A DNA stretch of 64,000 bases from Candidatus Bathyarchaeia archaeon (GCA_038870975.1 JAVZJD010000001.1:992001-1056000), one strand, 5' to 3'; shown: positions 1-64,000, numbered from the stretch's first letter. Program-made: numbers and translations. The notes: a model not told the origin generated them from the letters alone.

Positions 1-729
1 TTAAAAGCGATTGAAAAACTGGATGAATTCTTCGGTCAGCATCCTGAGGATGTATGTTATGAAGCTAGGAGAAAGAGGGCATTAATAGTTGGTTTGACGT
101 GTAATACTGTTGATGAAAAATGTTTCTGCTACTCGCTTGGTACTGGACCTGAGGCTTCTACAGGTTTTGACATATTGATAACTCAAATCGGTGGTGGATT
201 TTTCTTGCTCGAAGCAGGCAGCTCGAAGGGAGCGGATATTTTAAAAACGCTTAATTTAGCGGAGGCTAAACCTGAACATTTTGAAGCTAAAAGAAAACAT
301 ATAGAGCATCTTAAGAGTAGCTTCACTAAGACAGCGGACTTTGAAGAATTGGCAACGCTGGCTAAGGATAAGTTAGATCACAAAGTTTGGATAGAGACGG
401 CTGAAAGATGTCTATCCTGTGGAAATTGTAGCATGGTCTGTCCAGTATGCTACTGCTTCGACGTATACGATTCTCTCGATTTAACTCTTAAAGAGGGAGT
501 TAGAATTATGGAGCTTGATTCGTGTCAACTTTTAGAATACGCGGAAGTAGCGCTCGGCGGAAACTTTAGAAGAGATAGGAGTCAACGGCTACGCCATTGG
601 ATGCTCTGCAAATTTGGAGCAGCTGCTGGTGTTACATACACCAGCTGTGTAGGATGTGGAAGATGTATAGTTTACTGTCCTGCTAACATAGATTTAACGG
701 AGATTGCTCGCGTGTTAAAGGGAGGTTGA
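1..729 (+). CDS. hydB: Sulfhydrogenase (group 3b [NiFe] hydrogenase) beta subunit, 5'-truncated by the window edge
   Basis: Frame is open from base 1. Two ferredoxin-type motifs (CLSCGNCSMVCPVCYC and CVGCGRCIVYCP). First gene of a beta-gamma-delta-alpha operon. Confidence 0.85.
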   Translation, partial: LKAIEKLDEFFGQHPEDVCYEARRKRALIVGLTCNTVDEKCFCYSLGTGPEASTGFDILITQIGGGFFLLEAGSSKGADILKTLNLAEAKPEHFEAKRKHIEHLKSSFTKTADFEELATLAKDKLDHKVWIETAERCLSCGNCSMVCPVCYCFDVYDSLDLTLKEGVRIMELDSCQLLEYAEVALGGNFRRDRSQRLRHWMLCKFGAAAGVTYTSCVGCGRCIVYCPANIDLTEIARVLKGG

Positions 730-1559
730 TGATGTTGAATCCATACCTGCCTAGAAAGGCGATAATAGAGAATATACGGGATGAAACACCGGACATAAAG
801 ACTTTCAGAGTCAAAATTAAAGATGGAGGCTTCCGCTTCAACCCCGGTCAATTCGTCATGGTTTCATTGCTCGGAGTTGGGGAATCTGCTATAAGTATAT
901 CTTCCCACCCTGAAGACGCGGATAAATTCATAGAGCTTTCTGTTAGAAAGGTAGGCAATGTAACGGGGGCTATCTTCAGGTTAAAACCCGGCTCCACCAT
1001 CGGCATTAGGGGGCCATTCGGTAATGGATGGCCTATTGATGAAATCCCAGGTAAAGACCTCTTGATCGTAGGTGGAGGCTGTGGTCAAGGCGCTCTAAGA
1101 CCGCTGATTTTAGACGTGTTGAGGCATAGGAACCGCTATGGTAGAGTTGAAATACTCTACGGAGCTAGAACTCCTCAGGATCTAATGTTCAAGTATGAAC
1201 ACGATGTATGGGCTAGTGTTCCTGAAGGCTGTCTACTATTGACGGTTGATAGTATTCCACCTGGTGTTGAGTGGAGGCATAATGTCGGAGTGGTGACGAC
1301 GCTTTTCAGTAAAACGCTCATCAAGCCTGAAAATAGCCTAGTCTTTATATGTGGACCAGAGATTATGATGCACTTTGCCGTTAGAAACTTATTATCCATG
1401 GGTTTTAAGGGCGACCAAATATATCTATCCATGGAGAGGAGGATGAAGTGTGGCATAGGGAAATGTGGACACTGTCAAATAGGTGGTAAGTATGTCTGCA
1501 AGGACGGGCCAGTCTTCACGTATTCTGACCTAATCCATGAACCTGATAAAGTAGTTTAG
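726..1559 (+). CDS. hydG: Sulfhydrogenase gamma subunit (FAD/NAD(P)-binding, [2Fe-2S])
   Basis: PGQF, RGPFGNG, GGGCG and CGP motifs, plus the C-terminal CGIGKCGHC...C-DGPVF cluster. GGAGG SD at 721-725, so the true start may be ATG 732. Confidence 0.88.
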   Translation: MMMLNPYLPRKAIIENIRDETPDIKTFRVKIKDGGFRFNPGQFVMVSLLGVGESAISISSHPEDADKFIELSVRKVGNVTGAIFRLKPGSTIGIRGPFGNGWPIDEIPGKDLLIVGGGCGQGALRPLILDVLRHRNRYGRVEILYGARTPQDLMFKYEHDVWASVPEGCLLLTVDSIPPGVEWRHNVGVVTTLFSKTLIKPENSLVFICGPEIMMHFAVRNLLSMGFKGDQIYLSMERRMKCGIGKCGHCQIGGKYVCKDGPVFTYSDLIHEPDKVV

Positions 1560-1570
1560 GAGGTGGTATC

Positions 1571-2326
1571 TTGAAGCTTAAAGTAGGAGTATTCAAATTT
1601 ACAAGTTGCTCAGGCTGTCAAATAGAGTTTCTGAGGATTAATGAAAACCTTCCAGGAATACTCAACCTTCTGGATTTTCAAAACTGGGCTATGGCCAGTT
1701 CCAACGTGCAACCGGGTCCATATGATATAGCCATTGTAGAAGGTGGAATATCTACGCCTGAGAGTATAGAGGAGATTAAGACAATCCGGAGAAACTCTAG
1801 ACTTCTTATAGCGATTGGTGATTGCGCCGTTTTTGGGGGAATCCCATCGATGAGAAACTGGATGAAGCAACGTGAAGCTGAGAGTTTAACCTACCCAAAG
1901 CCTGAATACTTGAGGTCTATGAAGGTATCTAGTGTAGATGAGTATGTTAAGGTAGATGTGTATCTTAAGGGTTGTCCTCCACACCTCGATAATATACTTG
2001 AAGCACTTAAAGCCGCTATTTTAGACATTAAACCCAGATTAAGACAGCATCCAGTCTGTATTGAATGTAAGTTTTACGAAAATGAATGTCTTTTGACGAC
2101 TTATAGGCAAGCCTGTATGGGTCCTGTTACAGCAGCTGGCTGCGGAGCCATCTGTCCATCGGTAAATAGACCATGTGAGGGCTGCTACGGACCCATGAGT
2201 AATCCCAACGTTAAATCCATGGTTGAAAGACTTCGTGAGATTGGACTAGCCGATGACGATATCATGAGGAAGTTTAGGAAGTATGCTGGTACATCTGAAT
2301 ACTATAGGGAGGTGGCTAGACTTTGA
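1571..2326 (+). CDS. hydD: Sulfhydrogenase delta ([NiFe] small) subunit
   Basis: SCSGC, GDCA, GCPP and the distal CxxC...C..CMGP..GC.A.CP....C.GC cluster. GGAGGTGG SD upstream. Confidence 0.9.
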   Translation: MKLKVGVFKFTSCSGCQIEFLRINENLPGILNLLDFQNWAMASSNVQPGPYDIAIVEGGISTPESIEEIKTIRRNSRLLIAIGDCAVFGGIPSMRNWMKQREAESLTYPKPEYLRSMKVSSVDEYVKVDVYLKGCPPHLDNILEALKAAILDIKPRLRQHPVCIECKFYENECLLTTYRQACMGPVTAAGCGAICPSVNRPCEGCYGPMSNPNVKSMVERLREIGLADDDIMRKFRKYAGTSEYYREVARL

Positions 2327-3594
2327 AAAACGTTAGTATCGACTACCTGACTAGGGTTGAGGGTAAAGGTGGGCTTGACTTAACTATTGAAGGAAACGAG
2401 GTTAAAGACTTAAAATTGAGGATATACGAAGAACCCAGGTTCTTCGAAGCATTTATGGTCGGTAGGAGGTTCGATGAAGTTGTTGAAATAGCCTCTAGAA
2501 TCTGCGGTATATGCTACGTAACCCATCAGATAACCCCGGCGAGAGCTATTGAAAAGATTTTAGGCGTGGAAGTTAACGACCGTATAAAGCTTTTAAGGAG
2601 GTTGATAGCTGTAGGCGGTATTATAAGCAGTCATGCGTTACACGTATACCTGTTAGCGCTACCCGACGTTTTAAAACTGCCGAACTCCTTCTCAATAGAC
2701 CCCAAGCTTCTAGTAGAGGCTTTAAAGCTTAAAGGTCTAGGGGATAAGATTGTAGAAATCGTCGGAGGAAGGGCAGTACATCCTGTAACCATAGTCGTTG
2801 GTGGTTTTACGTATGCCCCGCCAAAAGAGAAGCTTAAGGCTTTAGTAGACGACCTTAAACGTGCGAAAAAGACGGCAATGGAATCTATACGGTTCTTCTC
2901 AGCGGAAAATCTTCCAAACTTTGAAGTAGACTCTGAGAATGTAGCTCTATCAAACCCTGAAGAATATGCTATAAACGAGGGAAGGGTTAAGTCTAATAAA
3001 GGATTGTATATATCAGAAGACGAATTCAGGAGATTTATTGAAGAGGAGCAAGTACCCCACTCTACGGCTAAACACTCAAAGGTTAAAGCCAGAGCATCCT
3101 ACATGGTTGGTCCACTATCGAGAGTTAACTTAAACTTCCACCAGCTTAGCGAGGATGCTCAGAATGTTGCTGAAGCTAGTAGCTTTAAATTTCCATCATC
3201 CAATCCGTTTATGGCCAACGTTGCCAGAGTAGTTGAAATGGTAAGTCTAATAGACGAAGCGATTGAACTCATAGACTCGTACAACGAGGGGGAGGTTAGA
3301 GTTTCATTTAAAGTGAGAGGTGGAGAAGCGGCGGCAATAACAGAAGCTCCTAGAGGGATAAACTACCACTGGTATCGCATAGACAATAATGGAATCGTCA
3401 GAGCAGCCGATATATCTCCTCCAACGTGCCAGAACGCCAAGAGAATCGAAGACGACTTAAGGGCATATGTACCAGCAATAGCCGATATGTCTGAAGAGGA
3501 AATAGCCCACAGGTGTTCAATGCTCATCAGAGCCTATGATCCCTGCATAAGTTGCGCAGTCCACAGTTTAAACGTTAAAGTCAGAAAAATGTAA
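2323..3594 (+). CDS. hydA: Sulfhydrogenase alpha ([NiFe] large) subunit
   Basis: RVEG, L1 motif RICGIC, EAPRG and L2 motif DPCISCAVH followed by a short cleavable C-terminal extension. Confidence 0.93.
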   Translation: MKNVSIDYLTRVEGKGGLDLTIEGNEVKDLKLRIYEEPRFFEAFMVGRRFDEVVEIASRICGICYVTHQITPARAIEKILGVEVNDRIKLLRRLIAVGGIISSHALHVYLLALPDVLKLPNSFSIDPKLLVEALKLKGLGDKIVEIVGGRAVHPVTIVVGGFTYAPPKEKLKALVDDLKRAKKTAMESIRFFSAENLPNFEVDSENVALSNPEEYAINEGRVKSNKGLYISEDEFRRFIEEEQVPHSTAKHSKVKARASYMVGPLSRVNLNFHQLSEDAQNVAEASSFKFPSSNPFMANVARVVEMVSLIDEAIELIDSYNEGEVRVSFKVRGGEAAAITEAPRGINYHWYRIDNNGIVRAADISPPTCQNAKRIEDDLRAYVPAIADMSEEEIAHRCSMLIRAYDPCISCAVHSLNVKVRKM

Positions 3595-3706
3595 CACTCC
3601 ATTTTTAAAAATAAACCTATGGTTGAAATACATAAATCGTCTGTAAAATTGATATGGACATGGTTTACAAGCTTTGGTCTATTTCCGCCTCCTCCAAGCG
3701 ATCAAC

Positions 3707-4504
3707 TTAAAGAAGAGGGATGGCAATCATTCTTAAGGCAATCAGTATGAATACAGTTGCGAGCATTCTTCGCATTGTTTCCTCCTCTAGCCTTTTTGAA
3801 ATCCTCGGTCCCAATTGAGAGCCGCATAAACCTCCGATAACAATCGGTACTGCATAGTTCAGCGGTACTATATTGCCGACTTGAAAGTGTAGAATCACAG
3901 CTACGGTGTTTGTTAAGGCCATTCCAAAGACGGATGTGGCGGCTGCTACTTTAACCGGCATCCCCATGCAAAGAACCATTATCGTTTCATCCACCGTTCC
4001 TCCACCAGCTCCAAGCATTCCAGCTACAACGCCGCTGGTGAAGCTTGCAAATAAGGCTAAGTAAACCATTTTAGCAGTTAATTTATCCGCTTTGGGCTCC
4101 TCATCCGTTGAGGGTTCTCCAAGGTTCTTCGCTCTTCTAAAAAGCTGGAATGAAACTGTTAAAAGGAAAACGCCGAATAGGGAGGCTAAAGTCTTTGAGC
4201 TTATTATGGTTGTTAAATATACTCCTACCATAGTTCCAGGCACGTCGAGTAAATCCAGTAGTATGCCTATCTTATAGTTGATCCTTCTCTGCCTAGCATA
4301 AGCTAAAGTTGCAGAAACCGTTGTAAAGCTCATCGCCAGTAGGCTTGTAGAGACCGCTTTCTTAGTTTCAAAGCCAAAGCCGAGAACGAGTAGAGGTACG
4401 TAAAATACTCCGCCACCTAAACCAACGATCGATGCAACAGTCGAGATTGTAAAACTTAGAAGAAGCAAAATCAATTCCTGCATACATTCTCTAAAACCCA
4501 TCAA
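3707..4504 (-). CDS. TauE/SafE-family (TSUP) membrane transporter
   Basis: Hydrophobic 265-aa protein with two repeats (GLGGG...P...AVSTSL and GAGGG...AAATS). Confidence 0.85.
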   Translation of the reverse strand: MMGFRECMQELILLLLSFTISTVASIVGLGGGVFYVPLLVLGFGFETKKAVSTSLLAMSFTTVSATLAYARQRRINYKIGILLDLLDVPGTMVGVYLTTIISSKTLASLFGVFLLTVSFQLFRRAKNLGEPSTDEEPKADKLTAKMVYLALFASFTSGVVAGMLGAGGGTVDETIMVLCMGMPVKVAAATSVFGMALTNTVAVILHFQVGNIVPLNYAVPIVIGGLCGSQLGPRISKRLEEETMRRMLATVFILIALRMIAIPLL

Positions 4505-4690
4505 GCGACTATTTAATTTTATTAAAAATTGTAATGGATTGCGTCTTTCTTTCCTCAGTTGTAGCTATGAAAAATTTCCTTTAGTCATTAACACCGTGAA
4601 TCCTACATTGTTCATGTGTGGAATGAAAGTGGGCGTCAAGTTTATATGGTTACTATGGATAAATATATTGCTATCATGACCCACAGGAAA

Positions 4691-4755
4691 CTGGGGATGA
4701 ATTGAAAAGTCTTAGGCTTACTAAAAGAGAGCCTTATGTAGGCTGATTGATCCAG
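4691..4755 (+). ncRNA. Possible box C/D sRNA
   Basis: GGATGA (C-like) at 4695-4700 and CTGA (D) at 4743-4746, flanked by CTGG/CCAG. The internal C'/D' boxes are degenerate. Confidence 0.3.
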
Positions 4756-4900
4756 AAAGCTTCTTCAGAAGCTTTGTAAATTTAATTACTGGTTCTGGTG
4801 CATAGTAATTAAAGGTAAATATTATACTCTAGCAAAGATCCAAAAGGTAAGGAGGACTCTGAAGATAGAAGATAAGGATAAGATTGAGCTTTTATTAAGA

Positions 4901-5236
4901 ATGCTTAGTGAAGCTGAAGAATACATTGAAAAAGGGGATCCTATACAAGCAAGTGAAAAACTGTATAAAGCTTCCGAAGAAGCTATTAAAGAATTAGCGC
5001 GTCGATTTGAACTCTCAGAATACGAGGAGGCGGAAAGAAACGGAAGATGGACGACCACTCTGCTCTTTAAGGCTGTAAGGAGGCTTTCTGAGAGGGTAAA
5101 GCCTGAGATTCTTGATTGGTGGACTCAAGCTTGGCTTTTACATGTAGAAGGTTTTCATGAAGCAAGGTTAGATATGGAAGAAGTCAAAGTAAGGGTTAGC
5201 CGTATAAAGGAGCTTGTAAACCTACTCTGGAAATAA
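4901..5236 (+). CDS. PaREP1-family (HEPN-like) protein
   Basis: GDPIQASEKLYKASEEAIK, GRW and AWLLHVEGFHE motifs typical of PaREP1. A possible upstream in-frame CTG start lies at 4859 after GGAGG. Confidence 0.85.
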   Translation: MLSEAEEYIEKGDPIQASEKLYKASEEAIKELARRFELSEYEEAERNGRWTTTLLFKAVRRLSERVKPEILDWWTQAWLLHVEGFHEARLDMEEVKVRVSRIKELVNLLWK

Positions 5237-5358
5237 CGAATATCAATTAGATAGGTGAAGAGTCAAACACATCCTGACTCTGAAACCCTAGGTTACCTTC
5301 CCACCTTTAAGGTCAATACATATATTCTAGCTGGTAACTACTCTTTCATCTGACCTAT

Positions 5359-6414
5359 ATGGATTCTAGGAGTAGAGTCTTAGCTACCTTAAGAGGGGAA
5401 GAGGTTGATAGAATACCATTTACGATCTATGACGTTCTCATGCCTAGAGGTGAACTATGGGATGAACTTAGAAGAATGGGTTTAACCCCCATAACTAGTG
5501 TTTCAGTATTCTACGAGAAATGGTTAAACGTGAAGATTAGGCGGATTGTTGAGGGAGACTACGTTTACACGTATTACGATACACCAGTCGGGTCTGTATA
5601 TGCGAAGCATAGGGTTAACCTTAAGCCCGGCTTAGGAGACTCTTGGACAATTGAACACCCGATTAAGAAGCCTGAGGACTATAAAGTAGTTAACTACATC
5701 TTTAAAAACACGGTTATTACCCCAGTTAGAGAAGAAGATGTTCTTAAACAGATTGAACGATTTAAAGATGAACGTGTATTCTGGGCTTGGGTGGATAGAA
5801 CACCCATCCAGAAGATGCTTATAGAGCTTACGGGTTATAGAAGGCTTGCAATAGACCTGTATAGGAATCGAGAGCTTTTAGAAGAGCTCTACGATACGCT
5901 CGTCGATAGGACTGAATTGATCTGCGAAATAGCTTCAGAATCCCCCATGGAGCTTGTATGGTGTGGAGATAACGTGAACGGTATAGTCTTAGGGTCTAAA
6001 GTTTTCGAGAAGTATCATCTACCCGTTTATAGACATATGTCTAAATTGTTTGAGAAAAACGGTAAAACGTTCATAGTTCATATGGATGGGAAAATAAACT
6101 GTTTAAAACACCTCTTATCCAACTCTGGTATTAACGTTGTAGAAGCCTTTACACCGCCGCCTATGGGCGACCTGTCTGTCAGAGAAGCTAGAAACCTATG
6201 GGGTGAGAAAATTAAAATATGGATAAACTTTCCAGAGTCCATCCTCATAAGCGACGAAGAACACGTCAAACGGTATACGTTAAACCTTTTAGAGGAAATA
6301 TCCCTCCAGAGAGGCATACTACTAGGTATAACTGAAGATATAGCACCCGGGCATGAAGACAAACTTAAAATAGTTGCTAAAGCCTTAAGCGCGGGTATAT
6401 GTAAGACTTATTGA
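5359..6414 (+). CDS. Uroporphyrinogen decarboxylase/MtaA-fold protein (paralogue 1)
   Basis: N-terminal SRSRV...DRIP, plus CGDN, HMDG, EAFTPPPMGD and W.NFP motifs. Close paralogue of 50784-51860. Confidence 0.75.
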   Translation: MDSRSRVLATLRGEEVDRIPFTIYDVLMPRGELWDELRRMGLTPITSVSVFYEKWLNVKIRRIVEGDYVYTYYDTPVGSVYAKHRVNLKPGLGDSWTIEHPIKKPEDYKVVNYIFKNTVITPVREEDVLKQIERFKDERVFWAWVDRTPIQKMLIELTGYRRLAIDLYRNRELLEELYDTLVDRTELICEIASESPMELVWCGDNVNGIVLGSKVFEKYHLPVYRHMSKLFEKNGKTFIVHMDGKINCLKHLLSNSGINVVEAFTPPPMGDLSVREARNLWGEKIKIWINFPESILISDEEHVKRYTLNLLEEISLQRGILLGITEDIAPGHEDKLKIVAKALSAGICKTY

Positions 6415-6586
6415 GAGCTCATCCTTCTCTATGCAATTATTGTCTTCTTTACGTTTTTATGTAAAACTTATAATGTTTTATTAGTATTGTGCTAAAACTC
6501 CTATAGCTCTCGTATCTCACACAAACCCCCGTCTCTAAACTTAGAAGAAGCAGGTATGGCGAGGGACTTAGACCTGTAGAAACCGA

Positions 6587-6710
6587 CGCCGGGGGAGGGA
6601 TTTGAACCCCCGCTCCCCCAATGGGGAACCGGATTTCACGTTCTCTAAGCCCTCTCTAAAGCGTTTTAGTATCTCGAGTCCGGCGCCTTTCCTGGCTAGG
6701 CTACCCCGGC
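6587..6710 (-). tRNA. tRNA-Ser(CGA) with a 38-nt intron at position 37/38 (intron 6635-6672)
   Basis: The reverse complement folds into a cloverleaf: acceptor GCCGGGG/CCCCGGC, D arm GCCT/AGGC, anticodon stem CCGGA/TCCGG with CT-CGA-G, long variable arm TCCCC-ATTG-GGGGA, T loop TTCAAAT and discriminator G. No encoded CCA. Confidence 0.93.
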
Positions 6711-7025
6711 ACTTCTAAATGGTATTTTACTCACTCTCTCTAAAAAAGATTAGCGAATTTTCTGCTGAAGGATAAGATAACCTATTCGACTCTCGTGATG
6801 TCCAGTAGCTTATACGGCGCGGAATGAACAACCTCTGGAAGATGAACTCCGCTATGAGAAGGCTCAATACACAGGTTAAACTCAGAAGAGCAAAACTGGA
6901 TATGGAATGTTAGAATACAAACTGAAGCGGGCATAATATGGTACATGTATAAGAAGCATGGACTATTAAGAGGTCTAAATACATTGAAACCCTGTTCGAA
7001 ATCGATTCGAAAAGCTGTTTTAACC

Positions 7026-7229
7026 CTAGCGTCCGATATTTAAAGCGTATCTACCAGCTTCCTTCAGGTTGAGTTTTCCAGCCAATATGGAAGATTGAGA
7101 GTTGAATATTACGATTAATCCGTTCCAATTCTCCGTGAGACTTCTAGTCTTACAAACTGGGCATACATCTAACTTTTTCTTAGGTATTGTAAATACTCTT
7201 CCACAGTTTCTACACGCCATTTCGCTCAC
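7026..7229 (-). CDS. spt4: Transcription elongation factor Spt4 (RpoE'')
   Basis: ACRNC...CPVC zinc ribbon, W.G.IVI and G.YAL. Overlaps the rpoE' stop. Confidence 0.92.
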   Translation of the reverse strand: MSEMACRNCGRVFTIPKKKLDVCPVCKTRSLTENWNGLIVIFNSQSSILAGKLNLKEAGRYALNIGR

Positions 7230-7792
7230 TCTTTACCACCTTTCTGAAGCTTTGAGACGTCCTCTTTAATCCATTCGATTTTACCTAGGAATGGCTGTTT
7301 AGCTGTAACGCCTATCTTCCCCATACCTCCACCCTTTGGAAGGCTTACAGCCACTATTCTAACTCTAACCACGTCTCCTTTCCTGAGAGACCTATTCGTC
7401 TGTTTGCCTATTAAACTCTCCCCATGCTTGTCGTACGTTATGTAGTCGTCCATAAGCTGAGACTTGTGAAGAAGTGCGTCTACAGGCCCTATTCTAACGA
7501 AAGCGCCGAAGTCTTGAACATCCATAACATCTCCTTCGACAACCTCCTGCAGACCTGGTAGAAACGTTAAGAGTGTAAAAGTAGCTTTATGGTATGTTGC
7601 ACCGTCGCCTGAAACTATTCTCCCAATAGGGTCGACGTTTACGTTTAGAATATCTATAACATAGCCTAGCTCCTCGTCAACTAAAGCAACATATTTAGAT
7701 CTAAGCTCTTCTTCAGCCACTTGTTTTAGAGGTTTTCCAAACTTCTCGGGTGGAATTCTTACAACGTCTTCAACGTCGATTAGCTTAAACAT
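7226..7792 (-). CDS. rpoE1: DNA-directed RNA polymerase subunit E' (Rpo7)
   Basis: VRIPP..FG, GDGATY, S1 domain FGAFVRIGPVDALLH.SQ and C-terminal QPFLGKIEWI. Confidence 0.95.
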   Translation of the reverse strand: MFKLIDVEDVVRIPPEKFGKPLKQVAEEELRSKYVALVDEELGYVIDILNVNVDPIGRIVSGDGATYHKATFTLLTFLPGLQEVVEGDVMDVQDFGAFVRIGPVDALLHKSQLMDDYITYDKHGESLIGKQTNRSLRKGDVVRVRIVAVSLPKGGGMGKIGVTAKQPFLGKIEWIKEDVSKLQKGGKE

Positions 7793-7927
7793 GAGGGAGA
7801 CACCATTTTACACAGTTATGTAATAAAAGGTGCGATATAAACATTGATTGACGACTGATTGAAAATATTTTATAGATATAAAAATGGAGAAAAACATATA
7901 TACATATTCCATTAACTAAGATTTTGG

Positions 7928-9961
7928 ATGTCGAAAGAGGTTGTTGAAGAAAAAGTAAACTGGCCCCTACTAATCATACTAGCGATAATAGTAAACGTCA
8001 TCGCAAATTTGGCTCAAGGTGTTCTTGGAATGCAGGGCGGCTACTTCGGATGCATATACAGCATGGGAATAGCATCCATACCATTCACAATGCCTACACT
8101 AGCTTTAATCCTACCGATGTTTGCATTTTTGACAAAATTCGCTGGAAAAAGGCTAACTTCAACAACGTTAGCGGCTCTATACATTATGGGCCTCGTCTCA
8201 TCACTATCCATAGGAAACTTTAACGACGCATACTACAGCTGGCCAGTGGGTTCAGTAAGCAGAGTGTGGAGGGCTATTCCAGAAGTTAGAGATGTTATGA
8301 GAACGCTTTGGTGGGTTCCACCAGAAGCAGCCGTAGCACCAACTTGGGGTAGAGGAGGCCCTGTAGATTGGGCTGCATGGTTCCCAGCAATGCTATACGT
8401 CTTCCTATTCCACTTCATAATACTCATCTACTCCTCAGCTGAAATGGCCATCCTTAGAAGACGATGGATAGAGATAGAGAAAGTTCCATTCCCATTCGCC
8501 ATAGCAATCTGGGAGAGCGTTAGAAACATACATGGATTTGAAGAGGTTAAACGTAGAAAACTTCCATTCTTAATAGGCCTATTGATAGGCTTAGTAATCT
8601 ACCTTCAGATAATGTTCACAACGCTTCTACCATGGTGGCCAGACATCATAGGTTGGCGTTCTCTTGGTCCAAGCCCCAACGGCTGTGTAGTTATCGCATC
8701 CTGGGCTAATCCAACGCTATGGGCTATAGGTTCTCAGTTGGTAGCGTTTATGAGGGTTAACGTACAACCGATCAACTGGGCAATTGCCTACTTAGTGCCA
8801 TTGGACGTTCTATTTACGGCCTGGTTCCTTTGGGTAATATTCATGATACTTGCTCAAGCGGCTTATGTCATGGGCTACTATACTGGTGCCTTAGACCTTT
8901 CAGGCTGTTGTAGAGTACTAATAGGTCCATATACGATCTCACCGAACTGGGGTCCACCTATCTACTGGTCATATATGTGCGTCACGGGAGGTATGGTTGC
9001 ATTCATAGTTATGATGCTATGGTATGCTAGAGACTATCTTAGAGAAGTTTTAAACGCGGCTCTTAGTAAACCATCACCTACTATCCGTGAGCTTGAGGCT
9101 AAAGAACCAGTAAGCTATAGAACAGCATTCATCATACTCGCAGTCGGGCTAATACTTTGGATAGCATTTCTAGCGTCGCTTCAAATAGATGCAATACTGA
9201 TAACTCTACTATTCATATTTGGAGGATTCATATTCCCGCTGGCTGAAGCCTACGCTAGAGGATTGACTGGAGCTGCCTACGCTCAGGAGCGTAGTAAGTG
9301 GGCTAGCTGGGCGGCTCACCTCATATGGTCTAGACATCCAGAAACCTATACCGCGGGATGGTGTAACGCCTTCATAATATACCACCGTGGTATAAACACG
9401 GCTTCAGCGGGTTTAAACACGTGGTCTGAAGTCACCATGCACAGCTTTAGAGTGGCAGATTTATCCGGTACTAGTCCGAAAGCCGTCTACAAAATGGTAT
9501 TCATATTCTTTGTAATAGCCTACGCTATAACACTACCCTTCAGAGTCTGGTGGCCACACTACCTTGGAGCTAGATTCCCCAACTGTCTCTCAGGGTGGGA
9601 GTGTGCCTACCTCGGCGTGGGTGCATACAACACAATGCCTCCTGCTGACGAGCTCTGGATTCCAGTGATAACAGGCTTCATAGTCACAGTACTACTCTAC
9701 TTCCTTAGGATGAGATTCGTCTGGTGGCCTCTACACCCAATGGGCTTCCTAATAAGCGGAGCTGCGCGTGAAGTTTGGACTGGTGCTTGGACAAGCTTCC
9801 TAGGCGCTTGGGTGCTTAAATTCATAACCTTAAGAATCGGCGGTAGCAAAGCCTACGAAGAATACGGTATCCCAGCAGCGGCAGGAGTGCTAGCGGGCTT
9901 CGTAATGGCGGCGGTGATAGGTGTCATCGTGGGGCTCATTAGGTGGTTCGTACCATTCTAA
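7928..9961 (+). CDS. DUF6785/OPT-like polytopic membrane protein, putative transporter (paralogue 1)
   Basis: 677 aa with many TM segments. Motifs RRRWIEIEKVPFP, RFVWWPLHPMG and LRIGG..AY shared with two other ORFs in the window. Confidence 0.7.
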   Translation: MSKEVVEEKVNWPLLIILAIIVNVIANLAQGVLGMQGGYFGCIYSMGIASIPFTMPTLALILPMFAFLTKFAGKRLTSTTLAALYIMGLVSSLSIGNFNDAYYSWPVGSVSRVWRAIPEVRDVMRTLWWVPPEAAVAPTWGRGGPVDWAAWFPAMLYVFLFHFIILIYSSAEMAILRRRWIEIEKVPFPFAIAIWESVRNIHGFEEVKRRKLPFLIGLLIGLVIYLQIMFTTLLPWWPDIIGWRSLGPSPNGCVVIASWANPTLWAIGSQLVAFMRVNVQPINWAIAYLVPLDVLFTAWFLWVIFMILAQAAYVMGYYTGALDLSGCCRVLIGPYTISPNWGPPIYWSYMCVTGGMVAFIVMMLWYARDYLREVLNAALSKPSPTIRELEAKEPVSYRTAFIILAVGLILWIAFLASLQIDAILITLLFIFGGFIFPLAEAYARGLTGAAYAQERSKWASWAAHLIWSRHPETYTAGWCNAFIIYHRGINTASAGLNTWSEVTMHSFRVADLSGTSPKAVYKMVFIFFVIAYAITLPFRVWWPHYLGARFPNCLSGWECAYLGVGAYNTMPPADELWIPVITGFIVTVLLYFLRMRFVWWPLHPMGFLISGAAREVWTGAWTSFLGAWVLKFITLRIGGSKAYEEYGIPAAAGVLAGFVMAAVIGVIVGLIRWFVPF

Positions 9962-9968
9962 ATCCCCA

Positions 9969-9991
9969 TTTTTCTTTTTTAAAAATAAAAA
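9969..9991. terminator. Bidirectional oligo-T/oligo-A archaeal terminator
   Basis: TTTTTCTTTTTT directly followed by AAAAATAAAAA between two convergent genes. Confidence 0.5.
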
Positions 9992-9995
9992 TGGT

Positions 9996-10646
9996 TTAAG
10001 CTTTCTGAGAATGTTTAGTCGATGTCTTGAATTTCGATAAAGCTATTAACACTACTCCAATGCATGCAACGGCTAAACCTATCAACGGCTCAGGTCTCCT
10101 CACATGAACCATGACTATTCTATCGGTTTCAAAACCCGTGACAGCCCATCCCCACATGTATACATGCAATTCTAGCACATGCTTACCAGCTTTAATTTCC
10201 GGAGTTGCCCATTTAGATCCAACGGTTTGCCCCCACCTTGTCTCCCAAGCATCTATTACCAATTCACCGTCTATGTATAGTCTAGCGCCATCGCTGCTGA
10301 TGGCTTCAAATTTTACAAATCCATCTACAGGCATTTCTATTTCAGCTTTAGCTATAAAGCCCATCTGTCCTCCATAGCCTCCAAATACGGCCCCATCACC
10401 CCAATTATACCAGAATGTAGCTGGGAATGTTCCGTTTCCTAGGAGTAAAGCAGAATTCGTCAGATAGTCTTCAGAAAATCCTTCACTGGTGGGCTCGGAG
10501 AGAAGATAATACCATGTTACATTCCAGTCAGACACTTGAACTTTATACTCCGTCGGTACAGTTTCTTCCTTAAGCGGTATGACGGCTAAAGCGATACCGA
10601 CTGCAAGAATAACCACACCGACTTTAACAAGAGTATTCAATATCAT
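9996..10646 (-). CDS. Membrane-anchored PA14-domain (carbohydrate-binding-like) protein
   Basis: SSDGARLYIDGELVIDAW and AGKHVLEL match the PA14 consensus. Hydrophobic helices at both termini. Confidence 0.7.
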   Translation of the reverse strand: MILNTLVKVGVVILAVGIALAVIPLKEETVPTEYKVQVSDWNVTWYYLLSEPTSEGFSEDYLTNSALLLGNGTFPATFWYNWGDGAVFGGYGGQMGFIAKAEIEMPVDGFVKFEAISSDGARLYIDGELVIDAWETRWGQTVGSKWATPEIKAGKHVLELHVYMWGWAVTGFETDRIVMVHVRRPEPLIGLAVACIGVVLIALSKFKTSTKHSQKA

Positions 10647-10735
10647 CCACAGCTTAAGGTATAGTTTCCTCGGTTTTTAAATATTAGCTTAAAGTTGCTA
10701 AGTTTTATAAACAGCCTGCGTTTAATAGTACGTTT

Positions 10736-13700
10736 ATGGTAGGAATGGGTATAGTTGAAGCTCTAATCGAAAAACTAAACGGTAAATATGAAGAGTTAAG
10801 CAGGTATAGAACTAGACTGCAGTGGAAGTTTTTCCAAGGTCGAGCCGTGGGAGCATACGACAAAAATTTCGACGACTCTTCTTGGGCTGATGTTAAACTC
10901 CCCATGATGGTCGACCTTAGGAAAGGTGAAGCATGGCTTAGATGCCGTGTAACGTTTCCAGATCGCGTGTCAAATATTCCAGTTGAAGGCTCTAAGGCTA
11001 AACTGTTCTCATCTGTTATGACTACTGGTGCTGAAATATACGTAGACTCTAAGCTTGTCTTATCGGCAGACTACTGGACGGAACTTAGAGGTCCTATGAT
11101 TGTTTTAAGCGAAAATGCTAAACCAGGTGAGTCGCATCTGGTTGCTGTAAGGTTTTATCCATGTACCGAACCCATAGGCGTACCTGAGTTTAACATCATA
11201 TACAGCAATGTAGAGAACGTGCTTTTCGAAATAGACGCTTTTATGGAGGAGCTTAAATTTGCTATGTTAATCCCCGGAGGCGATAAGGCTGTTGAAAAAG
11301 CAGCGGAGGATTTCAATCTAAGGGTTTTCGATGAAAGCTACGAAAAGTTACTGGATGAAATAGAGAGGGCTAGGAGTAAACTATCCTACCTGTCCAATGA
11401 GGTTAAGAAGTTTAAAGTACACTTGGTTGGTCATGCTCACATAGATATGAATTGGCTTTGGTCTTGGAGAGATACAGTTGAAACGATTAAAAATACGTTT
11501 AAAACAATGCTAGACCTTATGGATAAGTACCCTGTCTTCCACTTCTCACAGAGTCAAGCTGTCACTTACATGGTAGCTGAACAATCATTTCCAGAGGTAT
11601 TCAAACGTATACGTAAGAAGGTTGAAGACGGTAATTGGGAGGTTACAGCAGCTACATGGGTTGAGGCAGACTTAAACATGGGCGGCAATGAAGCTCTCAT
11701 AAGACAGTTCCTCTACGGTAAGCGTTACTCTAAGAATAAGTTGGGTGTAGATGTTGAAGTCTGTTGGGAGCCTGACACCTTTGGCCATCCGTTAACAATA
11801 CCCCAGATAGTGAGGAAATCCGGTATAAAGTACTACTACTTTATGAGGTGTGGTCGAGGCTTTCCAATGTTCTGGTGGGAGGGTATTGATGGTTCAAAGG
11901 TACTCGCTTTCAACAGCGTATACAATAACACAGTATACCCTAGAACGGTCTGCAGCATAGCTAGAGAAGTCTTCGAAAAACACGGTTTAAAGACGAGTAT
12001 GTTCGTATACGGTGTTGGAGACCACGGTGGAGGACCGACATTAGAAGACATAGAAATAGCCCTTAAAATGCTGAATAAGCCCCTCCTACCAACAATAATC
12101 TTCAGTTCGGCTCGAGAATTCTTCAGAGAGGTTGAAGAAGAGATTAAGCTTAAGGATAAGGAATTACCCGTTGTAAAAGGCGAGCTTAACTTCACATTCG
12201 ACGGATGCTATACAACTCACGGTGATATAAAACGGTATAATAGGATTTGCGAGAGGATGCTTGTAGATGCTGAGAAAATATGCTGTATCGTAAATCTATA
12301 TCCTAGGGATAAACTTGCAGACGCCTGGCGTAAGACTCTCTTCAACCAGTTCCACGACATTTTAGACGGGAGTGGAATAGGTGAGACGTATGTGTACTCT
12401 AGGATGTTGGCTGAAGATGTTTTAAGATGCATTAGAGACGTTATAGACTCGGCTCTTGAGAAATTAGCTTCAAGTATCAAGTTTAAGGAAGAGGGTTTAC
12501 CTATAGTCGTCTTCAATCCTTTAGCTTGGCCTAGACGCGGCGTTGTTAAAATTAAAATCCCCAGCCATTTAGTGCCCTCTAAACCAGTCGTAGTATCCCC
12601 CAGTGGTAAAGTTGAACCAGTTCAACTGTGTGAAGATGGCCTCGTATTTATAGCGGATGTTCCAGCCCTAGGATATTCTACATACTACCTTAAAGAGGGC
12701 TCAGTTGACGCGGGAGTCCTTGGTAAAAATCTTACGCTTGAAAACGAATTCTTCAGAATTACAATCGATAACAGGACTGGGACGATAAGAGAGCTCTACG
12801 ATAAGAAAGCTAATAGAACCGTCTTCAACAGATTTCAATACGAAGCTACACAGCCCAAGGAGAACAACCTATTCCAAGTACTCCACGAAGCCCCCCATCC
12901 GATGTCTGCTTGGATAATAGGTGAGATAACTCACGTTGAGAACCTCATTAAACCCGAAGAGATCAAACTCATCGAGAATGGACCTGTAAGAGCAAGAATA
13001 AGAGTAGTCTACAAGTATCGTAGGTCGAGAATATGCTCTGATGTAATACTACTCAAGGGAATTCCAAGAATAGACTTCCAAGCGTTGATAGACTGGTGTG
13101 AATTTTCAAATGAAAACGTAGATGCGCCGATGCTTAAAGTCTCATTTACACCGATTCTAAAATCTACTGGTAAAGCCGTTTTTGAAGTACCATTCGGCTA
13201 CGCTGAAAGACCCGCGGACGGTTCTGAAGTCCCTGCGCTAAGATGGGTTGACGTCTCAGATGGAGAATACGGGTTAACCCTAATCAACAACTCTAAGTAT
13301 GGTTTTGACGTATCTGGAAATACGATCAGAATGACGCTTGTTAGAACAAGCTATAGCCCAGATCCAACCCCAGACCAAGGCTTACATGAAGTAGCCTATT
13401 CATTATATCCGCATGAGGGGAATTGGACAGCAGCTTTAAGTTTTAGAAGAGGCTTCGAGCTGAACCATCCACTTGAAGCAATAGCCGTGACAAAACCCTC
13501 AGGTATGAGGGGTATAAACCCCGAAGTAATGAGCTTCCTAGAGGTAGAACCTGAGAATATAGTTGTTACCTGCCTTAAGAAGGCCGAAGACTCGGAAGAC
13601 ATAGTCCTCAGATTCTATGAGGCTACTGGCTTAGAAACCGATGTAAAGCTGAAATTCGGATTCCAGGTTAAAGGTGTACAGGAGTTAGATTTGATTGAAA

Positions 13701-13795
13701 GACCGCTAAGTGGAGAATTTGCCGTAGAAGGCGATGCGTTCACTCTGCGGGTTAAACCGCTTGAGATAAAGACGTTAAAGCTTAGAATGGTTTAG
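10736..13795 (+). CDS. GH38 alpha-mannosidase-family glycoside hydrolase
   Basis: HAHIDMNWLW (Zn ligands), WEPDTFGH (nucleophile), GVGDHGGGP and NQFHDIL. No signal peptide. The start may be 10745. Confidence 0.92.
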   Translation: MVGMGIVEALIEKLNGKYEELSRYRTRLQWKFFQGRAVGAYDKNFDDSSWADVKLPMMVDLRKGEAWLRCRVTFPDRVSNIPVEGSKAKLFSSVMTTGAEIYVDSKLVLSADYWTELRGPMIVLSENAKPGESHLVAVRFYPCTEPIGVPEFNIIYSNVENVLFEIDAFMEELKFAMLIPGGDKAVEKAAEDFNLRVFDESYEKLLDEIERARSKLSYLSNEVKKFKVHLVGHAHIDMNWLWSWRDTVETIKNTFKTMLDLMDKYPVFHFSQSQAVTYMVAEQSFPEVFKRIRKKVEDGNWEVTAATWVEADLNMGGNEALIRQFLYGKRYSKNKLGVDVEVCWEPDTFGHPLTIPQIVRKSGIKYYYFMRCGRGFPMFWWEGIDGSKVLAFNSVYNNTVYPRTVCSIAREVFEKHGLKTSMFVYGVGDHGGGPTLEDIEIALKMLNKPLLPTIIFSSAREFFREVEEEIKLKDKELPVVKGELNFTFDGCYTTHGDIKRYNRICERMLVDAEKICCIVNLYPRDKLADAWRKTLFNQFHDILDGSGIGETYVYSRMLAEDVLRCIRDVIDSALEKLASSIKFKEEGLPIVVFNPLAWPRRGVVKIKIPSHLVPSKPVVVSPSGKVEPVQLCEDGLVFIADVPALGYSTYYLKEGSVDAGVLGKNLTLENEFFRITIDNRTGTIRELYDKKANRTVFNRFQYEATQPKENNLFQVLHEAPHPMSAWIIGEITHVENLIKPEEIKLIENGPVRARIRVVYKYRRSRICSDVILLKGIPRIDFQALIDWCEFSNENVDAPMLKVSFTPILKSTGKAVFEVPFGYAERPADGSEVPALRWVDVSDGEYGLTLINNSKYGFDVSGNTIRMTLVRTSYSPDPTPDQGLHEVAYSLYPHEGNWTAALSFRRGFELNHPLEAIAVTKPSGMRGINPEVMSFLEVEPENIVVTCLKKAEDSEDIVLRFYEATGLETDVKLKFGFQVKGVQELDLIERPLSGEFAVEGDAFTLRVKPLEIKTLKLRMV

Positions 13796-13810
13796 TTTAC
13801 GTATTGGAGG

Positions 13811-14791
13811 TTGATTTTGAAGTCTAGAGAGAGGGTTTTAAGGGCCTTAGACCTCGAAGAACCAGATAGAGTTCCAATGTTTGAACTCGAGTTTCAATAT
13901 CCCGAGCTTGTATGCGGTAAACCTTACATTTTATGGAGTGGCTACGGCTCATGGGAGCAGACGGTTTTCAGAGACATCTTAAGTAAGATGAAAATCGAAG
14001 AAGATATCGCTAAAGTCACGAGACACAATACTGAAGTCTTAGTTGAAACCTGTTCCAAGCTCGGTTACGACGTTTTCAGGCCATCCTTCGTACCAGATCC
14101 ATTGGAGGCTATACGGTATGCTCGTAAAATAGCCCCCGACCTTGCAATAATGGGTAATAGTCCTGGAACAGGACTTGGAATACCAGACGGTAAGTCTATG
14201 TTTCACATAGTCAAGTGGACCTATACTAACCCTGAAGGTTTGAGAAGAATAGCTGAAGATAGAGTCCGTAGAAGCTTAGAATATATAAGGCTTCAAGTTG
14301 AAGCTGGAGCTGAAATAATCGTAGATTGTACAGACTATGCCCTTAAATCAGGCCCATTCTTCAAACCAGAGTTTTATCATAAAGTAGTCTTTCCACTCAT
14401 AAAAATCCTAGTTGATGAAGCTCATAGAGTAGGAGCTTTCTTCATTCAACATACGGATGGAAATCTATGGCCTATAATAGACGGTCTCATAAACACCGGG
14501 ATCGACGCTTTACACTCGATAGATCCATCGGCTGGCATGAGCCTTAAAGAAGTTAAAGAAAAATACGGAGATAGAATAGCTCTATGTGGTAATGTAGATG
14601 CTGCTAACACCCTCTTCCTAGGTTCACCTGAAGACGTGGCTTATGAAGCTAGAAATTGTATAAGAAACGCTGCCTACGGTGGTGGATATTTCCTAACGAG
14701 TAGCAACTGCATATACCGCGGGGTGCCAATCGACAATACGCTCGCACTCGTTAAAACAGGTTTAAAATATGGCCGTTATAAGCCGCTATAG
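13811..14791 (+). CDS. Uroporphyrinogen decarboxylase/MtaA-fold protein (paralogue 2)
   Basis: SRERV...EPDRVP, HTDGN, CGNVD and GGGYFL.SSN. Starts 15 nt after the GH38 stop. Confidence 0.82.
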   Translation: MILKSRERVLRALDLEEPDRVPMFELEFQYPELVCGKPYILWSGYGSWEQTVFRDILSKMKIEEDIAKVTRHNTEVLVETCSKLGYDVFRPSFVPDPLEAIRYARKIAPDLAIMGNSPGTGLGIPDGKSMFHIVKWTYTNPEGLRRIAEDRVRRSLEYIRLQVEAGAEIIVDCTDYALKSGPFFKPEFYHKVVFPLIKILVDEAHRVGAFFIQHTDGNLWPIIDGLINTGIDALHSIDPSAGMSLKEVKEKYGDRIALCGNVDAANTLFLGSPEDVAYEARNCIRNAAYGGGYFLTSSNCIYRGVPIDNTLALVKTGLKYGRYKPL

Positions 14792-15462
14792 TAAAGGTCC
14801 TTTAGAAGTCTCGGGAGCTCTCCTACGCTATCTATCACGTAGTCAGCTCCCGCCTCCTTTAAAACTTCTCTAGTAGCAACACCCGACGTAATGCCGATAG
14901 ATACCACCCCTGCTTTCAAGGCGGCTTTAATGTCTATGGTACTGTCGCCGACCATAATGGCCTCCCCTCTTCTTAGATTGAGTTTTGAAAGCGCGTATTT
15001 GATAGGTTCAGGGTTAGGCTTCATGGCTTTAACGTGTTCTCTTGCAACGATCAACTCGAAGAAGTTTCCGATGTTGAGTTTTGAAAGCGTAAGAATCGTA
15101 GCATTAAAACAATTGTTAGTTACTATTACTAGTTTAAGCCTCATACGTTTCAATTCGCTTAAGGCTTCGTAAGCCCCTTCTAAAAGCTCCGGGTTTGAAG
15201 CCGCCTCCAGCTCGTATTTTTCGGCTATTTCAAGACTGAGGGCTAACAGCTGTCTATACCTATGGGCTTCCCCTATCTTCTCCATGTAATTTTTCACCAC
15301 CTCTAAGCTCTCGTAAAGGCTTAATCTGGAATCTAGCAAGTATTCTGGCACTCCATTAATCTTAAGCGTTTTAAAGACTTCGGCCTTCGCATCCATATAT
15401 CTATACTTCAATTTAACTATGGTCCCATCTAAGTCTAAGAAAACAGCTTTTAGCAATCGCAC
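14776..15462 (-). CDS. HAD-superfamily phosphatase (Gph-like)
   Basis: DLDGT, VTN, KP.PEP and VGDS..D motifs. Confidence 0.88.
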   Translation of the reverse strand: MRLLKAVFLDLDGTIVKLKYRYMDAKAEVFKTLKINGVPEYLLDSRLSLYESLEVVKNYMEKIGEAHRYRQLLALSLEIAEKYELEAASNPELLEGAYEALSELKRMRLKLVIVTNNCFNATILTLSKLNIGNFFELIVAREHVKAMKPNPEPIKYALSKLNLRRGEAIMVGDSTIDIKAALKAGVVSIGITSGVATREVLKEAGADYVIDSVGELPRLLKDLYYSGL

Positions 15463-15541
15463 TCACAGTTCTTCAATGATACTCTTAAATTTATCCTTTA
15501 AGGTTTGTTTAACAGAGTTGAGTAGACGTCGGGAAAAAATT

Positions 15542-16375
15542 ATGGATAGAGTTTACAGGGAGATCTTCCCAGAGCTTGAATTCGGCAAATTTAAAAGTAT
15601 TGAAGTGATTGGTGATATAGCGATAATTAAAATTCCAAGGGAGCTTGAACCGTACAGGTTTAAAATAGGTGAAGAAGTCTTAACGCACATGCCTTCGATT
15701 AAAACAGTCCTTAGACAGCTTTCACCGACATTGGGACCTTACAGAATTAGAGGTTTTGAGTGGCTTGCAGGAGAAAATAAGACGTTAACGTATCATAGAG
15801 AGCATGGTTGCATTTTTAAAGTCGACCTTTCTAAAGTCTACTTTTCACCTCGGCTATTGTTTGAAAGACTTAGAATAGCCAAACTTACGAAACCGAATGA
15901 GGTGGTTGTAAACATGTTTGCTGGTGTTGGATGCTTCTCCATAATCATAGCTAAACATAAACCTGTATTAAAAGTCTATTCTATAGATGTAAACCCTGAC
16001 GCATATGAACTTATGGTTGAGAATATAAAACTCAACAGGGTTGAAAGCATCGTCAAACCAATACTTGGAGACTCTAAAAACATCGTTGAAAATATGCTTA
16101 TGGGTTCTGCGGATAGAGTCTTAATGCCCTTACCAGAGCTTGCCTACGACTATTTACCTTCAGCTGTTTTATGTTTAAAAGACCGCGTGGGATGGATACA
16201 CTACTACGACTTTATTAAGGTTCATCCCGGCGAAAAACCCGCCGAGAAACTTTCTGAAAGGGTCTCTAAAATGCTCAACACTATCACACCACACTGGAGT
16301 ATAGAAAACTCTAGGATTGTGAGAACTGTAGCATCTAGAACCTATCAGGTCGCGTTGGACATACATATTGGTTGA
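15542..16375 (+). CDS. Trm5/Tyw2 (Met-10+) family tRNA methyltransferase
   Basis: IGDIAI, H.E.GC.FKVDLSKVYFSPRL..ER and MFAGVG.F SAM motif. Start moved to in-frame ATG 15542 to avoid overlap with the divergent HAD gene. Confidence 0.88.
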   Translation: MDRVYREIFPELEFGKFKSIEVIGDIAIIKIPRELEPYRFKIGEEVLTHMPSIKTVLRQLSPTLGPYRIRGFEWLAGENKTLTYHREHGCIFKVDLSKVYFSPRLLFERLRIAKLTKPNEVVVNMFAGVGCFSIIIAKHKPVLKVYSIDVNPDAYELMVENIKLNRVESIVKPILGDSKNIVENMLMGSADRVLMPLPELAYDYLPSAVLCLKDRVGWIHYYDFIKVHPGEKPAEKLSERVSKMLNTITPHWSIENSRIVRTVASRTYQVALDIHIG

Positions 16376-16429
16376 ATGCTTAGATTTAAAAGGGTCTCTT
16401 CTTCAAAATTTCTAGAGGAGGTTGATATT

Positions 16430-16555
16430 ATGAGCGTTGAAAGAAAATGTGCAAACTGCGCCAATGCAAAGCCTAGGAAAGGTGAATTATACTGTTCCCT
16501 TCTCAAACAAAAGGTCTCTCAAGACTACAAATGTGGAAAATTCAAGCCTAAATAA
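16430..16555 (+). CDS. 41-aa Cys4 zinc-finger-like microprotein (not in ORF track)
   Basis: MSVERKCANCANAKPRKGELYCSLLKQKVSQDYKCGKFKPK*. Preceded by GAGGAGGTTGA SD and a TTTAAAA box near 16385. Fills the intergenic gap. Confidence 0.7.
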   Translation: MSVERKCANCANAKPRKGELYCSLLKQKVSQDYKCGKFKPK

Positions 16556-16566
16556 AGCTAAGAACA

Positions 16567-17415
16567 TCAAGTTAATACCTCAAATTCTCTACCAAATATC
16601 AGCTTAATATTCATCCTCCTACACTCTTCTTTTAAATACTCTAAAACATCCTTAGAAGCATTACCAACTGCCAGAAGCTTCAACATAGCCTTCTTTCCAG
16701 CCAATTTCTCCGCAATCTCAATTCTCTCAGAAAGCTTATTAAGCTCATTTCTAGCCACATCTAAATTTTCCAAGTACAATGTAACCTCACCGACAACTAA
16801 AGGATCCTCAGAGAAAACATTCACCTCGTAAATTCTCCCATCGTGGAGGAGAACCTTTCTATCTATTTCCACATCAAAATAACCCATATTTTCAAGCATA
16901 AGTTTCACAAATGAACAAGTATAATGTTCAAAAGTCACGTTTAAAGCCTTACCAAAAGTTTCAAAAGAGGCTCTAAGTCTCCTCTGCTCCTCCCTCATTT
17001 CTCTGAAATCTCTCCTAAGTTCCCGAACTTCTTCCCACAACTTGGTTACATTCTCCCAAAGCTTTTCTTGGCCCTCTCTCAACGCTTTAACTTCCATCCA
17101 CAGCTTCTCCTGTTCAGCTCTAAGGCTTTTCAACTCTTCTCTATGCTCCTCGAAACGCTTATTGTAGTCTTCTCTCAACGCTTTAACTTCCATCCACAGC
17201 TTCTCCTGTTCAGCTCTAAGGCTTTTCAACTCTTCTCTATGCTCCTCGAAACGCTTATTGTAGTCTTCTCTCAACGCTTTAACTTCCATCCACAGCCTTC
17301 TGAGCTCCTCCATCAACTCCCTTAAGCCAAGTAAACCAGCTACAGCAAATCTGAATTCTTCATCTTCTTCGAGAAGCCTTAACAACTCTTTTTTAAGAGA
17401 CATACTATATGACAT
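16567..17415 (-). CDS. Archaeal coiled-coil repeat protein with a C-terminal PD-(D/E)XK-like domain (DUF3782/PaREP-like)
   Basis: N-terminal LLEEDEEFRFAVAGLLG, heptad coiled-coil repeats and C-terminal EVNVF...VVGEVT. Confidence 0.7.
   Translation of the reverse strand: MSYSMSLKKELLRLLEEDEEFRFAVAGLLGLRELMEELRRLWMEVKALREDYNKRFEEHREELKSLRAEQEKLWMEVKALREDYNKRFEEHREELKSLRAEQEKLWMEVKALREGQEKLWENVTKLWEEVRELRRDFREMREEQRRLRASFETFGKALNVTFEHYTCSFVKLMLENMGYFDVEIDRKVLLHDGRIYEVNVFSEDPLVVGEVTLYLENLDVARNELNKLSERIEIAEKLAGKKAMLKLLAVGNASKDVLEYLKEECRRMNIKLIFGREFEVLT
17075..17296. repeat. Exact 96-nt tandem repeat, ~2.3 copies, in frame within the coiled-coil gene
   Basis: The unit starting TCTCTCAACGCTTTAAC recurs at 17075, 17171 and 17267. 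It encodes LWMEVKALREDYNKRFEEHREELKSLRAEQEK. Confidence 0.95.
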
Positions 17416-17627
17416 CGTATTTAATCAACTATTTAAAGCTGACGTAAGTCTCTTAATGTAATTTAGGGTTTATCCTTTCCTTTTATTAGGATCCTTGAAT
17501 GTAATAAAGTATTTAAACACTTTTCTTGTTAATTAATTTTTAATTATATGTACACAAAAATGAATCTCTTATATTGAATTTTCTCATCGTAATATTTAAT
17601 TTCAGTACATTATTTCTTAAATTTGCC

Positions 17628-19145
17628 CTATATATTTAAGATTTTCATGATTATTTTCGCGAATCTTTCTCCAACAATTGCCCTTATTAATTGAGCATCC
17701 TCTTTGCCTATACAATTTAACGCTCTTACTAACGCTATGTATATTGAGGCTCCAATAATGACGTATAGCGGAAGCAATAGGTTGTTTTGTAGGATTTGTT
17801 GTAGTGTCAGTACTCCCACTGCCATAATTGAAGAAGATATTAGCGTTTTTAAAGCCATCTGTTTATCTACTTCTATTTTAACTATTCTTGATGTATAATA
17901 GAATGATAGTGTAAACGAAGCCATGAGCGAGAGCCCTCTTACTATTGTCAATCCGATTAAGTTTAACCTCCAGAGTAGGGGGAAGAAGACTAAACTTACA
18001 GTAATGGAAACCACGTCCAACAATAGTATGGTCTTTGTCCTCCCATAGACTAGTAGTAAACTGCTAAACGATGGCAATATTCCATAAACTAGTCCAAATA
18101 TTGAGAGGATTGCGAGAACACTCCACGCATCAGAATACTGTGCACCAGCAAACAATGTAATTACAGGTTTAGCTACAACCGCCAAGCCGGATGCTAATGG
18201 AAACATTATAAGCATCGTGTATTTACTTGCGTGTTTCACACTTTCTGATATTGCTTTATGGTCGTTTTTTCCATACATTACTCCATAGTATGGGAGGAGT
18301 GAAGAACCAAGAGATGATGCTATCGTAATAAGTACTGAGAATGCCTTGTAAGCTACGTTATACATGCCAAGCTGCTGAATTGGTAAAAACATCAGGATTA
18401 ACGCTTTATCATACCAAGTGTATAAGAGTGAAACTATGGATCCTAAGTATATTGGCGTGGAGAATTTTAACATGCTGGGTAACAGTTCAATCGACTCATT
18501 TATTACATCTTTACTGAAGTTTACATGTTTTAAAGTCGATATAGCGAGGATTGTGAAAAGAGTTAAATCTCCAACGATCCAACCGTATATTACGCCGATT
18601 AACCCATATCCATTGAAGAGGAATAGTGTTGTAGACACCCATCTTATAGATGTATAGAAAATACCATAAATTGCCATCTTCTTCAATCTACCTGAACCCC
18701 AGAGAATACTGTTCAACAGGGAAGATATAGATAGAAAGACAACATTTACTGTAGCGAGTGTTAAGACCTTCGAGTAAACTGGTGTTTTGAATAAGGCTTC
18801 AGAAACCTGTGTTGATAATACAACGACTGGCAGGGTAGCAGTTAATATTAAAACGAGTCTAAGCATTAAGGCGGAGAGTATATGCTTCGAGTAGTCTAAA
18901 CCCCTACCAATATCTTCAGATATGAACCTTGCGATTGAAGGTGAAATCCCCAAGTCTATTCCAGTTTGAATAAGCGAACATAGCATTGTAACACCTGCTA
19001 TTACACCCATCTCCTCTTGAGTTATAACTCTGGCCATGTAGGCGTATCCTAGGACGCCTATCAACGTTGAGAAGATATTCTGTAGAGTAAGATATGCTGA
19101 ACCTACTGCAACGCTTGTTATGCTAAGTTCAGTAGCTTCGGCCAA
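17628..19145 (-). CDS. Oligosaccharide flippase (Wzx/MOP superfamily)
   Basis: 505 aa, about 14 TM segments. DLG....ARFIS, W.DK.LI, LG.Y..AYK and VITLFAG..Y motifs. Confidence 0.85.
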   Translation of the reverse strand: MAEATELSITSVAVGSAYLTLQNIFSTLIGVLGYAYMARVITQEEMGVIAGVTMLCSLIQTGIDLGISPSIARFISEDIGRGLDYSKHILSALMLRLVLILTATLPVVVLSTQVSEALFKTPVYSKVLTLATVNVVFLSISSLLNSILWGSGRLKKMAIYGIFYTSIRWVSTTLFLFNGYGLIGVIYGWIVGDLTLFTILAISTLKHVNFSKDVINESIELLPSMLKFSTPIYLGSIVSLLYTWYDKALILMFLPIQQLGMYNVAYKAFSVLITIASSLGSSLLPYYGVMYGKNDHKAISESVKHASKYTMLIMFPLASGLAVVAKPVITLFAGAQYSDAWSVLAILSIFGLVYGILPSFSSLLLVYGRTKTILLLDVVSITVSLVFFPLLWRLNLIGLTIVRGLSLMASFTLSFYYTSRIVKIEVDKQMALKTLISSSIMAVGVLTLQQILQNNLLLPLYVIIGASIYIALVRALNCIGKEDAQLIRAIVGERFAKIIMKILNI

Positions 19146-19323
19146 GATTTACACCATTATTTACCAGTCGGTTTTTAAAACACTTAACATATGAAGTTTC
19201 AACGTTTTCCATATAAATATTTAGCAAAGCCAGCTTCAATCGCCAACACTCCTCTAATTCACCTAAAAATAAAAGGTGTTCGTCACGTTATGGAAATGTT
19301 TAAAGACTACCAGTGATATTATT

Positions 19324-19755
19324 ATGCGAATGTCTGAAGACGAAATAAGAAAGACGCTTAAAAATCTTAGTGAGAAGATGGATAATATCATCGCGAGACT
19401 GGACTACTTGGAACAAATTATAGCCAGATACCCGGATTTGGCATCTCTGTCTGAGGTGGTTTTCTGGTTTAAAACTGGTCTGAAAATCTATGATGAGCCT
19501 TTAAAAGTTTTAAACAGACTTCTATCCTTAGGCGAGGTGATGGACGAAAAAATCGACGAAATATCTAGAGTCATAGTGCAATCTCTGGCCTTAAGAGGGA
19601 GTATGAATATTTCACAGCTCACTAGAGAGGTTAAAGCTCAGAGGGGAAAAGCGTCTAGGAGGACTGTGAGGGCTAGGTTGAAAGCGCTAATTGAGAAAGG
19701 ACTCGTTGAGAAATCCGGTCATTACTTCCAGCTAGCTCGGAGGAAAACTGGTTGA
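19324..19755 (+). CDS. Winged-HTH DNA-binding protein with N-terminal coiled coil
   Basis: C-terminal MNISQLTREV...SRRTVRARLKALIEKGLV. In-frame ATG at 19324 or 19330. Confidence 0.7.
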   Translation: MRMSEDEIRKTLKNLSEKMDNIIARLDYLEQIIARYPDLASLSEVVFWFKTGLKIYDEPLKVLNRLLSLGEVMDEKIDEISRVIVQSLALRGSMNISQLTREVKAQRGKASRRTVRARLKALIEKGLVEKSGHYFQLARRKTG

Positions 19756-19907
19756 TATACATCTGAGAATGGAATCTTCAATCCATCATATTACAACCGT
19801 ATTAGGCTCCATTGGATTATTCTTCTGACATATATCCATTTTCTGGCCACTTTTACCCATCAAACTTAAGTAATCTATCCAAGCTCATTATAGGCTGAGG
19901 TGGTATT

Positions 19908-20225
19908 ATGGCATCGGAATCTGAAAAGGAAGAGTTGAAAGCAGTCGCAGAATTCATAAAAGAACTGTCGAATGTAGTGCCAAACATGGTTAAAGGCATT
20001 TTAGAAAGCTTCTTTAGCGAAGAGGCTGGAAGGTCGATGGGGAAAGCAGTCGGCAACTTCTACAATGAGCTTGTAAAATCTGGAATTCCTCCGCAAACAG
20101 CCGTAGACATGGCTAGAGAATACTTAGAGACTCTAACAAAATGGAGCGATATTTTAAAGACCCTGCAAATCCATGCGCCGCCGAAAAGAGAAGCTAAAGA
20201 GGTAGAAGTGCTTAAAGAAGAATAG
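19908..20225 (+). CDS. Hypothetical helical protein
   Basis: GAGGTGG SD. Contains FYNELVKSGIPPQTAVDMAREY. Confidence 0.75.
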   Translation: MASESEKEELKAVAEFIKELSNVVPNMVKGILESFFSEEAGRSMGKAVGNFYNELVKSGIPPQTAVDMAREYLETLTKWSDILKTLQIHAPPKREAKEVEVLKEE

Positions 20226-20235
20226 CAATAGGTGA

Positions 20236-20490
20236 ATGTGTTTGAATTCATCCCTCTTCTTTTTTATTCTCAAACTCTTCTGGGCTTTCACAGTTATAGT
20301 TTTCAAGTTTTCATGGATTCTTCTTAAAGCTAAATGGCGGAGATGGAGAACCGTTAAAGTCTTCAGAAAACAGCTTATGAAAAGTGGAGTTCCAAGAAGA
20401 GGAGCGGTGGAAATTTCAAAAAGTTATATTTCCATAAATTTTAGAGATATCGTCCGTCTGATGCGTTCATTATCCAAGCTGCAGCAATAA
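20236..20490 (+). CDS. Hypothetical small basic protein with N-terminal hydrophobic segment
   Basis: Follows the previous gene by 10 nt with GGTGA SD, so the start is probably TTG 20242. FRKQLMKSGVP...AVEISKSY resembles the neighbouring protein. Confidence 0.6.
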   Translation: MCLNSSLFFFILKLFWAFTVIVFKFSWILLKAKWRRWRTVKVFRKQLMKSGVPRRGAVEISKSYISINFRDIVRLMRSLSKLQQ

Positions 20491-20512
20491 GCTTAAAAAT
20501 AGAGGATATTTA

Positions 20513-22312
20513 CTAAGCTCTACAAGACTTTTTGAAGGCTTTAACAGTATTCACGTAGTTTCTTACAGAATCTACTAAAGCGACCGCGAAGAGTATGATG
20601 AAGATTATGAAAACCGAAGACTGTACGTAGGCTACCGTTGTTCCCATGGGTAGAAGTTCATATACTACTTTCAAAACTCCACCATGAATGGAGGCGGAGG
20701 CAAAGACTAGTATAGGCCAAAACGTAATGAGGCCATAGAGAGGATTGTAATGTTTAAGCACGTATGATGTTGCAACAAGTAGACCTATGCATGCCATCAA
20801 TTGGTTGCACATTCCAAACATAGGCCATATCACGCTTATAGTTCCAGTGTAAAGTAGATAGGCCCATGCAAATACCATAAAGATGGTTAAAACAATCGTG
20901 CTAAGCCACCACTTATAAGCTTTTGTAGGTTTTATTCCTAAAGCGTCCTGCAAGAAATACCTTCCCATACGTGTACCATGATCCATGATTGGCATTATAA
21001 ATACGCCTATGTATACTATTGCTATTTGATACCAATACACTATGGTTGCGTCTAGGCCAAATAAGCTGGAGAGGATCTTCGCTATACCGACACTTAGAGA
21101 GGTTACACCGCCTGTTCTTCCCTGAAGATTCATACCTATTAACTCTGAAATCCTCTTCAACTCCACAGGTTCCATTCCAAGTGTGGCATAAACTTTGGGA
21201 GACGTATTAATGGCAAAATAATCTCCTGGAGCTAACATGCAAGCTAAACATAAAGCCACAACCGCTATAGCGCTCTCCAGTAGCCAGCCACCATATGCAA
21301 TAGCTCTTATATCGGTTTCTTTAGATAGAAGCCTCGGTGTTACGCTTGAACAGCAGAGACTATGCCAGCCTGATATAGCTCCACACGTAATAGTTATAAA
21401 GAGAAACGGCCAAAGTGCTCCTGAAATCACAGGCCCTCCTTTGAAGCTGTATTCTGTGACTGGAGGTATTTCCAGAGTTGGATGTGCAAGGAATATAGCT
21501 ACCACAAGCAAAATGACGAATGCAATCTTCATAAGTCCACTTAAATGGTCTCTGGGAGTTAACAGTATATGGATAGGTAGTATGGAAGCAATTGAAGAGT
21601 ATAAGGCTATTAGAATTATCAAGGCTCCTCTATCTAAGTCGAAAATCTTAAGTAGCCATGTGTGTTGAAACATTCCTGCGGTGAAAAATAAAGCCATTAG
21701 TATGGCTAGACCTATTACCGACGCTTCGAAAGTCCTCATCCTCCTGATCCACCTCGTATATACATATATGAGAATTGAAATCGGAATGGTCATCATAACG
21801 GTGAACGTAGCCCAAGGATTATGTTCAAGCGCATTTATAAGGCCCATGCCCATACCTGAGATGGCGACAATAGCCATGAAGAATGTTGCCAATGTTATGG
21901 TGATCCAACTTAACCGCCCTAACTCCTTCCGTGCGATTTCTCCAATAGACTTTCCACCATTTCTGACAGATAGGAGCATAACCATAAAGTCGTGTACTCC
22001 ACCAGCTAGACACGTAGCTATCAGTATCCATATTATGCACGGAAGCCAACCATATTGAGCGGCTAAAGTAGGTCCTAAAAGGACACCAGCGCCTGCTATC
22101 GTTGCGTAATGATAAAATAGGACTACCCATTTATTCGTAGGTACGTAGTCCCTTCCATCATTAAACTTTACAGCTGGTGTCGGGTTTCTATCGTCCAGCT
22201 TAGCAATCTTTGCGGCTAGAAACTTTGAGTAAAACTGGAAACCTAATGCAAATACAAATACAGCCAATGCCATTAGAATGGCTGAATTCAACAACATCAC
22301 TCTTGAGAACAT
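20513..22312 (-). CDS. cstA: Carbon starvation protein A family transporter
   Basis: TPA...DGRDYVPT, IAGAG.L.GP, GGVHD, PFLFITITCGAISGWHSL and IWPMFG..NQL motifs. Confidence 0.92.
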   Translation of the reverse strand: MFSRVMLLNSAILMALAVFVFALGFQFYSKFLAAKIAKLDDRNPTPAVKFNDGRDYVPTNKWVVLFYHYATIAGAGVLLGPTLAAQYGWLPCIIWILIATCLAGGVHDFMVMLLSVRNGGKSIGEIARKELGRLSWITITLATFFMAIVAISGMGMGLINALEHNPWATFTVMMTIPISILIYVYTRWIRRMRTFEASVIGLAILMALFFTAGMFQHTWLLKIFDLDRGALIILIALYSSIASILPIHILLTPRDHLSGLMKIAFVILLVVAIFLAHPTLEIPPVTEYSFKGGPVISGALWPFLFITITCGAISGWHSLCCSSVTPRLLSKETDIRAIAYGGWLLESAIAVVALCLACMLAPGDYFAINTSPKVYATLGMEPVELKRISELIGMNLQGRTGGVTSLSVGIAKILSSLFGLDATIVYWYQIAIVYIGVFIMPIMDHGTRMGRYFLQDALGIKPTKAYKWWLSTIVLTIFMVFAWAYLLYTGTISVIWPMFGMCNQLMACIGLLVATSYVLKHYNPLYGLITFWPILVFASASIHGGVLKVVYELLPMGTTVAYVQSSVFIIFIILFAVALVDSVRNYVNTVKAFKKSCRA

Positions 22313-22334
22313 ATACTTTGTAAGGTTTATTTAA

Positions 22335-22365
22335 ACATTATGTTAATATTTAATTAACATAATGT
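22335..22365. promoter_or_regulatory. Perfect 13-bp inverted repeat, putative operator upstream of cstA
   Basis: ACATTATGTTAAT-N5-ATTAACATAATGT, 22 nt before the cstA start and adjacent to a TTTAAATA box on the minus strand. Confidence 0.6.
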
Positions 22366-22451
22366 GGAGGTGTCTAGTAAATATTAAGGGGTTTATTTTT
22401 ATATGTAGTAATTAAAAAATTTGGCGTAGAATAGTTTCGTTCTTTACATTC

Positions 22452-23240
22452 TTAGCGTGTTATACTGTTGAAGATCTGCATGCTTTCCTCTTGTGCCTCT
22501 GTAATGAGTTTTAAGCCGTCATTGAACTTGCCGACTTTTAATAAAGCTTCCCCCGTTTCAAGCTTTCTTCTAGATTCGGCTGCTAACTCTGATCTCCCTC
22601 GTCGTACTACCCCCTCTATAGCCTCTCTAGTGAGGTAGATTATTTCATCAGCCATCCCATACTTCATGTAGGGTAGAGACTCATAGTAAGCTATTCTCTC
22701 AGCCAAATCTGAGAAAGGTTGAGGCTTTAACTTTGCCAGCCATCTGCCTCTGACTCTAGCTTCGACGAGTGCAACATCTAAGTTGTACCGTGTTACAGGT
22801 AGTGGGTTTATTGGACGGAAGCCTAAGATTATAAGCCATCTACAGATGTCCTGTAAAGCTAATATGCATCCTTTACCCGTACCGCCAGCTACAGCCACGG
22901 CTAAAGCTGGCTTTCCAGATTCTCCATAGTATCTCATTCTATCCATAAAGTCTTTAGCTAAACCGTTAACTGATAGAAAGTAGACTGGTGCTATAAAAGC
23001 TAGGGCATCATTATCGTTAAGCTTTCTCCTAAGCTCAAGAGTATCGTCTCTCACTCTACACGCCATCTTCTGCCAGCAAGGAGGTTGTTCACATGCAAGG
23101 CATGGACCAATACGCTTCTCAGCCAAGGTTATAAGCTCAACTTCACTATCAACCTCTTTAACACCCTCAGCAACTTCTCTAGCGAGCTTCATGCAAAGCC
23201 CATCTCTATGTGGGGAACCTGATACTATTAAGACCCTCAT
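22452..23240 (-). CDS. Flavodoxin-like / iron-sulfur flavoprotein family protein with C-terminal helical extension
   Basis: SGSP...G FMN loop, CLAC....C.....C...DD and APVYF....AK.FMDR. Confidence 0.82.
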   Translation of the reverse strand: MRVLIVSGSPHRDGLCMKLAREVAEGVKEVDSEVELITLAEKRIGPCLACEQPPCWQKMACRVRDDTLELRRKLNDNDALAFIAPVYFLSVNGLAKDFMDRMRYYGESGKPALAVAVAGGTGKGCILALQDICRWLIILGFRPINPLPVTRYNLDVALVEARVRGRWLAKLKPQPFSDLAERIAYYESLPYMKYGMADEIIYLTREAIEGVVRRGRSELAAESRRKLETGEALLKVGKFNDGLKLITEAQEESMQIFNSITR

Positions 23241-23316
23241 CCATAAACACCTCTACAAAATAGTACCAATTAGTATTAAAGACTTAAATTCAACTTGAAC
23301 GCCGTGTTGATCTTGA

Positions 23317-25137
23317 TTGGTCTACTGGTGTCTAGACTGCAACGTTCCCCTCATAGCTGAAAATTGCTCATCGTGTAGAAGTAGAGGAGTAGAAGTTAGG
23401 CTTTTCCGTCCTGAAGATCCTAGACCTGCTTTAAACCACGACTTAAATGTTCTTAGAGATGCTGTAGAATCTGAGTTTGGAGTAGGAGCTTTCAGGAAAA
23501 TACTGTGTGGTGGTGTTATTCTTCTAAATAGGGTTCCTTACGCCGATGTGGGATATGAAGTTGTTGGAGACGGTTATATTCTGGGGGATCTATTCTACGA
23601 TATTAGTCTTCTTAAATGGAGGTTTAAACCCGTTAAAGTTGGTTGCCTAAAGCTTGTTGAAAGTGGATGCATGGAATCTGTTAGAGTTGATGGCGAGCTT
23701 ATTAAGGGTCGAGAGATTCATTCAAAGGTCGTAGACCGTGGATATGTAGCCATTAAAGATCAAAATGGAGAAGTCGTAGGGGTTTCTGAACAGATGGGAA
23801 ATCGTTTAAAAATTTTAAACTTGTGGAAGCCACTTGGAGGTGTTGAAAATAGGAGGAGAAGCAGTCTTCTAGACGCTTTAAAAGCGAATGAGGATGCTCT
23901 TTTCTCAGTAGAGTCTAAGGGGGCAGCTTCTCTATATAAGAGATGTAAGAGATTTGAATGGGATGTCGCTCTATCTTTCTCAGGTGGTAAAGACAGTCTT
24001 GTAAGTTTGAATTTAGCTCTCGAAGCAAATTTAGAGCCTGTAATAGTTTTCACAGATACGGGTGTTGAACTACCGGAGACTGTTTTAAACGTTTACGATG
24101 TTTCCTCAAAGTTCGGACTTAAATCGTTTGAAGCGGAAGCCAGAGATGCGTTTTGGAAGGGGTTTGAACTTTACGGTCCACCTGCCAGAGGATATAGGTG
24201 GTGTTGTAAAACCTGTAAGTTAATACCAACAGTTAAACTATATAAGAACGTGTTTAAAGGAAGGGTTTTAACGATTGTTGGACAGAGGGCTGCAGAGTCT
24301 AGAGCTAGACGTAAGAGAGGGGACATATGGGTAAACTACTGGATACCTAACTGTTTGAATATGACGCCGATCAACGACTGGACTATGTTACACGTTTGGC
24401 TGTACATATTCTACAAAAAGCTTGAAAGTCTTGTAAACCCGCTATACTTTAAAGGATTAGATAGAATTGGATGCTACACTTGCCCCTACTGTAATCTAGC
24501 AGAGTTTCAAGATGTTAAACGTCTACATCCTGAACTATGGGCTCGATTAAATGAGAAGATTGAAGAATGGGCTTTTAAAAACGGTTTTAACGATGACTAT
24601 GTGAGGTTTGCATTATGGAGATGGAGGAAGACTCCGAGGAGGATCGAGAAATTAACGGGTTTATCGTTTAAAGATGTCACTCGTACTTCTCTTAAAATTG
24701 AACTAGTTGAAGTCGATAAAGACGTTTTAACCCTTAAGCTCAATAGCTCAATAATCCTTGATAAAATCTTAACACTTTCACCGACTATTGGAGGACTTGA
24801 GAAAACTTCAGAAAATGTGTTGGAGAGAAAAGAGGGAGGTGTCTTAGTACGCCTGTATTCTAATGGTGTAGTAGAAGCTCACGGTGTTGAATACTTCAAC
24901 CTCAGACCTCTAATTAAGGTGTTAAGTCTTGTGTCGAGGTCTACATTATGCTGTAGATGCGGCTCATGCGTCTACTGGTGTAGGAAAGAAGCCGTAAAAT
25001 TGGTTTACGACCATATAAGCGTAGATGCTTCGCGTTGTGATGGCTGTGGACTATGCACAGATAAGTGTCCCTCTGCCGTCTACTTTATAGAGGAAAATCT
25101 CCAGGTACTAGTTAAAGCCGTCTATAGGAAAAATTGA
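23317..25137 (+). CDS. Archaeal PAPS-reductase-family protein with N-terminal Zn ribbon and C-terminal 2x[4Fe-4S] domain
   Basis: YWC..CNVP...C..C, SGGKDS PP-loop, RWCCKTCK, RIGCYTCP and C-terminal C..CG.C...C motifs. Confidence 0.85.
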   Translation: MVYWCLDCNVPLIAENCSSCRSRGVEVRLFRPEDPRPALNHDLNVLRDAVESEFGVGAFRKILCGGVILLNRVPYADVGYEVVGDGYILGDLFYDISLLKWRFKPVKVGCLKLVESGCMESVRVDGELIKGREIHSKVVDRGYVAIKDQNGEVVGVSEQMGNRLKILNLWKPLGGVENRRRSSLLDALKANEDALFSVESKGAASLYKRCKRFEWDVALSFSGGKDSLVSLNLALEANLEPVIVFTDTGVELPETVLNVYDVSSKFGLKSFEAEARDAFWKGFELYGPPARGYRWCCKTCKLIPTVKLYKNVFKGRVLTIVGQRAAESRARRKRGDIWVNYWIPNCLNMTPINDWTMLHVWLYIFYKKLESLVNPLYFKGLDRIGCYTCPYCNLAEFQDVKRLHPELWARLNEKIEEWAFKNGFNDDYVRFALWRWRKTPRRIEKLTGLSFKDVTRTSLKIELVEVDKDVLTLKLNSSIILDKILTLSPTIGGLEKTSENVLERKEGGVLVRLYSNGVVEAHGVEYFNLRPLIKVLSLVSRSTLCCRCGSCVYWCRKEAVKLVYDHISVDASRCDGCGLCTDKCPSAVYFIEENLQVLVKAVYRKN

Positions 25138-25216
25138 ACCCTATGGGAATCTTTAAAACTTTTAAGTGAGGAGTAGCCTAGTAAACTACGTTCAAAATCT
25201 AAGGAGATGATATTTA

Positions 25217-25771
25217 ATGTGGGAAATCTTTTGGCTTGGCAGAGCTGGTCAAGGAGTCATAACCGCTAGTCATATTCTATCTGCGGCTGCCATCCTAGAG
25301 GGGAAACATGTCCAGGCATTCCCACAATTTGGCGCTGAGAGACTCGGCGCACCCGTGAGAGGATACACTAGGATAAGCGATGAACCCATAGAAATACACA
25401 GTTCCATATCCAAGCCTGATGTTGCCGTCATAATGGACACAAATCTTTTAAGAGACTTAGTTAGGAATGGAAGCTTACCAGACGCTAAGATTCTAGTGAT
25501 TAACAACAGTGGAGACGAACAACTCGCGAAGCAGGTTCGAAGCCTGAAATCTAACGTGTGGGCTGTTAACGCCACTGGGATATCTATGAGTATATTTGGT
25601 AGAGTTGTGGTTAATACCCCTATGGTGGGTGCCTTGGTTAAAGTCGCGCCAATTGTTTCTCTCAAAGCCGTTGAAGAAGCTGTTGTAGAGAGGTTTAAAG
25701 AGGTTCTTGGCGCGAGAAACGTTGAAGCAGTACGTAGAGCATATGAATCTGTGGAGGAGGTTAAACCATGA
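25217..25771 (+). CDS. porG: Pyruvate/2-oxoacid:ferredoxin oxidoreductase gamma subunit
   Basis: GRAGQG, FP.FGAER.GAPV and NTPMVGA. Confidence 0.92.
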   Translation: MWEIFWLGRAGQGVITASHILSAAAILEGKHVQAFPQFGAERLGAPVRGYTRISDEPIEIHSSISKPDVAVIMDTNLLRDLVRNGSLPDAKILVINNSGDEQLAKQVRSLKSNVWAVNATGISMSIFGRVVVNTPMVGALVKVAPIVSLKAVEEAVVERFKEVLGARNVEAVRRAYESVEEVKP

Positions 25772-26034
25772 GTAAATACGACGTAATAATGGGCGCGGTT
25801 ATACCTAAACCTAGAAGCTCTATCGAAAATAAAACCGGCGGATGGAGAACCAAAAGGCCGGTTATCGACGTAGAGAAGTGTGTAAACTGTCTAATATGTT
25901 GGATCTACTGCCCGGATGCAAGCATAATCAGGCTTGAAAAGTACGTTGCGGTAAACTACGACTACTGTAAGGGATGCGGTATATGTGCTGAAGAATGTCC
26001 TAGGAAAGCCATAACGATGGTAGAGGAGGTTTGA
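25768..26034 (+). CDS. porD: Pyruvate/2-oxoacid:ferredoxin oxidoreductase delta subunit
   Basis: TGGWRT.RP, C..C..CWIYCPD and YDYCKGCGICAEECP. Confidence 0.93.
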   Translation: MSKYDVIMGAVIPKPRSSIENKTGGWRTKRPVIDVEKCVNCLICWIYCPDASIIRLEKYVAVNYDYCKGCGICAEECPRKAITMVEEV

Positions 26035-26037
26035 CAA

Positions 26038-27219
26038 ATGGGTAGACGTATGGGTTTAACGGGGAATGAGGCTATAGCGTACGCTGTTAAACAGTGCGAC
26101 GTAGGGCTCGTATCAGCCTATCCGATAACGCCCCAGACTATAATAGTTGAAAGGATAAGCGACTACATTGCCAACGGGGAGATAGATACAGAGTTTGTAT
26201 GCGTAGAGTCTGAGCATTCAGCACTTTCAGTATGCATCGGTGCCAGTTTAACTGGTTTAAGAGTATTCACTGCCACGGCCAGCCAAGGCTTAGCTTTGAT
26301 GCACGAAGTCCTCTACGCGGCCTCTGGGTTGAGATGCCCAATAGTTATGGCTGTGGCTAATAGAGCTCTATCTGCACCGTTAAATATACACTGCGACCAC
26401 TCAGATATGATGGGGTCTAGAGACTGCGGTTGGATTCAAATATTTGCAGAGAACGTTCAAGAAGCTTATGATTGGACTATTCAATCGTTTAAGATAGCTG
26501 AGCACCCCAATGTTCAGCTTCCTGTAGCCGTTAACATAGATGGATTCACCTTGACTCACTGTTTAGAAGACATAGATGTCTTAGAGAAGGAGACCATTGA
26601 AAAGTTTCTACCCCCTAGGAAACCCATATACCGAATAGACCCTGAGAATCCCATGACCTTCGGAGCGTGGACTATGCCTGAGTATTACTATAAGTTTAAA
26701 CTCCAACAGCAGGAAGCTATGGAGAATAGTATTAAAGTGATTAAACAGGTAACAGATGAATACGGTGAACTCACGGGTAGAAAATACGGAGTAATCCAAA
26801 GCTACGGCTTGGAAGATTCGAAAGTAGCTATTATGGCCCTTGGGAGTACATGTGGAACATTAAGACACGTCGCCAAGTCTCTAAGGAAGACCGATGGTCT
26901 TAAAGTAGGGGTTATAAAGCTTTGGCTATATAGGCCTATACCTGAAGACGACCTTCTATCGATATTTGACAACTTAAAGGCTTTAATAGTCTTGGATAGA
27001 GCATTAAGCCCTGGAGCCGTCTTCGGGCCTCTCGGAAGCGACATTGCTTCAATAATCGTTAAACGGGATTTAGACCTTAAGCTTCTAAACTACACCTATG
27101 GTCTTGGTGGAGACGAGGTCTCCCTAGAACTTGCTGAAAGGCTTCTTAAATTAGCTATGAAAATATCGGAAGGCGTTAAACCTCCGAGTTTAACTGGATA
27201 TTTAAAGGAGGTGGTGTGA
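26038..27219 (+). CDS. porA: Pyruvate/2-oxoacid:ferredoxin oxidoreductase alpha subunit
   Basis: AYPITPQT, VESEHSA, TATASQGL and NRALSAPLNI. Confidence 0.93.
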   Translation: MGRRMGLTGNEAIAYAVKQCDVGLVSAYPITPQTIIVERISDYIANGEIDTEFVCVESEHSALSVCIGASLTGLRVFTATASQGLALMHEVLYAASGLRCPIVMAVANRALSAPLNIHCDHSDMMGSRDCGWIQIFAENVQEAYDWTIQSFKIAEHPNVQLPVAVNIDGFTLTHCLEDIDVLEKETIEKFLPPRKPIYRIDPENPMTFGAWTMPEYYYKFKLQQQEAMENSIKVIKQVTDEYGELTGRKYGVIQSYGLEDSKVAIMALGSTCGTLRHVAKSLRKTDGLKVGVIKLWLYRPIPEDDLLSIFDNLKALIVLDRALSPGAVFGPLGSDIASIIVKRDLDLKLLNYTYGLGGDEVSLELAERLLKLAMKISEGVKPPSLTGYLKEVV

Positions 27220-28145
27220 AAATGGTTACAATAAAAGAAGTTCCGTTAGAAGAGTATTGGGGTCCTGGGCACAGCGCGTGTGCTGGATGTGGTCCATCAA
27301 TAACCATTAGGCTAATACTGAAAGCTCTAAGAGGGCCGACTGTGGTTGTTACACCGACTGGCTGTATGGAGATTGTATCAAGCTCCTATCCGCAGACTGC
27401 TTGGGGTGTACCCTGGGTTCACGTGCTTTTCGAAAATGCTGCCGCTGTAGCCTCGGGAATAGAGGGAGCGTATAAATACATGGCTAAAAAGGGCCTTCTC
27501 GATAAAAAAGTTGACGTTGTCGTAATAGGTGGTGATGGGGGGACTTTTGACATAGGTATACAGGCTCTTTCTGGCGCTTTAGAGAGGTGGCATAAGTTTA
27601 CATACATATGTTATGACAATGAGGCCTACATGAATACTGGGATTCAAAGGTCTGGTGCAACGCCTAAGGGCGCGGCTACGACCACCAGTCCAGCAGGGGA
27701 AGTGGTACCGGGTAAGCTAGAGTATAAGAAGAACCTAATAGAGATAGCTGTCGCACATCGCATACCATACGCCGCTACTGGTACAATAGCCTATTGGAGC
27801 GACTTGATGGAGAAAGTACGTAAATCCTTAGAAGCAGACGGACCTGCTGTTCTACACTTTTTAGCACCATGCCCACTGGGTTGGAGGTTCGACCCATCCC
27901 AGACTGTTAAATTGTCTAGGCTTGCTGTTCAAACTAGATACTTCCCAATATACGAAGTTGAGAATGGAGCCTACAAGTTGAATGTTAAAGTCTTAAAACC
28001 TCTGCCAGTTGAAGAGTTTCTAAAGCCTCAAGGTAGGTTCAGACACTTATTCACTCCGAAGTTTAAATACGTTATAGAGGATATTCAAAAAAATGTAGAT
28101 GAAAACTGGAAGAAGCTTCTAGAAAAATGTGGCGTGAGAGAATAG
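27216..28145 (+). CDS. porB: Pyruvate/2-oxoacid:ferredoxin oxidoreductase beta subunit
   Basis: GH.ACAGC, TGC, GGDGG TPP motif, DNEAYMNTGIQRS and PCP.GW. Confidence 0.93.
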   Translation: MKMVTIKEVPLEEYWGPGHSACAGCGPSITIRLILKALRGPTVVVTPTGCMEIVSSSYPQTAWGVPWVHVLFENAAAVASGIEGAYKYMAKKGLLDKKVDVVVIGGDGGTFDIGIQALSGALERWHKFTYICYDNEAYMNTGIQRSGATPKGAATTTSPAGEVVPGKLEYKKNLIEIAVAHRIPYAATGTIAYWSDLMEKVRKSLEADGPAVLHFLAPCPLGWRFDPSQTVKLSRLAVQTRYFPIYEVENGAYKLNVKVLKPLPVEEFLKPQGRFRHLFTPKFKYVIEDIQKNVDENWKKLLEKCGVRE

Positions 28146-28154
28146 ATGTTGGAT

Positions 28155-29822
28155 TTAATCTGAAGTCTCTTCTTCTTTTTCTTTTTCTCCTGGAGTCTTT
28201 GGCGGCTTCTCTTCTTTAATTTTGCCAGCAGCTATAACGTCGTCTATTCTAAGTATACTTGTTGCTGCTTCAACTGCAGACTTTATAATCTGCTCTTTAA
28301 CTGCTAGAGGCTCTAAGACTTCAAGGTTATACATGTCTGCAGTCTTCCCACTTAAAACATCTATGCCATACCATATTTTGCCTTTCTCATGGCTAGCTCT
28401 AAGCTCCGCAATAGCGTCAATAGGCTCTAAGCCTGCGTTTTCAGATAAGACTGACGGTATTACCTCTAAGGCTTCAGCGAACTTGAGAACGGCAAGCTGC
28501 TCTTTACCTGATAGGCTTTCAGCCCATCTTCGTATTCTAAGGCTTAGCTCAAGCTCTGGAGCACCACCACCAGCTACTATTGCAGGATTCTGTACGACGT
28601 CTTTAACAACGCAGAGAGCATCGTGAATACTTCTCTCAGCTTCCTCAACGACTTTATCAGCTCCACCCCTTATCAGAATAGTGACGCTCCTAGGATTCTT
28701 ACAACCTTCTATGAAGACCCACTTATCCTCTCCCACTTTACGCTCTTCAACTAGTGTCGCATATCCGAGGTCTTCAGGCTTCAAATCCTCAATGTCTGTG
28801 ACTATTCTAGCTCCAGTAGCTCTTGACAGCTTCCTCATATCTGACTCTTTAACTCTTCTAACAGCTAATATACCTCTCTTAGCTAAGAAGTGCTGAGCCA
28901 TATCGTCTATACCTTTCTGACATACTACAACGTTGGCACCAGTATCGGCTATCTTATCAACCATATTCTTAAGCATCTTAGTTTCCTGCTCTAAGAATGC
29001 TCTTATCTGGTCTGGCCTCTCTATCTGGATTTTCGCATCTATCTCTGTCTTCTCTATCTCAAGAGGGCAGTTTAAAAGGGCTATCTTAGCCTCTTTAACG
29101 GTCTTAGGCATGCCGGGGTGGACAACCTCCTTATCTAGAACTATGCCCTGAATAAGCTTTGTAGCTGTTATATCTTCACCAGCTTTCTTCTCAACTTTCA
29201 CATCGTCTAAGTCAACTCTATAGCCTTCTTCAAACTTCTCAGCCACTTGGAGGATTGCATCTACTACGAGGTTGGCGAGAAACTCCTTGTTTTCAGCTAT
29301 AGCCTTCGTACCCAGAGAAGTCATAGCTACTTTCTTTAAAACCTCCTTATCCTCGGGTTCCACCTTAATGGCGATTTCCCTTAAAATTTCAAGGGCTTTG
29401 CTAGCGGCAGCCTCATAGCCTTCAGTTATAACACTTGGATGAATGTTTAAATCCAGTAAATCTTGAGCTTTCGAGAGGAGTTCACCCGTAAGAACTACCA
29501 CCGAAGTCGTTCCATCACCAACTTCGTTGTCTGTAGCTTTAGCTATTTCAACCATCATTTTAGCCACAGGGTGTTGCACATCCATCTCCTTAAGAATAGT
29601 AGCTCCATCGTTTGTTATGGTGACATCGCCTAAGCTATCCACAATCATTTTATCCATGCCCTTAGGACCGAGAGAAGTTTTAATCATTTCAGCTACAGTT
29701 CTGGCGGCCATTATGTTGGTCGATAGAGCCTCTCTACCTCTTGTTCTAGTCGTCCCCTCTTTAAGAATCAATACTGGTTGACCGCTTTCAGTAACAACCG
29801 GTATCGCTTCCATAGCCGTCAT
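28155..29822 (-). CDS. ths: Thermosome (group II chaperonin) subunit
   Basis: [22 protein letters not shown] and ILRIDDVI. Confidence 0.97.
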
Positions 29823-30061
29823 AATATCATCACCTAAAAACTTCAGTGAAGAAAAGAGAAATATAAAGATTTATCCAAAAAGACCCGCATTTCACAGTGA
29901 AATACCCGAAATAATTCTCAATTTTCCCAGTATGCGGTTAAACAGCTTAAAAATCGTTAGAAGCAACTATCTAATGGATAAGCTCTACACACGCCAACTA
30001 GAGTATATTGTTAAATGGACTCTACTTGCTGGCGACTCTAACTACAGGAGGGGATGGCGTT

Positions 30062-30646
30062 TCATTTTTTCTCGAGTTTAGACTCTGTTTTCGCAGGAAC
30101 TGTTTTAGACTTTGAGAGTCTGAATGTCTGTCTATCCCTCTCAACTTCTATCCTAAGGGGTACGTTCCTAATAGTTGTTGAAAGCTTTTTAACAGTTTCA
30201 AAGTCTATGGGAGCCTTTCTACCAGCGTAAGAGACTACAACTTTAACTTCAGTAGTTCCATCTGGAAGCCATATCCTGTTGATAGTTCTTATGCTTGCAG
30301 GTGCAAATAACTCTTCTAAGAATTCTCTGAGGCTACTTCTATAGCTTAAAACTCTAACCTTCTTTCCGAATATTTCTCCAAGCTCCTTAATGGCTCTACC
30401 GCCTTTAGAAATAAGCTTTGCTACGTCCTTCTGCTCAACTAAGACGGCTAGAACGTCGTCAACTATGTAAGCTTTATAAAAAGTAACATCTTGAAGCAAT
30501 TGGCGATGTTGAGTTTCAAGTTTCAGGAGAGCTTTCGCCACCTCTATATCCAGCTCTGAAATAATGCCTGTTTTAAGTTTCTCCTCACAGCTTGAGCACA
30601 ATATCCCAGTTTTTAAGTCGAAGAGGCATACCGGTGTCTTAACCAC
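30062..30646 (-). CDS. Archaeal NusA-like KH-domain protein
   Basis: N-terminal P.C..D.KTG.LC..C, KH motif LI.KGG and INRIWLPDG. Confidence 0.8.
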   Translation of the reverse strand: MVKTPVCLFDLKTGILCSSCEEKLKTGIISELDIEVAKALLKLETQHRQLLQDVTFYKAYIVDDVLAVLVEQKDVAKLISKGGRAIKELGEIFGKKVRVLSYRSSLREFLEELFAPASIRTINRIWLPDGTTEVKVVVSYAGRKAPIDFETVKKLSTTIRNVPLRIEVERDRQTFRLSKSKTVPAKTESKLEKK

Positions 30647-30727
30647 ATCTACCTACCTTCCATATTCCTTTATCTATGAGAGGATTTTACTTAATAAATG
30701 TATTTCGCTTGAATAGACGGATTGACA

Positions 30728-30786
30728 GGGCTCAGCCGGTCGATCCGTCATCAAGAGTCAGCCTTTTGATAGGGTCATCACAGCCC
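30728..30786 (-). ncRNA. Box C/D guide sRNA
   Basis: Minus strand reads GGGCT-GTGATGA-ccctatcaaaagg-CTGA-ctc-TTGATGA-cggatcgaccgg-CTGA-GCCC. All four boxes are present, with 12-13-nt guides and a terminal stem. Confidence 0.9.
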
Positions 30787-30844
30787 AAATAAATATTATG
30801 TAAATCAGTCAAATTAACTTTACAGCATCCTAAGCTTAAGAACA

Positions 30845-30910
30845 GGCTCAGAGTCTGCTCGCTAAATTCATCCACATATGTGTCGTTAGACAGTGTCGCT
30901 CATCATCACC
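30845..30910 (-). ncRNA. Probable second box C/D guide sRNA
   Basis: Minus strand reads GGTG-ATGATGA-gcgacactgt-CTAA...TGGATGA-atttagcgagcagact-CTGA-GCC. The D' box is degenerate. Confidence 0.65.
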
Positions 30911-31192
30911 ACTATTTTCAGTGTAGCCGCGCGCTTTAAAACCTTTACTATTCTACATACACTTAAAACATCCGTCTAGTTGAAGAGACCTTAAAAAAGT
31001 TTTCATCTTTTAAATTAAATTAACGATTTCATCATTTTTTCATTAAATAGTAGACTATCTTTCATTTCGAAAAGACAACGTCTATTTTTTAGAAGCGTTT
31101 CCAAGGCATTGAAGGCTGAATCTTAGTATATACCATATGGATATCTGAAACAAAAGCATATATCTCTCTTACAGAGTCTAACTCAGTATTAG

Positions 31193-33217
31193 GTGAGAAA
31201 AATGGGTAGCGAATACATGGAAGAATTGAAAATCACCGTACCAATGTTAACATTGGCGGTTGTTATAACAGCCATTCTAACAGCTCTTGGAAACTTATTC
31301 ATATTTTTCCTACCGTGGCCGTTTTCGTGTAACATGAACGCAGGGACTCAGATATCAACTCCGGGCTTTGAACTACTTGGTATGCCCTTCGTAGTGTCTT
31401 TAGTTATTGCTTTACTTATGCGCATACCATCTACCAGAAAATATTTGTCATCAGGGGCTCTCATACTTCTATACTCTACCGCTTTAGCAGCGTCAGCGTT
31501 TGCCAATACAAATTCACCGTGGAGGGAAATATATGCTCTGATGACGGCTCGTCTAGCCACCTCAGAATCAGTCATGGTCTACGTTCCTGAGTTCGTATCA
31601 CCACCAAGAGATGCGGCAGACGTACTTATTAGAGGCGCGGGAAGCATAACTGCAGTACCTTGGAATAAGTTCATACCAGCTATGACATGGTGGTTCTTCA
31701 TGTTCGCCTTCTTTGCAGGTGTGAGCGTAGGTTTAGCGAGCATCTTCCGACGCCAGTGGGTGGACATAGAAATGCTACCGTATCCTCAAATAGCAATTGC
31801 ACATAGCACAATCATAGGGTCGAGAGAAGTCGGTAATTCTAAATGGGCTGGAAGATTGGCATTCATTCTAGGTTTCATAATTGGACTTGCTCTAGAGCTT
31901 ATTAGAGCTGGTATATTATTCTTCCCATGGTTTCCAGACGTATACTCGATACGTACGAACACGTGTGGTGGTTCAGTTACACACTGGCTAACATTTCCAG
32001 GCACAACATGGCACTACGGTCTTACAAAGCTCACACCAGTGTATGTACTATTGCTACTTGCACCATTGCACTCGCTGTTCAGTATCGTGTTCTGGGGTAT
32101 AGTGTACGAGATAGCGAGTGCTGTTGCAGTTGCCCTAGGATACTACACGGGATATGTAGATATGGGCTTCTGTGGAAAAAGCTGGTGTGGAAGCAATACA
32201 CCGTTTGCAGAACCGCCGCTTGCATTCGGGTCTGTGATTGCTGGTGTCATGTTAGGTGCATTCATCATGACAATTTTCCATGAAAGACATCACATAATCA
32301 TGACGTTGAAGATGGCTTTAGGAATGGCTAAAGATCCTAAAGTCGAAGCTGAAGAGCCGATGTCCTACCGATCTGCATGGATGCTATTTATCGTATCCTT
32401 CATACTTCTAATCGCTTTATTCGCATCAACGGGTATGAGTGTCTGGGCGTCGTTCGTAATAACTCTCACTGGTGTCGTAGTCTGGTTTACAACCAGTCAA
32501 CTATGGGCAAGAGTAGGAGGTTCAAACGAGCCTGGATACAACTTCGGACCGTTTTTCGCAAAAATGCTCCTATGGCCTCCTACAGCATACTCACTGCCAG
32601 TTACCTCTGCGGATACGAGTTTAGCTCAATTCTTCATATATGAGCCAGTTTCACACTGCCCCAGCAATCCATGGTGTAGCACTTTCTACGCTGCAATAGG
32701 GCCCTATAAAATGGCTAAAATGATGAACATACATCCTAAAGGTGTATTCAGAATCACATTCACATCTATACTAGTCGCAATATTCGTAGCGTGTATAATG
32801 ATGATACTGCTTCCAGCCGTATATGGGAGAGGCGTGACTGGTTGTATTTGGCCGGGTAACATAGAATTTAGGATTAACGACATGTGGAATAGACCGTCAC
32901 CAAGACCTATTGCAGATATAGCACCTTGGGTAACCGGCGGCTTCGTTTTCATGGTGATTATGAGCTTTCTACATACAAGGTTTCTATGGATGCCGGACCC
33001 GCTGATGAGTATAATCGCTTGGGACTGGATTGGTGGGCTTCACGGAATATGGATGGCCTCTTTAGTAGTCCTCATAATAAAATGGCTAATACTTAGAATT
33101 GGAGGAAGCAAACTATATGAAGAGAAGGCTATACCATTTGCCGGTGGCTTCATGCTTGGAGCTGCATTGAATGCACTAATAGCTGGAATTGGAGCTTTCA
33201 TTGCATATCCACGTTAG
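31193..33217 (+). CDS. DUF6785/OPT-like polytopic membrane protein, putative transporter (paralogue 2)
   Basis: RRQWVDIEMLPYP, PWFPD, GYYTG, EPMSYR and LRIGGSKLYE shared with paralogues 1 and 3. Confidence 0.7.
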   Translation: MRKMGSEYMEELKITVPMLTLAVVITAILTALGNLFIFFLPWPFSCNMNAGTQISTPGFELLGMPFVVSLVIALLMRIPSTRKYLSSGALILLYSTALAASAFANTNSPWREIYALMTARLATSESVMVYVPEFVSPPRDAADVLIRGAGSITAVPWNKFIPAMTWWFFMFAFFAGVSVGLASIFRRQWVDIEMLPYPQIAIAHSTIIGSREVGNSKWAGRLAFILGFIIGLALELIRAGILFFPWFPDVYSIRTNTCGGSVTHWLTFPGTTWHYGLTKLTPVYVLLLLAPLHSLFSIVFWGIVYEIASAVAVALGYYTGYVDMGFCGKSWCGSNTPFAEPPLAFGSVIAGVMLGAFIMTIFHERHHIIMTLKMALGMAKDPKVEAEEPMSYRSAWMLFIVSFILLIALFASTGMSVWASFVITLTGVVVWFTTSQLWARVGGSNEPGYNFGPFFAKMLLWPPTAYSLPVTSADTSLAQFFIYEPVSHCPSNPWCSTFYAAIGPYKMAKMMNIHPKGVFRITFTSILVAIFVACIMMILLPAVYGRGVTGCIWPGNIEFRINDMWNRPSPRPIADIAPWVTGGFVFMVIMSFLHTRFLWMPDPLMSIIAWDWIGGLHGIWMASLVVLIIKWLILRIGGSKLYEEKAIPFAGGFMLGAALNALIAGIGAFIAYPR

Positions 33218-33307
33218 TCCCTATTTTTTCTCTTACGGTAGACCAAAATAGTTATAATTAGCTGCGTTCTGCAATTTCTAAAAGATTGTTCAGATAAAGG
33301 CTATGTC

Positions 33308-34198
33308 TTACTCTTCCCTTAATATGGGGCTTTTTCCATCAACAATATACGGCATTTTACGTGTTCTGAAAACGACTATCCTATCACTAAAATTCATCAG
33401 ATATGTGAGTAGTAGGTTCTTTCCAAGCCTCGTCAATGCGAATACTGGTATGGCTACTCCAAGTTGCATAAGAGCCTCAGGTCCAATCTTCTCACGTATT
33501 ATTCTAGATGCGCTTGCGCAAACTACATCTGCTCCAGCTAGAATCCTCTCCAAATCATCTTCCGTTGCACATGTATTGCATACTGAGAAAACGGCTATTT
33601 GTACATGGTTTTCTCTCTCAAATCTACGGATATGCTCTATCGATTTTGAGTTGAAATGAGCCACCGTTACAGCTATGCGTTTAAACCCCGATTCTACTGC
33701 TTTAACGACACCGTTAAATTGATCGATTTCAGCCGTCCCCTCGTTTAAAATGATCCCACCTCTACTTTTAATATGTTCAATTATCTCTTCGATGGGCGTA
33801 GTTCTCATTATTCCAGTAAGTCTAGCTCCAATTTCTTGAACTAACTGTGGATTGCCAGATATAACGGTTCCAGCCCCCTCACATACTGTGACAGCGCAGT
33901 CTAACAACCCCTCCTTCATACAAGTAGATATGATTTCTGAGCTTCCATATGGAACAACCATAGAGGGGTCGAAAACCCTGCCTTTGCAGCAGAAGCCGAA
34001 GCCTTCAATCTTCATCTTTACACAGTTTTTAACAACTTCTCTATCTACTTTTTTCACACCGTAGAAAGCTTCAAGCATAGGACAGTAGACTATTCTCGGT
34101 TCAGTCAAGACTTTTACGTCGCCATTTTTAATCAAAACTTTTGAACCGCAGCAGTAAAACTCATGCTCACCAACAGAGACCTTCAACACCATCCCCAC
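33308..34198 (-). CDS. DUF2099 ('methanogenesis marker 8') family protein
   Basis: EP...YCP, FG.C, V.YGSSE, DCAVTVCEGAGTV..P.LVQ.IG.R..G, IDQ..GV and CAS motifs. Confidence 0.78.
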   Translation of the reverse strand: MGMVLKVSVGEHEFYCCGSKVLIKNGDVKVLTEPRIVYCPMLEAFYGVKKVDREVVKNCVKMKIEGFGFCCKGRVFDPSMVVPYGSSEIISTCMKEGLLDCAVTVCEGAGTVISGNPQLVQEIGARLTGIMRTTPIEEIIEHIKSRGGIILNEGTAEIDQFNGVVKAVESGFKRIAVTVAHFNSKSIEHIRRFERENHVQIAVFSVCNTCATEDDLERILAGADVVCASASRIIREKIGPEALMQLGVAIPVFALTRLGKNLLLTYLMNFSDRIVVFRTRKMPYIVDGKSPILREE

Positions 34199-34226
34199 AC
34201 ATATACTCCTGTGGAGTTATGAGGGT

Positions 34227-35306
34227 TTAAAGCCACATAAATTCTTCCATAGCCTCTACCAATGCTTTTATGTTCTCTAGAGGCGTAGGCGGGTATATGC
34301 CGGCTATGAGCATGAGTCCCCCCTCTTTAAGGCTTAGTGTTTTGACGGCGTGACATACGTGCTTTTTCACGTCTTCTGCTGTACCAAATGGTACGACTAA
34401 CTGTCTATCGATATCTAGGTCTACACAGACCTCTCCCTTACAGAGTTTGGCTATCGTATCGACTCCGTTTACTATATCTTGAATGTTTAGAATGTCTACA
34501 CCCGATTCTATAAGTTGATCTACGACCTCAACAACATGCCCATCACTGTGTAGATATGCATGTACACCTGCTTCTCTAACTTGGCTGAAAATTTTGAAGT
34601 AGCTTGGGTATATGAATTCTCTGAAAACCCTAGGGCTTATGGGCATTCTATCCTGCATTCCAAGGTCATCTCCGAAAGAGATGACGTCTAAGTTTCTAAA
34701 CGCTAGAAGCCTTCTAACTAAAGCTAGGTTGTACTCGGTTAACATATCTATAAGCTCGTAAAGTTGAGTGGGCTTACGTATGAAGTCTTCCATGAGGTTT
34801 GTGAAACCCCTAAGATAGTAGAGTCTTTGGAAGAAGAAACCATGAGGCATACCTCCTATCAAAGGCTCATCTGCCTCCCTAGCCCTCTCTAAGCCTTCAT
34901 AAACCTGGTTCCACGGTACAAGACCACCCCCTTCAACTGGCAATCCATCTTCAGGATCGGGCAGTTGAAAGTTTCTAAGCAAGCTCCAATTATTAAGGGA
35001 ATGCTTAACAACTTGACCTTGCAATCCTTGAATCGGGAAAGCCCAAACGCATCCAAATGGGTCTGTAAACGTTCTATTAGACTTCAATATGCGAGGTTCA
35101 GAGCAGTATTCAATAGAGCCGCGTTTAAACCCACGGAAGATCAGCGGGTGAGCTGAAGCTAAATCCTCCAACTTCTCCCTATATACATTCCATACGGGCC
35201 AAGATATGCTTACTCTACACGGTATAAATTCGGGTCTTTTAAATTCTATTGCTCTTAGAAAGTTCTCTCTCCAAGATAGACTAGGTCTTCTAAGATAGTC
35301 CAACAT
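34227..35306 (-). CDS. Uroporphyrinogen decarboxylase/MtaA-fold protein (paralogue 3)
   Basis: TD.FGCVW, YLRGF.N, FGDDLG.Q, HSDG, DIDRQ..PFGT and P.TPLENI. Confidence 0.85.
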   Translation of the reverse strand: MLDYLRRPSLSWRENFLRAIEFKRPEFIPCRVSISWPVWNVYREKLEDLASAHPLIFRGFKRGSIEYCSEPRILKSNRTFTDPFGCVWAFPIQGLQGQVVKHSLNNWSLLRNFQLPDPEDGLPVEGGGLVPWNQVYEGLERAREADEPLIGGMPHGFFFQRLYYLRGFTNLMEDFIRKPTQLYELIDMLTEYNLALVRRLLAFRNLDVISFGDDLGMQDRMPISPRVFREFIYPSYFKIFSQVREAGVHAYLHSDGHVVEVVDQLIESGVDILNIQDIVNGVDTIAKLCKGEVCVDLDIDRQLVVPFGTAEDVKKHVCHAVKTLSLKEGGLMLIAGIYPPTPLENIKALVEAMEEFMWL

Positions 35307-35376
35307 CTCGTCCTCAACAACTTCTATTTTTAATAATTTTACCGTTACGGTGTATTAACAGGATTACTCATCTACC

Positions 35377-35934
35377 TTAGTAATGTTGCTCTATAATACT
35401 GTTTCTACTCGCCCCTTCTATATCACTCTCAGCCCTCCGACCAAGAATACATATGAGAGAAACGAGCATCAACAATATTCCACATTCTATAACTACCCCC
35501 TCCCTTCTCAAGCTTAAGTCTGGAAGAGAATTGAGATACCTAAATAGAGGTAGAAAGTCTAAAAAGTTGAAGAGATTATGGATGATCGGTCTACCCCAGA
35601 AAGAGGTTTGAAAGGAGAAGAAACTTGATGTATGTATGATAACCCAGTCTAAATCTGGAAGTATCGAGAAGCCCATTCCAACCTTATACTCCCCCCAGCA
35701 TTTAACAACAATTAAAACGCTTAGGAGAACCATCGCTAGATGGTAAATGATCCAGAATGGATCTTCAAAGAGCGGCGTAGGTGGATGGTAAGTAAACCTA
35801 GCTAATCTATCTAAGACACCGTGGGATATGAAAGCCAAAAAAGCTGTAAGAAAATATCGTAGAGAAATCGGTTCGACTTTCCTTAAAATCTTTTGAATAA
35901 GTACACCCATGACTAAGTGGGTGGGTCCCTGCAA
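35377..35934 (-). CDS. Membrane-bound metal-dependent hydrolase-like protein
   Basis: Hydrophobic. N-terminal TH, SH..LD and LPDLD...H putative metal ligands. Confidence 0.55.
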   Translation of the reverse strand: MQGPTHLVMGVLIQKILRKVEPISLRYFLTAFLAFISHGVLDRLARFTYHPPTPLFEDPFWIIYHLAMVLLSVLIVVKCWGEYKVGMGFSILPDLDWVIIHTSSFFSFQTSFWGRPIIHNLFNFLDFLPLFRYLNSLPDLSLRREGVVIECGILLMLVSLICILGRRAESDIEGASRNSIIEQHY

Positions 35935-35977
35935 CGTTTAAACACCTTTGTTGAAATCTCCTCAGATAGATTAAGGA

Positions 35978-37210
35978 TTAGTAGAGCAATATGAGCCATA
36001 GTGAGCCTTTGGCTGGTTTTATCGAATTTACTTTAATGAAAGGCCCCGGCGTATCTAATGCTACTTTACCGCAGCCTTCAGGTATTTCCAGACGTATAGT
36101 CACGTAGTCTTCAGGGTTTATTAGTGAAGCGGTTTCAAATACCTCTACTAAGACTCTACCATGGTCGGCTCCACTGTGGACCAGTAGAGCTTTTCTCGCA
36201 GACCCAGTCCAATACCATTTCCCCGGCAGCTCTCTCTGGGTTTGTACGAAGACTCTATCTTTAAGAACCCCATAATTTCTCGGGTTAAATATAGAATAGT
36301 CTACGTAAACCGCGTAAATCTCATGGATATATCCCTCTCTCCCGGTGTCTCTCCTAGTCGACCAAGTATCTCTGAAAGACGAGAACAGTATCTTGGGGTA
36401 TCCATCCGGCTCAGTCGTATAATGGGGATGTCCAATCTGCGTAAACACGTCATCCACCATGAGATTTGGCAAGACATCCCCCTCCAACAGGCCTACGACT
36501 GGTATTCCACCATCCGGGTTAAGACCCTTAACATCACTGAGGGGAGGTCCCATGAACATTTTTAAAACCCATTTCCCAAATTCATCAGACTCTGTTATTA
36601 CAGAGATTCGGGGCATTAAAATCAGGTCTAAAACGGCGTTTCCACTACCATGCCAAGCAGCTATTCCATAATCCTCTAATCTTATGTTCTCAAAATCATC
36701 TACATTCCTAATAGATAGGAGCTTTATCTTCTCCCCAGATGGAATTGCGGCTACAGCATCATGTAGATAGCCGTAGGCCCCCATGGGTTTGAATGGAACA
36801 CCATGGTCTCCTACACCTTCTAAAATCCGCTTAAAACTCAACCTATTCCAGTTAGAATCAAACCAGAATACGTATGCTTCACTATCCTGCGTAACAGTCA
36901 CTATAAATTCTTCTCTCACAGGGTTGTACAAGCCTCTAACAGCGTTCATCGTATAGGTTCCAGGGATGATTCCAGACGGTAGAATCTTCTTAACCCTATC
37001 AACGTCTACTGTTAAATCCTTCTCTATAGGTGCAACAGCCCCTTCGCGTTTTAAGCCGACTAGGTCTCTCCACCCAGTGAATAGAAGCCACCTTTCGCCA
37101 GTCGAACTGTTGAATACTATGTAAGGAGTTCCAACACCTCCGGAAAAGTCTGGGAAAACTCTCTTCAACTCTTGAGGTCTAAGTACGGGTACTATCCTTT
37201 TAAAATTCAC
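35978..37210 (-). CDS. Hypothetical protein, possibly beta-propeller glycosidase-like
   Basis: Beta-strand and aromatic rich (GTPYIVF...WLLFTGW, QIGHPHY...KILFSSF). Start set at in-frame GTG 37210 after GGAGGA. The fold is inferred only. Confidence 0.55.
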   Translation of the reverse strand: MNFKRIVPVLRPQELKRVFPDFSGGVGTPYIVFNSSTGERWLLFTGWRDLVGLKREGAVAPIEKDLTVDVDRVKKILPSGIIPGTYTMNAVRGLYNPVREEFIVTVTQDSEAYVFWFDSNWNRLSFKRILEGVGDHGVPFKPMGAYGYLHDAVAAIPSGEKIKLLSIRNVDDFENIRLEDYGIAAWHGSGNAVLDLILMPRISVITESDEFGKWVLKMFMGPPLSDVKGLNPDGGIPVVGLLEGDVLPNLMVDDVFTQIGHPHYTTEPDGYPKILFSSFRDTWSTRRDTGREGYIHEIYAVYVDYSIFNPRNYGVLKDRVFVQTQRELPGKWYWTGSARKALLVHSGADHGRVLVEVFETASLINPEDYVTIRLEIPEGCGKVALDTPGPFIKVNSIKPAKGSLWLILLY

Positions 37211-37377
37211 CGTCAATCCTCCTCCATTACTCGGTAAGACATGTAGAAATTTAAAAGCTTTCAAACCGTTAACACACTATAGGCGTTCTTCTGAAGAATC
37301 GTTCGTTATAAGGAAACGATTTTAAATCCTCAGCTCTACATGGAAAAACTTTAATAGTATTTTTTCTTGATGGAAGA

Positions 37378-38250
37378 TTGAGGAAGATGTATTTACAAAA
37401 CAAGTTTTACAAAATGTCTACTGTTTTAATGTTTATAGCACTTCTATCGTTAATCCATATATGTGAAGCGGAGGAATCTAAGAACATTTACATATACTAT
37501 GATTCATCATACCGTAATTCATGGCTCTCAATTACAGATTCAGATACAATCGTTAAATTCGTGCCAGAAACTCTAGCAAAGTACGGTATATCATGTGAAA
37601 CCGTAGATGCTAAACGGCTCGCCGAAATCGTTTCACATCTTGAAGACGCGCCCAATACAATCATATTAATGTCCATGGATGTAGCCCCAGATACAATTTG
37701 GACTGGTGCACCGGATTCCCCAATACAATTATGGATTGAAGCAGGTGGAACACTCATATGGACTGGCGATTGGGAGTTCTACTACGTCGGGTTTTCCAAT
37801 TATACTAATGTACACCAGCCCTACATTGAAAATATCGTCTTCGGTATGATAACTGTTACAGCGTTTGCTGATAATACGGAGGTGAAACCCACGGAGCTCG
37901 GACGTAAAATCATGCCGAGTTTTGAAAGCTATAGAACAGATAGACCTACTTATGCTTCAATTGCTGAAACCTTTGACTGTGAAATCTATGGACTATCAGA
38001 TGACGGACTCTACGCAGAACCAGTTCTAATAAAAGTCGGTAAGGGAGCTATCGTCAAGATCTGTATGACCGGTGGAGATGTCGATTCTAATACACGGGCT
38101 ATTTTAATATGCGAATTCATCCTAAACAGAGTATTTAACATGGGAGGGGTTAAAATCGAGAGACCATTCCCAGTAATTCCCATAGCTATAGGGGTAGTAA
38201 TAGCTGTGGCTACCGTCGCATTAATAGTACACTTTATTAGGAGACGATAA
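37378..38250 (+). CDS. Secreted, C-terminally membrane-anchored hypothetical protein
   Basis: Signal-peptide-like N-terminus, acidic body (W..AGG.LIW.G, class-I GATase-like appearance), and a C-terminal TM helix ending in RRR. Confidence 0.7.
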   Translation: MRKMYLQNKFYKMSTVLMFIALLSLIHICEAEESKNIYIYYDSSYRNSWLSITDSDTIVKFVPETLAKYGISCETVDAKRLAEIVSHLEDAPNTIILMSMDVAPDTIWTGAPDSPIQLWIEAGGTLIWTGDWEFYYVGFSNYTNVHQPYIENIVFGMITVTAFADNTEVKPTELGRKIMPSFESYRTDRPTYASIAETFDCEIYGLSDDGLYAEPVLIKVGKGAIVKICMTGGDVDSNTRAILICEFILNRVFNMGGVKIERPFPVIPIAIGVVIAVATVALIVHFIRRR

Positions 38251-38252
38251 GC

Positions 38253-39536
38253 TTACCTATCCTCCTCGTATACTTTAAAGCCCATCAGCTTAGCTAGACT
38301 TCTAAGTTCATTCAGCCAATTTCCGTAGAATGTTACTCTATGCCATCCCCACCTCCAGTTTTCAAGTATACGGTCAGCTTTAACTTCTACGGCTAGTTTT
38401 GTTCTACAGGCTCTCTCATCGTCAATATTAGCCACGGCTTTACCAGTATGAATAGTCATAGCTTTCTCAAATGGGTTTACTTGAATCGTTGTTACGTATT
38501 CTTCTAGAGGCATTAGAGACTGTATAGACGCTCCACTTCTATCTTCGGCGTGAGACCTTATGATGTAAGGGTTTACTGGTCCGTTTAGACCGTAGACCAT
38601 GCTCGGAGCTACGCAGTGAGCATATACAATCCACTTCTTAGATAAGTCGAAAACTGGGTCTGATATGAAGCTTGGCTCTCCGGTTAAATATTTAATTATG
38701 AGCATTGCCAGCGTAGAGTTTAAATCCGCCTCGCATGCACCGATTAATCCTTCGTTGTTTAACTGGAAAAACCCTAAACATGGGTAAGCCTCTAGCCTGT
38801 TTGAGTATACTAAAGTTAAGCAGTCTACTGCTATGGCGATGGCTCCCTCCTCCTTTAGAAGTCTTTTCATTGCCAAGTACATTCTAGCCGCTTTAACGAT
38901 TTCTCCTCTACTAGGCTCCATTACTCTCAAGGCCTCACGTATCCACTTCTCAGCCCACTTTTCCGCCTCCCCTATATCAGTTTCGCGATAGTACTGGTTA
39001 AGCTTCTCTGAAGATTCCTTTAAAACTTCAACACCTAAACTACTTTTGATAGCTTCAGAGGTCTTTCCTACATCTCTATCTGTTACAACGATTATCCTTG
39101 ATTTTTTGAGTAATGCTACGACTCTGATCAACTTTAGAGCTTTAACTACATCTTCAAAGTCGGATGATGCTACGGCTAATACAGGTAGTTCCTTATCCTT
39201 AGCCCAGGTGTATGTTGAAATCAGTTCGCCGCTTCCACCATATAAATCGTCTACTAATATCGTAGGTTTACCTGCACCTGCTATAGCATATCCGGCTCCA
39301 ACCCATATGCCAAGCATGTAGACGACGTAACCGTCAACATCGCTTACTTCCTTAATTATCCTCTCTCCATCTTTCGAGCTCATAGCGGTTTTAAAATTGA
39401 CGTCAAAATCTGGTATCTTCTTCTTAAGAAGATCCATAATCTCTTTCTTCCGAGCCTCATAATCATAGCCTTTATAAGGCCAAGTAGGGGCGTCTGAAGA
39501 CGGGTGGGAGAAAACCACGCAAATCCTACAACTCAT
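38253..39536 (-). CDS. L-fucose/L-arabinose isomerase-like protein
   Basis: AVDCL, YPCLG...LN, ACEAD, F..DP, AHC, CRTKL and GWHRV.FYG. Confidence 0.72.
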   Translation of the reverse strand: MSCRICVVFSHPSSDAPTWPYKGYDYEARKKEIMDLLKKKIPDFDVNFKTAMSSKDGERIIKEVSDVDGYVVYMLGIWVGAGYAIAGAGKPTILVDDLYGGSGELISTYTWAKDKELPVLAVASSDFEDVVKALKLIRVVALLKKSRIIVVTDRDVGKTSEAIKSSLGVEVLKESSEKLNQYYRETDIGEAEKWAEKWIREALRVMEPSRGEIVKAARMYLAMKRLLKEEGAIAIAVDCLTLVYSNRLEAYPCLGFFQLNNEGLIGACEADLNSTLAMLIIKYLTGEPSFISDPVFDLSKKWIVYAHCVAPSMVYGLNGPVNPYIIRSHAEDRSGASIQSLMPLEEYVTTIQVNPFEKAMTIHTGKAVANIDDERACRTKLAVEVKADRILENWRWGWHRVTFYGNWLNELRSLAKLMGFKVYEEDR

Positions 39537-39680
39537 ATAGCTATATCAAATTGTAATAGGATAAAAGACTTTCCAACGTAAAATCTTCTTAAAATTTCTC
39601 AATCTCCGGCTGATTTAAATATACCATGTACTAGGTTAATTTTTTAAGCAGTTTAAGCTAGAATTCCAGAGGGGGTGTAA

Positions 39681-40442
39681 ATGATAAAAATCGGTTGTGC
39701 TGCCTACTCTTACAGAGATTATCTTAAAGATGGAAGAATGAGTTATGAAGATTTTATAGAAGAAGCTTACCGTATGGGACTGGATGGTGTGGAGTTGACT
39801 CTATACTGGCTTCCATCTAAAGACCCATCATACCTTAGAAAGCTTAAGAGGTTGGCGTTTTCACGTGGGCTACCAATATCTTGTGCTGGAATCTCTACGA
39901 ACTTCTGTACTCCAGATAGTTCTGAGAGAGACCGTATGATTAGAGCCGTAGAGGAAGGATTGAATATTGCTCGCGAATTGGGGGCATCAGCCCTTAGAGT
40001 TTTCGGAGGTTATACGCCTAGAGGATATACAGAGGCTGAAGCGACTAACTGGACAATAGAAGCGCTCAAGACTTGTGTAAGCTATGCTGAGGAAAAAGGC
40101 GTTGTAATAGCCTTAGAAAATCATGGGGGGATTACGGCTAGAGCAGATAATGTTGTAAGAATTGTGAAGGGTGTAGACTCACCGTGGCTTGGTGTGAACT
40201 TAGACTTGGGCAACTACACTGAGTCTACGTATGAGGATATTGCTAAAACAATTCCATATACTGTCCACATTCATGGGAAAATAAGTACAGCCAAGGGGGT
40301 TTCAGTCGACTATGAGAGAGTAAAGGGAATGCTTGTAAAAGGAGGCTACAATGGCTTCATCTCCATTGAGTATGAAGAAGAGGAGGACCCTAAGACAGCC
40401 ATACCGAAGTTTGCAAAATACCTGCTTAACCTCTTTAAATGA
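39681..40442 (+). CDS. Sugar phosphate isomerase/epimerase (xylose isomerase-like TIM barrel, IolE/AP_endonuc_2 family)
   Basis: G.DGVEL, LENHG, NLDLGN, H.H.K and GY.G.ISIEYE metal motifs. Confidence 0.88.
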   Translation: MIKIGCAAYSYRDYLKDGRMSYEDFIEEAYRMGLDGVELTLYWLPSKDPSYLRKLKRLAFSRGLPISCAGISTNFCTPDSSERDRMIRAVEEGLNIARELGASALRVFGGYTPRGYTEAEATNWTIEALKTCVSYAEEKGVVIALENHGGITARADNVVRIVKGVDSPWLGVNLDLGNYTESTYEDIAKTIPYTVHIHGKISTAKGVSVDYERVKGMLVKGGYNGFISIEYEEEEDPKTAIPKFAKYLLNLFK

Positions 40443-40467
40443 AGATTAAGGGTGAGGTGGCTTAAGT

Positions 40468-41517
40468 ATGGGTAATGTAGTTAAAGTAGGTATATCCGGT
40501 CTTGGAAGAAGCGGTTGGAGTATTCACGCTAATACGCTTGAGAAATGCCCCAACTTATACAAGATAGTAGCTGTATCCGACCCTATCGAGGAGAGACGTC
40601 GTGAAGCTGTAAGTAGATTCGGCTGCAGAGCATACCCCAACTTTGAACAGCTTATAAAAGATGATGAAGTAGAGCTTGTAGTCGTAGCTACTCCAAGCTT
40701 TCTACATGCCCCACAAACCATAGAGGCTTTAAAAGCTGGTAAAAACGTGGTATGTGAAAAACCCATGGCTACAAGCCTCTCCGAAGCCGATGCTATGATA
40801 AATGCCGCTAAGGAATCCAACAGAATACTGACGATTTTCCAAAACATGAGGTATGCGCCAGACTTTCTAAAAGTTAGAGAGGTAGTCCGTTCAGGAATAC
40901 TGGGTCACATAGTTCTCATAAAAATCTATTGGCATTTCTTCGGTAGACGCTGGGATTGGCAGACTTTAAAGAGATTCGGAGGAGGAGAACTCAACAATAA
41001 CGCTTCACACGCCATAGATCAAGCTCTCCAACTTATTGGAGATGGGGAACCCGAAGTCCTATTCTGCGACCTTCAGAGGACTTTAACCCTGGGTGATGCC
41101 GAAGACCACGTGAAAATAACCTTGGGAGTTCGTGGGTCTCCTACAATCGCCGATATAGAAGTTACCCGTGCATGTGCCTATCCTCAGAACACATGGTTGA
41201 TAATGGGAACTCAGGGAGGGCTTACAGGGACATCCACATCATTAAGATGGAAGTACTTCAACCCTGCAGACCTTCCCCCGAGGAAGGTTGAAACGGAGCC
41301 GACGCCAGATAGAAGCTACAACTGGGAGGAAATCCCCTGGAAGGAGGAAACGTGGAATTTAAGTAGAGACCAGAAGAGGGGTGAAATGCTCTTCTATGAA
41401 GGCTTGTATAGAACATTGCGTGAGGGAGCGCCCTTAAGTATTACGCCGCAGAGTGTTCGAAGAGTGATGTGGGTAATAGAAAAATGCCGCGAATACTGTG
41501 AAAAACGTTCAACGTAA
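40468..41517 (+). CDS. Gfo/Idh/MocA-family NAD(P)-dependent oxidoreductase
   Basis: GLGRSG, ATP..LH, CEKP and GGG.L.N...H.ID. Confidence 0.9.
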   Translation: MGNVVKVGISGLGRSGWSIHANTLEKCPNLYKIVAVSDPIEERRREAVSRFGCRAYPNFEQLIKDDEVELVVVATPSFLHAPQTIEALKAGKNVVCEKPMATSLSEADAMINAAKESNRILTIFQNMRYAPDFLKVREVVRSGILGHIVLIKIYWHFFGRRWDWQTLKRFGGGELNNNASHAIDQALQLIGDGEPEVLFCDLQRTLTLGDAEDHVKITLGVRGSPTIADIEVTRACAYPQNTWLIMGTQGGLTGTSTSLRWKYFNPADLPPRKVETEPTPDRSYNWEEIPWKEETWNLSRDQKRGEMLFYEGLYRTLREGAPLSITPQSVRRVMWVIEKCREYCEKRST

Positions 41518-41930
41518 ATACGTCTTCTATCCAATAATTTCGACTTTATACTCCGTAATTTTACCAAGTTCTGTTTTTCATAGTTAAAAATAGTAGTAGC
41601 ATTTTTTTAAATCTGGGGTCTCCTATCGATGCCATATCGTTCTTACGATCTTAGATCATGTTATGAGCCTTTTTGGGCTTAAATGGGAGGATGCACAGCT
41701 ACATAGACATTGGAAACGGTTTAATAGCATTATAGGGGCTCTAATATGAATTAGTGAAATAGGTGATTACACCATAGGTTTCTTCACAGCAGAATTAGAT
41801 AAAGCATTAGAATCTTTAAAGTGGACTGGAAGTTAAAACCGCCCCTCAATCTTTTAAGAAATATAACCTCTTCGATTGAATAATTTCATGGGATTTAAAC
41901 GGTTTTCTTTAGATACCTCTACATAGAAAA

Positions 41931-42359
41931 CTACCACTTTTCTAAGCGTTCACTTTTCCTTGTGATCCCTTCTTCGTCTGCAAACTTCCATATACCTTCA
42001 CCGGGTTTTAACAGTACAATTTTTAACATGTCCATTAGCTTATCGCTTAATATAACTTCATCCTCACCTGGCGTGATGACAGCTGTTACATCTACGGGTC
42101 CAACATCCCTATCGTCTGTTAGAACCTTAATTTTAACAAGGCCTCTGACTAAGAAGGTTTTAACAAGCGCTCCTCCGACAGCTTTGTAGTCTTCCACTTG
42201 ATATTCTGTCATAAGCCTTGGGAATATATTCAATCTCTCAGCAACTTTAATCGGTAATATTACCTCCGGCTCATCCGCCTCAAATCCAGAATTAGCTAAA
42301 GCCACTGTTACAACTTCTCCTGTAGCAGAGTGAAGTTTAACTTTTACCCTGACAACCAT
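41931..42359 (-). CDS. Clan AA aspartic-protease-fold protein (Asn at the catalytic position)
   Basis: ALANSGFE...ILP..VAE.L and EVILSD..M..LKI pattern. Confidence 0.6.
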   Translation of the reverse strand: MVVRVKVKLHSATGEVVTVALANSGFEADEPEVILPIKVAERLNIFPRLMTEYQVEDYKAVGGALVKTFLVRGLVKIKVLTDDRDVGPVDVTAVITPGEDEVILSDKLMDMLKIVLLKPGEGIWKFADEEGITRKSERLEKW

Positions 42360-43082
42360 AGGGCTAACCTCTAGTTGGCTGGTTTAAACTTGCCGACTCT
42401 CTTTGGTCCACTTACACGCCTAAACTTTCCTGTCCTTCTAACCATATATCTGCCCAATTATTGGTAAGTGAAGTGTTTTATAAAAGTGTTTGCTAGAAAA
42501 ACCTCTAACTTCTGCTGGAATGAATGGGCAAAGTTTAGATTCGATAATCCTCAATTTTTGGAGTATCTTCTTGGAGGATATTCTCTTACTAAAGTTGAGA
42601 CTTAAGAATGAGTAGATACTCTGCATACTGAAAGAATGATGTTATGTAGATTTTTACGGTGATTTCCATAAAGAAAGCAATCATCCTCCTAAGAGAAGAT
42701 GTTTACCAGAAGCTTAAGGCTGAGAATGGCTTTAGAAGGCTCTAAGATCCTCTTCCGAGAGCGTGAAGAGCTTGGAGAAGCTTCAGAACGGGGAGCTGTT
42801 GAGTATCTTATGCGTAAAACGGTTTGCATCGCTCAGTTATTGGAAAACTTCCGCTTCCAACGCTTAAGATAGTTACCCATATGGATATTGTTGTTAATTT
42901 TCAACTTTATACTCGCTACCCATTTCTTTCACAGATTTAAATCTTCGTAGTTATATATGTTTGAACGCAGGATTACGGCTTATATACCCTCATCTAACTT
43001 TTCCTGAAATTAGGTATCATGGTAAGCTTTATCAAAAGAAAACTTTAAACGTATGCAATCATTCATATGGCGGTGTAAGCAT

Positions 43083-44420
43083 ATGGGCGTTAAAATCACT
43101 ATTATAGGGGCAGGTAGTCTGGTTTTTACTCCTAATATTCTCGCAGACCTTACGAAATCCAATGTCCTCGCTGGCTCCAACGTCTGTCTCATGGATATAG
43201 ATGAGAAGAGGCTAAACTTAATGACCAAGCTTGCCGATAGAATAATGCGTGAAGAGAAGTCGGATATTGCCGTTAACGCAACCACTGATAGAGCTGAAGC
43301 TTTGAGAAACGCTGACTACGTAATTATCTCAATATCTGTTGGTACTGATGTTGAAAGATTCGACGTTGAAATACCGAAGAAGTACGGTTTATATGCATCA
43401 GTGGGGGATACAACTGGACCGCAGGGTTTTGCAAGAGCGCTTAGACACATCCCGGTTATGGTCGACATCGCTAAGGATATTGAGAGAATCTGTCCAAGCG
43501 CTTTTGTACTCAACGTGACAAATCCAATGACCGCGTTATGTACAGCTATGCTTAAAACGTCGAAGATAAACCTCATCGGACTTTGCGTTGGAATATACAT
43601 AGCGAAAAACTTCATAGCTAGACTTCTAGATCTAGACTCTGAAACAATAAGCGTAATCGCGGGTGGAATAAACCACTTTACGTGGATAAAGGAGATTTTC
43701 ATTAGAGGTGAGGACGTTTATCCTAAGTTTCACGAAGTTTGGGAGAATGCTAAGAAGTCGTACAGTAGACTTGAGATGCTTGAAAAATTCAGAGGCCACT
43801 ACATATCCCTACTCCTGTACGATAAATTCGGACTATTTCCATCCCCTTCAGACTCTCACATAGCAGAATTTTTACCATACTTCATAAGGGAGGATAAAGC
43901 ATACGGTTCCATCTACGGTTTAACACTATACCCGCAAGGGACAATATACGACCCTAAGTGGCGTGAACAGGCTTGGTCACGTCTAGTTGAATGGGCAACT
44001 GGCACAGCTCCACTAGATGAGCTATTCGCGAGAACATTCACAGAAGAAACGCTTGTAATCAGAGTACTTGAAAGTCTATCGTCTAAACGTAACGACTTCT
44101 ACGAGGCGGTTAATATCCCAAATATGGGGTCTATTCCAGATATTCCAAGTAACGCTGTAGTTGAGGTTCCAGGGGTTGTAGGTAATATAGGGGTAAAGCC
44201 TGTCCAAGTTGGCTCACTTCCCAAGTCAATCACACAGCTTCTCAGACAGCAACTTACACACATAGATTTAACGGTTGACGCCGCTTTAACCGGAGACAGT
44301 AAACTTGCATTACAAGCACTGTTAATGCATCCTTCAATACCAAATTTAGAGGTTGCTGAAAACATACTTAACGATTTAATAAGATACGAATCTAAGTATC
44401 TTCCACAATTTAAAGATTAA
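43083..44420 (+). CDS. GH4 NAD+/Mn2+-dependent glycoside hydrolase
   Basis: IIGAGS, GDT.GP.G..RALR.IP, NVTNP, GLC, GINHF and VVEVP. Start at in-frame ATG 43083. Confidence 0.9.
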   Translation: MGVKITIIGAGSLVFTPNILADLTKSNVLAGSNVCLMDIDEKRLNLMTKLADRIMREEKSDIAVNATTDRAEALRNADYVIISISVGTDVERFDVEIPKKYGLYASVGDTTGPQGFARALRHIPVMVDIAKDIERICPSAFVLNVTNPMTALCTAMLKTSKINLIGLCVGIYIAKNFIARLLDLDSETISVIAGGINHFTWIKEIFIRGEDVYPKFHEVWENAKKSYSRLEMLEKFRGHYISLLLYDKFGLFPSPSDSHIAEFLPYFIREDKAYGSIYGLTLYPQGTIYDPKWREQAWSRLVEWATGTAPLDELFARTFTEETLVIRVLESLSSKRNDFYEAVNIPNMGSIPDIPSNAVVEVPGVVGNIGVKPVQVGSLPKSITQLLRQQLTHIDLTVDAALTGDSKLALQALLMHPSIPNLEVAENILNDLIRYESKYLPQFKD

Positions 44421-45619
44421 CGGATTATGGGGTAATCTGCTAAGCGCCTCCAAACATCCAACATCACTTTTATACTCTCCCACGGTGTATCTGGAAATAT
44501 TTGATCTATTGCTGATAATATGAATCCTCCTCCTGGTGCAAGCGTTTCAATAGCGTCTACTACTGCTTTCTCAATCTCTTCCCTAGACCACAGCTTTAGC
44601 GTGACTGAAGAGTTTATACCACCCCATATGCATATCCTATCTCCAATTTCTCTTTTCACTTGTAATAATTTTGCTCCTCCTTGAACGGGGTCTACACCGT
44701 AGAGGACATCTACTCCCGCCTCTTTGAAGAAGTCTAAGAGAGGCATTATACCCATAGACATTATGTAGCAGAATTTAAGCCCATGTCTATGAACATAATC
44801 CGCCAGTTTCTTAACATAAGGTAGTATGAATTTTCTGTAGAGTTTCGGCGGCCAAAAGTCCGCATTCTCATACCATCCACGGTGAACAATTAGATCTACT
44901 GCTCCAGACTCTATGGCTAATCTAATATACCTGATATCCCATTCAAATATTACATCTAACACTCTTTGGATAAACTCTGGATTTGTATAAGCAGCTCTAA
45001 TGGTGTTTTCGAGCCCGCAGAGCCAATGTAGTGCATCTGCGCCGACAACTCCACCTTCAACTCCTTCTTCATAAGCCATACCGGCTTCAACTAAAACACC
45101 ATGCTTATCTGCGAAACTTCGAACTTCATTAGCCTTCTCAAAGAAGATTTTAAGCTCTTTATCCGAAGGTTCTGTAAGTAAACATGATAATGCATCTATA
45201 TCCTCCTCCTTTTCAACAAGAAACTTTAAAGAACGAGCCTTCGGGATAACAAAATCCGTAAAAAGTGGCACATCGTCACCATGTGGCCAGTCTGGTGTTT
45301 GACGTACAATGCGCTTAAGGACGCCCTTAGCTGTGTGGTATTCTTTTATAATCAGCGCATCTCTCTCCCCAGGTGGATGAATCTTACTTACCTTAGTTTT
45401 GACCTCTGGGTTAAGTGAAACTGGTACTTTTAAAGTTATAGTATCATCTATTCCAAGTTTTAGTAGTCTGAGGACGCGTTCAAGCTCACTATGCCAACGG
45501 TCATTCTCATCTACTAGAAACGGGCGCTCCCACCACTTAAGACATAATGGAACGTGGTCTGGTTCATCTAAATTTATGGCTGTTAAAAGCCGCTCCCTCG
45601 AATTCAACTCCTCTCTCAA
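44417..45619 (-). CDS. Uroporphyrinogen decarboxylase/MtaA-fold protein (paralogue 4)
   Basis: SRER....EPDHVP, GVDP.QG, IWGGIN and LAPGGGFILS. TTG start at 45619 after GGAGGTG. Confidence 0.8.
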   Translation of the reverse strand: MREELNSRERLLTAINLDEPDHVPLCLKWWERPFLVDENDRWHSELERVLRLLKLGIDDTITLKVPVSLNPEVKTKVSKIHPPGERDALIIKEYHTAKGVLKRIVRQTPDWPHGDDVPLFTDFVIPKARSLKFLVEKEEDIDALSCLLTEPSDKELKIFFEKANEVRSFADKHGVLVEAGMAYEEGVEGGVVGADALHWLCGLENTIRAAYTNPEFIQRVLDVIFEWDIRYIRLAIESGAVDLIVHRGWYENADFWPPKLYRKFILPYVKKLADYVHRHGLKFCYIMSMGIMPLLDFFKEAGVDVLYGVDPVQGGAKLLQVKREIGDRICIWGGINSSVTLKLWSREEIEKAVVDAIETLAPGGGFILSAIDQIFPDTPWESIKVMLDVWRRLADYPIIR

Positions 45620-45729
45620 TTGAAACACCTCCAACTGGATTTGGGAAAGACCAGTTTAAAGCTTTACGAATCCACATACGACGTAGACTATGTAATATTC
45701 CTAATACAAACTCGGCCGTTCCATAAAGG

Positions 45730-47163
45730 TCACTGTTTAATTAGAGATTCACTTGCCTCTTTAATTATTCGGTCTATTTCTCTTTCCACACTTAAGTCTA
45801 GAGGCTCAACCTCATGCTTTGACAAGATTCTATTGACTGTTTCCCTAATCTCCCTCAATTTAGCTGGAGCGTCCTTAGACTTCCATGCCTCCCAGTTCAG
45901 TCTATCGAAGATTTTTGGAAACCAGAATTCACTTCTTATGTGTAGTATAGTGTGTCTCTGAGAGAGAAAGCTTCCACCTATACCTACTCTTTTTATAACA
46001 TCTAAGGCTATGGTTTCACTCTCAACATTGAAACCCTTTAGTAAGCGTTTAACGTAACTGGCGACTTCATCATCTACTACTAGTTGCTCTAAGCTACCGC
46101 CGACGTCCGCGCCTATGATACCTTGATGCCCACTAAGCTCTGCTCCTGCAAAAGCACCTAGAGTCATAGTTGCAGCCTTCTCAACGCCAGATTGGAAATC
46201 AACACTTTTAGAGTCTGTTAAACCCACGTTAACATGTACAGGTAAACCGTAGTATAGACCTATTTGAACCATAGCTACCGCCATTAAACCCTGTTCAGGA
46301 GAACCAAAGGATATGTTTCCAGTTCTCTGATCCATTATGTGGGGTATACCGCCATAGAGGATTGGCGTTCCTGGACCTAAAACCTCCGCAATAACTATGC
46401 CAGCTAGTATTTCGGCGTTCTCAAGGGCTAGCGTTCCAGCCAATGTTGCAGGCCCCGTCGCGCTCGCCATAACCATAGGTGCAAAGCAAACTGGGATTTT
46501 ACGTTCAGCAAAAAGTTTTAAAATAGGTAGGCTGTGAGGGCTGAATTTTAATGGGCTTATAGGCTCGAAAAAACCTAGGGATAGGGGTTTCTTGCCAGGC
46601 GCTTCTCCCGTTATAGTGGTCCACATTTTAAGTATGTATTCAGCCGATTGAACTGAGTATATCCAAGCGAAAAAAGGCTTTGAAGTATGCTTGATGAGCG
46701 TTGCATACATATATACGTCGGCAATTTGCAAAGGTACATCCTGAGGTACGAATAAGGCACCTACTATGTCTATATTTTCCAACGCGTCTCCGAGTTTAAC
46801 AGCTTTTACAGTATCTTCTAGGGTTGCAATTCTTCTATCGCTTGTTAAAGGGTCTACGACGTTCATCATACCTCCACTAGATAGGACTTTGAACTTTCCA
46901 TCGCCAAATGTTACGTTTCTACCGCTCCGTGAGTATACTGTGAAGCTTTTAGACGCTTTCTTAACCATTTCAACGATTAAGCTCTCTGGAAGTTTAACGG
47001 TCGAAGTCTTCCAATCTACTTCACAGCCCACGTTTTTAAGCGCGTTAACTACTTCATCGTTTGGAACTTGAACCCCTACTTCTTCCAAGATGTTTAAAGA
47101 AGCCTCATGTATGGATTCAACATCTACCCTCGATAGTATTTTAAGCCTCAAATTGGGCACCAC
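45730..47163 (-). CDS. MttB/MtgB-family (trimethylamine methyltransferase superfamily) methyltransferase, pyrrolysine-free
   Basis: IHEASL.ILEEVG, PISPL, ATGPATLAG, FGSPE, Y.LP...G.TDSK..D.Q.G.EK and EQLVVDDE. No in-frame TAG. Confidence 0.92.
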   Translation of the reverse strand: MVPNLRLKILSRVDVESIHEASLNILEEVGVQVPNDEVVNALKNVGCEVDWKTSTVKLPESLIVEMVKKASKSFTVYSRSGRNVTFGDGKFKVLSSGGMMNVVDPLTSDRRIATLEDTVKAVKLGDALENIDIVGALFVPQDVPLQIADVYMYATLIKHTSKPFFAWIYSVQSAEYILKMWTTITGEAPGKKPLSLGFFEPISPLKFSPHSLPILKLFAERKIPVCFAPMVMASATGPATLAGTLALENAEILAGIVIAEVLGPGTPILYGGIPHIMDQRTGNISFGSPEQGLMAVAMVQIGLYYGLPVHVNVGLTDSKSVDFQSGVEKAATMTLGAFAGAELSGHQGIIGADVGGSLEQLVVDDEVASYVKRLLKGFNVESETIALDVIKRVGIGGSFLSQRHTILHIRSEFWFPKIFDRLNWEAWKSKDAPAKLREIRETVNRILSKHEVEPLDLSVEREIDRIIKEASESLIKQ

Positions 47164-47175
47164 ATATACGCTTCT

Positions 47176-48492
47176 TTAACGCTTGGTTTTAAACTGAGGC
47201 AGAAGAGGTGCGTGAACCTCTAGAAGTTCGTCAAGCGTTTTCTTAGCCGCTTCAACGCTATGTACAACCGGGTCTATCAGCAGGGCTTGTAATGCCTTTT
47301 CATAAGACCCTTCATACGCAGCTTCAACCGATAACCTTTGAATGACTGCTTGTGTATAGCACAATGCATCTATCCCAGTCGGGAGACTTCCAATATGTAT
47401 CGGATGTATACCACTACCGTCGACTACGGCAGGCACCTCTACCACAGTATCTAATGGTAGATTTGTCACCACACCCTTGTTCGGAACATTAACAGCATAC
47501 TCGAAATACCGTCTGTTTGAAACGATAGCTTTGATTATGTTCACAGCCTGTCCTCTTTCACCTCTGATTAGTTCTGAAGAGCTATAGAGTTCTACAGACA
47601 ATTTATCCGTAGCTAAATCATCCACTGTTTTACGAATATTTTCAGACCATTTTTCAACGGCGCTAAGCCAGTTTTCCCCTCTCTCCCTCTCTGGGACAAT
47701 ATCCCAAGCATAAGATACATATTCCCCTACATGCCCATCTGATGGAGATGGATAATATCCATACGTTAGGCATAAGATCCTAGACAGAGGCTCCCCAGCC
47801 AGTATGTCTCGCTTAACGTCATCCGCAGTTTTAAGCCTATCAATAAGAATAGGATAAGCATTTTCACCAGAATCTTTAAACCAAAGCTTCAGAATCCATG
47901 TAAAGTGGTTCAATCCAGCGGCCAGAGCTTCAATCTGACGGCCTAAAGCTGTAGATAGCCACTCCATTCTGCCGTAGATTCCGGGGCAGAGTCCAACAGC
48001 TTTAAGCTTCGTATAACGGTTTATTGCATATGCTACTCTCGCCTCTGGGTTTGAATAGTTCATAACTAAAGCATTGGGACATAGGTCTTCAACATCACGG
48101 CATATTTCTAATACCAATGGAACTACACGTAGAGTATGTGCCAACCCTCCTGGACCACCACATTCGCCGATAACCTGTTTAATGCCATATTTATGGGGTA
48201 TTTGAAAGTCCAGCCACCACCTCTTCATCCTCTCTTTCTCAACAGCTATTATTACAAAGTCTGAACCACTAAGTCCATCTTTAGTTTTCGTGAAAGATTC
48301 GATCTTTAAATTAGCTTTAAAGTACTCATTAAACCGCTCTGCAACCTTAGCCATAGTCTTAAGCTTCCCCTCGTCTATATCTATCAATGCAATAGTGCCA
48401 CCGTGAAGCTCTTCCGTGCTCACGATATCGCGTAATGTTTCAAGACCAAAGGAAGCACTACCAGCACCAACTAAAGATATCTTAACCTCCAT
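47176..48492 (-). CDS. GH4 NAD+/Mn2+-dependent glycoside hydrolase
   Basis: VGAGS, GE.GGPGG....LR, NYSNP, GLC, GLNHF and VVEVP. Start at ATG 48492 after GGAGG. Confidence 0.9.
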   Translation of the reverse strand: MEVKISLVGAGSASFGLETLRDIVSTEELHGGTIALIDIDEGKLKTMAKVAERFNEYFKANLKIESFTKTKDGLSGSDFVIIAVEKERMKRWWLDFQIPHKYGIKQVIGECGGPGGLAHTLRVVPLVLEICRDVEDLCPNALVMNYSNPEARVAYAINRYTKLKAVGLCPGIYGRMEWLSTALGRQIEALAAGLNHFTWILKLWFKDSGENAYPILIDRLKTADDVKRDILAGEPLSRILCLTYGYYPSPSDGHVGEYVSYAWDIVPERERGENWLSAVEKWSENIRKTVDDLATDKLSVELYSSSELIRGERGQAVNIIKAIVSNRRYFEYAVNVPNKGVVTNLPLDTVVEVPAVVDGSGIHPIHIGSLPTGIDALCYTQAVIQRLSVEAAYEGSYEKALQALLIDPVVHSVEAAKKTLDELLEVHAPLLPQFKTKR

Positions 48493-48695
48493 AAAAGTGC
48501 CTCCACACTTAGAAAAACCCTTGAAATATTTAAGTTTACATGCGATGAAATAGACTTTTGAGAGATGTATAGAATCCTCCAACGCCGTAATCTTCTAAAA
48601 ACTGAACATATCCTAGTGTAATTTAGTGTCGCATCCAAGGCCCCCTCTAATGGAACCTTAAAAAGAAAAAAGAGGAATCGTTCCCACTGCTTGGT

Positions 48696-50696
48696 TTAGA
48701 ATGGTATGAAGAACCTTACCACGCCTATTGGATGGGCCATAACGTTTACTAAAGCTAAACCAGCTAGAAATCCAGCGACAAATGGAATGCCATAATTCTC
48801 GTACAATTTACTCCCACCTACTTTTAACGTTATCCACTTAGCTATCCAGGCGAATACAAAGGCGTTCCAGCTCCCCCACCAAGCGATACCAACGCTTGGA
48901 GCCATTGCAAAGCCGAGTGGATGTAATGGCCACCATATGAATCTAGCTCTAAGCAGAGATAAGATTACTGTGATCAATCCACCTACGAACATTACTCCAA
49001 AGACGGTGTTCGCCGCCCCTCCGAAGACGTATCTTTCAATGGAGCTATCCCACATGTATTCCATAGAGCATGTACCCCAAACCGTCACACGACTTGTGCC
49101 AAGTAGATAGTAGATCCACACTCTTGCACATAGCATCACGGGGATTGCTATGAGGGATGATATAACTAGTAGTAGAAAGCTATTACGTATATTGACGTTT
49201 GTTAACTGTCCCATCTTTAGAACGCTCATGGTTGTATGTGCTCCGTTAACAGGACCATTGGGTACTACATTCCATCCACATACGATGAATGCATGAGCCA
49301 TGAACCACTCAGTAGAATATTCTGAGGGTGCCGTAGGCCATATTAAGCGTAGCGGCCAGCTCATCCATACTGCTTTCTCATGAACAAAGGGGCATCCGGC
49401 GATACCGAGAGCATAAGTATCTGTTATTGAGTGGAGAAACGTCACCATTAGCCCTACTAGAGCTACGGCGATGGTTATCCCGGAGAAGCATTGATAGGCA
49501 ATCATAAATACTGCAGACATTAGGATCAACAGGTATATTGTTCTATAGCTAAATACTTCACCATTCGAGGGTCTACCATGAATAGCTTCTTTAAACGTAT
49601 CAGCTACATATGTTCTTGAATGCCACATCACCATAAGTGCTATAGCTACTATTCCACCCATAGATATATAAGCCCAGTAGAACGGCGGAGTCCAGTAAAG
49701 TGCCTGATCGTAGATTGCTCTACATCCACCACCCGTTGTAAGAAGTCCAGTGTGGTAGCCTAAAACATAGGCCGCTTGATCAAGTATTATCATTAAAATC
49801 GTGAAGAACGTGAAGCTGAACAGTATGTCTAGTGGTGCCAGAAATAGTATTGCATGCGCCAACGGGTCTTTCGTAAACCTGCCCCAGTGGACTATTGACT
49901 GCATAAGTGGGTCGGTGGCTGGTAGACAAACGCATCCTACGGCAGTGGTATTAACTCTGTAACCGAATATGTCTGGCCACCATGGGAAGAGATATGTGAG
50001 GAGAATCTGCACCTCTATTAGGAATCCTACTATGAAGCCTATGATGTAGGGTCTGATGCTTCTTCTCTCAGTCCTCTCCGCCTGTATGAATTCAACAGTT
50101 CCATAAGTAGCTAGTACATGAGGAAACGGTACTCTCTCAACATCTATCCACCTACGTCGCAATAGTAGCATGAGGCTTGATGTAAAGAACATAAACGTGT
50201 ACATGTATAGTGTCCAGAATAGTATAGTTGGAGCCCAAGCCCCCCAATTTACTGGCATTCCACCGGGTATTATTTCTCTAACGACGTCGTATGGAGGCAT
50301 CCACCACCAACTCTCCATGATAGTTCTAAGAGGCTCAGGTGAGTATAAGATAGGCATTACGTGTGCCACTGGATGTAACGCGAAAGTAACCATGTCTTGA
50401 AATCCATAGTATGACATAACCAATCCTATTATGTATATCGAGACCAAGGTTGGAACGCTAACCTCTCGAGTTCTTTTTAAAGGATACATTAGAAGCAATA
50501 GGAATACTGGAGCAATAGGTAAAGCCGTTGTTCTGGCGTATATACCCCACGTGAAGTGGCACATTAAGCCCAGGCTTGTGATATTGCAGAGAGCCATATC
50601 GATTGTTCCGACAATCGATAGAATCAACGATAGTAGTGGTATTAAAATCCAGTGTTTACTTTCGAATTCCAACTCTCCCCTAGAAGGCATAACCAA
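48696..50696 (-). CDS. DUF6785/OPT-like polytopic membrane protein, putative transporter (paralogue 3)
   Basis: RRRWIDVERVPFP, PWWPD, RFIWWPLHPLG and LKVGGSKLYENYGIP. C-terminus RFFIPF resembles paralogue 1. Confidence 0.7.
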   Translation of the reverse strand: MVMPSRGELEFESKHWILIPLLSLILSIVGTIDMALCNITSLGLMCHFTWGIYARTTALPIAPVFLLLLMYPLKRTREVSVPTLVSIYIIGLVMSYYGFQDMVTFALHPVAHVMPILYSPEPLRTIMESWWWMPPYDVVREIIPGGMPVNWGAWAPTILFWTLYMYTFMFFTSSLMLLLRRRWIDVERVPFPHVLATYGTVEFIQAERTERRSIRPYIIGFIVGFLIEVQILLTYLFPWWPDIFGYRVNTTAVGCVCLPATDPLMQSIVHWGRFTKDPLAHAILFLAPLDILFSFTFFTILMIILDQAAYVLGYHTGLLTTGGGCRAIYDQALYWTPPFYWAYISMGGIVAIALMVMWHSRTYVADTFKEAIHGRPSNGEVFSYRTIYLLILMSAVFMIAYQCFSGITIAVALVGLMVTFLHSITDTYALGIAGCPFVHEKAVWMSWPLRLIWPTAPSEYSTEWFMAHAFIVCGWNVVPNGPVNGAHTTMSVLKMGQLTNVNIRNSFLLLVISSLIAIPVMLCARVWIYYLLGTSRVTVWGTCSMEYMWDSSIERYVFGGAANTVFGVMFVGGLITVILSLLRARFIWWPLHPLGFAMAPSVGIAWWGSWNAFVFAWIAKWITLKVGGSKLYENYGIPFVAGFLAGLALVNVMAHPIGVVRFFIPF

Positions 50697-50783
50697 CTAT
50701 TAGTCCATGTGTATATATAAGCATTTTCTCGGATGTTTAGAAGCTCATGTCATTTAACCATTACCTACGAAGTCAAAGGAGGA

Positions 50784-51860
50784 TTAAAATATGTTGCCTT
50801 TTACAGGATACTTTCCATAAATCGTCAATGTCTTAGTAATTGTCATAAATGCATCTTCAAGCAAGTCTACTGGAGCGTCTTCAGTCATTCCTATGATAAC
50901 CCCATCCCCAGGGGCTATCTCCTCCAAAAGTTTAATCGTGTACTTTTCAATCACTTTAACACCGTAGTGTAGAATCGTCTCTGGAAAATTAACCCATATT
51001 ATAAACTTGTTATTCCAACATTCTTTAGCCTCTTTAAGCGGTAAATCGCCCATAGGTGGAGGAGTGAAAGCCTCTACAATGTCTATGTTCATTGTTGCAA
51101 TGTGGTATTTCAACTTCTTCAGCAATCCATCCATATGTACCGATAGCATCTTATTCTTAGCGTGGAGTATATCTGCGAACTTCTCAAGTAAAGGTATATA
51201 GTACGTTTCAAAAATCTTCGGGCTCATAACTAAGCCCGTAATCTGGTCCCCACACCATACGAATTCAGCCGGAGAATTGGCTATTATACGATATGTCTCT
51301 TCCTGCCTCTCAGCCATAATATGTATTAAATCTTCAATCCTCTCCCTATTTCTATAAAACTCTTTACAGAGTCTTTCTAAACCCATATAATGAACCCATA
51401 ATTTGCTAAAAGGCGTAGGATCAGCATTAGCAGTTAAAATACCACTATTTCCTACTTTCTCATCGAGTTCTACAAAATATCCATAATCAGGTTTATATAC
51501 AGCGTCTTCCTCTATGAATCTTATAACTCTATAATCAGATGGTTCTTTAAACGGGTATTCTACTATCCAGTTTTCACCAGCTTCAGGTCTTAAACCAGTT
51601 CTAATACGCATAGACATTGAGCCTACGGGTGTACTGTAAGTCCTATGCACAATATTTCCAATCCTTCTCTCCTCTACGTGTACATTTGGATGTTCAACTC
51701 TATAAACTGGTATCCAGGCGTACAGAATACCCATACCCATGCTTCTAAGTCTTTCTTCAGCAGATGGGCTTATCCTAGCGATAGACCTATATGGAACAAA
51801 AGGAATATACTCAGGCTTACCACGGTGTAAAATCGCCATGATATTCTCTCTAATATTCAT
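50784..51860 (-). CDS. Uroporphyrinogen decarboxylase/MtaA-fold protein (paralogue 5)
   Basis: TPVGS, VWCGD, HMDG, EAFTPPPMGD, W.NFPE and G.TED. Close paralogue of 5359-6414. Confidence 0.75.
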   Translation of the reverse strand: MNIRENIMAILHRGKPEYIPFVPYRSIARISPSAEERLRSMGMGILYAWIPVYRVEHPNVHVEERRIGNIVHRTYSTPVGSMSMRIRTGLRPEAGENWIVEYPFKEPSDYRVIRFIEEDAVYKPDYGYFVELDEKVGNSGILTANADPTPFSKLWVHYMGLERLCKEFYRNRERIEDLIHIMAERQEETYRIIANSPAEFVWCGDQITGLVMSPKIFETYYIPLLEKFADILHAKNKMLSVHMDGLLKKLKYHIATMNIDIVEAFTPPPMGDLPLKEAKECWNNKFIIWVNFPETILHYGVKVIEKYTIKLLEEIAPGDGVIIGMTEDAPVDLLEDAFMTITKTLTIYGKYPVKGNIF

Positions 51861-51918
51861 CTACTAACACCAGAAAGGGAGATATTTTATATAGGAATAA
51901 GGAGATTGTTTCTAAATT

Positions 51919-53337
51919 ATGAGTTTTACCTTTAAACCTAGGCTCAACATTGGAGACATCGTTCCTAAGCGGCTCATAGAAACTATGCATGAGAGGGCTT
52001 TAGAAGTCCTCGAAAAGGTAGGGATCAAAGTCACAAATAAGCTTCTCATAAGACGGATAATAGAACGTAACGGGTTTAAACTAGACAGGGAATGGGTGAA
52101 AATTAAAAGTAGCCTAGTTGAAGACTTAGTCGTAGAAGTTAGACGGAAACGAAAGCATAGTATGATGCGTAGTTTAAGTGAGGAAGAGCTTATACTTTCA
52201 CCTGGGTATCCAGGTTGTTCTTGGATAGTAGACTTAGAGACAGATACCATAAAACCTTTAACAACTGAAAAACTCGTAGAAGCCACTAAGCTTACGGATT
52301 CGCTTTACGAGTGGGGCGTTAGAGGAGGGGCTCCAGGGGCTCCCGTAGATGTACCGCCTAAACTGCGGAGGGTTGCGCAGTGTTTAATAGGTTATACGTA
52401 TAGCCGTTCAGCTGGCCCGGCTCCATTTGAAAGTTACGAGGAGGCCGTCTATATTAAGCGTATGGCTGATGTTATGGGTCATGGTTTCGGGGTGGACGTG
52501 TACGTAATAAGCCCCCTCCGTCTTGAAGGCATATCTTTAGATAGGGCTATACCGTTCTTAGAGAATGGGGAATGTGATTGGGTGGGAATAACGTCTATGC
52601 CGCTTGCAGGTGCTACGGCACCAGTATATCCAGTGGGGGCATTTATCCAAGGTATAAGCGAGGCTTTAGGTGGATACGCCATACTTCACGAAGCCTACCC
52701 AGACATACCTATGGGCTTCAGTGTAAATGCCTACCACTTCGATATGCGCCATGGTAACATAGTATTCGGGTCTCCTGAGCAGACCCTAATGGACTTATTT
52801 AGCATAGTGTTAAACATGTTTTACGGTGGAGGACTGCACGGGGTTAGATCTTTCAGAACAGTTGCAAAACAAGTAGACATACAGGCGCAAGTTGAAAAAG
52901 CCTCTTCAGCCACGGTTGGAGTATTAACAGGACCTGGCGCATTTATCCATGCTGGCCTACTGAGTATAGATGAGATCTTTAGCCCCGTACAATTGATCAT
53001 AGACTGCGAATTGGCTAAGTATTTAACTAGGCTTGCTAAAGGTTTAGAATTTACGGAAGATCAAATAGAACTGTCAATTGAAACAATAGCCAGGTGTGCT
53101 CTCAAGGGTCAGTATTTAACAGATGAAACGACTCTGAAAGATTACAGGAGGATATATTGGACTCCCGAAATATTCGACTATTCCCTACTTCACACATACA
53201 AACCAGGTCCAGATATAATAGCGAAAGCCAAGAAAATATGTAAGGAGAAGATCCAAACACATAGGTATCAGCTTGAAGACGAAAGAAGGAAAAAACTAGA
53301 AGAAATATATCGAGAGGCTGTTAAAACGCTATCTTAG
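51919..53337 (+). CDS. MttB/MtgB-family methyltransferase, pyrrolysine-free, divergent
   Basis: MHERALEVLEKVG, ISPLR, AGATAP, FGSPE, D.QA..EK and QLIID.E. No in-frame TAG. Confidence 0.85.
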   Translation: MSFTFKPRLNIGDIVPKRLIETMHERALEVLEKVGIKVTNKLLIRRIIERNGFKLDREWVKIKSSLVEDLVVEVRRKRKHSMMRSLSEEELILSPGYPGCSWIVDLETDTIKPLTTEKLVEATKLTDSLYEWGVRGGAPGAPVDVPPKLRRVAQCLIGYTYSRSAGPAPFESYEEAVYIKRMADVMGHGFGVDVYVISPLRLEGISLDRAIPFLENGECDWVGITSMPLAGATAPVYPVGAFIQGISEALGGYAILHEAYPDIPMGFSVNAYHFDMRHGNIVFGSPEQTLMDLFSIVLNMFYGGGLHGVRSFRTVAKQVDIQAQVEKASSATVGVLTGPGAFIHAGLLSIDEIFSPVQLIIDCELAKYLTRLAKGLEFTEDQIELSIETIARCALKGQYLTDETTLKDYRRIYWTPEIFDYSLLHTYKPGPDIIAKAKKICKEKIQTHRYQLEDERRKKLEEIYREAVKTLS

Positions 53338-53427
53338 AAATAGTTTTGCTGTTTAACATTATGAAGTCTTCCTTTAGTCTTTATTATTAGACTCGTCTGA
53401 CTTTTTTATGCGTTTGCAAGAATTTTA

Positions 53428-53749
53428 TTGCAAATCTTTGGAAGAAAATCTTCGGTGTCTGTAGGGGAGCTTATTCAAATGTCCATTGTCATAACGAATA
53501 ATGGAACTGCGACTGCATTCGACATCTCGTTAAAAGATACGCCTTCCGAGGGATTTCAAGTGGTTTCAGGAGTATCCACAACATTCTATAGTGAATTATC
53601 ACCATCTGAATGTCGATCATGTAACTGCACAGTAAAAAGTATCGAAAGAGGGGACGTATATGCTTCCTCCAATTATAGTCACGTATAAAGACCAAGACCA
53701 AACAATATATACGGCTACATCAAACGCTGTAAAGACATCTGTTGGATGA
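53428..53749 (+). pseudogene. Frameshifted remnant of a DUF11/BatD-like Ig-fold surface-protein domain
   Basis: VGE.I...I.ITNNG.ATA.DI.L.D...GF.VVSG continues in other frames as GTYMLPPIIVTYKD and then YTATSNAV. No clear start or signal peptide. Confidence 0.55.
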
Positions 53750-53903
53750 AGATATTTTCCTATCTATATTGTAAACAAAGTTTTATCCATTTAGAATTTA
53801 TGATATTATTCTTAGAAATTTTTCTAAAATTTTCCGGTCATTATTGGAAAACTATGATTTTTAAGTTGGAGAAAACTTTTATACCTAAACTCGTAATATT
53901 TTA

Positions 53904-54179
53904 GTGGTAGATATGCTCTTCATAACTTTGTGTAGATTTAGAAAAAAGCCTACGAAAGAAACCATAGCTGAAGCTCAGAGGCTTCTTGAAGAAGCAACTA
54001 AAGAAGGTGCTAGGATTTTAGGTGTATACTGGGTTTTAGGTCGGTATGATGTAGTTCTCATATCTGAATGTCCCGACGAAAAAACACATATGAAAATAGC
54101 CATAAAATTCGGAGATATAGTCTCAACGGAAAGTCTTGTAGCAGTCTCCTCCGAAGAGGCGGTAAAGCTCCTCACGTAG
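53904..54179 (+). CDS. GYD-domain protein
   Basis: YWVLGRYDVV.I.E.PD and TE.L.A pattern, 91 aa. Confidence 0.85.
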   Translation: MVDMLFITLCRFRKKPTKETIAEAQRLLEEATKEGARILGVYWVLGRYDVVLISECPDEKTHMKIAIKFGDIVSTESLVAVSSEEAVKLLT

Positions 54180-54396
54180 CTATTAGAAAAAGGCTTCAAA
54201 AAATCAAAAGTAATATCTATATGTTTAGTTTAACTAGATTTAAATACCATGAGAAATGTTGAAAATTTTGAGAAGGTTGGTATTTAGTCTTATCATCTTC
54301 TGCATATTTTGAGATTCATATTGCTACATTATTTTTAAGTCGTCAGGGAAATTAAAATATAGTAGTCCTTGATAAGTATCATTTGAGTGTCAACTT

Positions 54397-54768
54397 ATGG
54401 GTCATATATGGGTGAATGTCAAACTCTTAAATCCTAAAACGGGCGGTGAAATTGAGACTAAAGCGCTTATCGATACAAGTGCAACGTATACCGTTGTCCC
54501 AGTGGAGATCGCTAGAAAACTGGGTCTTGAAAACCTTGGCTTTGTAGACGTGAAAACAGCTAGCGGTAGTGAAAGGCTTTGGGAGTCGGAGGTTAGAATA
54601 AGAATGTTTGATAGAGAGAGATCGTCACCAATACTCGTAAGCGAGAAGATGGATGTTCTATTGATTGGCGTCGTAACCTTAGAAATACTCAGGCTGAAAG
54701 TGGATCCGACGACGGGTATAGTCGAAGAGCTTCCACTCCTTCTATACACGGTCTACATAAGAGGATAG
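54397..54768 (+). CDS. Retroviral-like (clan AA) aspartic protease family protein
   Basis: ALIDTSATYTVVP..IA..LGL, TASG and LIG..TLE.L.L.VDP. Confidence 0.8.
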   Translation: MGHIWVNVKLLNPKTGGEIETKALIDTSATYTVVPVEIARKLGLENLGFVDVKTASGSERLWESEVRIRMFDRERSSPILVSEKMDVLLIGVVTLEILRLKVDPTTGIVEELPLLLYTVYIRG

Positions 54769-54825
54769 CGTAGTGATGGTGAGGCTGTAGGGCGTCTTAG
54801 GTGGTCTTCAGGTGTTTTAATGATG

Positions 54826-56229
54826 TTACGTACCTGTTGTAATTCCCTCTCTAGACAGTATCGACCTGGCGACTATTACACCAGATACTGATGCCTGCAT
54901 GAGCCCACGTGTTATACCAGCCCCATCGCCTGCTACGTAGAGGTTTTTAATGTCTGTTTCAAGGTTTCGATCTAGCTTTATTCTAGCCGAGTAAAATTTA
55001 ACCTCTACACCGTAGAGTAGTGTGTGGTTTGAGAAGACACCTGGCGTAACTTTGTCAAGAGCTTCAAGCATTTCAAGTATATCCGTTAAATACCTGTAGG
55101 GAAGTACGAAGCTTAAATCTCCAGGAGTGGCGTTTTTCAAAGTAGGTTTAACTATGCTACGGTTTATGCGGTCTTCAGTAGACCTTCTCCCATTTTTAAG
55201 ATCTCCAAGCCTCTGGATTATAACACCGCCGCCTATTATGTTGGCGAGCCTCGCTATGTACTTACCGTAGGCTATAGGCTCTTTAAATGGCTCCGTGAAA
55301 GATACACTTACTAAAACCGCAAAATTGGTATTATCAGTCTTCTTCTCCGAATAGCTTTGACCGTTAACAGTTAGGACATCATCATATATCTCTGTTATTA
55401 CTTCTCCATGTGGGCATACGCAGAAAACCCTAACCATGTCGTCAAAAGACTTAGAGTAGAATTGAAACTTCGGCTCGTATAATACGTCTGTCAAAGGCTC
55501 CATAACGGCTGATGGTACTTCAACTCTAACACCTAAATCAATCGGGTTGTTTTCAAGACGCAATTGGAAACGTCTAGCCTCTTTCTGAAGCCACTCTGCA
55601 CCGCTTCTACCTGGAGCTAGTACAATGTATCTGGCCCTGTAAACCTCTCCATCAGATGTCTCAACGCCGATAGCTTTACCATTCTCTACGAGAAGTTTAG
55701 CAACCTCCGCTCTAAATTTAACTTCAACCCTATCATCTAAGTATTTTCTAGCAGCTTCTAACACGTCGCGGGCTTTATCTGTACCCATGTGTCTTAAAGT
55801 CATAGGTATAAAGTTCAACCCTGCTAAGACCGCCTTTCTCCTAATGTTTTCTAGGAAGTCGGTTTCACCAGTATAGACTTTATCTGGTACACCAAACTTC
55901 CTATAGAAAGCATCCACATATTTCACAAGATTTTCAAGCTCTTCTCTAGGTAGATAGTCCGTAAGCCACCCTCCTACGTCTGGAGAGAGTATGAGCTTTC
56001 CATCGCTGTACGCTCCAGCCCCTCCCCAACCGTTAAGAAGATTGCATGGTTTACACTGTTTATTGCAGACTCCATATGTTAAAGCCGGGCATCTGCGATT
56101 TCTAATGTCTAAACCCTTCTCAAGCATTAAAATCGAGAGGTCGCTCTTCTCCGATAGCTCTAATGCGGTGAATATTCCAGCTGGCCCACAACCAACTATT
56201 ACTACGTCGTACAGAGCAATCCCAACCAT
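54826..56229 (-). CDS. Uncharacterised FAD-dependent oxidoreductase
   Basis: G.GPAG, GWGGAGAYSDGKL, APGRSG, FCVCP.G, EVKFYS and GDGAGITRG. Confidence 0.88.
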   Translation of the reverse strand: MVGIALYDVVIVGCGPAGIFTALELSEKSDLSILMLEKGLDIRNRRCPALTYGVCNKQCKPCNLLNGWGGAGAYSDGKLILSPDVGGWLTDYLPREELENLVKYVDAFYRKFGVPDKVYTGETDFLENIRRKAVLAGLNFIPMTLRHMGTDKARDVLEAARKYLDDRVEVKFRAEVAKLLVENGKAIGVETSDGEVYRARYIVLAPGRSGAEWLQKEARRFQLRLENNPIDLGVRVEVPSAVMEPLTDVLYEPKFQFYSKSFDDMVRVFCVCPHGEVITEIYDDVLTVNGQSYSEKKTDNTNFAVLVSVSFTEPFKEPIAYGKYIARLANIIGGGVIIQRLGDLKNGRRSTEDRINRSIVKPTLKNATPGDLSFVLPYRYLTDILEMLEALDKVTPGVFSNHTLLYGVEVKFYSARIKLDRNLETDIKNLYVAGDGAGITRGLMQASVSGVIVARSILSREGITTGT

Positions 56230-56404
56230 AAAAGTGAGGCGACGTATATTAAAGTTTACCAGTTATAAATCTTAGTCAGCTGACAGCGGATAACACCCAA
56301 TCTATTGAACATATTTATTATAAAAACTTTTAAATCTTTCAAATATTTTGCATAAAATTGTGAAAAATTAAGCATTTCCCTTCTATGCATAGGTTGATGG
56401 GAGC

Positions 56405-57682
56405 GTGGAGATGTTGAACGCGAAAAACTTAGTAGTCGGTTTAATAATAGGTCTCATAATCGGAGCAGTTCTCGGCTATTCTATAAAACCAACAGGCCCG
56501 TCAAGTGAAGAATATGAAAGACTTAGAAACGACTACAACCGTGTTGTAGCTCAACTTGAGAGCGTTACGGCTGAGCTTCAAAACTTGAAAAAACCGCTAA
56601 AAGTAGGGTTTATCTACGTTGGTCCAGTTGGAGACTGGGGCTGGAGCCATGCTCACGATGTCGGAAGAAGATATATTGAAAGTATTTTCCCATGGGTTGA
56701 AACAGTCTACGTTGAAGCAGTCCCAGAGGGAGACTGCCCTAAAGTGATAGATAGGCTGATAGATGAAGGGTGCGACGTCGTCTTTACAACAAGCTTCGGC
56801 TTCATGGATGCGACGGTGGAGGCGGGTGAGAAGTATCCAAGCAAGATCTTCTTCCATTGCTCAGGCTATAAGAGACGTGCTAACGTAGGTACATACTTTG
56901 CTGAGTTTTACCAACTCTACTACTTAAACGGACTAATGGCTGGTGCTTTGACGAAGTCAAATAAAGTGGGCTACGTAGCCGCGCATCCAATTCCAGAAGT
57001 AGTTAGACATATTAATGCATTTGCTTTAGGCGTTAAAGAAGTTAACCCGAATGCCGTTGTAGATGTTCGTTGGATCTTTTCTTGGTATGATCCGTCTGCT
57101 GCTAGGGAGGCTGCCGAGTCGCTTATAGCTTGGGGGGCTGACGTTTTAGCATTTACAGAAGATTCTCCAACAGTAGTGCAGGTTTGCCAGGAATACTACA
57201 ATAGGGGTAAATCTGTCTACTGCTTCGGACACTACAGTCCAATGCAGAATTTTGGTCCAGACGTATGCGTGAGTGGACAGTTAGTACACTGGGAGGTTAT
57301 ATATGCGGATATACTCAGTAAAATACGTAGCGGCTACTACAATTCTACAAATCTGGCCAATGTTGACTATTGGTGGATGCTTCGAGAGGGAGCTGTGGAG
57401 CTTGGCGGCGAATACGGTGTCCCAATAAACCCGAAGTTTATACCAGTGTTAAACAGTACCTATGTAGATCACCCAGAGTTTGGTAGAATAAGCGTCTACA
57501 ACCTCGTCATGAAGAGGTTGAATCAGATGTCTGAAGATACTGTCGTCTTCGACCCATTCACAGGCCCAATATACGATAACAAGGGTGTATTAAGGGTTGA
57601 AGCTGGTAGACGAATGACGCACGATGAACTTTGGACGATAAACTGGTTTGTAGATAACATTGTTGCAAGTGTTCCAGTATAG
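56405..57682 (+). CDS. BMP-family ABC transporter substrate-binding protein (nucleoside-type)
   Basis: N-terminal TM helix plus coiled coil. GFIYVGPVGDWGWS.AH, TSFGFMD, PEVVRHINAF and WYDP. Confidence 0.9.
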   Translation: MEMLNAKNLVVGLIIGLIIGAVLGYSIKPTGPSSEEYERLRNDYNRVVAQLESVTAELQNLKKPLKVGFIYVGPVGDWGWSHAHDVGRRYIESIFPWVETVYVEAVPEGDCPKVIDRLIDEGCDVVFTTSFGFMDATVEAGEKYPSKIFFHCSGYKRRANVGTYFAEFYQLYYLNGLMAGALTKSNKVGYVAAHPIPEVVRHINAFALGVKEVNPNAVVDVRWIFSWYDPSAAREAAESLIAWGADVLAFTEDSPTVVQVCQEYYNRGKSVYCFGHYSPMQNFGPDVCVSGQLVHWEVIYADILSKIRSGYYNSTNLANVDYWWMLREGAVELGGEYGVPINPKFIPVLNSTYVDHPEFGRISVYNLVMKRLNQMSEDTVVFDPFTGPIYDNKGVLRVEAGRRMTHDELWTINWFVDNIVASVPV

Positions 57683-57749
57683 GTTTTTATCTTCCCCCTC
57701 ATTTTTTCTTCGAAGACGTGTGATTGCGTTTCAATGGGTGCGAGTAAAC

Positions 57750-59234
57750 ATGGATGACGAACCACTCGTTAAAATGGTCGGGATAACGAAATTCTTCCCC
57801 AACGTTGTAGCGAACGATTCGGTAAATTTTGAGCTCAAGCGTAGCGAAATTCATGGCCTTCTCGGTGAAAATGGAGCTGGAAAAACGACGCTCATGAACA
57901 TTCTCTACGGCATATATAAGCCTGATAAAGGTGAAATCTACATAGAGGGAAAACCAGCCCGTATAAAGTCTCCAAGAGATGCCATACGCCTCGGAATAGG
58001 TATGGTGTCTCAATTTCCAGATCTAGTTGAAAACATGACTGTAGCCGAGAACCTTGCTCCTCTTTTTCCAGGTAAAATTTTAAGAAGAGAGAGAATTAAG
58101 GAGATCTGTAGAATCGCTGAAGAATACGGCCTCCCAGTAGATGCAGAAGCAACGGTTTACGATCTTTCACTCGGAGAAAGACAGAGAGTTGAAGTTTTGA
58201 AGGCTCTAATACGTGGAGTTAAAATACTTATACTCGACGAACCTACGACGGTATTGACTCAAAGCGAGGTTAATTCTCTTTTCAAGGCTATTAGGAAGAT
58301 GCGAAGTGAAGACAAGGGGATAATATTTGTGTCGCATAAGCTTCCGGAGGTTTTAGAAATAACGGATAGAATTACTGTTCTAAGGAGGGGTAGGGTTGTT
58401 GCAACTCTCAAAACTCGAGAGACAAACGAAGAAGAGCTTGCAAAACTAATGGTCGGTAGAGCAATAGTAAGGAAGTATGTGAGGGAAAAAACGGTTCCAG
58501 GTGAAGAAGTATTGAAAGTTGAAGATTTATACGTATTGAACGATAAAGGCGGACTGGCCGTAAAAGGCTTAAGCTTTTCAGTTAGGAGGGGTGAAATTTT
58601 CGGTATAGCTGGAGTATCTGGAAATGGTCAAAAAGAGCTGGTCGAAGCGCTTACTGGTCTTAGGAGGGTAGAGAAGGGTAGGATAATAATCGACGGAAGT
58701 GAATTAACCTCCCATCTTCAGTTTAGGAGAGTTGCCTCGCATATACCTGACGATAGAATTGGAATGGGTATCCTGCCGTCATTAAGCGTTCTAGAAAACC
58801 TTGCCTTAATATCATATCGGCGTTTTTCTAAGTTTGGCCTTCTAAAATCTAAAGAGCTTGAACAGCATGCTAAAAACCTAGTTGAAAAGTATAGTATAAT
58901 TACTCCTTCTCTTAAAGCACCCGTCTGGCAGCTGTCTGGGGGGAATTTAGCTAGGCTTATCTTAGCAAGGGAAACTTCTACAAATTACAGCCTCATAATA
59001 GCGGTCCACCCAACCTTCGGCTTAGATGTAGCTTCAACAGAGGAAACTTGGAAGCTTTTACTCGAGCTTAGAAAGAAAGCAGCTATACTTCTAGTCTCGG
59101 AAGATTTGGAGGAGATTATTCAACTAAGCGATAGGATAGGGGTTATGTACAGGGGAGAATTCATGGGCATACTGGAATCTGAAGAAGCAGACGCTGAGAA
59201 AATAGGATTAATGATGGGAGGTGTTAAAACATGA
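57750..59234 (+). CDS. ABC transporter ATP-binding protein (tandem NBD, nucleoside/sugar CUT2 type)
   Basis: GENGAGKTT, LS.GE.QRVE, LDEPT and LSGGN. Start at in-frame ATG 57750. Confidence 0.92.
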   Translation: MDDEPLVKMVGITKFFPNVVANDSVNFELKRSEIHGLLGENGAGKTTLMNILYGIYKPDKGEIYIEGKPARIKSPRDAIRLGIGMVSQFPDLVENMTVAENLAPLFPGKILRRERIKEICRIAEEYGLPVDAEATVYDLSLGERQRVEVLKALIRGVKILILDEPTTVLTQSEVNSLFKAIRKMRSEDKGIIFVSHKLPEVLEITDRITVLRRGRVVATLKTRETNEEELAKLMVGRAIVRKYVREKTVPGEEVLKVEDLYVLNDKGGLAVKGLSFSVRRGEIFGIAGVSGNGQKELVEALTGLRRVEKGRIIIDGSELTSHLQFRRVASHIPDDRIGMGILPSLSVLENLALISYRRFSKFGLLKSKELEQHAKNLVEKYSIITPSLKAPVWQLSGGNLARLILARETSTNYSLIIAVHPTFGLDVASTEETWKLLLELRKKAAILLVSEDLEEIIQLSDRIGVMYRGEFMGILESEEADAEKIGLMMGGVKT

Positions 59235-60283
59235 TTAGAATTGAGGAGAGAAGGGAACAGTCTCTACTCGTAAAAATAACTACGAAAATTGTAGCGGTAC
59301 TCTTAGCATTGGGAATATCAGCAGTCATTTTCATGGGATATGGAATCAATCCAATATACGCTTTCTCAGTAATGTTCTCTAAATCGCTAACTTCATACGG
59401 TTTAAGCGAAGTCGTAACTAAATTTATACCGCTTGAACTTTGCGGATTAGGATTAATAGTTGCATTTAAATCTGGTATGTGGAACATAGGTGCGGAGGGA
59501 CAGCTTCTAATGGGTGCTGTTATGGCTACTTGGGTAGCCTTATTCATAGATGTTCCAGATTTTAGCCGTCTGCCGCTAATACTGATTTTAAGTATGGTTG
59601 GCGGACTTGCGTGGGCAATCATACCTGCCTTCCTTAAAGTAAAACTTGAAGTTAATGAGGTTATGGTGACACTTATGATGAACTACATAGCCAGTTTTCT
59701 AGTCAACTACCTCGTCTACGGTCCTTGGAAGGGGGCTAAAGAATGGGGCTTTCCCTATACGGATAAATTCCCAGAGTCCGCATGGTTGCCGACAATACCC
59801 AACACGAGAATACATTGGCCGACACTGATTATAGCATCGGTAGCAGTCTTTACAATGTTTCTAATCATGTTTAAAACAACTTTGGGATTTGAAATGAGAG
59901 TATGCGGTCAGAGTAAGAGGGTTGCAGAGTACTCTGGAATGAATTATGCAAAAGCGTTAATTGTAAGCATGGCTATAAGCGGGGCCCTTGCTGGTTTAGC
60001 TGGTGCTGGAGAAGTATGTGGAATACACCACCGTTTAAGGTATGCATCTGCGATTTCCTCAGGTTATGGATATTCAGGGATAATAGTTGCCTGGCTTAGC
60101 GGTCTACATCCGGCGGCTTCTCCACTCTCAGCTTTCTTCATAGCCTTCCTCCTAACTGGTGGAGACATTCTACAGGTTTCCTTTGGGCTTTCCTCTGGAG
60201 TTGTCAACGTATTCAACGGTGTCATTCTATCTTCTCTACTAATTTCAGAGCTCTTCGGAAGATACAGACTGAGGTGGAAATAA
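59231..60283 (+). CDS. ABC transporter permease (nucleoside-type)
   Basis: NIGAEGQ, NEV..TLMMNY and GYG..GI.VA.L. Confidence 0.9.
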   Translation: MIRIEERREQSLLVKITTKIVAVLLALGISAVIFMGYGINPIYAFSVMFSKSLTSYGLSEVVTKFIPLELCGLGLIVAFKSGMWNIGAEGQLLMGAVMATWVALFIDVPDFSRLPLILILSMVGGLAWAIIPAFLKVKLEVNEVMVTLMMNYIASFLVNYLVYGPWKGAKEWGFPYTDKFPESAWLPTIPNTRIHWPTLIIASVAVFTMFLIMFKTTLGFEMRVCGQSKRVAEYSGMNYAKALIVSMAISGALAGLAGAGEVCGIHHRLRYASAISSGYGYSGIIVAWLSGLHPAASPLSAFFIAFLLTGGDILQVSFGLSSGVVNVFNGVILSSLLISELFGRYRLRWK

Positions 60284-61203
60284 TGGATCCTGCTACTGAG
60301 TTAATATCTATGGTTGTAAGTGCAGGCACTCCTCTTCTACTTTCAGCTTTGGGAGAGATATATGCGGAGCGCTCTGGAGTATTAAATCTAGGCGTAGAGG
60401 GAATGATGGCGCTAGGAGCTGTATTCGCTTTCTACTCAACCTTATTGACGAAAGAACCACTCTTCGGATTAATAGTAGCAATCTTAGCGGGTCTAGCGCT
60501 TGCATCTATACATGCCTTCGTTTCCATATCCATCCGTTCAAATCAAATAGTATCCGGTTTAGCATTGTCAATGCTTGGAATAGGGTTAAGCTCTCTAATT
60601 GGGAAAAGCCTCATAGGTGTACCGTTAAAACAAACTATACGTAGATTTGAAGTACCCATTTTGAAGGATATACCGATTATTGGAGGGTTTTTCGTACAAG
60701 ACTACTTAACCTACGCCTCATACCTCATGGTCTTACTGCTATGGTTTATCCTTTTCAAGACTAAGATTGGAGTCTACATGAGAATGGTCGGTGAAAACCC
60801 TAGGGTCGCAGACACAATGGGAATAAACGTCTCAGTTGTCAGATACATTTGCACTCTCTTGGGAGGTGCTTTAGCAGGTCTAAGCGGAGCCTATTTAAGT
60901 ATATACTATACGCCAGCTTGGATTGAGGGTATGACTGCAGGACAGGGGTGGATAGCTCTAGCTCTCGTAATATTCTCAGCGTGGAATCCACTTTACGCAG
61001 TTGCAGGGTCGTATCTTTTCGGAGGAATTAGGGTCTTACAGTATAGGTTACAGCCATATGGCTTCTCCCCACCTCTACTTCAAACTCTGCCCTACATCTC
61101 CACGATAGTTGTTCTAGTAATATTCAGCAGTAGTCGATTAAGGAGGAGACTTGGAGCTCCCTCAGCCCTTGGTAAACCATACTATAGAGGTGAGAAAACA
61201 TAG
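60274..61203 (+). CDS. ABC transporter permease (nucleoside-type)
   Basis: ERSGVLNLGVEGMM, GENP..A, G.GWIALA and P.ALGKPY. Confidence 0.9.
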   Translation: MEIMDPATELISMVVSAGTPLLLSALGEIYAERSGVLNLGVEGMMALGAVFAFYSTLLTKEPLFGLIVAILAGLALASIHAFVSISIRSNQIVSGLALSMLGIGLSSLIGKSLIGVPLKQTIRRFEVPILKDIPIIGGFFVQDYLTYASYLMVLLLWFILFKTKIGVYMRMVGENPRVADTMGINVSVVRYICTLLGGALAGLSGAYLSIYYTPAWIEGMTAGQGWIALALVIFSAWNPLYAVAGSYLFGGIRVLQYRLQPYGFSPPLLQTLPYISTIVVLVIFSSSRLRRRLGAPSALGKPYYRGEKT

Positions 61204-61212
61204 CCTCTACTA

Positions 61213-62322
61213 TTACTCTTTAACGAGCCTCCTCCAAACTTCTGTACTTATTCTCACAAGCTTTTCAGATTCACCTCTCCCTATTGGAGTAATTCTTACA
61301 AACTTCGCTTTCACCCTAAGCTCATCGATGTTTCCAGCGCCTATGTAGCCGAAGCCCTGTTTAACGCCGTCTACTATTTCCATAAGAACATCTTTTAAGC
61401 TACCTTTATACTCTACAAGTGCTTCAACACCTTCGGCGGCATGTTTAGTTCTTCCACTATATCTGTCGGTTTTACATATGACTGTCTTAGAGCCCATCCC
61501 CCTGTATGGTTTAAAAAGACCTTTAATCCCAATGGCAGTCCCATCTATTATACTTCCAGGTGTTTCATCCGTACCGGCTATCAAGTAGCCCAGCATTACG
61601 GAGTCTGCTCCCAGAGCCAAAGCCTTAACAATATCGCCGCTATTCGTTATCCCTCCATCAGCTATAACGGGAATCCCTTTCTTCTTCGCCTCTAAAGATG
61701 TGAAGTATACGGCTGAAGCTTGAGGTGCTCCAACACCTGTTACAATCCTAGTTATACATATCGAACCGCTCCCCAAGCCAACCCTTAAGCCGTCTGCAAT
61801 ATCTACATAATCTTCTACGGCTCCTGCAGTTGCTATATTTCCAGCTATTAGATCGCATGATATCAGCTTTCTAATTCTACTGGCAAATTTTACTACTTTC
61901 TGATTCTGTCCATGAGCGCAGTCAATTAGAATAGCGTCTGCACCAGCCCTATCCAATGCTACTGCTCTTTCTTCGTCGAAGGGACCTATGGATGCCACTA
62001 CTCGCAACTGGCCGTAGTCGTCTACTGTAGATTCTTCTCCACCGTAAACCTTCTTAACTTTCTTAACCTCTTCAACCTCCCTCTCCAGGCTCATATTTCT
62101 ATGAATTGCCCCTATGGCGCCGAGTTTTGCCATTTCGATAGCCATACGGCTTTCGGTGACGTAGTCCATTGGGGAGCTTACTACTGGTATACTAACTTGG
62201 ATATTTCTCGTTACTTTAGATTTCAAGCAAACTTCATCAGGGTCTACGGTAGAGGGTCCTGGAAGTATTAAAAGTTCATCGTAGTTTATCCAATGTTCCA
62301 GATTATTGAGTTTGTCCTCCAT
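61213..62322 (-). CDS. guaB: Inosine-5'-monophosphate dehydrogenase lacking CBS domains
   Basis: SSPMD.VTE, IHRN, D.AHG, catalytic GSGSICITR, IADGGI, YRGMGS and flap DRY. Only 369 aa. Confidence 0.85.
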   Translation of the reverse strand: MEDKLNNLEHWINYDELLILPGPSTVDPDEVCLKSKVTRNIQVSIPVVSSPMDYVTESRMAIEMAKLGAIGAIHRNMSLEREVEEVKKVKKVYGGEESTVDDYGQLRVVASIGPFDEERAVALDRAGADAILIDCAHGQNQKVVKFASRIRKLISCDLIAGNIATAGAVEDYVDIADGLRVGLGSGSICITRIVTGVGAPQASAVYFTSLEAKKKGIPVIADGGITNSGDIVKALALGADSVMLGYLIAGTDETPGSIIDGTAIGIKGLFKPYRGMGSKTVICKTDRYSGRTKHAAEGVEALVEYKGSLKDVLMEIVDGVKQGFGYIGAGNIDELRVKAKFVRITPIGRGESEKLVRISTEVWRRLVKE

Positions 62323-62378
62323 TTAAGTATCGATGTAGTTTGTCTCTATAAATTCTTTTCGTTTAATTAATGGCTTAT

Positions 62379-63473
62379 CTAGGCGGTTCGTGTATATAAT
62401 CCGTGTTTTTCTCCGATTCTAAGCATGGCGAAGTAGTTTTCGACTCTAACATAATTAGCTATGGTGTTTCCAGACCCTAAAGCATAGCCTCCTCCTAGGG
62501 CACACTTTTTAAGTGTTTCAAGGGTATATTTTTCAACGTCTTCAACGTTAAACCTGGCAAGTTTATCAACGTCGATTCCGCCTAAAATTGCAATACGATC
62601 TCCATATTTTCTCTTTGCTTGTACTACTGGCGTCGATTCATCTTCATAGGAATGTTTAGCGTCTATACCTACGTAGTTTATGAGGTCTTCCATAATGCAT
62701 TCAAGGTTTCCACACGCGTGGAGTATGAAGGGAAGCCCCCTCCTATGCGCGGCTTCAACACACTTCTTCTGCCAAGGGAAAACATACTTCCTCATATGTT
62801 CAACTTTTATGAATGTTCCACGTTTATAGCCCATGTCATCACCCATGACGATGCCACCCACTTCCTCAAACTCTGCAAGGTATGCGTCCACTCTCTCGAT
62901 TATAGAGCCTACACTGTTGAACATCATCTCTATGAGTTTGGGCTCCATGTAAATCGCCTTGGCAAATGGTACCGTACCCATAAGCCACATTACATTTTCA
63001 AGAACCCCTCCTCCAGCTCCAGCGAGTATCTTCATGTCCTCAGGTATGGTCTTTCTTAACTCATTAAAAGTTTCAAGCCCTATTGGGAGGATCTCATGTC
63101 CTCTCTCAGGCCACGGGTACTCATAGTAGTCTTCAATTGTCTCTATTTCTCCCCTATGTTCATTCTGCCAGCTTCTGAAACCTCTAGAGTATTGAGCTGT
63201 ATCTTTAGCTGCCAATACGTTAGATCTTGGAAGATTCAGCGGTGCTGAAAATGGTACATAGTCGTAGCCGAGCTTTCTATAGAATTCTACGAGTCTTCTA
63301 CAGTACTCCTTCACGGTCTCCCTTTTAGAAGGGTCTATTCCAAATCGTACTCCTAATACGACTTCCATAACTTCCTGATCTACGAAGAGTTCGTAGAATG
63401 GTACTCTATCTGGCTCTTCCAACATTAGAGCTTTAAGTAGTCTTTCAAAATTGGGCTTACGCATATACGTCAC
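62379..63473 (-). CDS. Uroporphyrinogen decarboxylase/MtaA-fold protein (paralogue 6)
   Basis: PNFERL...EPDRVP, GDDMG, LHACGN, DAKHSYED, LGGIDVD and GGGYALGSGN. Confidence 0.87.
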   Translation of the reverse strand: MTYMRKPNFERLLKALMLEEPDRVPFYELFVDQEVMEVVLGVRFGIDPSKRETVKEYCRRLVEFYRKLGYDYVPFSAPLNLPRSNVLAAKDTAQYSRGFRSWQNEHRGEIETIEDYYEYPWPERGHEILPIGLETFNELRKTIPEDMKILAGAGGGVLENVMWLMGTVPFAKAIYMEPKLIEMMFNSVGSIIERVDAYLAEFEEVGGIVMGDDMGYKRGTFIKVEHMRKYVFPWQKKCVEAAHRRGLPFILHACGNLECIMEDLINYVGIDAKHSYEDESTPVVQAKRKYGDRIAILGGIDVDKLARFNVEDVEKYTLETLKKCALGGGYALGSGNTIANYVRVENYFAMLRIGEKHGLYTRTA

Positions 63474-63520
63474 ATCTTAGGCTAAAGTCTGTTCTCCTTA
63501 TAAGTGTAACATTTACAACG

Positions 63521-63982
63521 TCATTCCTCTCCGACGTAGTATATCGATTTAACCTCTATGATTCTAGAAGTTAAAACTCCTCTTACAACTATCACAGCGT
63601 CTACAGAATACGTGTATATGGCTTCGGGTTTTTCAGGTGTTGTAAAAGTGAAGAAGATTGTAGCTTCTAAAGTCTCTGAGCTGTGTGGTTTAACAACCCG
63701 CCTTTCAACTGGATAGATTATGTCTTTCTTTAAGCCGCTCATAAGAGTACAGTGTAAAACCAATACGCCTTCAACTGTAACATCCAATAGAGCGTAATTC
63801 CTTATTTCAATCGCTACAGTCAATTTGAAATACTCTGGTATACGCTGGTCTATTGAGTGGTAGACGTTTATTACTTCCACCAGGTATGGAGTAGCTAGTA
63901 TATAGCCTGATGCAACTAGTATCAGCACAATGCAGAACAAGTTTTTCCAAGTATGGAGGATAGTCTTAGAGATTGAGGTCAA
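63521..63982 (-). CDS. Hypothetical membrane-anchored protein (LEA_2-like beta sandwich possible)
   Basis: N-terminal TM helix followed by alternating beta-strand pattern (L.V.IEIRN...V.P.S...L). Confidence 0.5.
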   Translation of the reverse strand: MTSISKTILHTWKNLFCIVLILVASGYILATPYLVEVINVYHSIDQRIPEYFKLTVAIEIRNYALLDVTVEGVLVLHCTLMSGLKKDIIYPVERRVVKPHSSETLEATIFFTFTTPEKPEAIYTYSVDAVIVVRGVLTSRIIEVKSIYYVGEE

Positions 63983-64000
63983 GCCCCAGTATGTTATTTA

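Follow-up and report, generated by a model that had tools for sequence, protein, structure and literature searches.

What does a hot-spring archaeon do with two proteins of the MttB superfamily set among glycosidases and beside a predicted importer? The question is raised by a seven-gene island in a member of Candidatus Bathyarchaeia (genome 1.85 Mb), lying within a 64-kb stretch of DNA that was analysed as a whole and is called the window here. A preliminary description had proposed that the island imports a methylated glycoside, removes the sugar and harvests the methyl group. Our analysis supports this in part: the island is a conserved unit and candidate partners for methyl transfer are encoded in the genome, but many of its parts are generic, and the corrinoid protein and RamA-type activase are not dedicated to it. 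We regard breakdown of a methylated glycoside by the island as credible and unproven, and would be no more surprised to see it confirmed than overturned. Because the same gene mix recurs in distant bacteria, the island probably encodes an undescribed, oxygen-free removal of methyl groups from sugar-linked compounds.

Layout and recurrence of the island

An ORF check and Pfam searches within the window found all seven contiguous genes with the families and strands first proposed, with small corrections to the start codons of GH4a and GH4b only. These genes and two on the upstream flank are as follows:

39681-40442, plus strand: xylose-isomerase-like TIM-barrel gene, upstream flank (Pfam AP_endonuc_2, 122 bits)
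40468-41517, plus strand: Gfo/Idh/MocA NAD-dependent sugar oxidoreductase, upstream flank (Pfam)
43083-44420, plus strand: GH4a, NAD+/metal-dependent glycosidase of family 4, transcribed towards the minus-strand genes
44417-45634, minus strand: UroD_44417, UroD/MtaA-fold protein A (Pfam URO-D)
45730-47163, minus strand: MttB1, non-pyrrolysine MttB superfamily, candidate methyl-donor:corrinoid methyltransferase (Pfam MTTB, 299 bits)
47176-48492 (ORF to 48582), minus strand: GH4b, family 4 glycosidase (Pfam), 12 nt upstream of MttB1
48696-50696, minus strand: DUF6785+DUF6784 polytopic membrane protein (Pfam), predicted importer
50784-51860, minus strand: UroD_50784, UroD/MtaA-fold protein B (Pfam, 39 bits, and fold of its model)
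51919-53337, plus strand: MttB2, divergent non-pyrrolysine MttB superfamily, divergently transcribed (Pfam MTTB, 142 bits)

The GH4a reading frame opens at 43053, and the ATG at 43083 gives 445 aa, equal to its orthologues; the likely true start of GH4b is the ATG at 48492, giving 438 aa against 439 aa in orthologues. From GH4a to MttB2 the intergenic gaps are -4, 95, 12, 113, 87 and 58 nt; the 12 nt between GH4b and MttB1 are as first reported, and the 113 nt between GH4b and the DUF6785 gene become 203 nt with the corrected GH4b start. The xylose-isomerase-like gene (39681-40442) is possibly part of the island unit, and both flank genes hold the same position in G002 and G003, two genomes of the same genus.

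The preliminary description had staked its reading in part on conservation in relatives, and the arrangement is indeed conserved: all seven genes are syntenic in G002 and G003, on contigs that span the block, and synteny is partial in G005 and G001. Among the relatives searched, the island is confined to this one genus. The family set itself (MttB1-like and MttB2-like genes in tandem, GH4, UroD-like and a sugar importer) is found again in Caldilineae, in a second Chloroflexota genome and in Clostridia. The Caldilineae locus (L050) runs UroD (an orthologue 38% identical to UroD_44417), GH4, ABC importer, GH4 (41% to GH4b), MttB (46% to MttB1), MttB (37% to MttB2) and GH4; the Clostridia locus (L046) runs GH4, ABC importer, MttB (49%), MttB2-like, GH4 and ROK kinase; and the other Chloroflexota locus (L132) runs GH4, GntR, MttB, MttB2-like (38%), GH4, Gfo/Idh/MocA (GFO) and UroD. 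The bacterial MttB2-like gene is in tandem with another MttB, which is MttB1-like in L046 and L050, with GH4 on the flanks. A single-copy GH4 adjoins the MttB1-like gene in a 6.5-Mb Phycisphaerales and a 2.1-Mb Actinomycetota genome (L051, L071). Synteny within the genus and recurrence of the family set across phyla together argue against a chance arrangement.

It could still be objected that the gene order is accidental, or that the MttBs simply use free osmolyte betaines. DUF6785, UroD-like, GH4 and GFO genes are generic, massively expanded parts of the host's glycan loci (about 21, about 21, 9 and 23 copies, respectively), and such crowding in 1.85 Mb makes chance neighbours frequent; the restriction of the island to one genus points the same way. 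Only the MttB pair is island-specific, the other families being multi-copy. Hence the earlier emphasis on each enzyme type occurring twice around one transporter holds as a description of the layout but loses much of its special character. Accident does not sit well with a combination found again among Chloroflexota, Clostridia, Actinomycetota and Planctomycetota, in some genomes beside the only GH4 gene they have, and the betaine proposal meets the difficulty, set out below, of missing ligands. We disfavour both and consider them very improbable.

The proposed link between MttB and GH4 stands insofar as it recurs in unrelated phyla, but GH4 is not the commonest partner in the neighbourhood survey. 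That place belongs to Gfo/Idh/MocA: of 78 loci, 28 have such a gene immediately next to the MttB1-clade gene and 39 have one no more than 10 kb away. About half of the loci have a sugar-hydroxyl-oxidising enzyme (GH4 and Gfo/Idh/MocA taken together) in the vicinity of the MttB1-clade gene, and DegT-type sugar aminotransferases lie in 7 of 78. The flank GFO (40468-41517) is no orthologue of the GFO genes that adjoin bacterial MttBs, and its PDB neighbours include DgpA-type glycoside 3-oxidases.

Active sites of the island proteins

Both MttB1 and MttB2 belong to the MttB superfamily (PF06253) by the Pfam model and by comparison with solved members. MttB1 resembles MtgB (9YCE/2QNE) over its full length (251 bits) and MttB2 does so at 93 bits; the two are diverged paralogues, 31% identical. 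Neither reading frame contains an in-frame stop (UAG/pyrrolysine), so both are non-pyrrolysine forms; a pyrrolysine-type MttB (TIGR02369) was also rejected on score (395 and 134 bits, the cut-off being 525). The MttB1 clade is large (45-57% identity), spans glycan-degrading phyla and has invariant G98, N312, H346 and D353, and the MttB2 clade is small (155 representatives at E<=1e-30), with a poorly conserved putative active site.

MtgB holds its substrate through Y97, F356 (cation-pi), R312 and H348, of which R312 is reported to be shared by every characterised member and to be required for the acidic group (PMC13080624). At these positions MttB1 has Gly, Asp, His and His, the Gly being only moderately sure in the alignment, and MttB2 has Tyr, Asp, His and His. 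Arg never occurs at the R312 position in either clade, Asp at the F356 position (D353 in MttB1, D351 in MttB2) is invariant or present in 32/36 sequences depending on the clade, and Y97 and F356 are replaced in both clades save for the Tyr that MttB2 itself keeps. With the Arg and, that Tyr apart, the aromatic ligands replaced, neither protein qualifies as an MtgB-type betaine methyltransferase. Acidic betaines are unlikely substrates on these residues, and the case in which the MttBs act only on free betaines, which had been named as fatal to the glycoside reading, is unlikely likewise. The betaine residues are missing, too, from archaeal MttBs encoded next to corrinoid genes, which makes their absence uninformative on cobalamin use. 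When MttB and MttC form a complex, the corrinoid protein docks on a loop of the dimer partner (PMC9842639), which offers a plausible role for two different subunits; MttB1 and MttB2 probably pair as a heterodimer, with the well-conserved MttB1 as its likely catalytic subunit.

The UroD-like genes had been assigned to the methylcobamide-methyltransferase fold, and here the two proteins part ways. The model of UroD_50784 (pLDDT 84.5) has UroD and the M. mazei methyltransferase 4AY7/4AY8 as best folds (TM 0.56-0.66), which confirms the fold. Its zinc-ligand positions align as His-x-Asp ... Glu-Asp (motifs VHMDG and TED), with His242 invariant in A5. In UroD-fold O-methyltransferases, the MT1 of O-demethylases, His and carboxylate ligands are reported to replace Cys (PMC10418091), a site rule that the UroD_50784 pattern appears to fit by alignment. 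UroD_44417 (Pfam URO-D, 84 bits over residues 207-397) lacks the MtaA-type metal site: it has Tyr-x-Met...Asp where MtaA (4AY7) has His-x-Cys...Cys, leaving no metal ligand, and no His, at the aligned positions. This type is found in 2/301 Chloroflexota genomes. Both proteins fall far under NCBIfam cut-offs, and an MtaA/MtbA methylcobamide:CoM methyltransferase (S-type) was rejected for both, neither having the His-x-Cys ... Cys zinc site.

GH4a and GH4b each match both Pfam GH4 domains (GH4a with 185 bits for Glyco_hydro_4 and 130 bits for 4C), which places them in the family; the Cys and His motifs were checked residue by residue in GH4b only, where NYSNP, VGLCPG and AGLNH stand against NFTNP, VGLCNV and AGLNH in 5C3M and the metal and catalytic motifs are kept. 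Like T. maritima AglA (1OBB) and BglT (1UP6), B. subtilis LplD (3FEF) and GlvA (1U8X), they have the two domains, but no solved GH4 enzyme is markedly closer to them than another (about 160 bits or less, GH4a included), and no NCBIfam equivalog model reaches its cut-off to assign a substrate, GH4a lying below every one.

The AF2 model of the DUF6785+DUF6784 protein (pTM 0.81) has a single significant match in the PDB, barley Yellow Stripe 1 (7WST/7WSR; TM 0.59-0.68, E 4e-8, probability 1.00), a shared fold that places it in the OPT/Yellow-Stripe-like superfamily. Unlike the barley protein, to which identity is 12-14%, the DUF6785 family is archaeal and bacterial and here keeps company with glycosidases.

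Candidate corrinoid partners and possible chemistry of the MttB pair

As the preliminary description had suspected, candidate methyl-transfer partners are encoded elsewhere. The genome search found one MtxC-type corrinoid protein (contig 2, 689883-690530, DxHxxG motif), one RamA-type activase, two MtrH and a CdhD/ACDS / Wood-Ljungdahl cluster; no corrinoid or RamA gene lies within the 64-kb window, both being on the other contig, and the methyl-acceptor enzyme is likewise not adjacent to the island. The idea that the corrinoid protein and RamA are dedicated to the island fails, since the same two are kept in relatives without any MttB.

In an alternative reading no methyl is moved at all, the MttB- and UroD-fold TIM barrels having been recruited as lyases, isomerases or hydratases on keto-sugars made by GH4 or GFO enzymes. 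The prominence of Gfo/Idh/MocA in the survey suits such corrinoid-independent chemistry, as does a corrinoid gene within 10 kb of the MttB1-clade gene in just 1/80 loci; the best solved relatives of the MttB1-adjacent GFO are glycoside-ring dehydrogenases and DgpA, and the missing betaine ligands and the missing UroD_44417 metal site count in its favour too. But MttB1 is similar to MtgB along its entire length, betaine residues are absent even from archaeal MttBs beside corrinoid genes, and, beyond the genus, the nearest homologue of MttB1 (56%, L043) sits in a corrinoid operon ordered corrinoid, MttB, UroD, MttB1-like, adjoining PfkB and SIS sugar genes. RamA occurs in 9/10 MttB1-clade genomes tested and in 12/12 MttB-positive Planctomycetota against 42/139 others, and RamA plus a stand-alone corrinoid protein in nearly all carrier genomes tested; in the Caldilineae genome the sole corrinoid gene sits in a UroD / sugar-kinase / GFO / GH4 operon. 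UroD expansion, moreover, goes with the possession of a corrinoid protein and RamA: of 40 relatives, those with both mostly carry 5-38 UroD matches (13-38 in all such genomes of the same order), and the 16 RamA-negative ones carry 0-2. We judge the corrinoid-independent alternative unlikely, though far from negligible.

A different possibility keeps methyl transfer and moves it to nitrogen, with the MttB pair acting on an N-methylated or quaternary amino sugar, or on a non-acidic methylamine released from a glycoside, while GH4 and the oxidoreductases handle the sugar. All characterised MttB-superfamily enzymes act on an amine and none on an ether (PMC13080624), the Asp standing in for the cation-pi Phe of MtgB might form a pair with an ammonium group, and the DegT genes, together with SIS and PfkB in L043, hint at amino sugars. 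Yet the aromatic cage residues are not kept, DegT is a minority neighbour, no gene points to an abundant natural glycoside bearing such a group, and the UroD_50784 site looks O-type; N-demethylation thus strikes us as rather improbable.

A possible demethylation route and its known relatives

If the island does serve to break down a methylated glycoside, the OPT/Yellow-Stripe-like protein would import the compound and the two NAD+/metal-dependent GH4 enzymes would cut its glycosidic bond(s). MttB1/MttB2 and the O-type UroD_50784 would then pass methyl group(s) to the genome's single corrinoid protein, kept reduced by the single RamA-type activase, and MtrH or another UroD-fold protein may hand the methyl to the archaeal Wood-Ljungdahl/ACDS route. 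The methyl could be carried by a sugar oxygen, a methoxylated aglycone, a cyclitol or a sugar nitrogen. The scarcity of nearby corrinoid genes, the retention of the corrinoid protein and RamA where MttB is lacking, the missing metal ligands of UroD_44417, the poorly conserved MttB2-clade site and the amine substrates of all characterised relatives weigh against this route. The sugar-oxidising enzymes near about half of MttB1-clade loci suggest, speculatively, that oxidation beside the methylated position activates a methyl ether for attack by Co(I).

The proposed route has several partial precedents. DgpA/DgpBC 3-keto-glycoside routes (7XR9, 9M37) recall the GFO and xylose-isomerase-like genes upstream (39681-41517) and the frequency of GFO beside MttB1, a similarity at family level only (76-94 bits across two GFO queries); we know of no MttB or corrinoid component in such pathways. 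In marine Bacteroidetes a cytochrome P450 reportedly demethylates 6-O-methyl-D-galactose (Reisky et al. 2018), likewise taking a methyl ether off a sugar during glycan catabolism; that route is said to depend on oxygen and to release formaldehyde, whereas the island system would be anaerobic and conserve the methyl. The glycine betaine:corrinoid:tetrahydrofolate methyltransferase MtgB/MtgC/MtgA of Desulfitobacterium hafniense (2QNE, 9YCE; PMC13080624) shares with the host a non-pyrrolysine full-length homologue in MttB1, a DxHxxG MtxC-type corrinoid protein and a RamA-type activase, but in MttB1 only one glycine-betaine ligand of four survives (Gly stands for Y97, His for R312 and Asp for F356), and the island has two diverged paralogues travelling together among GH4 and sugar genes, with neither a corrinoid gene nor an MT2 gene next to them. 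Acetogens and archaea possess three-component O-demethylases (Odm/Vdm/Mtv; MtoABCD of Methermicoccus) in which MT1 and MT2 of the UroD fold work with a corrinoid protein and an activase of the RACE/RamA type (PMC8630106). The host has the same kinds of component, a predicted H4MPT/ACDS methyl sink and, by alignment, a putative His/carboxylate site in UroD_50784; unlike those systems, it spreads its components over the genome and does not gather them in an operon, MttB proteins are added, the many UroD paralogues share a single corrinoid protein, and the neighbours are glycosidases and importers instead of aromatic-compound genes.

A more specific reading, which we advance tentatively and think doubtful, is that MttB1/MttB2 are the first MttB-fold demethylase of an aliphatic sugar or cyclitol methyl ether, acting on a keto-sugar made by GH4 or Gfo/Idh/MocA, where oxidation would turn a poor alkoxide leaving group into an enolate, and that they belong to a lineage-wide hub-and-spoke UroD network. 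Were this true, about 20 UroD-fold O-methyltransferases, seated beside glycosidases and OPT-like importers, would feed one corrinoid protein and the Wood-Ljungdahl pathway.

The island and its setting

All seven open reading frames and family assignments of the preliminary description were found in the window, and the gap between GH4b and MttB1, described there as 12 nt, measured 12 nt. The genes are:

43083-44420, plus strand, GH4a
44417-45634, minus strand, UroD-like (UroD_44417)
45730-47163, minus strand, MttB1
47176-48492, minus strand, GH4b
48696-50696, minus strand, DUF6785+DUF6784
50784-51860, minus strand, UroD-like (UroD_50784)
51919-53337, plus strand, MttB2

The longest reading frames start at 43053 for GH4a and 48582 for GH4b, and internal ATGs at 43083 and 48492 match the lengths of their orthologues (445 and 439 aa). 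MttB1 and MttB2 are non-pyrrolysine forms, because an internal stop is absent from both genes. The island is kept within the genus: MttB matches occur in all five other genomes, with the entire block in unchanged order in G002, the block as far as the contig end in G003 (where MttB2 opens another contig) and part of it in G005 and G001. Two sister-genus genomes (90% and 95% complete) yielded no MttB match. An additional DUF6785 gene of about 2.3 kb is present in G002 and G003 upstream of GH4a, between GH4a and a 142-aa reading frame; it is cleanly absent from the window at 42360-43052, where no remnant was found, a difference due to insertion or loss of one transporter paralogue within the genus.

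The genome (1.85 Mb, two contigs, 92.9% complete) holds a reverse gyrase gene, which indicates a thermophile, and the archaeal character of the window is evident from Rpb7, a thermosome gene and TYW2. Searches of the genome's six-frame reading-frame set returned about 21 full-length DUF6785/6784 copies (three DUF6785 genes in the window), about 21 UroD-like genes (six in the window), 9 GH4, 23 Gfo/Idh/MocA oxidoreductases (GFO) and 11 xylose-isomerase-like TIM barrels. Given such high copy numbers, the transporter and the UroD-like proteins are generic parts of this organism's glycan loci; what sets the island apart is the MttB pair, the only two copies in the genome.

Other features of the window deserve a brief record. 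A second, similarly designed module (7928-14791) combines a DUF6785 importer with genes for a PA14 protein, a GH38 alpha-mannosidase and a UroD-like protein. In three loci of Anaerolineae type, including L099 and L104, an MttB1-like gene follows immediately downstream of GH38. Four reading frames at 35377-39536 (185, 428, 290 and 427 aa) lack any match to Pfam, and at least two are kept in place within the genus, just upstream of a TIM-barrel/GFO pair. A small reading frame at 54397-54768, located between the island and a gene for an FAD-dependent oxidoreductase, has an aspartyl protease domain of retroviral type (gag-asp_proteas, 34 bits). Four clustered genes at 1-3594 encode a [NiFe] hydrogenase of the soluble group 3 kind, with a 4Fe-4S protein, an FAD/NAD-binding subunit and the small and large subunits.

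Recurrence of the gene set across phyla

MttB1 falls within a large clade (45-57% identity) with members in Anaerolineae/Caldilineae, Phycisphaerae, Pirellulales, Verrucomicrobiota, Acidobacteriota, Hydrogenedentota, Clostridia and Bathyarchaeia. We surveyed 80 genome loci with 10-kb flanks, assigning families by models built from the archaeon's own paralogues together with unbiased clustering, and recovered the MttB gene in 78. GFO genes lie within 10 kb in 39 of these 78 and are immediate neighbours in 28; GH4 is nearby at 12 of the 80 loci (10 outside the genus), as is a UroD-like gene at 12, and ROK kinases, DegT aminotransferases, sugar ABC/TRAP/MFS transporters, GH38 and sulfatases recur. 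The survey, which the preliminary description had proposed, showed the archaeal combination to be conserved across domains, with three bacterial loci repeating it. The Caldilineae locus L050 encodes a UroD protein (38% to UroD_44417), a PfkB kinase, GH4, a binding protein and two permeases, and continues with GH4 (41% to GH4b), MttB proteins at 46% to MttB1 and 37% to MttB2, a BadF-type sugar kinase and another GH4. L046 (Clostridia) reads GH4, ABC importer, MttB (49%), MttB2-like, Zn-dehydrogenase, GH4 and ROK, and L132 (Chloroflexota) reads GH4, GntR, MttB, MttB2-like (38%), GH4, GFO and UroD. The MttB2 and UroD_44417 types each occur in just 2 of 301 Chloroflexota genomes, one of which has both at one locus, and the 6.5-Mb chromosome of a Phycisphaerales member and a 2.1-Mb Actinomycetota genome each have one GH4 gene, which adjoins an MttB1-like gene; these associations are beyond chance expectation. 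Eight replica loci were searched for a cobalamin riboswitch, and none was found. The window's own GFO was ruled out as an orthologue of the bacterial MttB-adjacent one, sharing 30% identity over the Rossmann half only. Matches to Rfam PYLIS_3, the pyrrolysine insertion element of mttB, exceed the gathering threshold in L043 (8266-8367 and 10937-11051) and L071 (2820-2926); they fall inside non-pyrrolysine MttB genes lacking an amber codon and are probably conserved coding sequence rather than functional elements.

Active sites and the corrinoid machinery

MttB1 aligns end to end (251 bits) with MtgB, the glycine betaine methyltransferase of Desulfitobacterium hafniense, in which the ammonium makes cation-pi contacts with Y97 and F356 and the carboxylate is bound by H348 and R312, the latter kept in all characterised members (2026 study, PMC13080624). 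At these positions MttB1 has Gly98, Asp353, His310 and His346, and MttB2 has Tyr, Asp351, His307 and His344, in the order Y97, F356, R312, H348. The Gly98 alignment is moderately reliable, and residues 92-104 contain no aromatic residue. Across the MttB1 clade G98, N312, H346 and D353 are invariant while His, Tyr or Gly stands at the R312 position; of the ligand positions, the MttB2 clade retains the Asp alone, in 32 of 36 sequences. Because the betaine site is thus lost, acidic betaines are, judging from sequence, unlikely substrates. A His-His-Asp metal site in the pocket was rejected, since the R312-equivalent His is present in just 13 of 26 MttB1-clade sequences and the MttB2 clade retains neither His. 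We also rejected membership of the same family for the bathyarchaeal O-demethylase 'MtgB' of Yu et al. 2023, whose proteins are about 300 aa and were described as lacking homology to known methyltransferases. Docking of the corrinoid protein in the MttB-MttC complex takes place on the C-terminal loop of the dimer's other subunit (PMC9842639), which offers a rationale for a putative heterodimer in which MttB1 would be catalytic and MttB2 scaffold-like.

At the positions of His-x-Cys ... Cys in MtaA (4AY7), UroD_44417 carries Tyr-x-Met ... Asp. UroD_50784, like most paralogues in the genome, is of the His-x-Asp type, aligning His242-x-Asp244 and a distal Glu-Asp with the MtaA zinc ligands; its model (pLDDT 84.5) matches solely UroD and a M. 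mazei methyltransferase fold. S-methyltransferases of this fold use His-Cys-Cys, and O-methyltransferases have carboxylates in place of the Cys ligands (PMC10418091). GH4b retains the family Cys and His motifs, and both GH4 proteins are about equally distant from all solved GH4 specificities. The DUF6785 protein model (pTM 0.81) has barley Yellow Stripe 1 as its sole match.

The corrinoid protein, RamA-type reductive activase and Wood-Ljungdahl genes for which a genome search had been suggested are all present, so that every accessory gene is accounted for. A single MtxC-type corrinoid protein (contig 2, 689883-690530, 215 aa, B12-binding_2 plus B12-binding, DLHDIG motif) is encoded between a radical-SAM aminomutase-like gene and GH116, with GH29 and a DUF6785 gene nearby; there are one RamA, two MtrH homologues and an ACDS cluster with CdhD, and no Pterin_bind protein was found in the genome. 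Each of the five MttB1-clade carriers examined encodes one or two stand-alone corrinoid proteins well away from its MttB locus, and 9 of 10 carrier genomes have RamA. In a sample of 151 Planctomycetota genomes, which are phylogenetically non-independent, RamA is present in 54 and in 12/12 with an MttB homologue; the MttB1 clade itself has three carriers there, making co-occurrence statistics weak. RamA being so much more frequent than MttB, other corrinoid methyltransferase systems must be common in the phylum.

RamA and corrinoid-protein orthologues at 63-92% identity occur throughout the archaeon's order and several other families, also in genomes without any MttB, and a corrinoid gene lies within 10 kb of an MttB1-clade gene at only 1 of 80 loci, which together argue against a dedicated partnership with the island. 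Loss of the betaine residues informs on substrate and not on cobalamin use, since MttB homologues adjoining corrinoid genes in related archaea likewise lack them. UroD-like genes track the corrinoid machinery: among relatives (n=40), 16 RamA-negative genomes have 0-2 UroD matches against 5-38 in 22 of 25 RamA-positive ones, and the archaeon's order has 13-38 per genome, with the conserved corrinoid protein and RamA, even without MttB. A single corrinoid carrier may thus serve many enzymes of the UroD fold, a pattern that fits numerous UroD-fold O-methyltransferases depending on it together. The archaeal locus L043, whose MttB1 homologue (56%) is the closest outside the genus, encodes in this order a corrinoid protein, MttB, UroD and an MttB1-like protein, with genes for PfkB, SIS and a sugar-type ABC ATPase on the flanks. 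The sole stand-alone corrinoid gene of the Caldilineae carrier genome (L125 contig, 1-17000) sits in a co-directional run of UroD, FGGY kinase, TIM barrel, UroD, corrinoid, galactokinase, GFO, two TIM barrels and GH4, a compact bacterial candidate for sugar-linked corrinoid methyl transfer. Nothing informative came from the genes around RamA or around the UroD paralogue that most resembles the corrinoid-adjacent bacterial one. In the window (33308-35306), 28 nt separate a gene for DUF2099 ('methanogenesis marker 8') from a UroD-like gene, and a DUF2099 homologue adjoins an MttB-corrinoid pair in a related genome (L026, 8028-11408); DUF2099 may be part of such methyl-transfer systems.

A proposed route for methylated glycosides

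The best-supported explanation, which we hold with moderate confidence, is that a methylated glycoside would be imported and cleaved by NAD-dependent GH4, its methyl groups passing to the shared corrinoid protein for assimilation via H4MPT/ACDS, with some division of labour presumed between MttB and UroD-fold enzymes. The main rival explanation, which we consider less likely, is that these TIM barrels perform cobalamin-free chemistry on keto-sugars. GFO neighbours of the MttB1 clade resemble oxidisers of a glycosyl-ring hydroxyl, a reaction type shared with GH4, and we speculate that the methyl group is activated by oxidation next to the position that bears it. There is no support for O-methyl-inositol glycosides in particular being the substrate, as MttB-adjacent GFO proteins score about 80 bits to inositol dehydrogenases versus 160 bits to other glycoside dehydrogenases.

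Sugars of plant, algal and microbial glycans often bear methyl ethers, and to our knowledge the only known enzymatic route removing them needs oxygen. In the open-access full-text literature we found no paper on DUF6785, no link of MttB to GH4 or methylated sugars and no anaerobic sugar demethylase. If the proposal is true, a cobalamin route would save the methyl group as acetyl-CoA carbon or reducing power, and would explain the MttB, UroD-fold, corrinoid and RamA genes of non-methanogenic glycan degraders, among them Bathyarchaeia, Chloroflexota, Planctomycetota and Verrucomicrobiota. It would also provide defined gene sets for biochemistry and widen the range of the MttB superfamily past quaternary amines.
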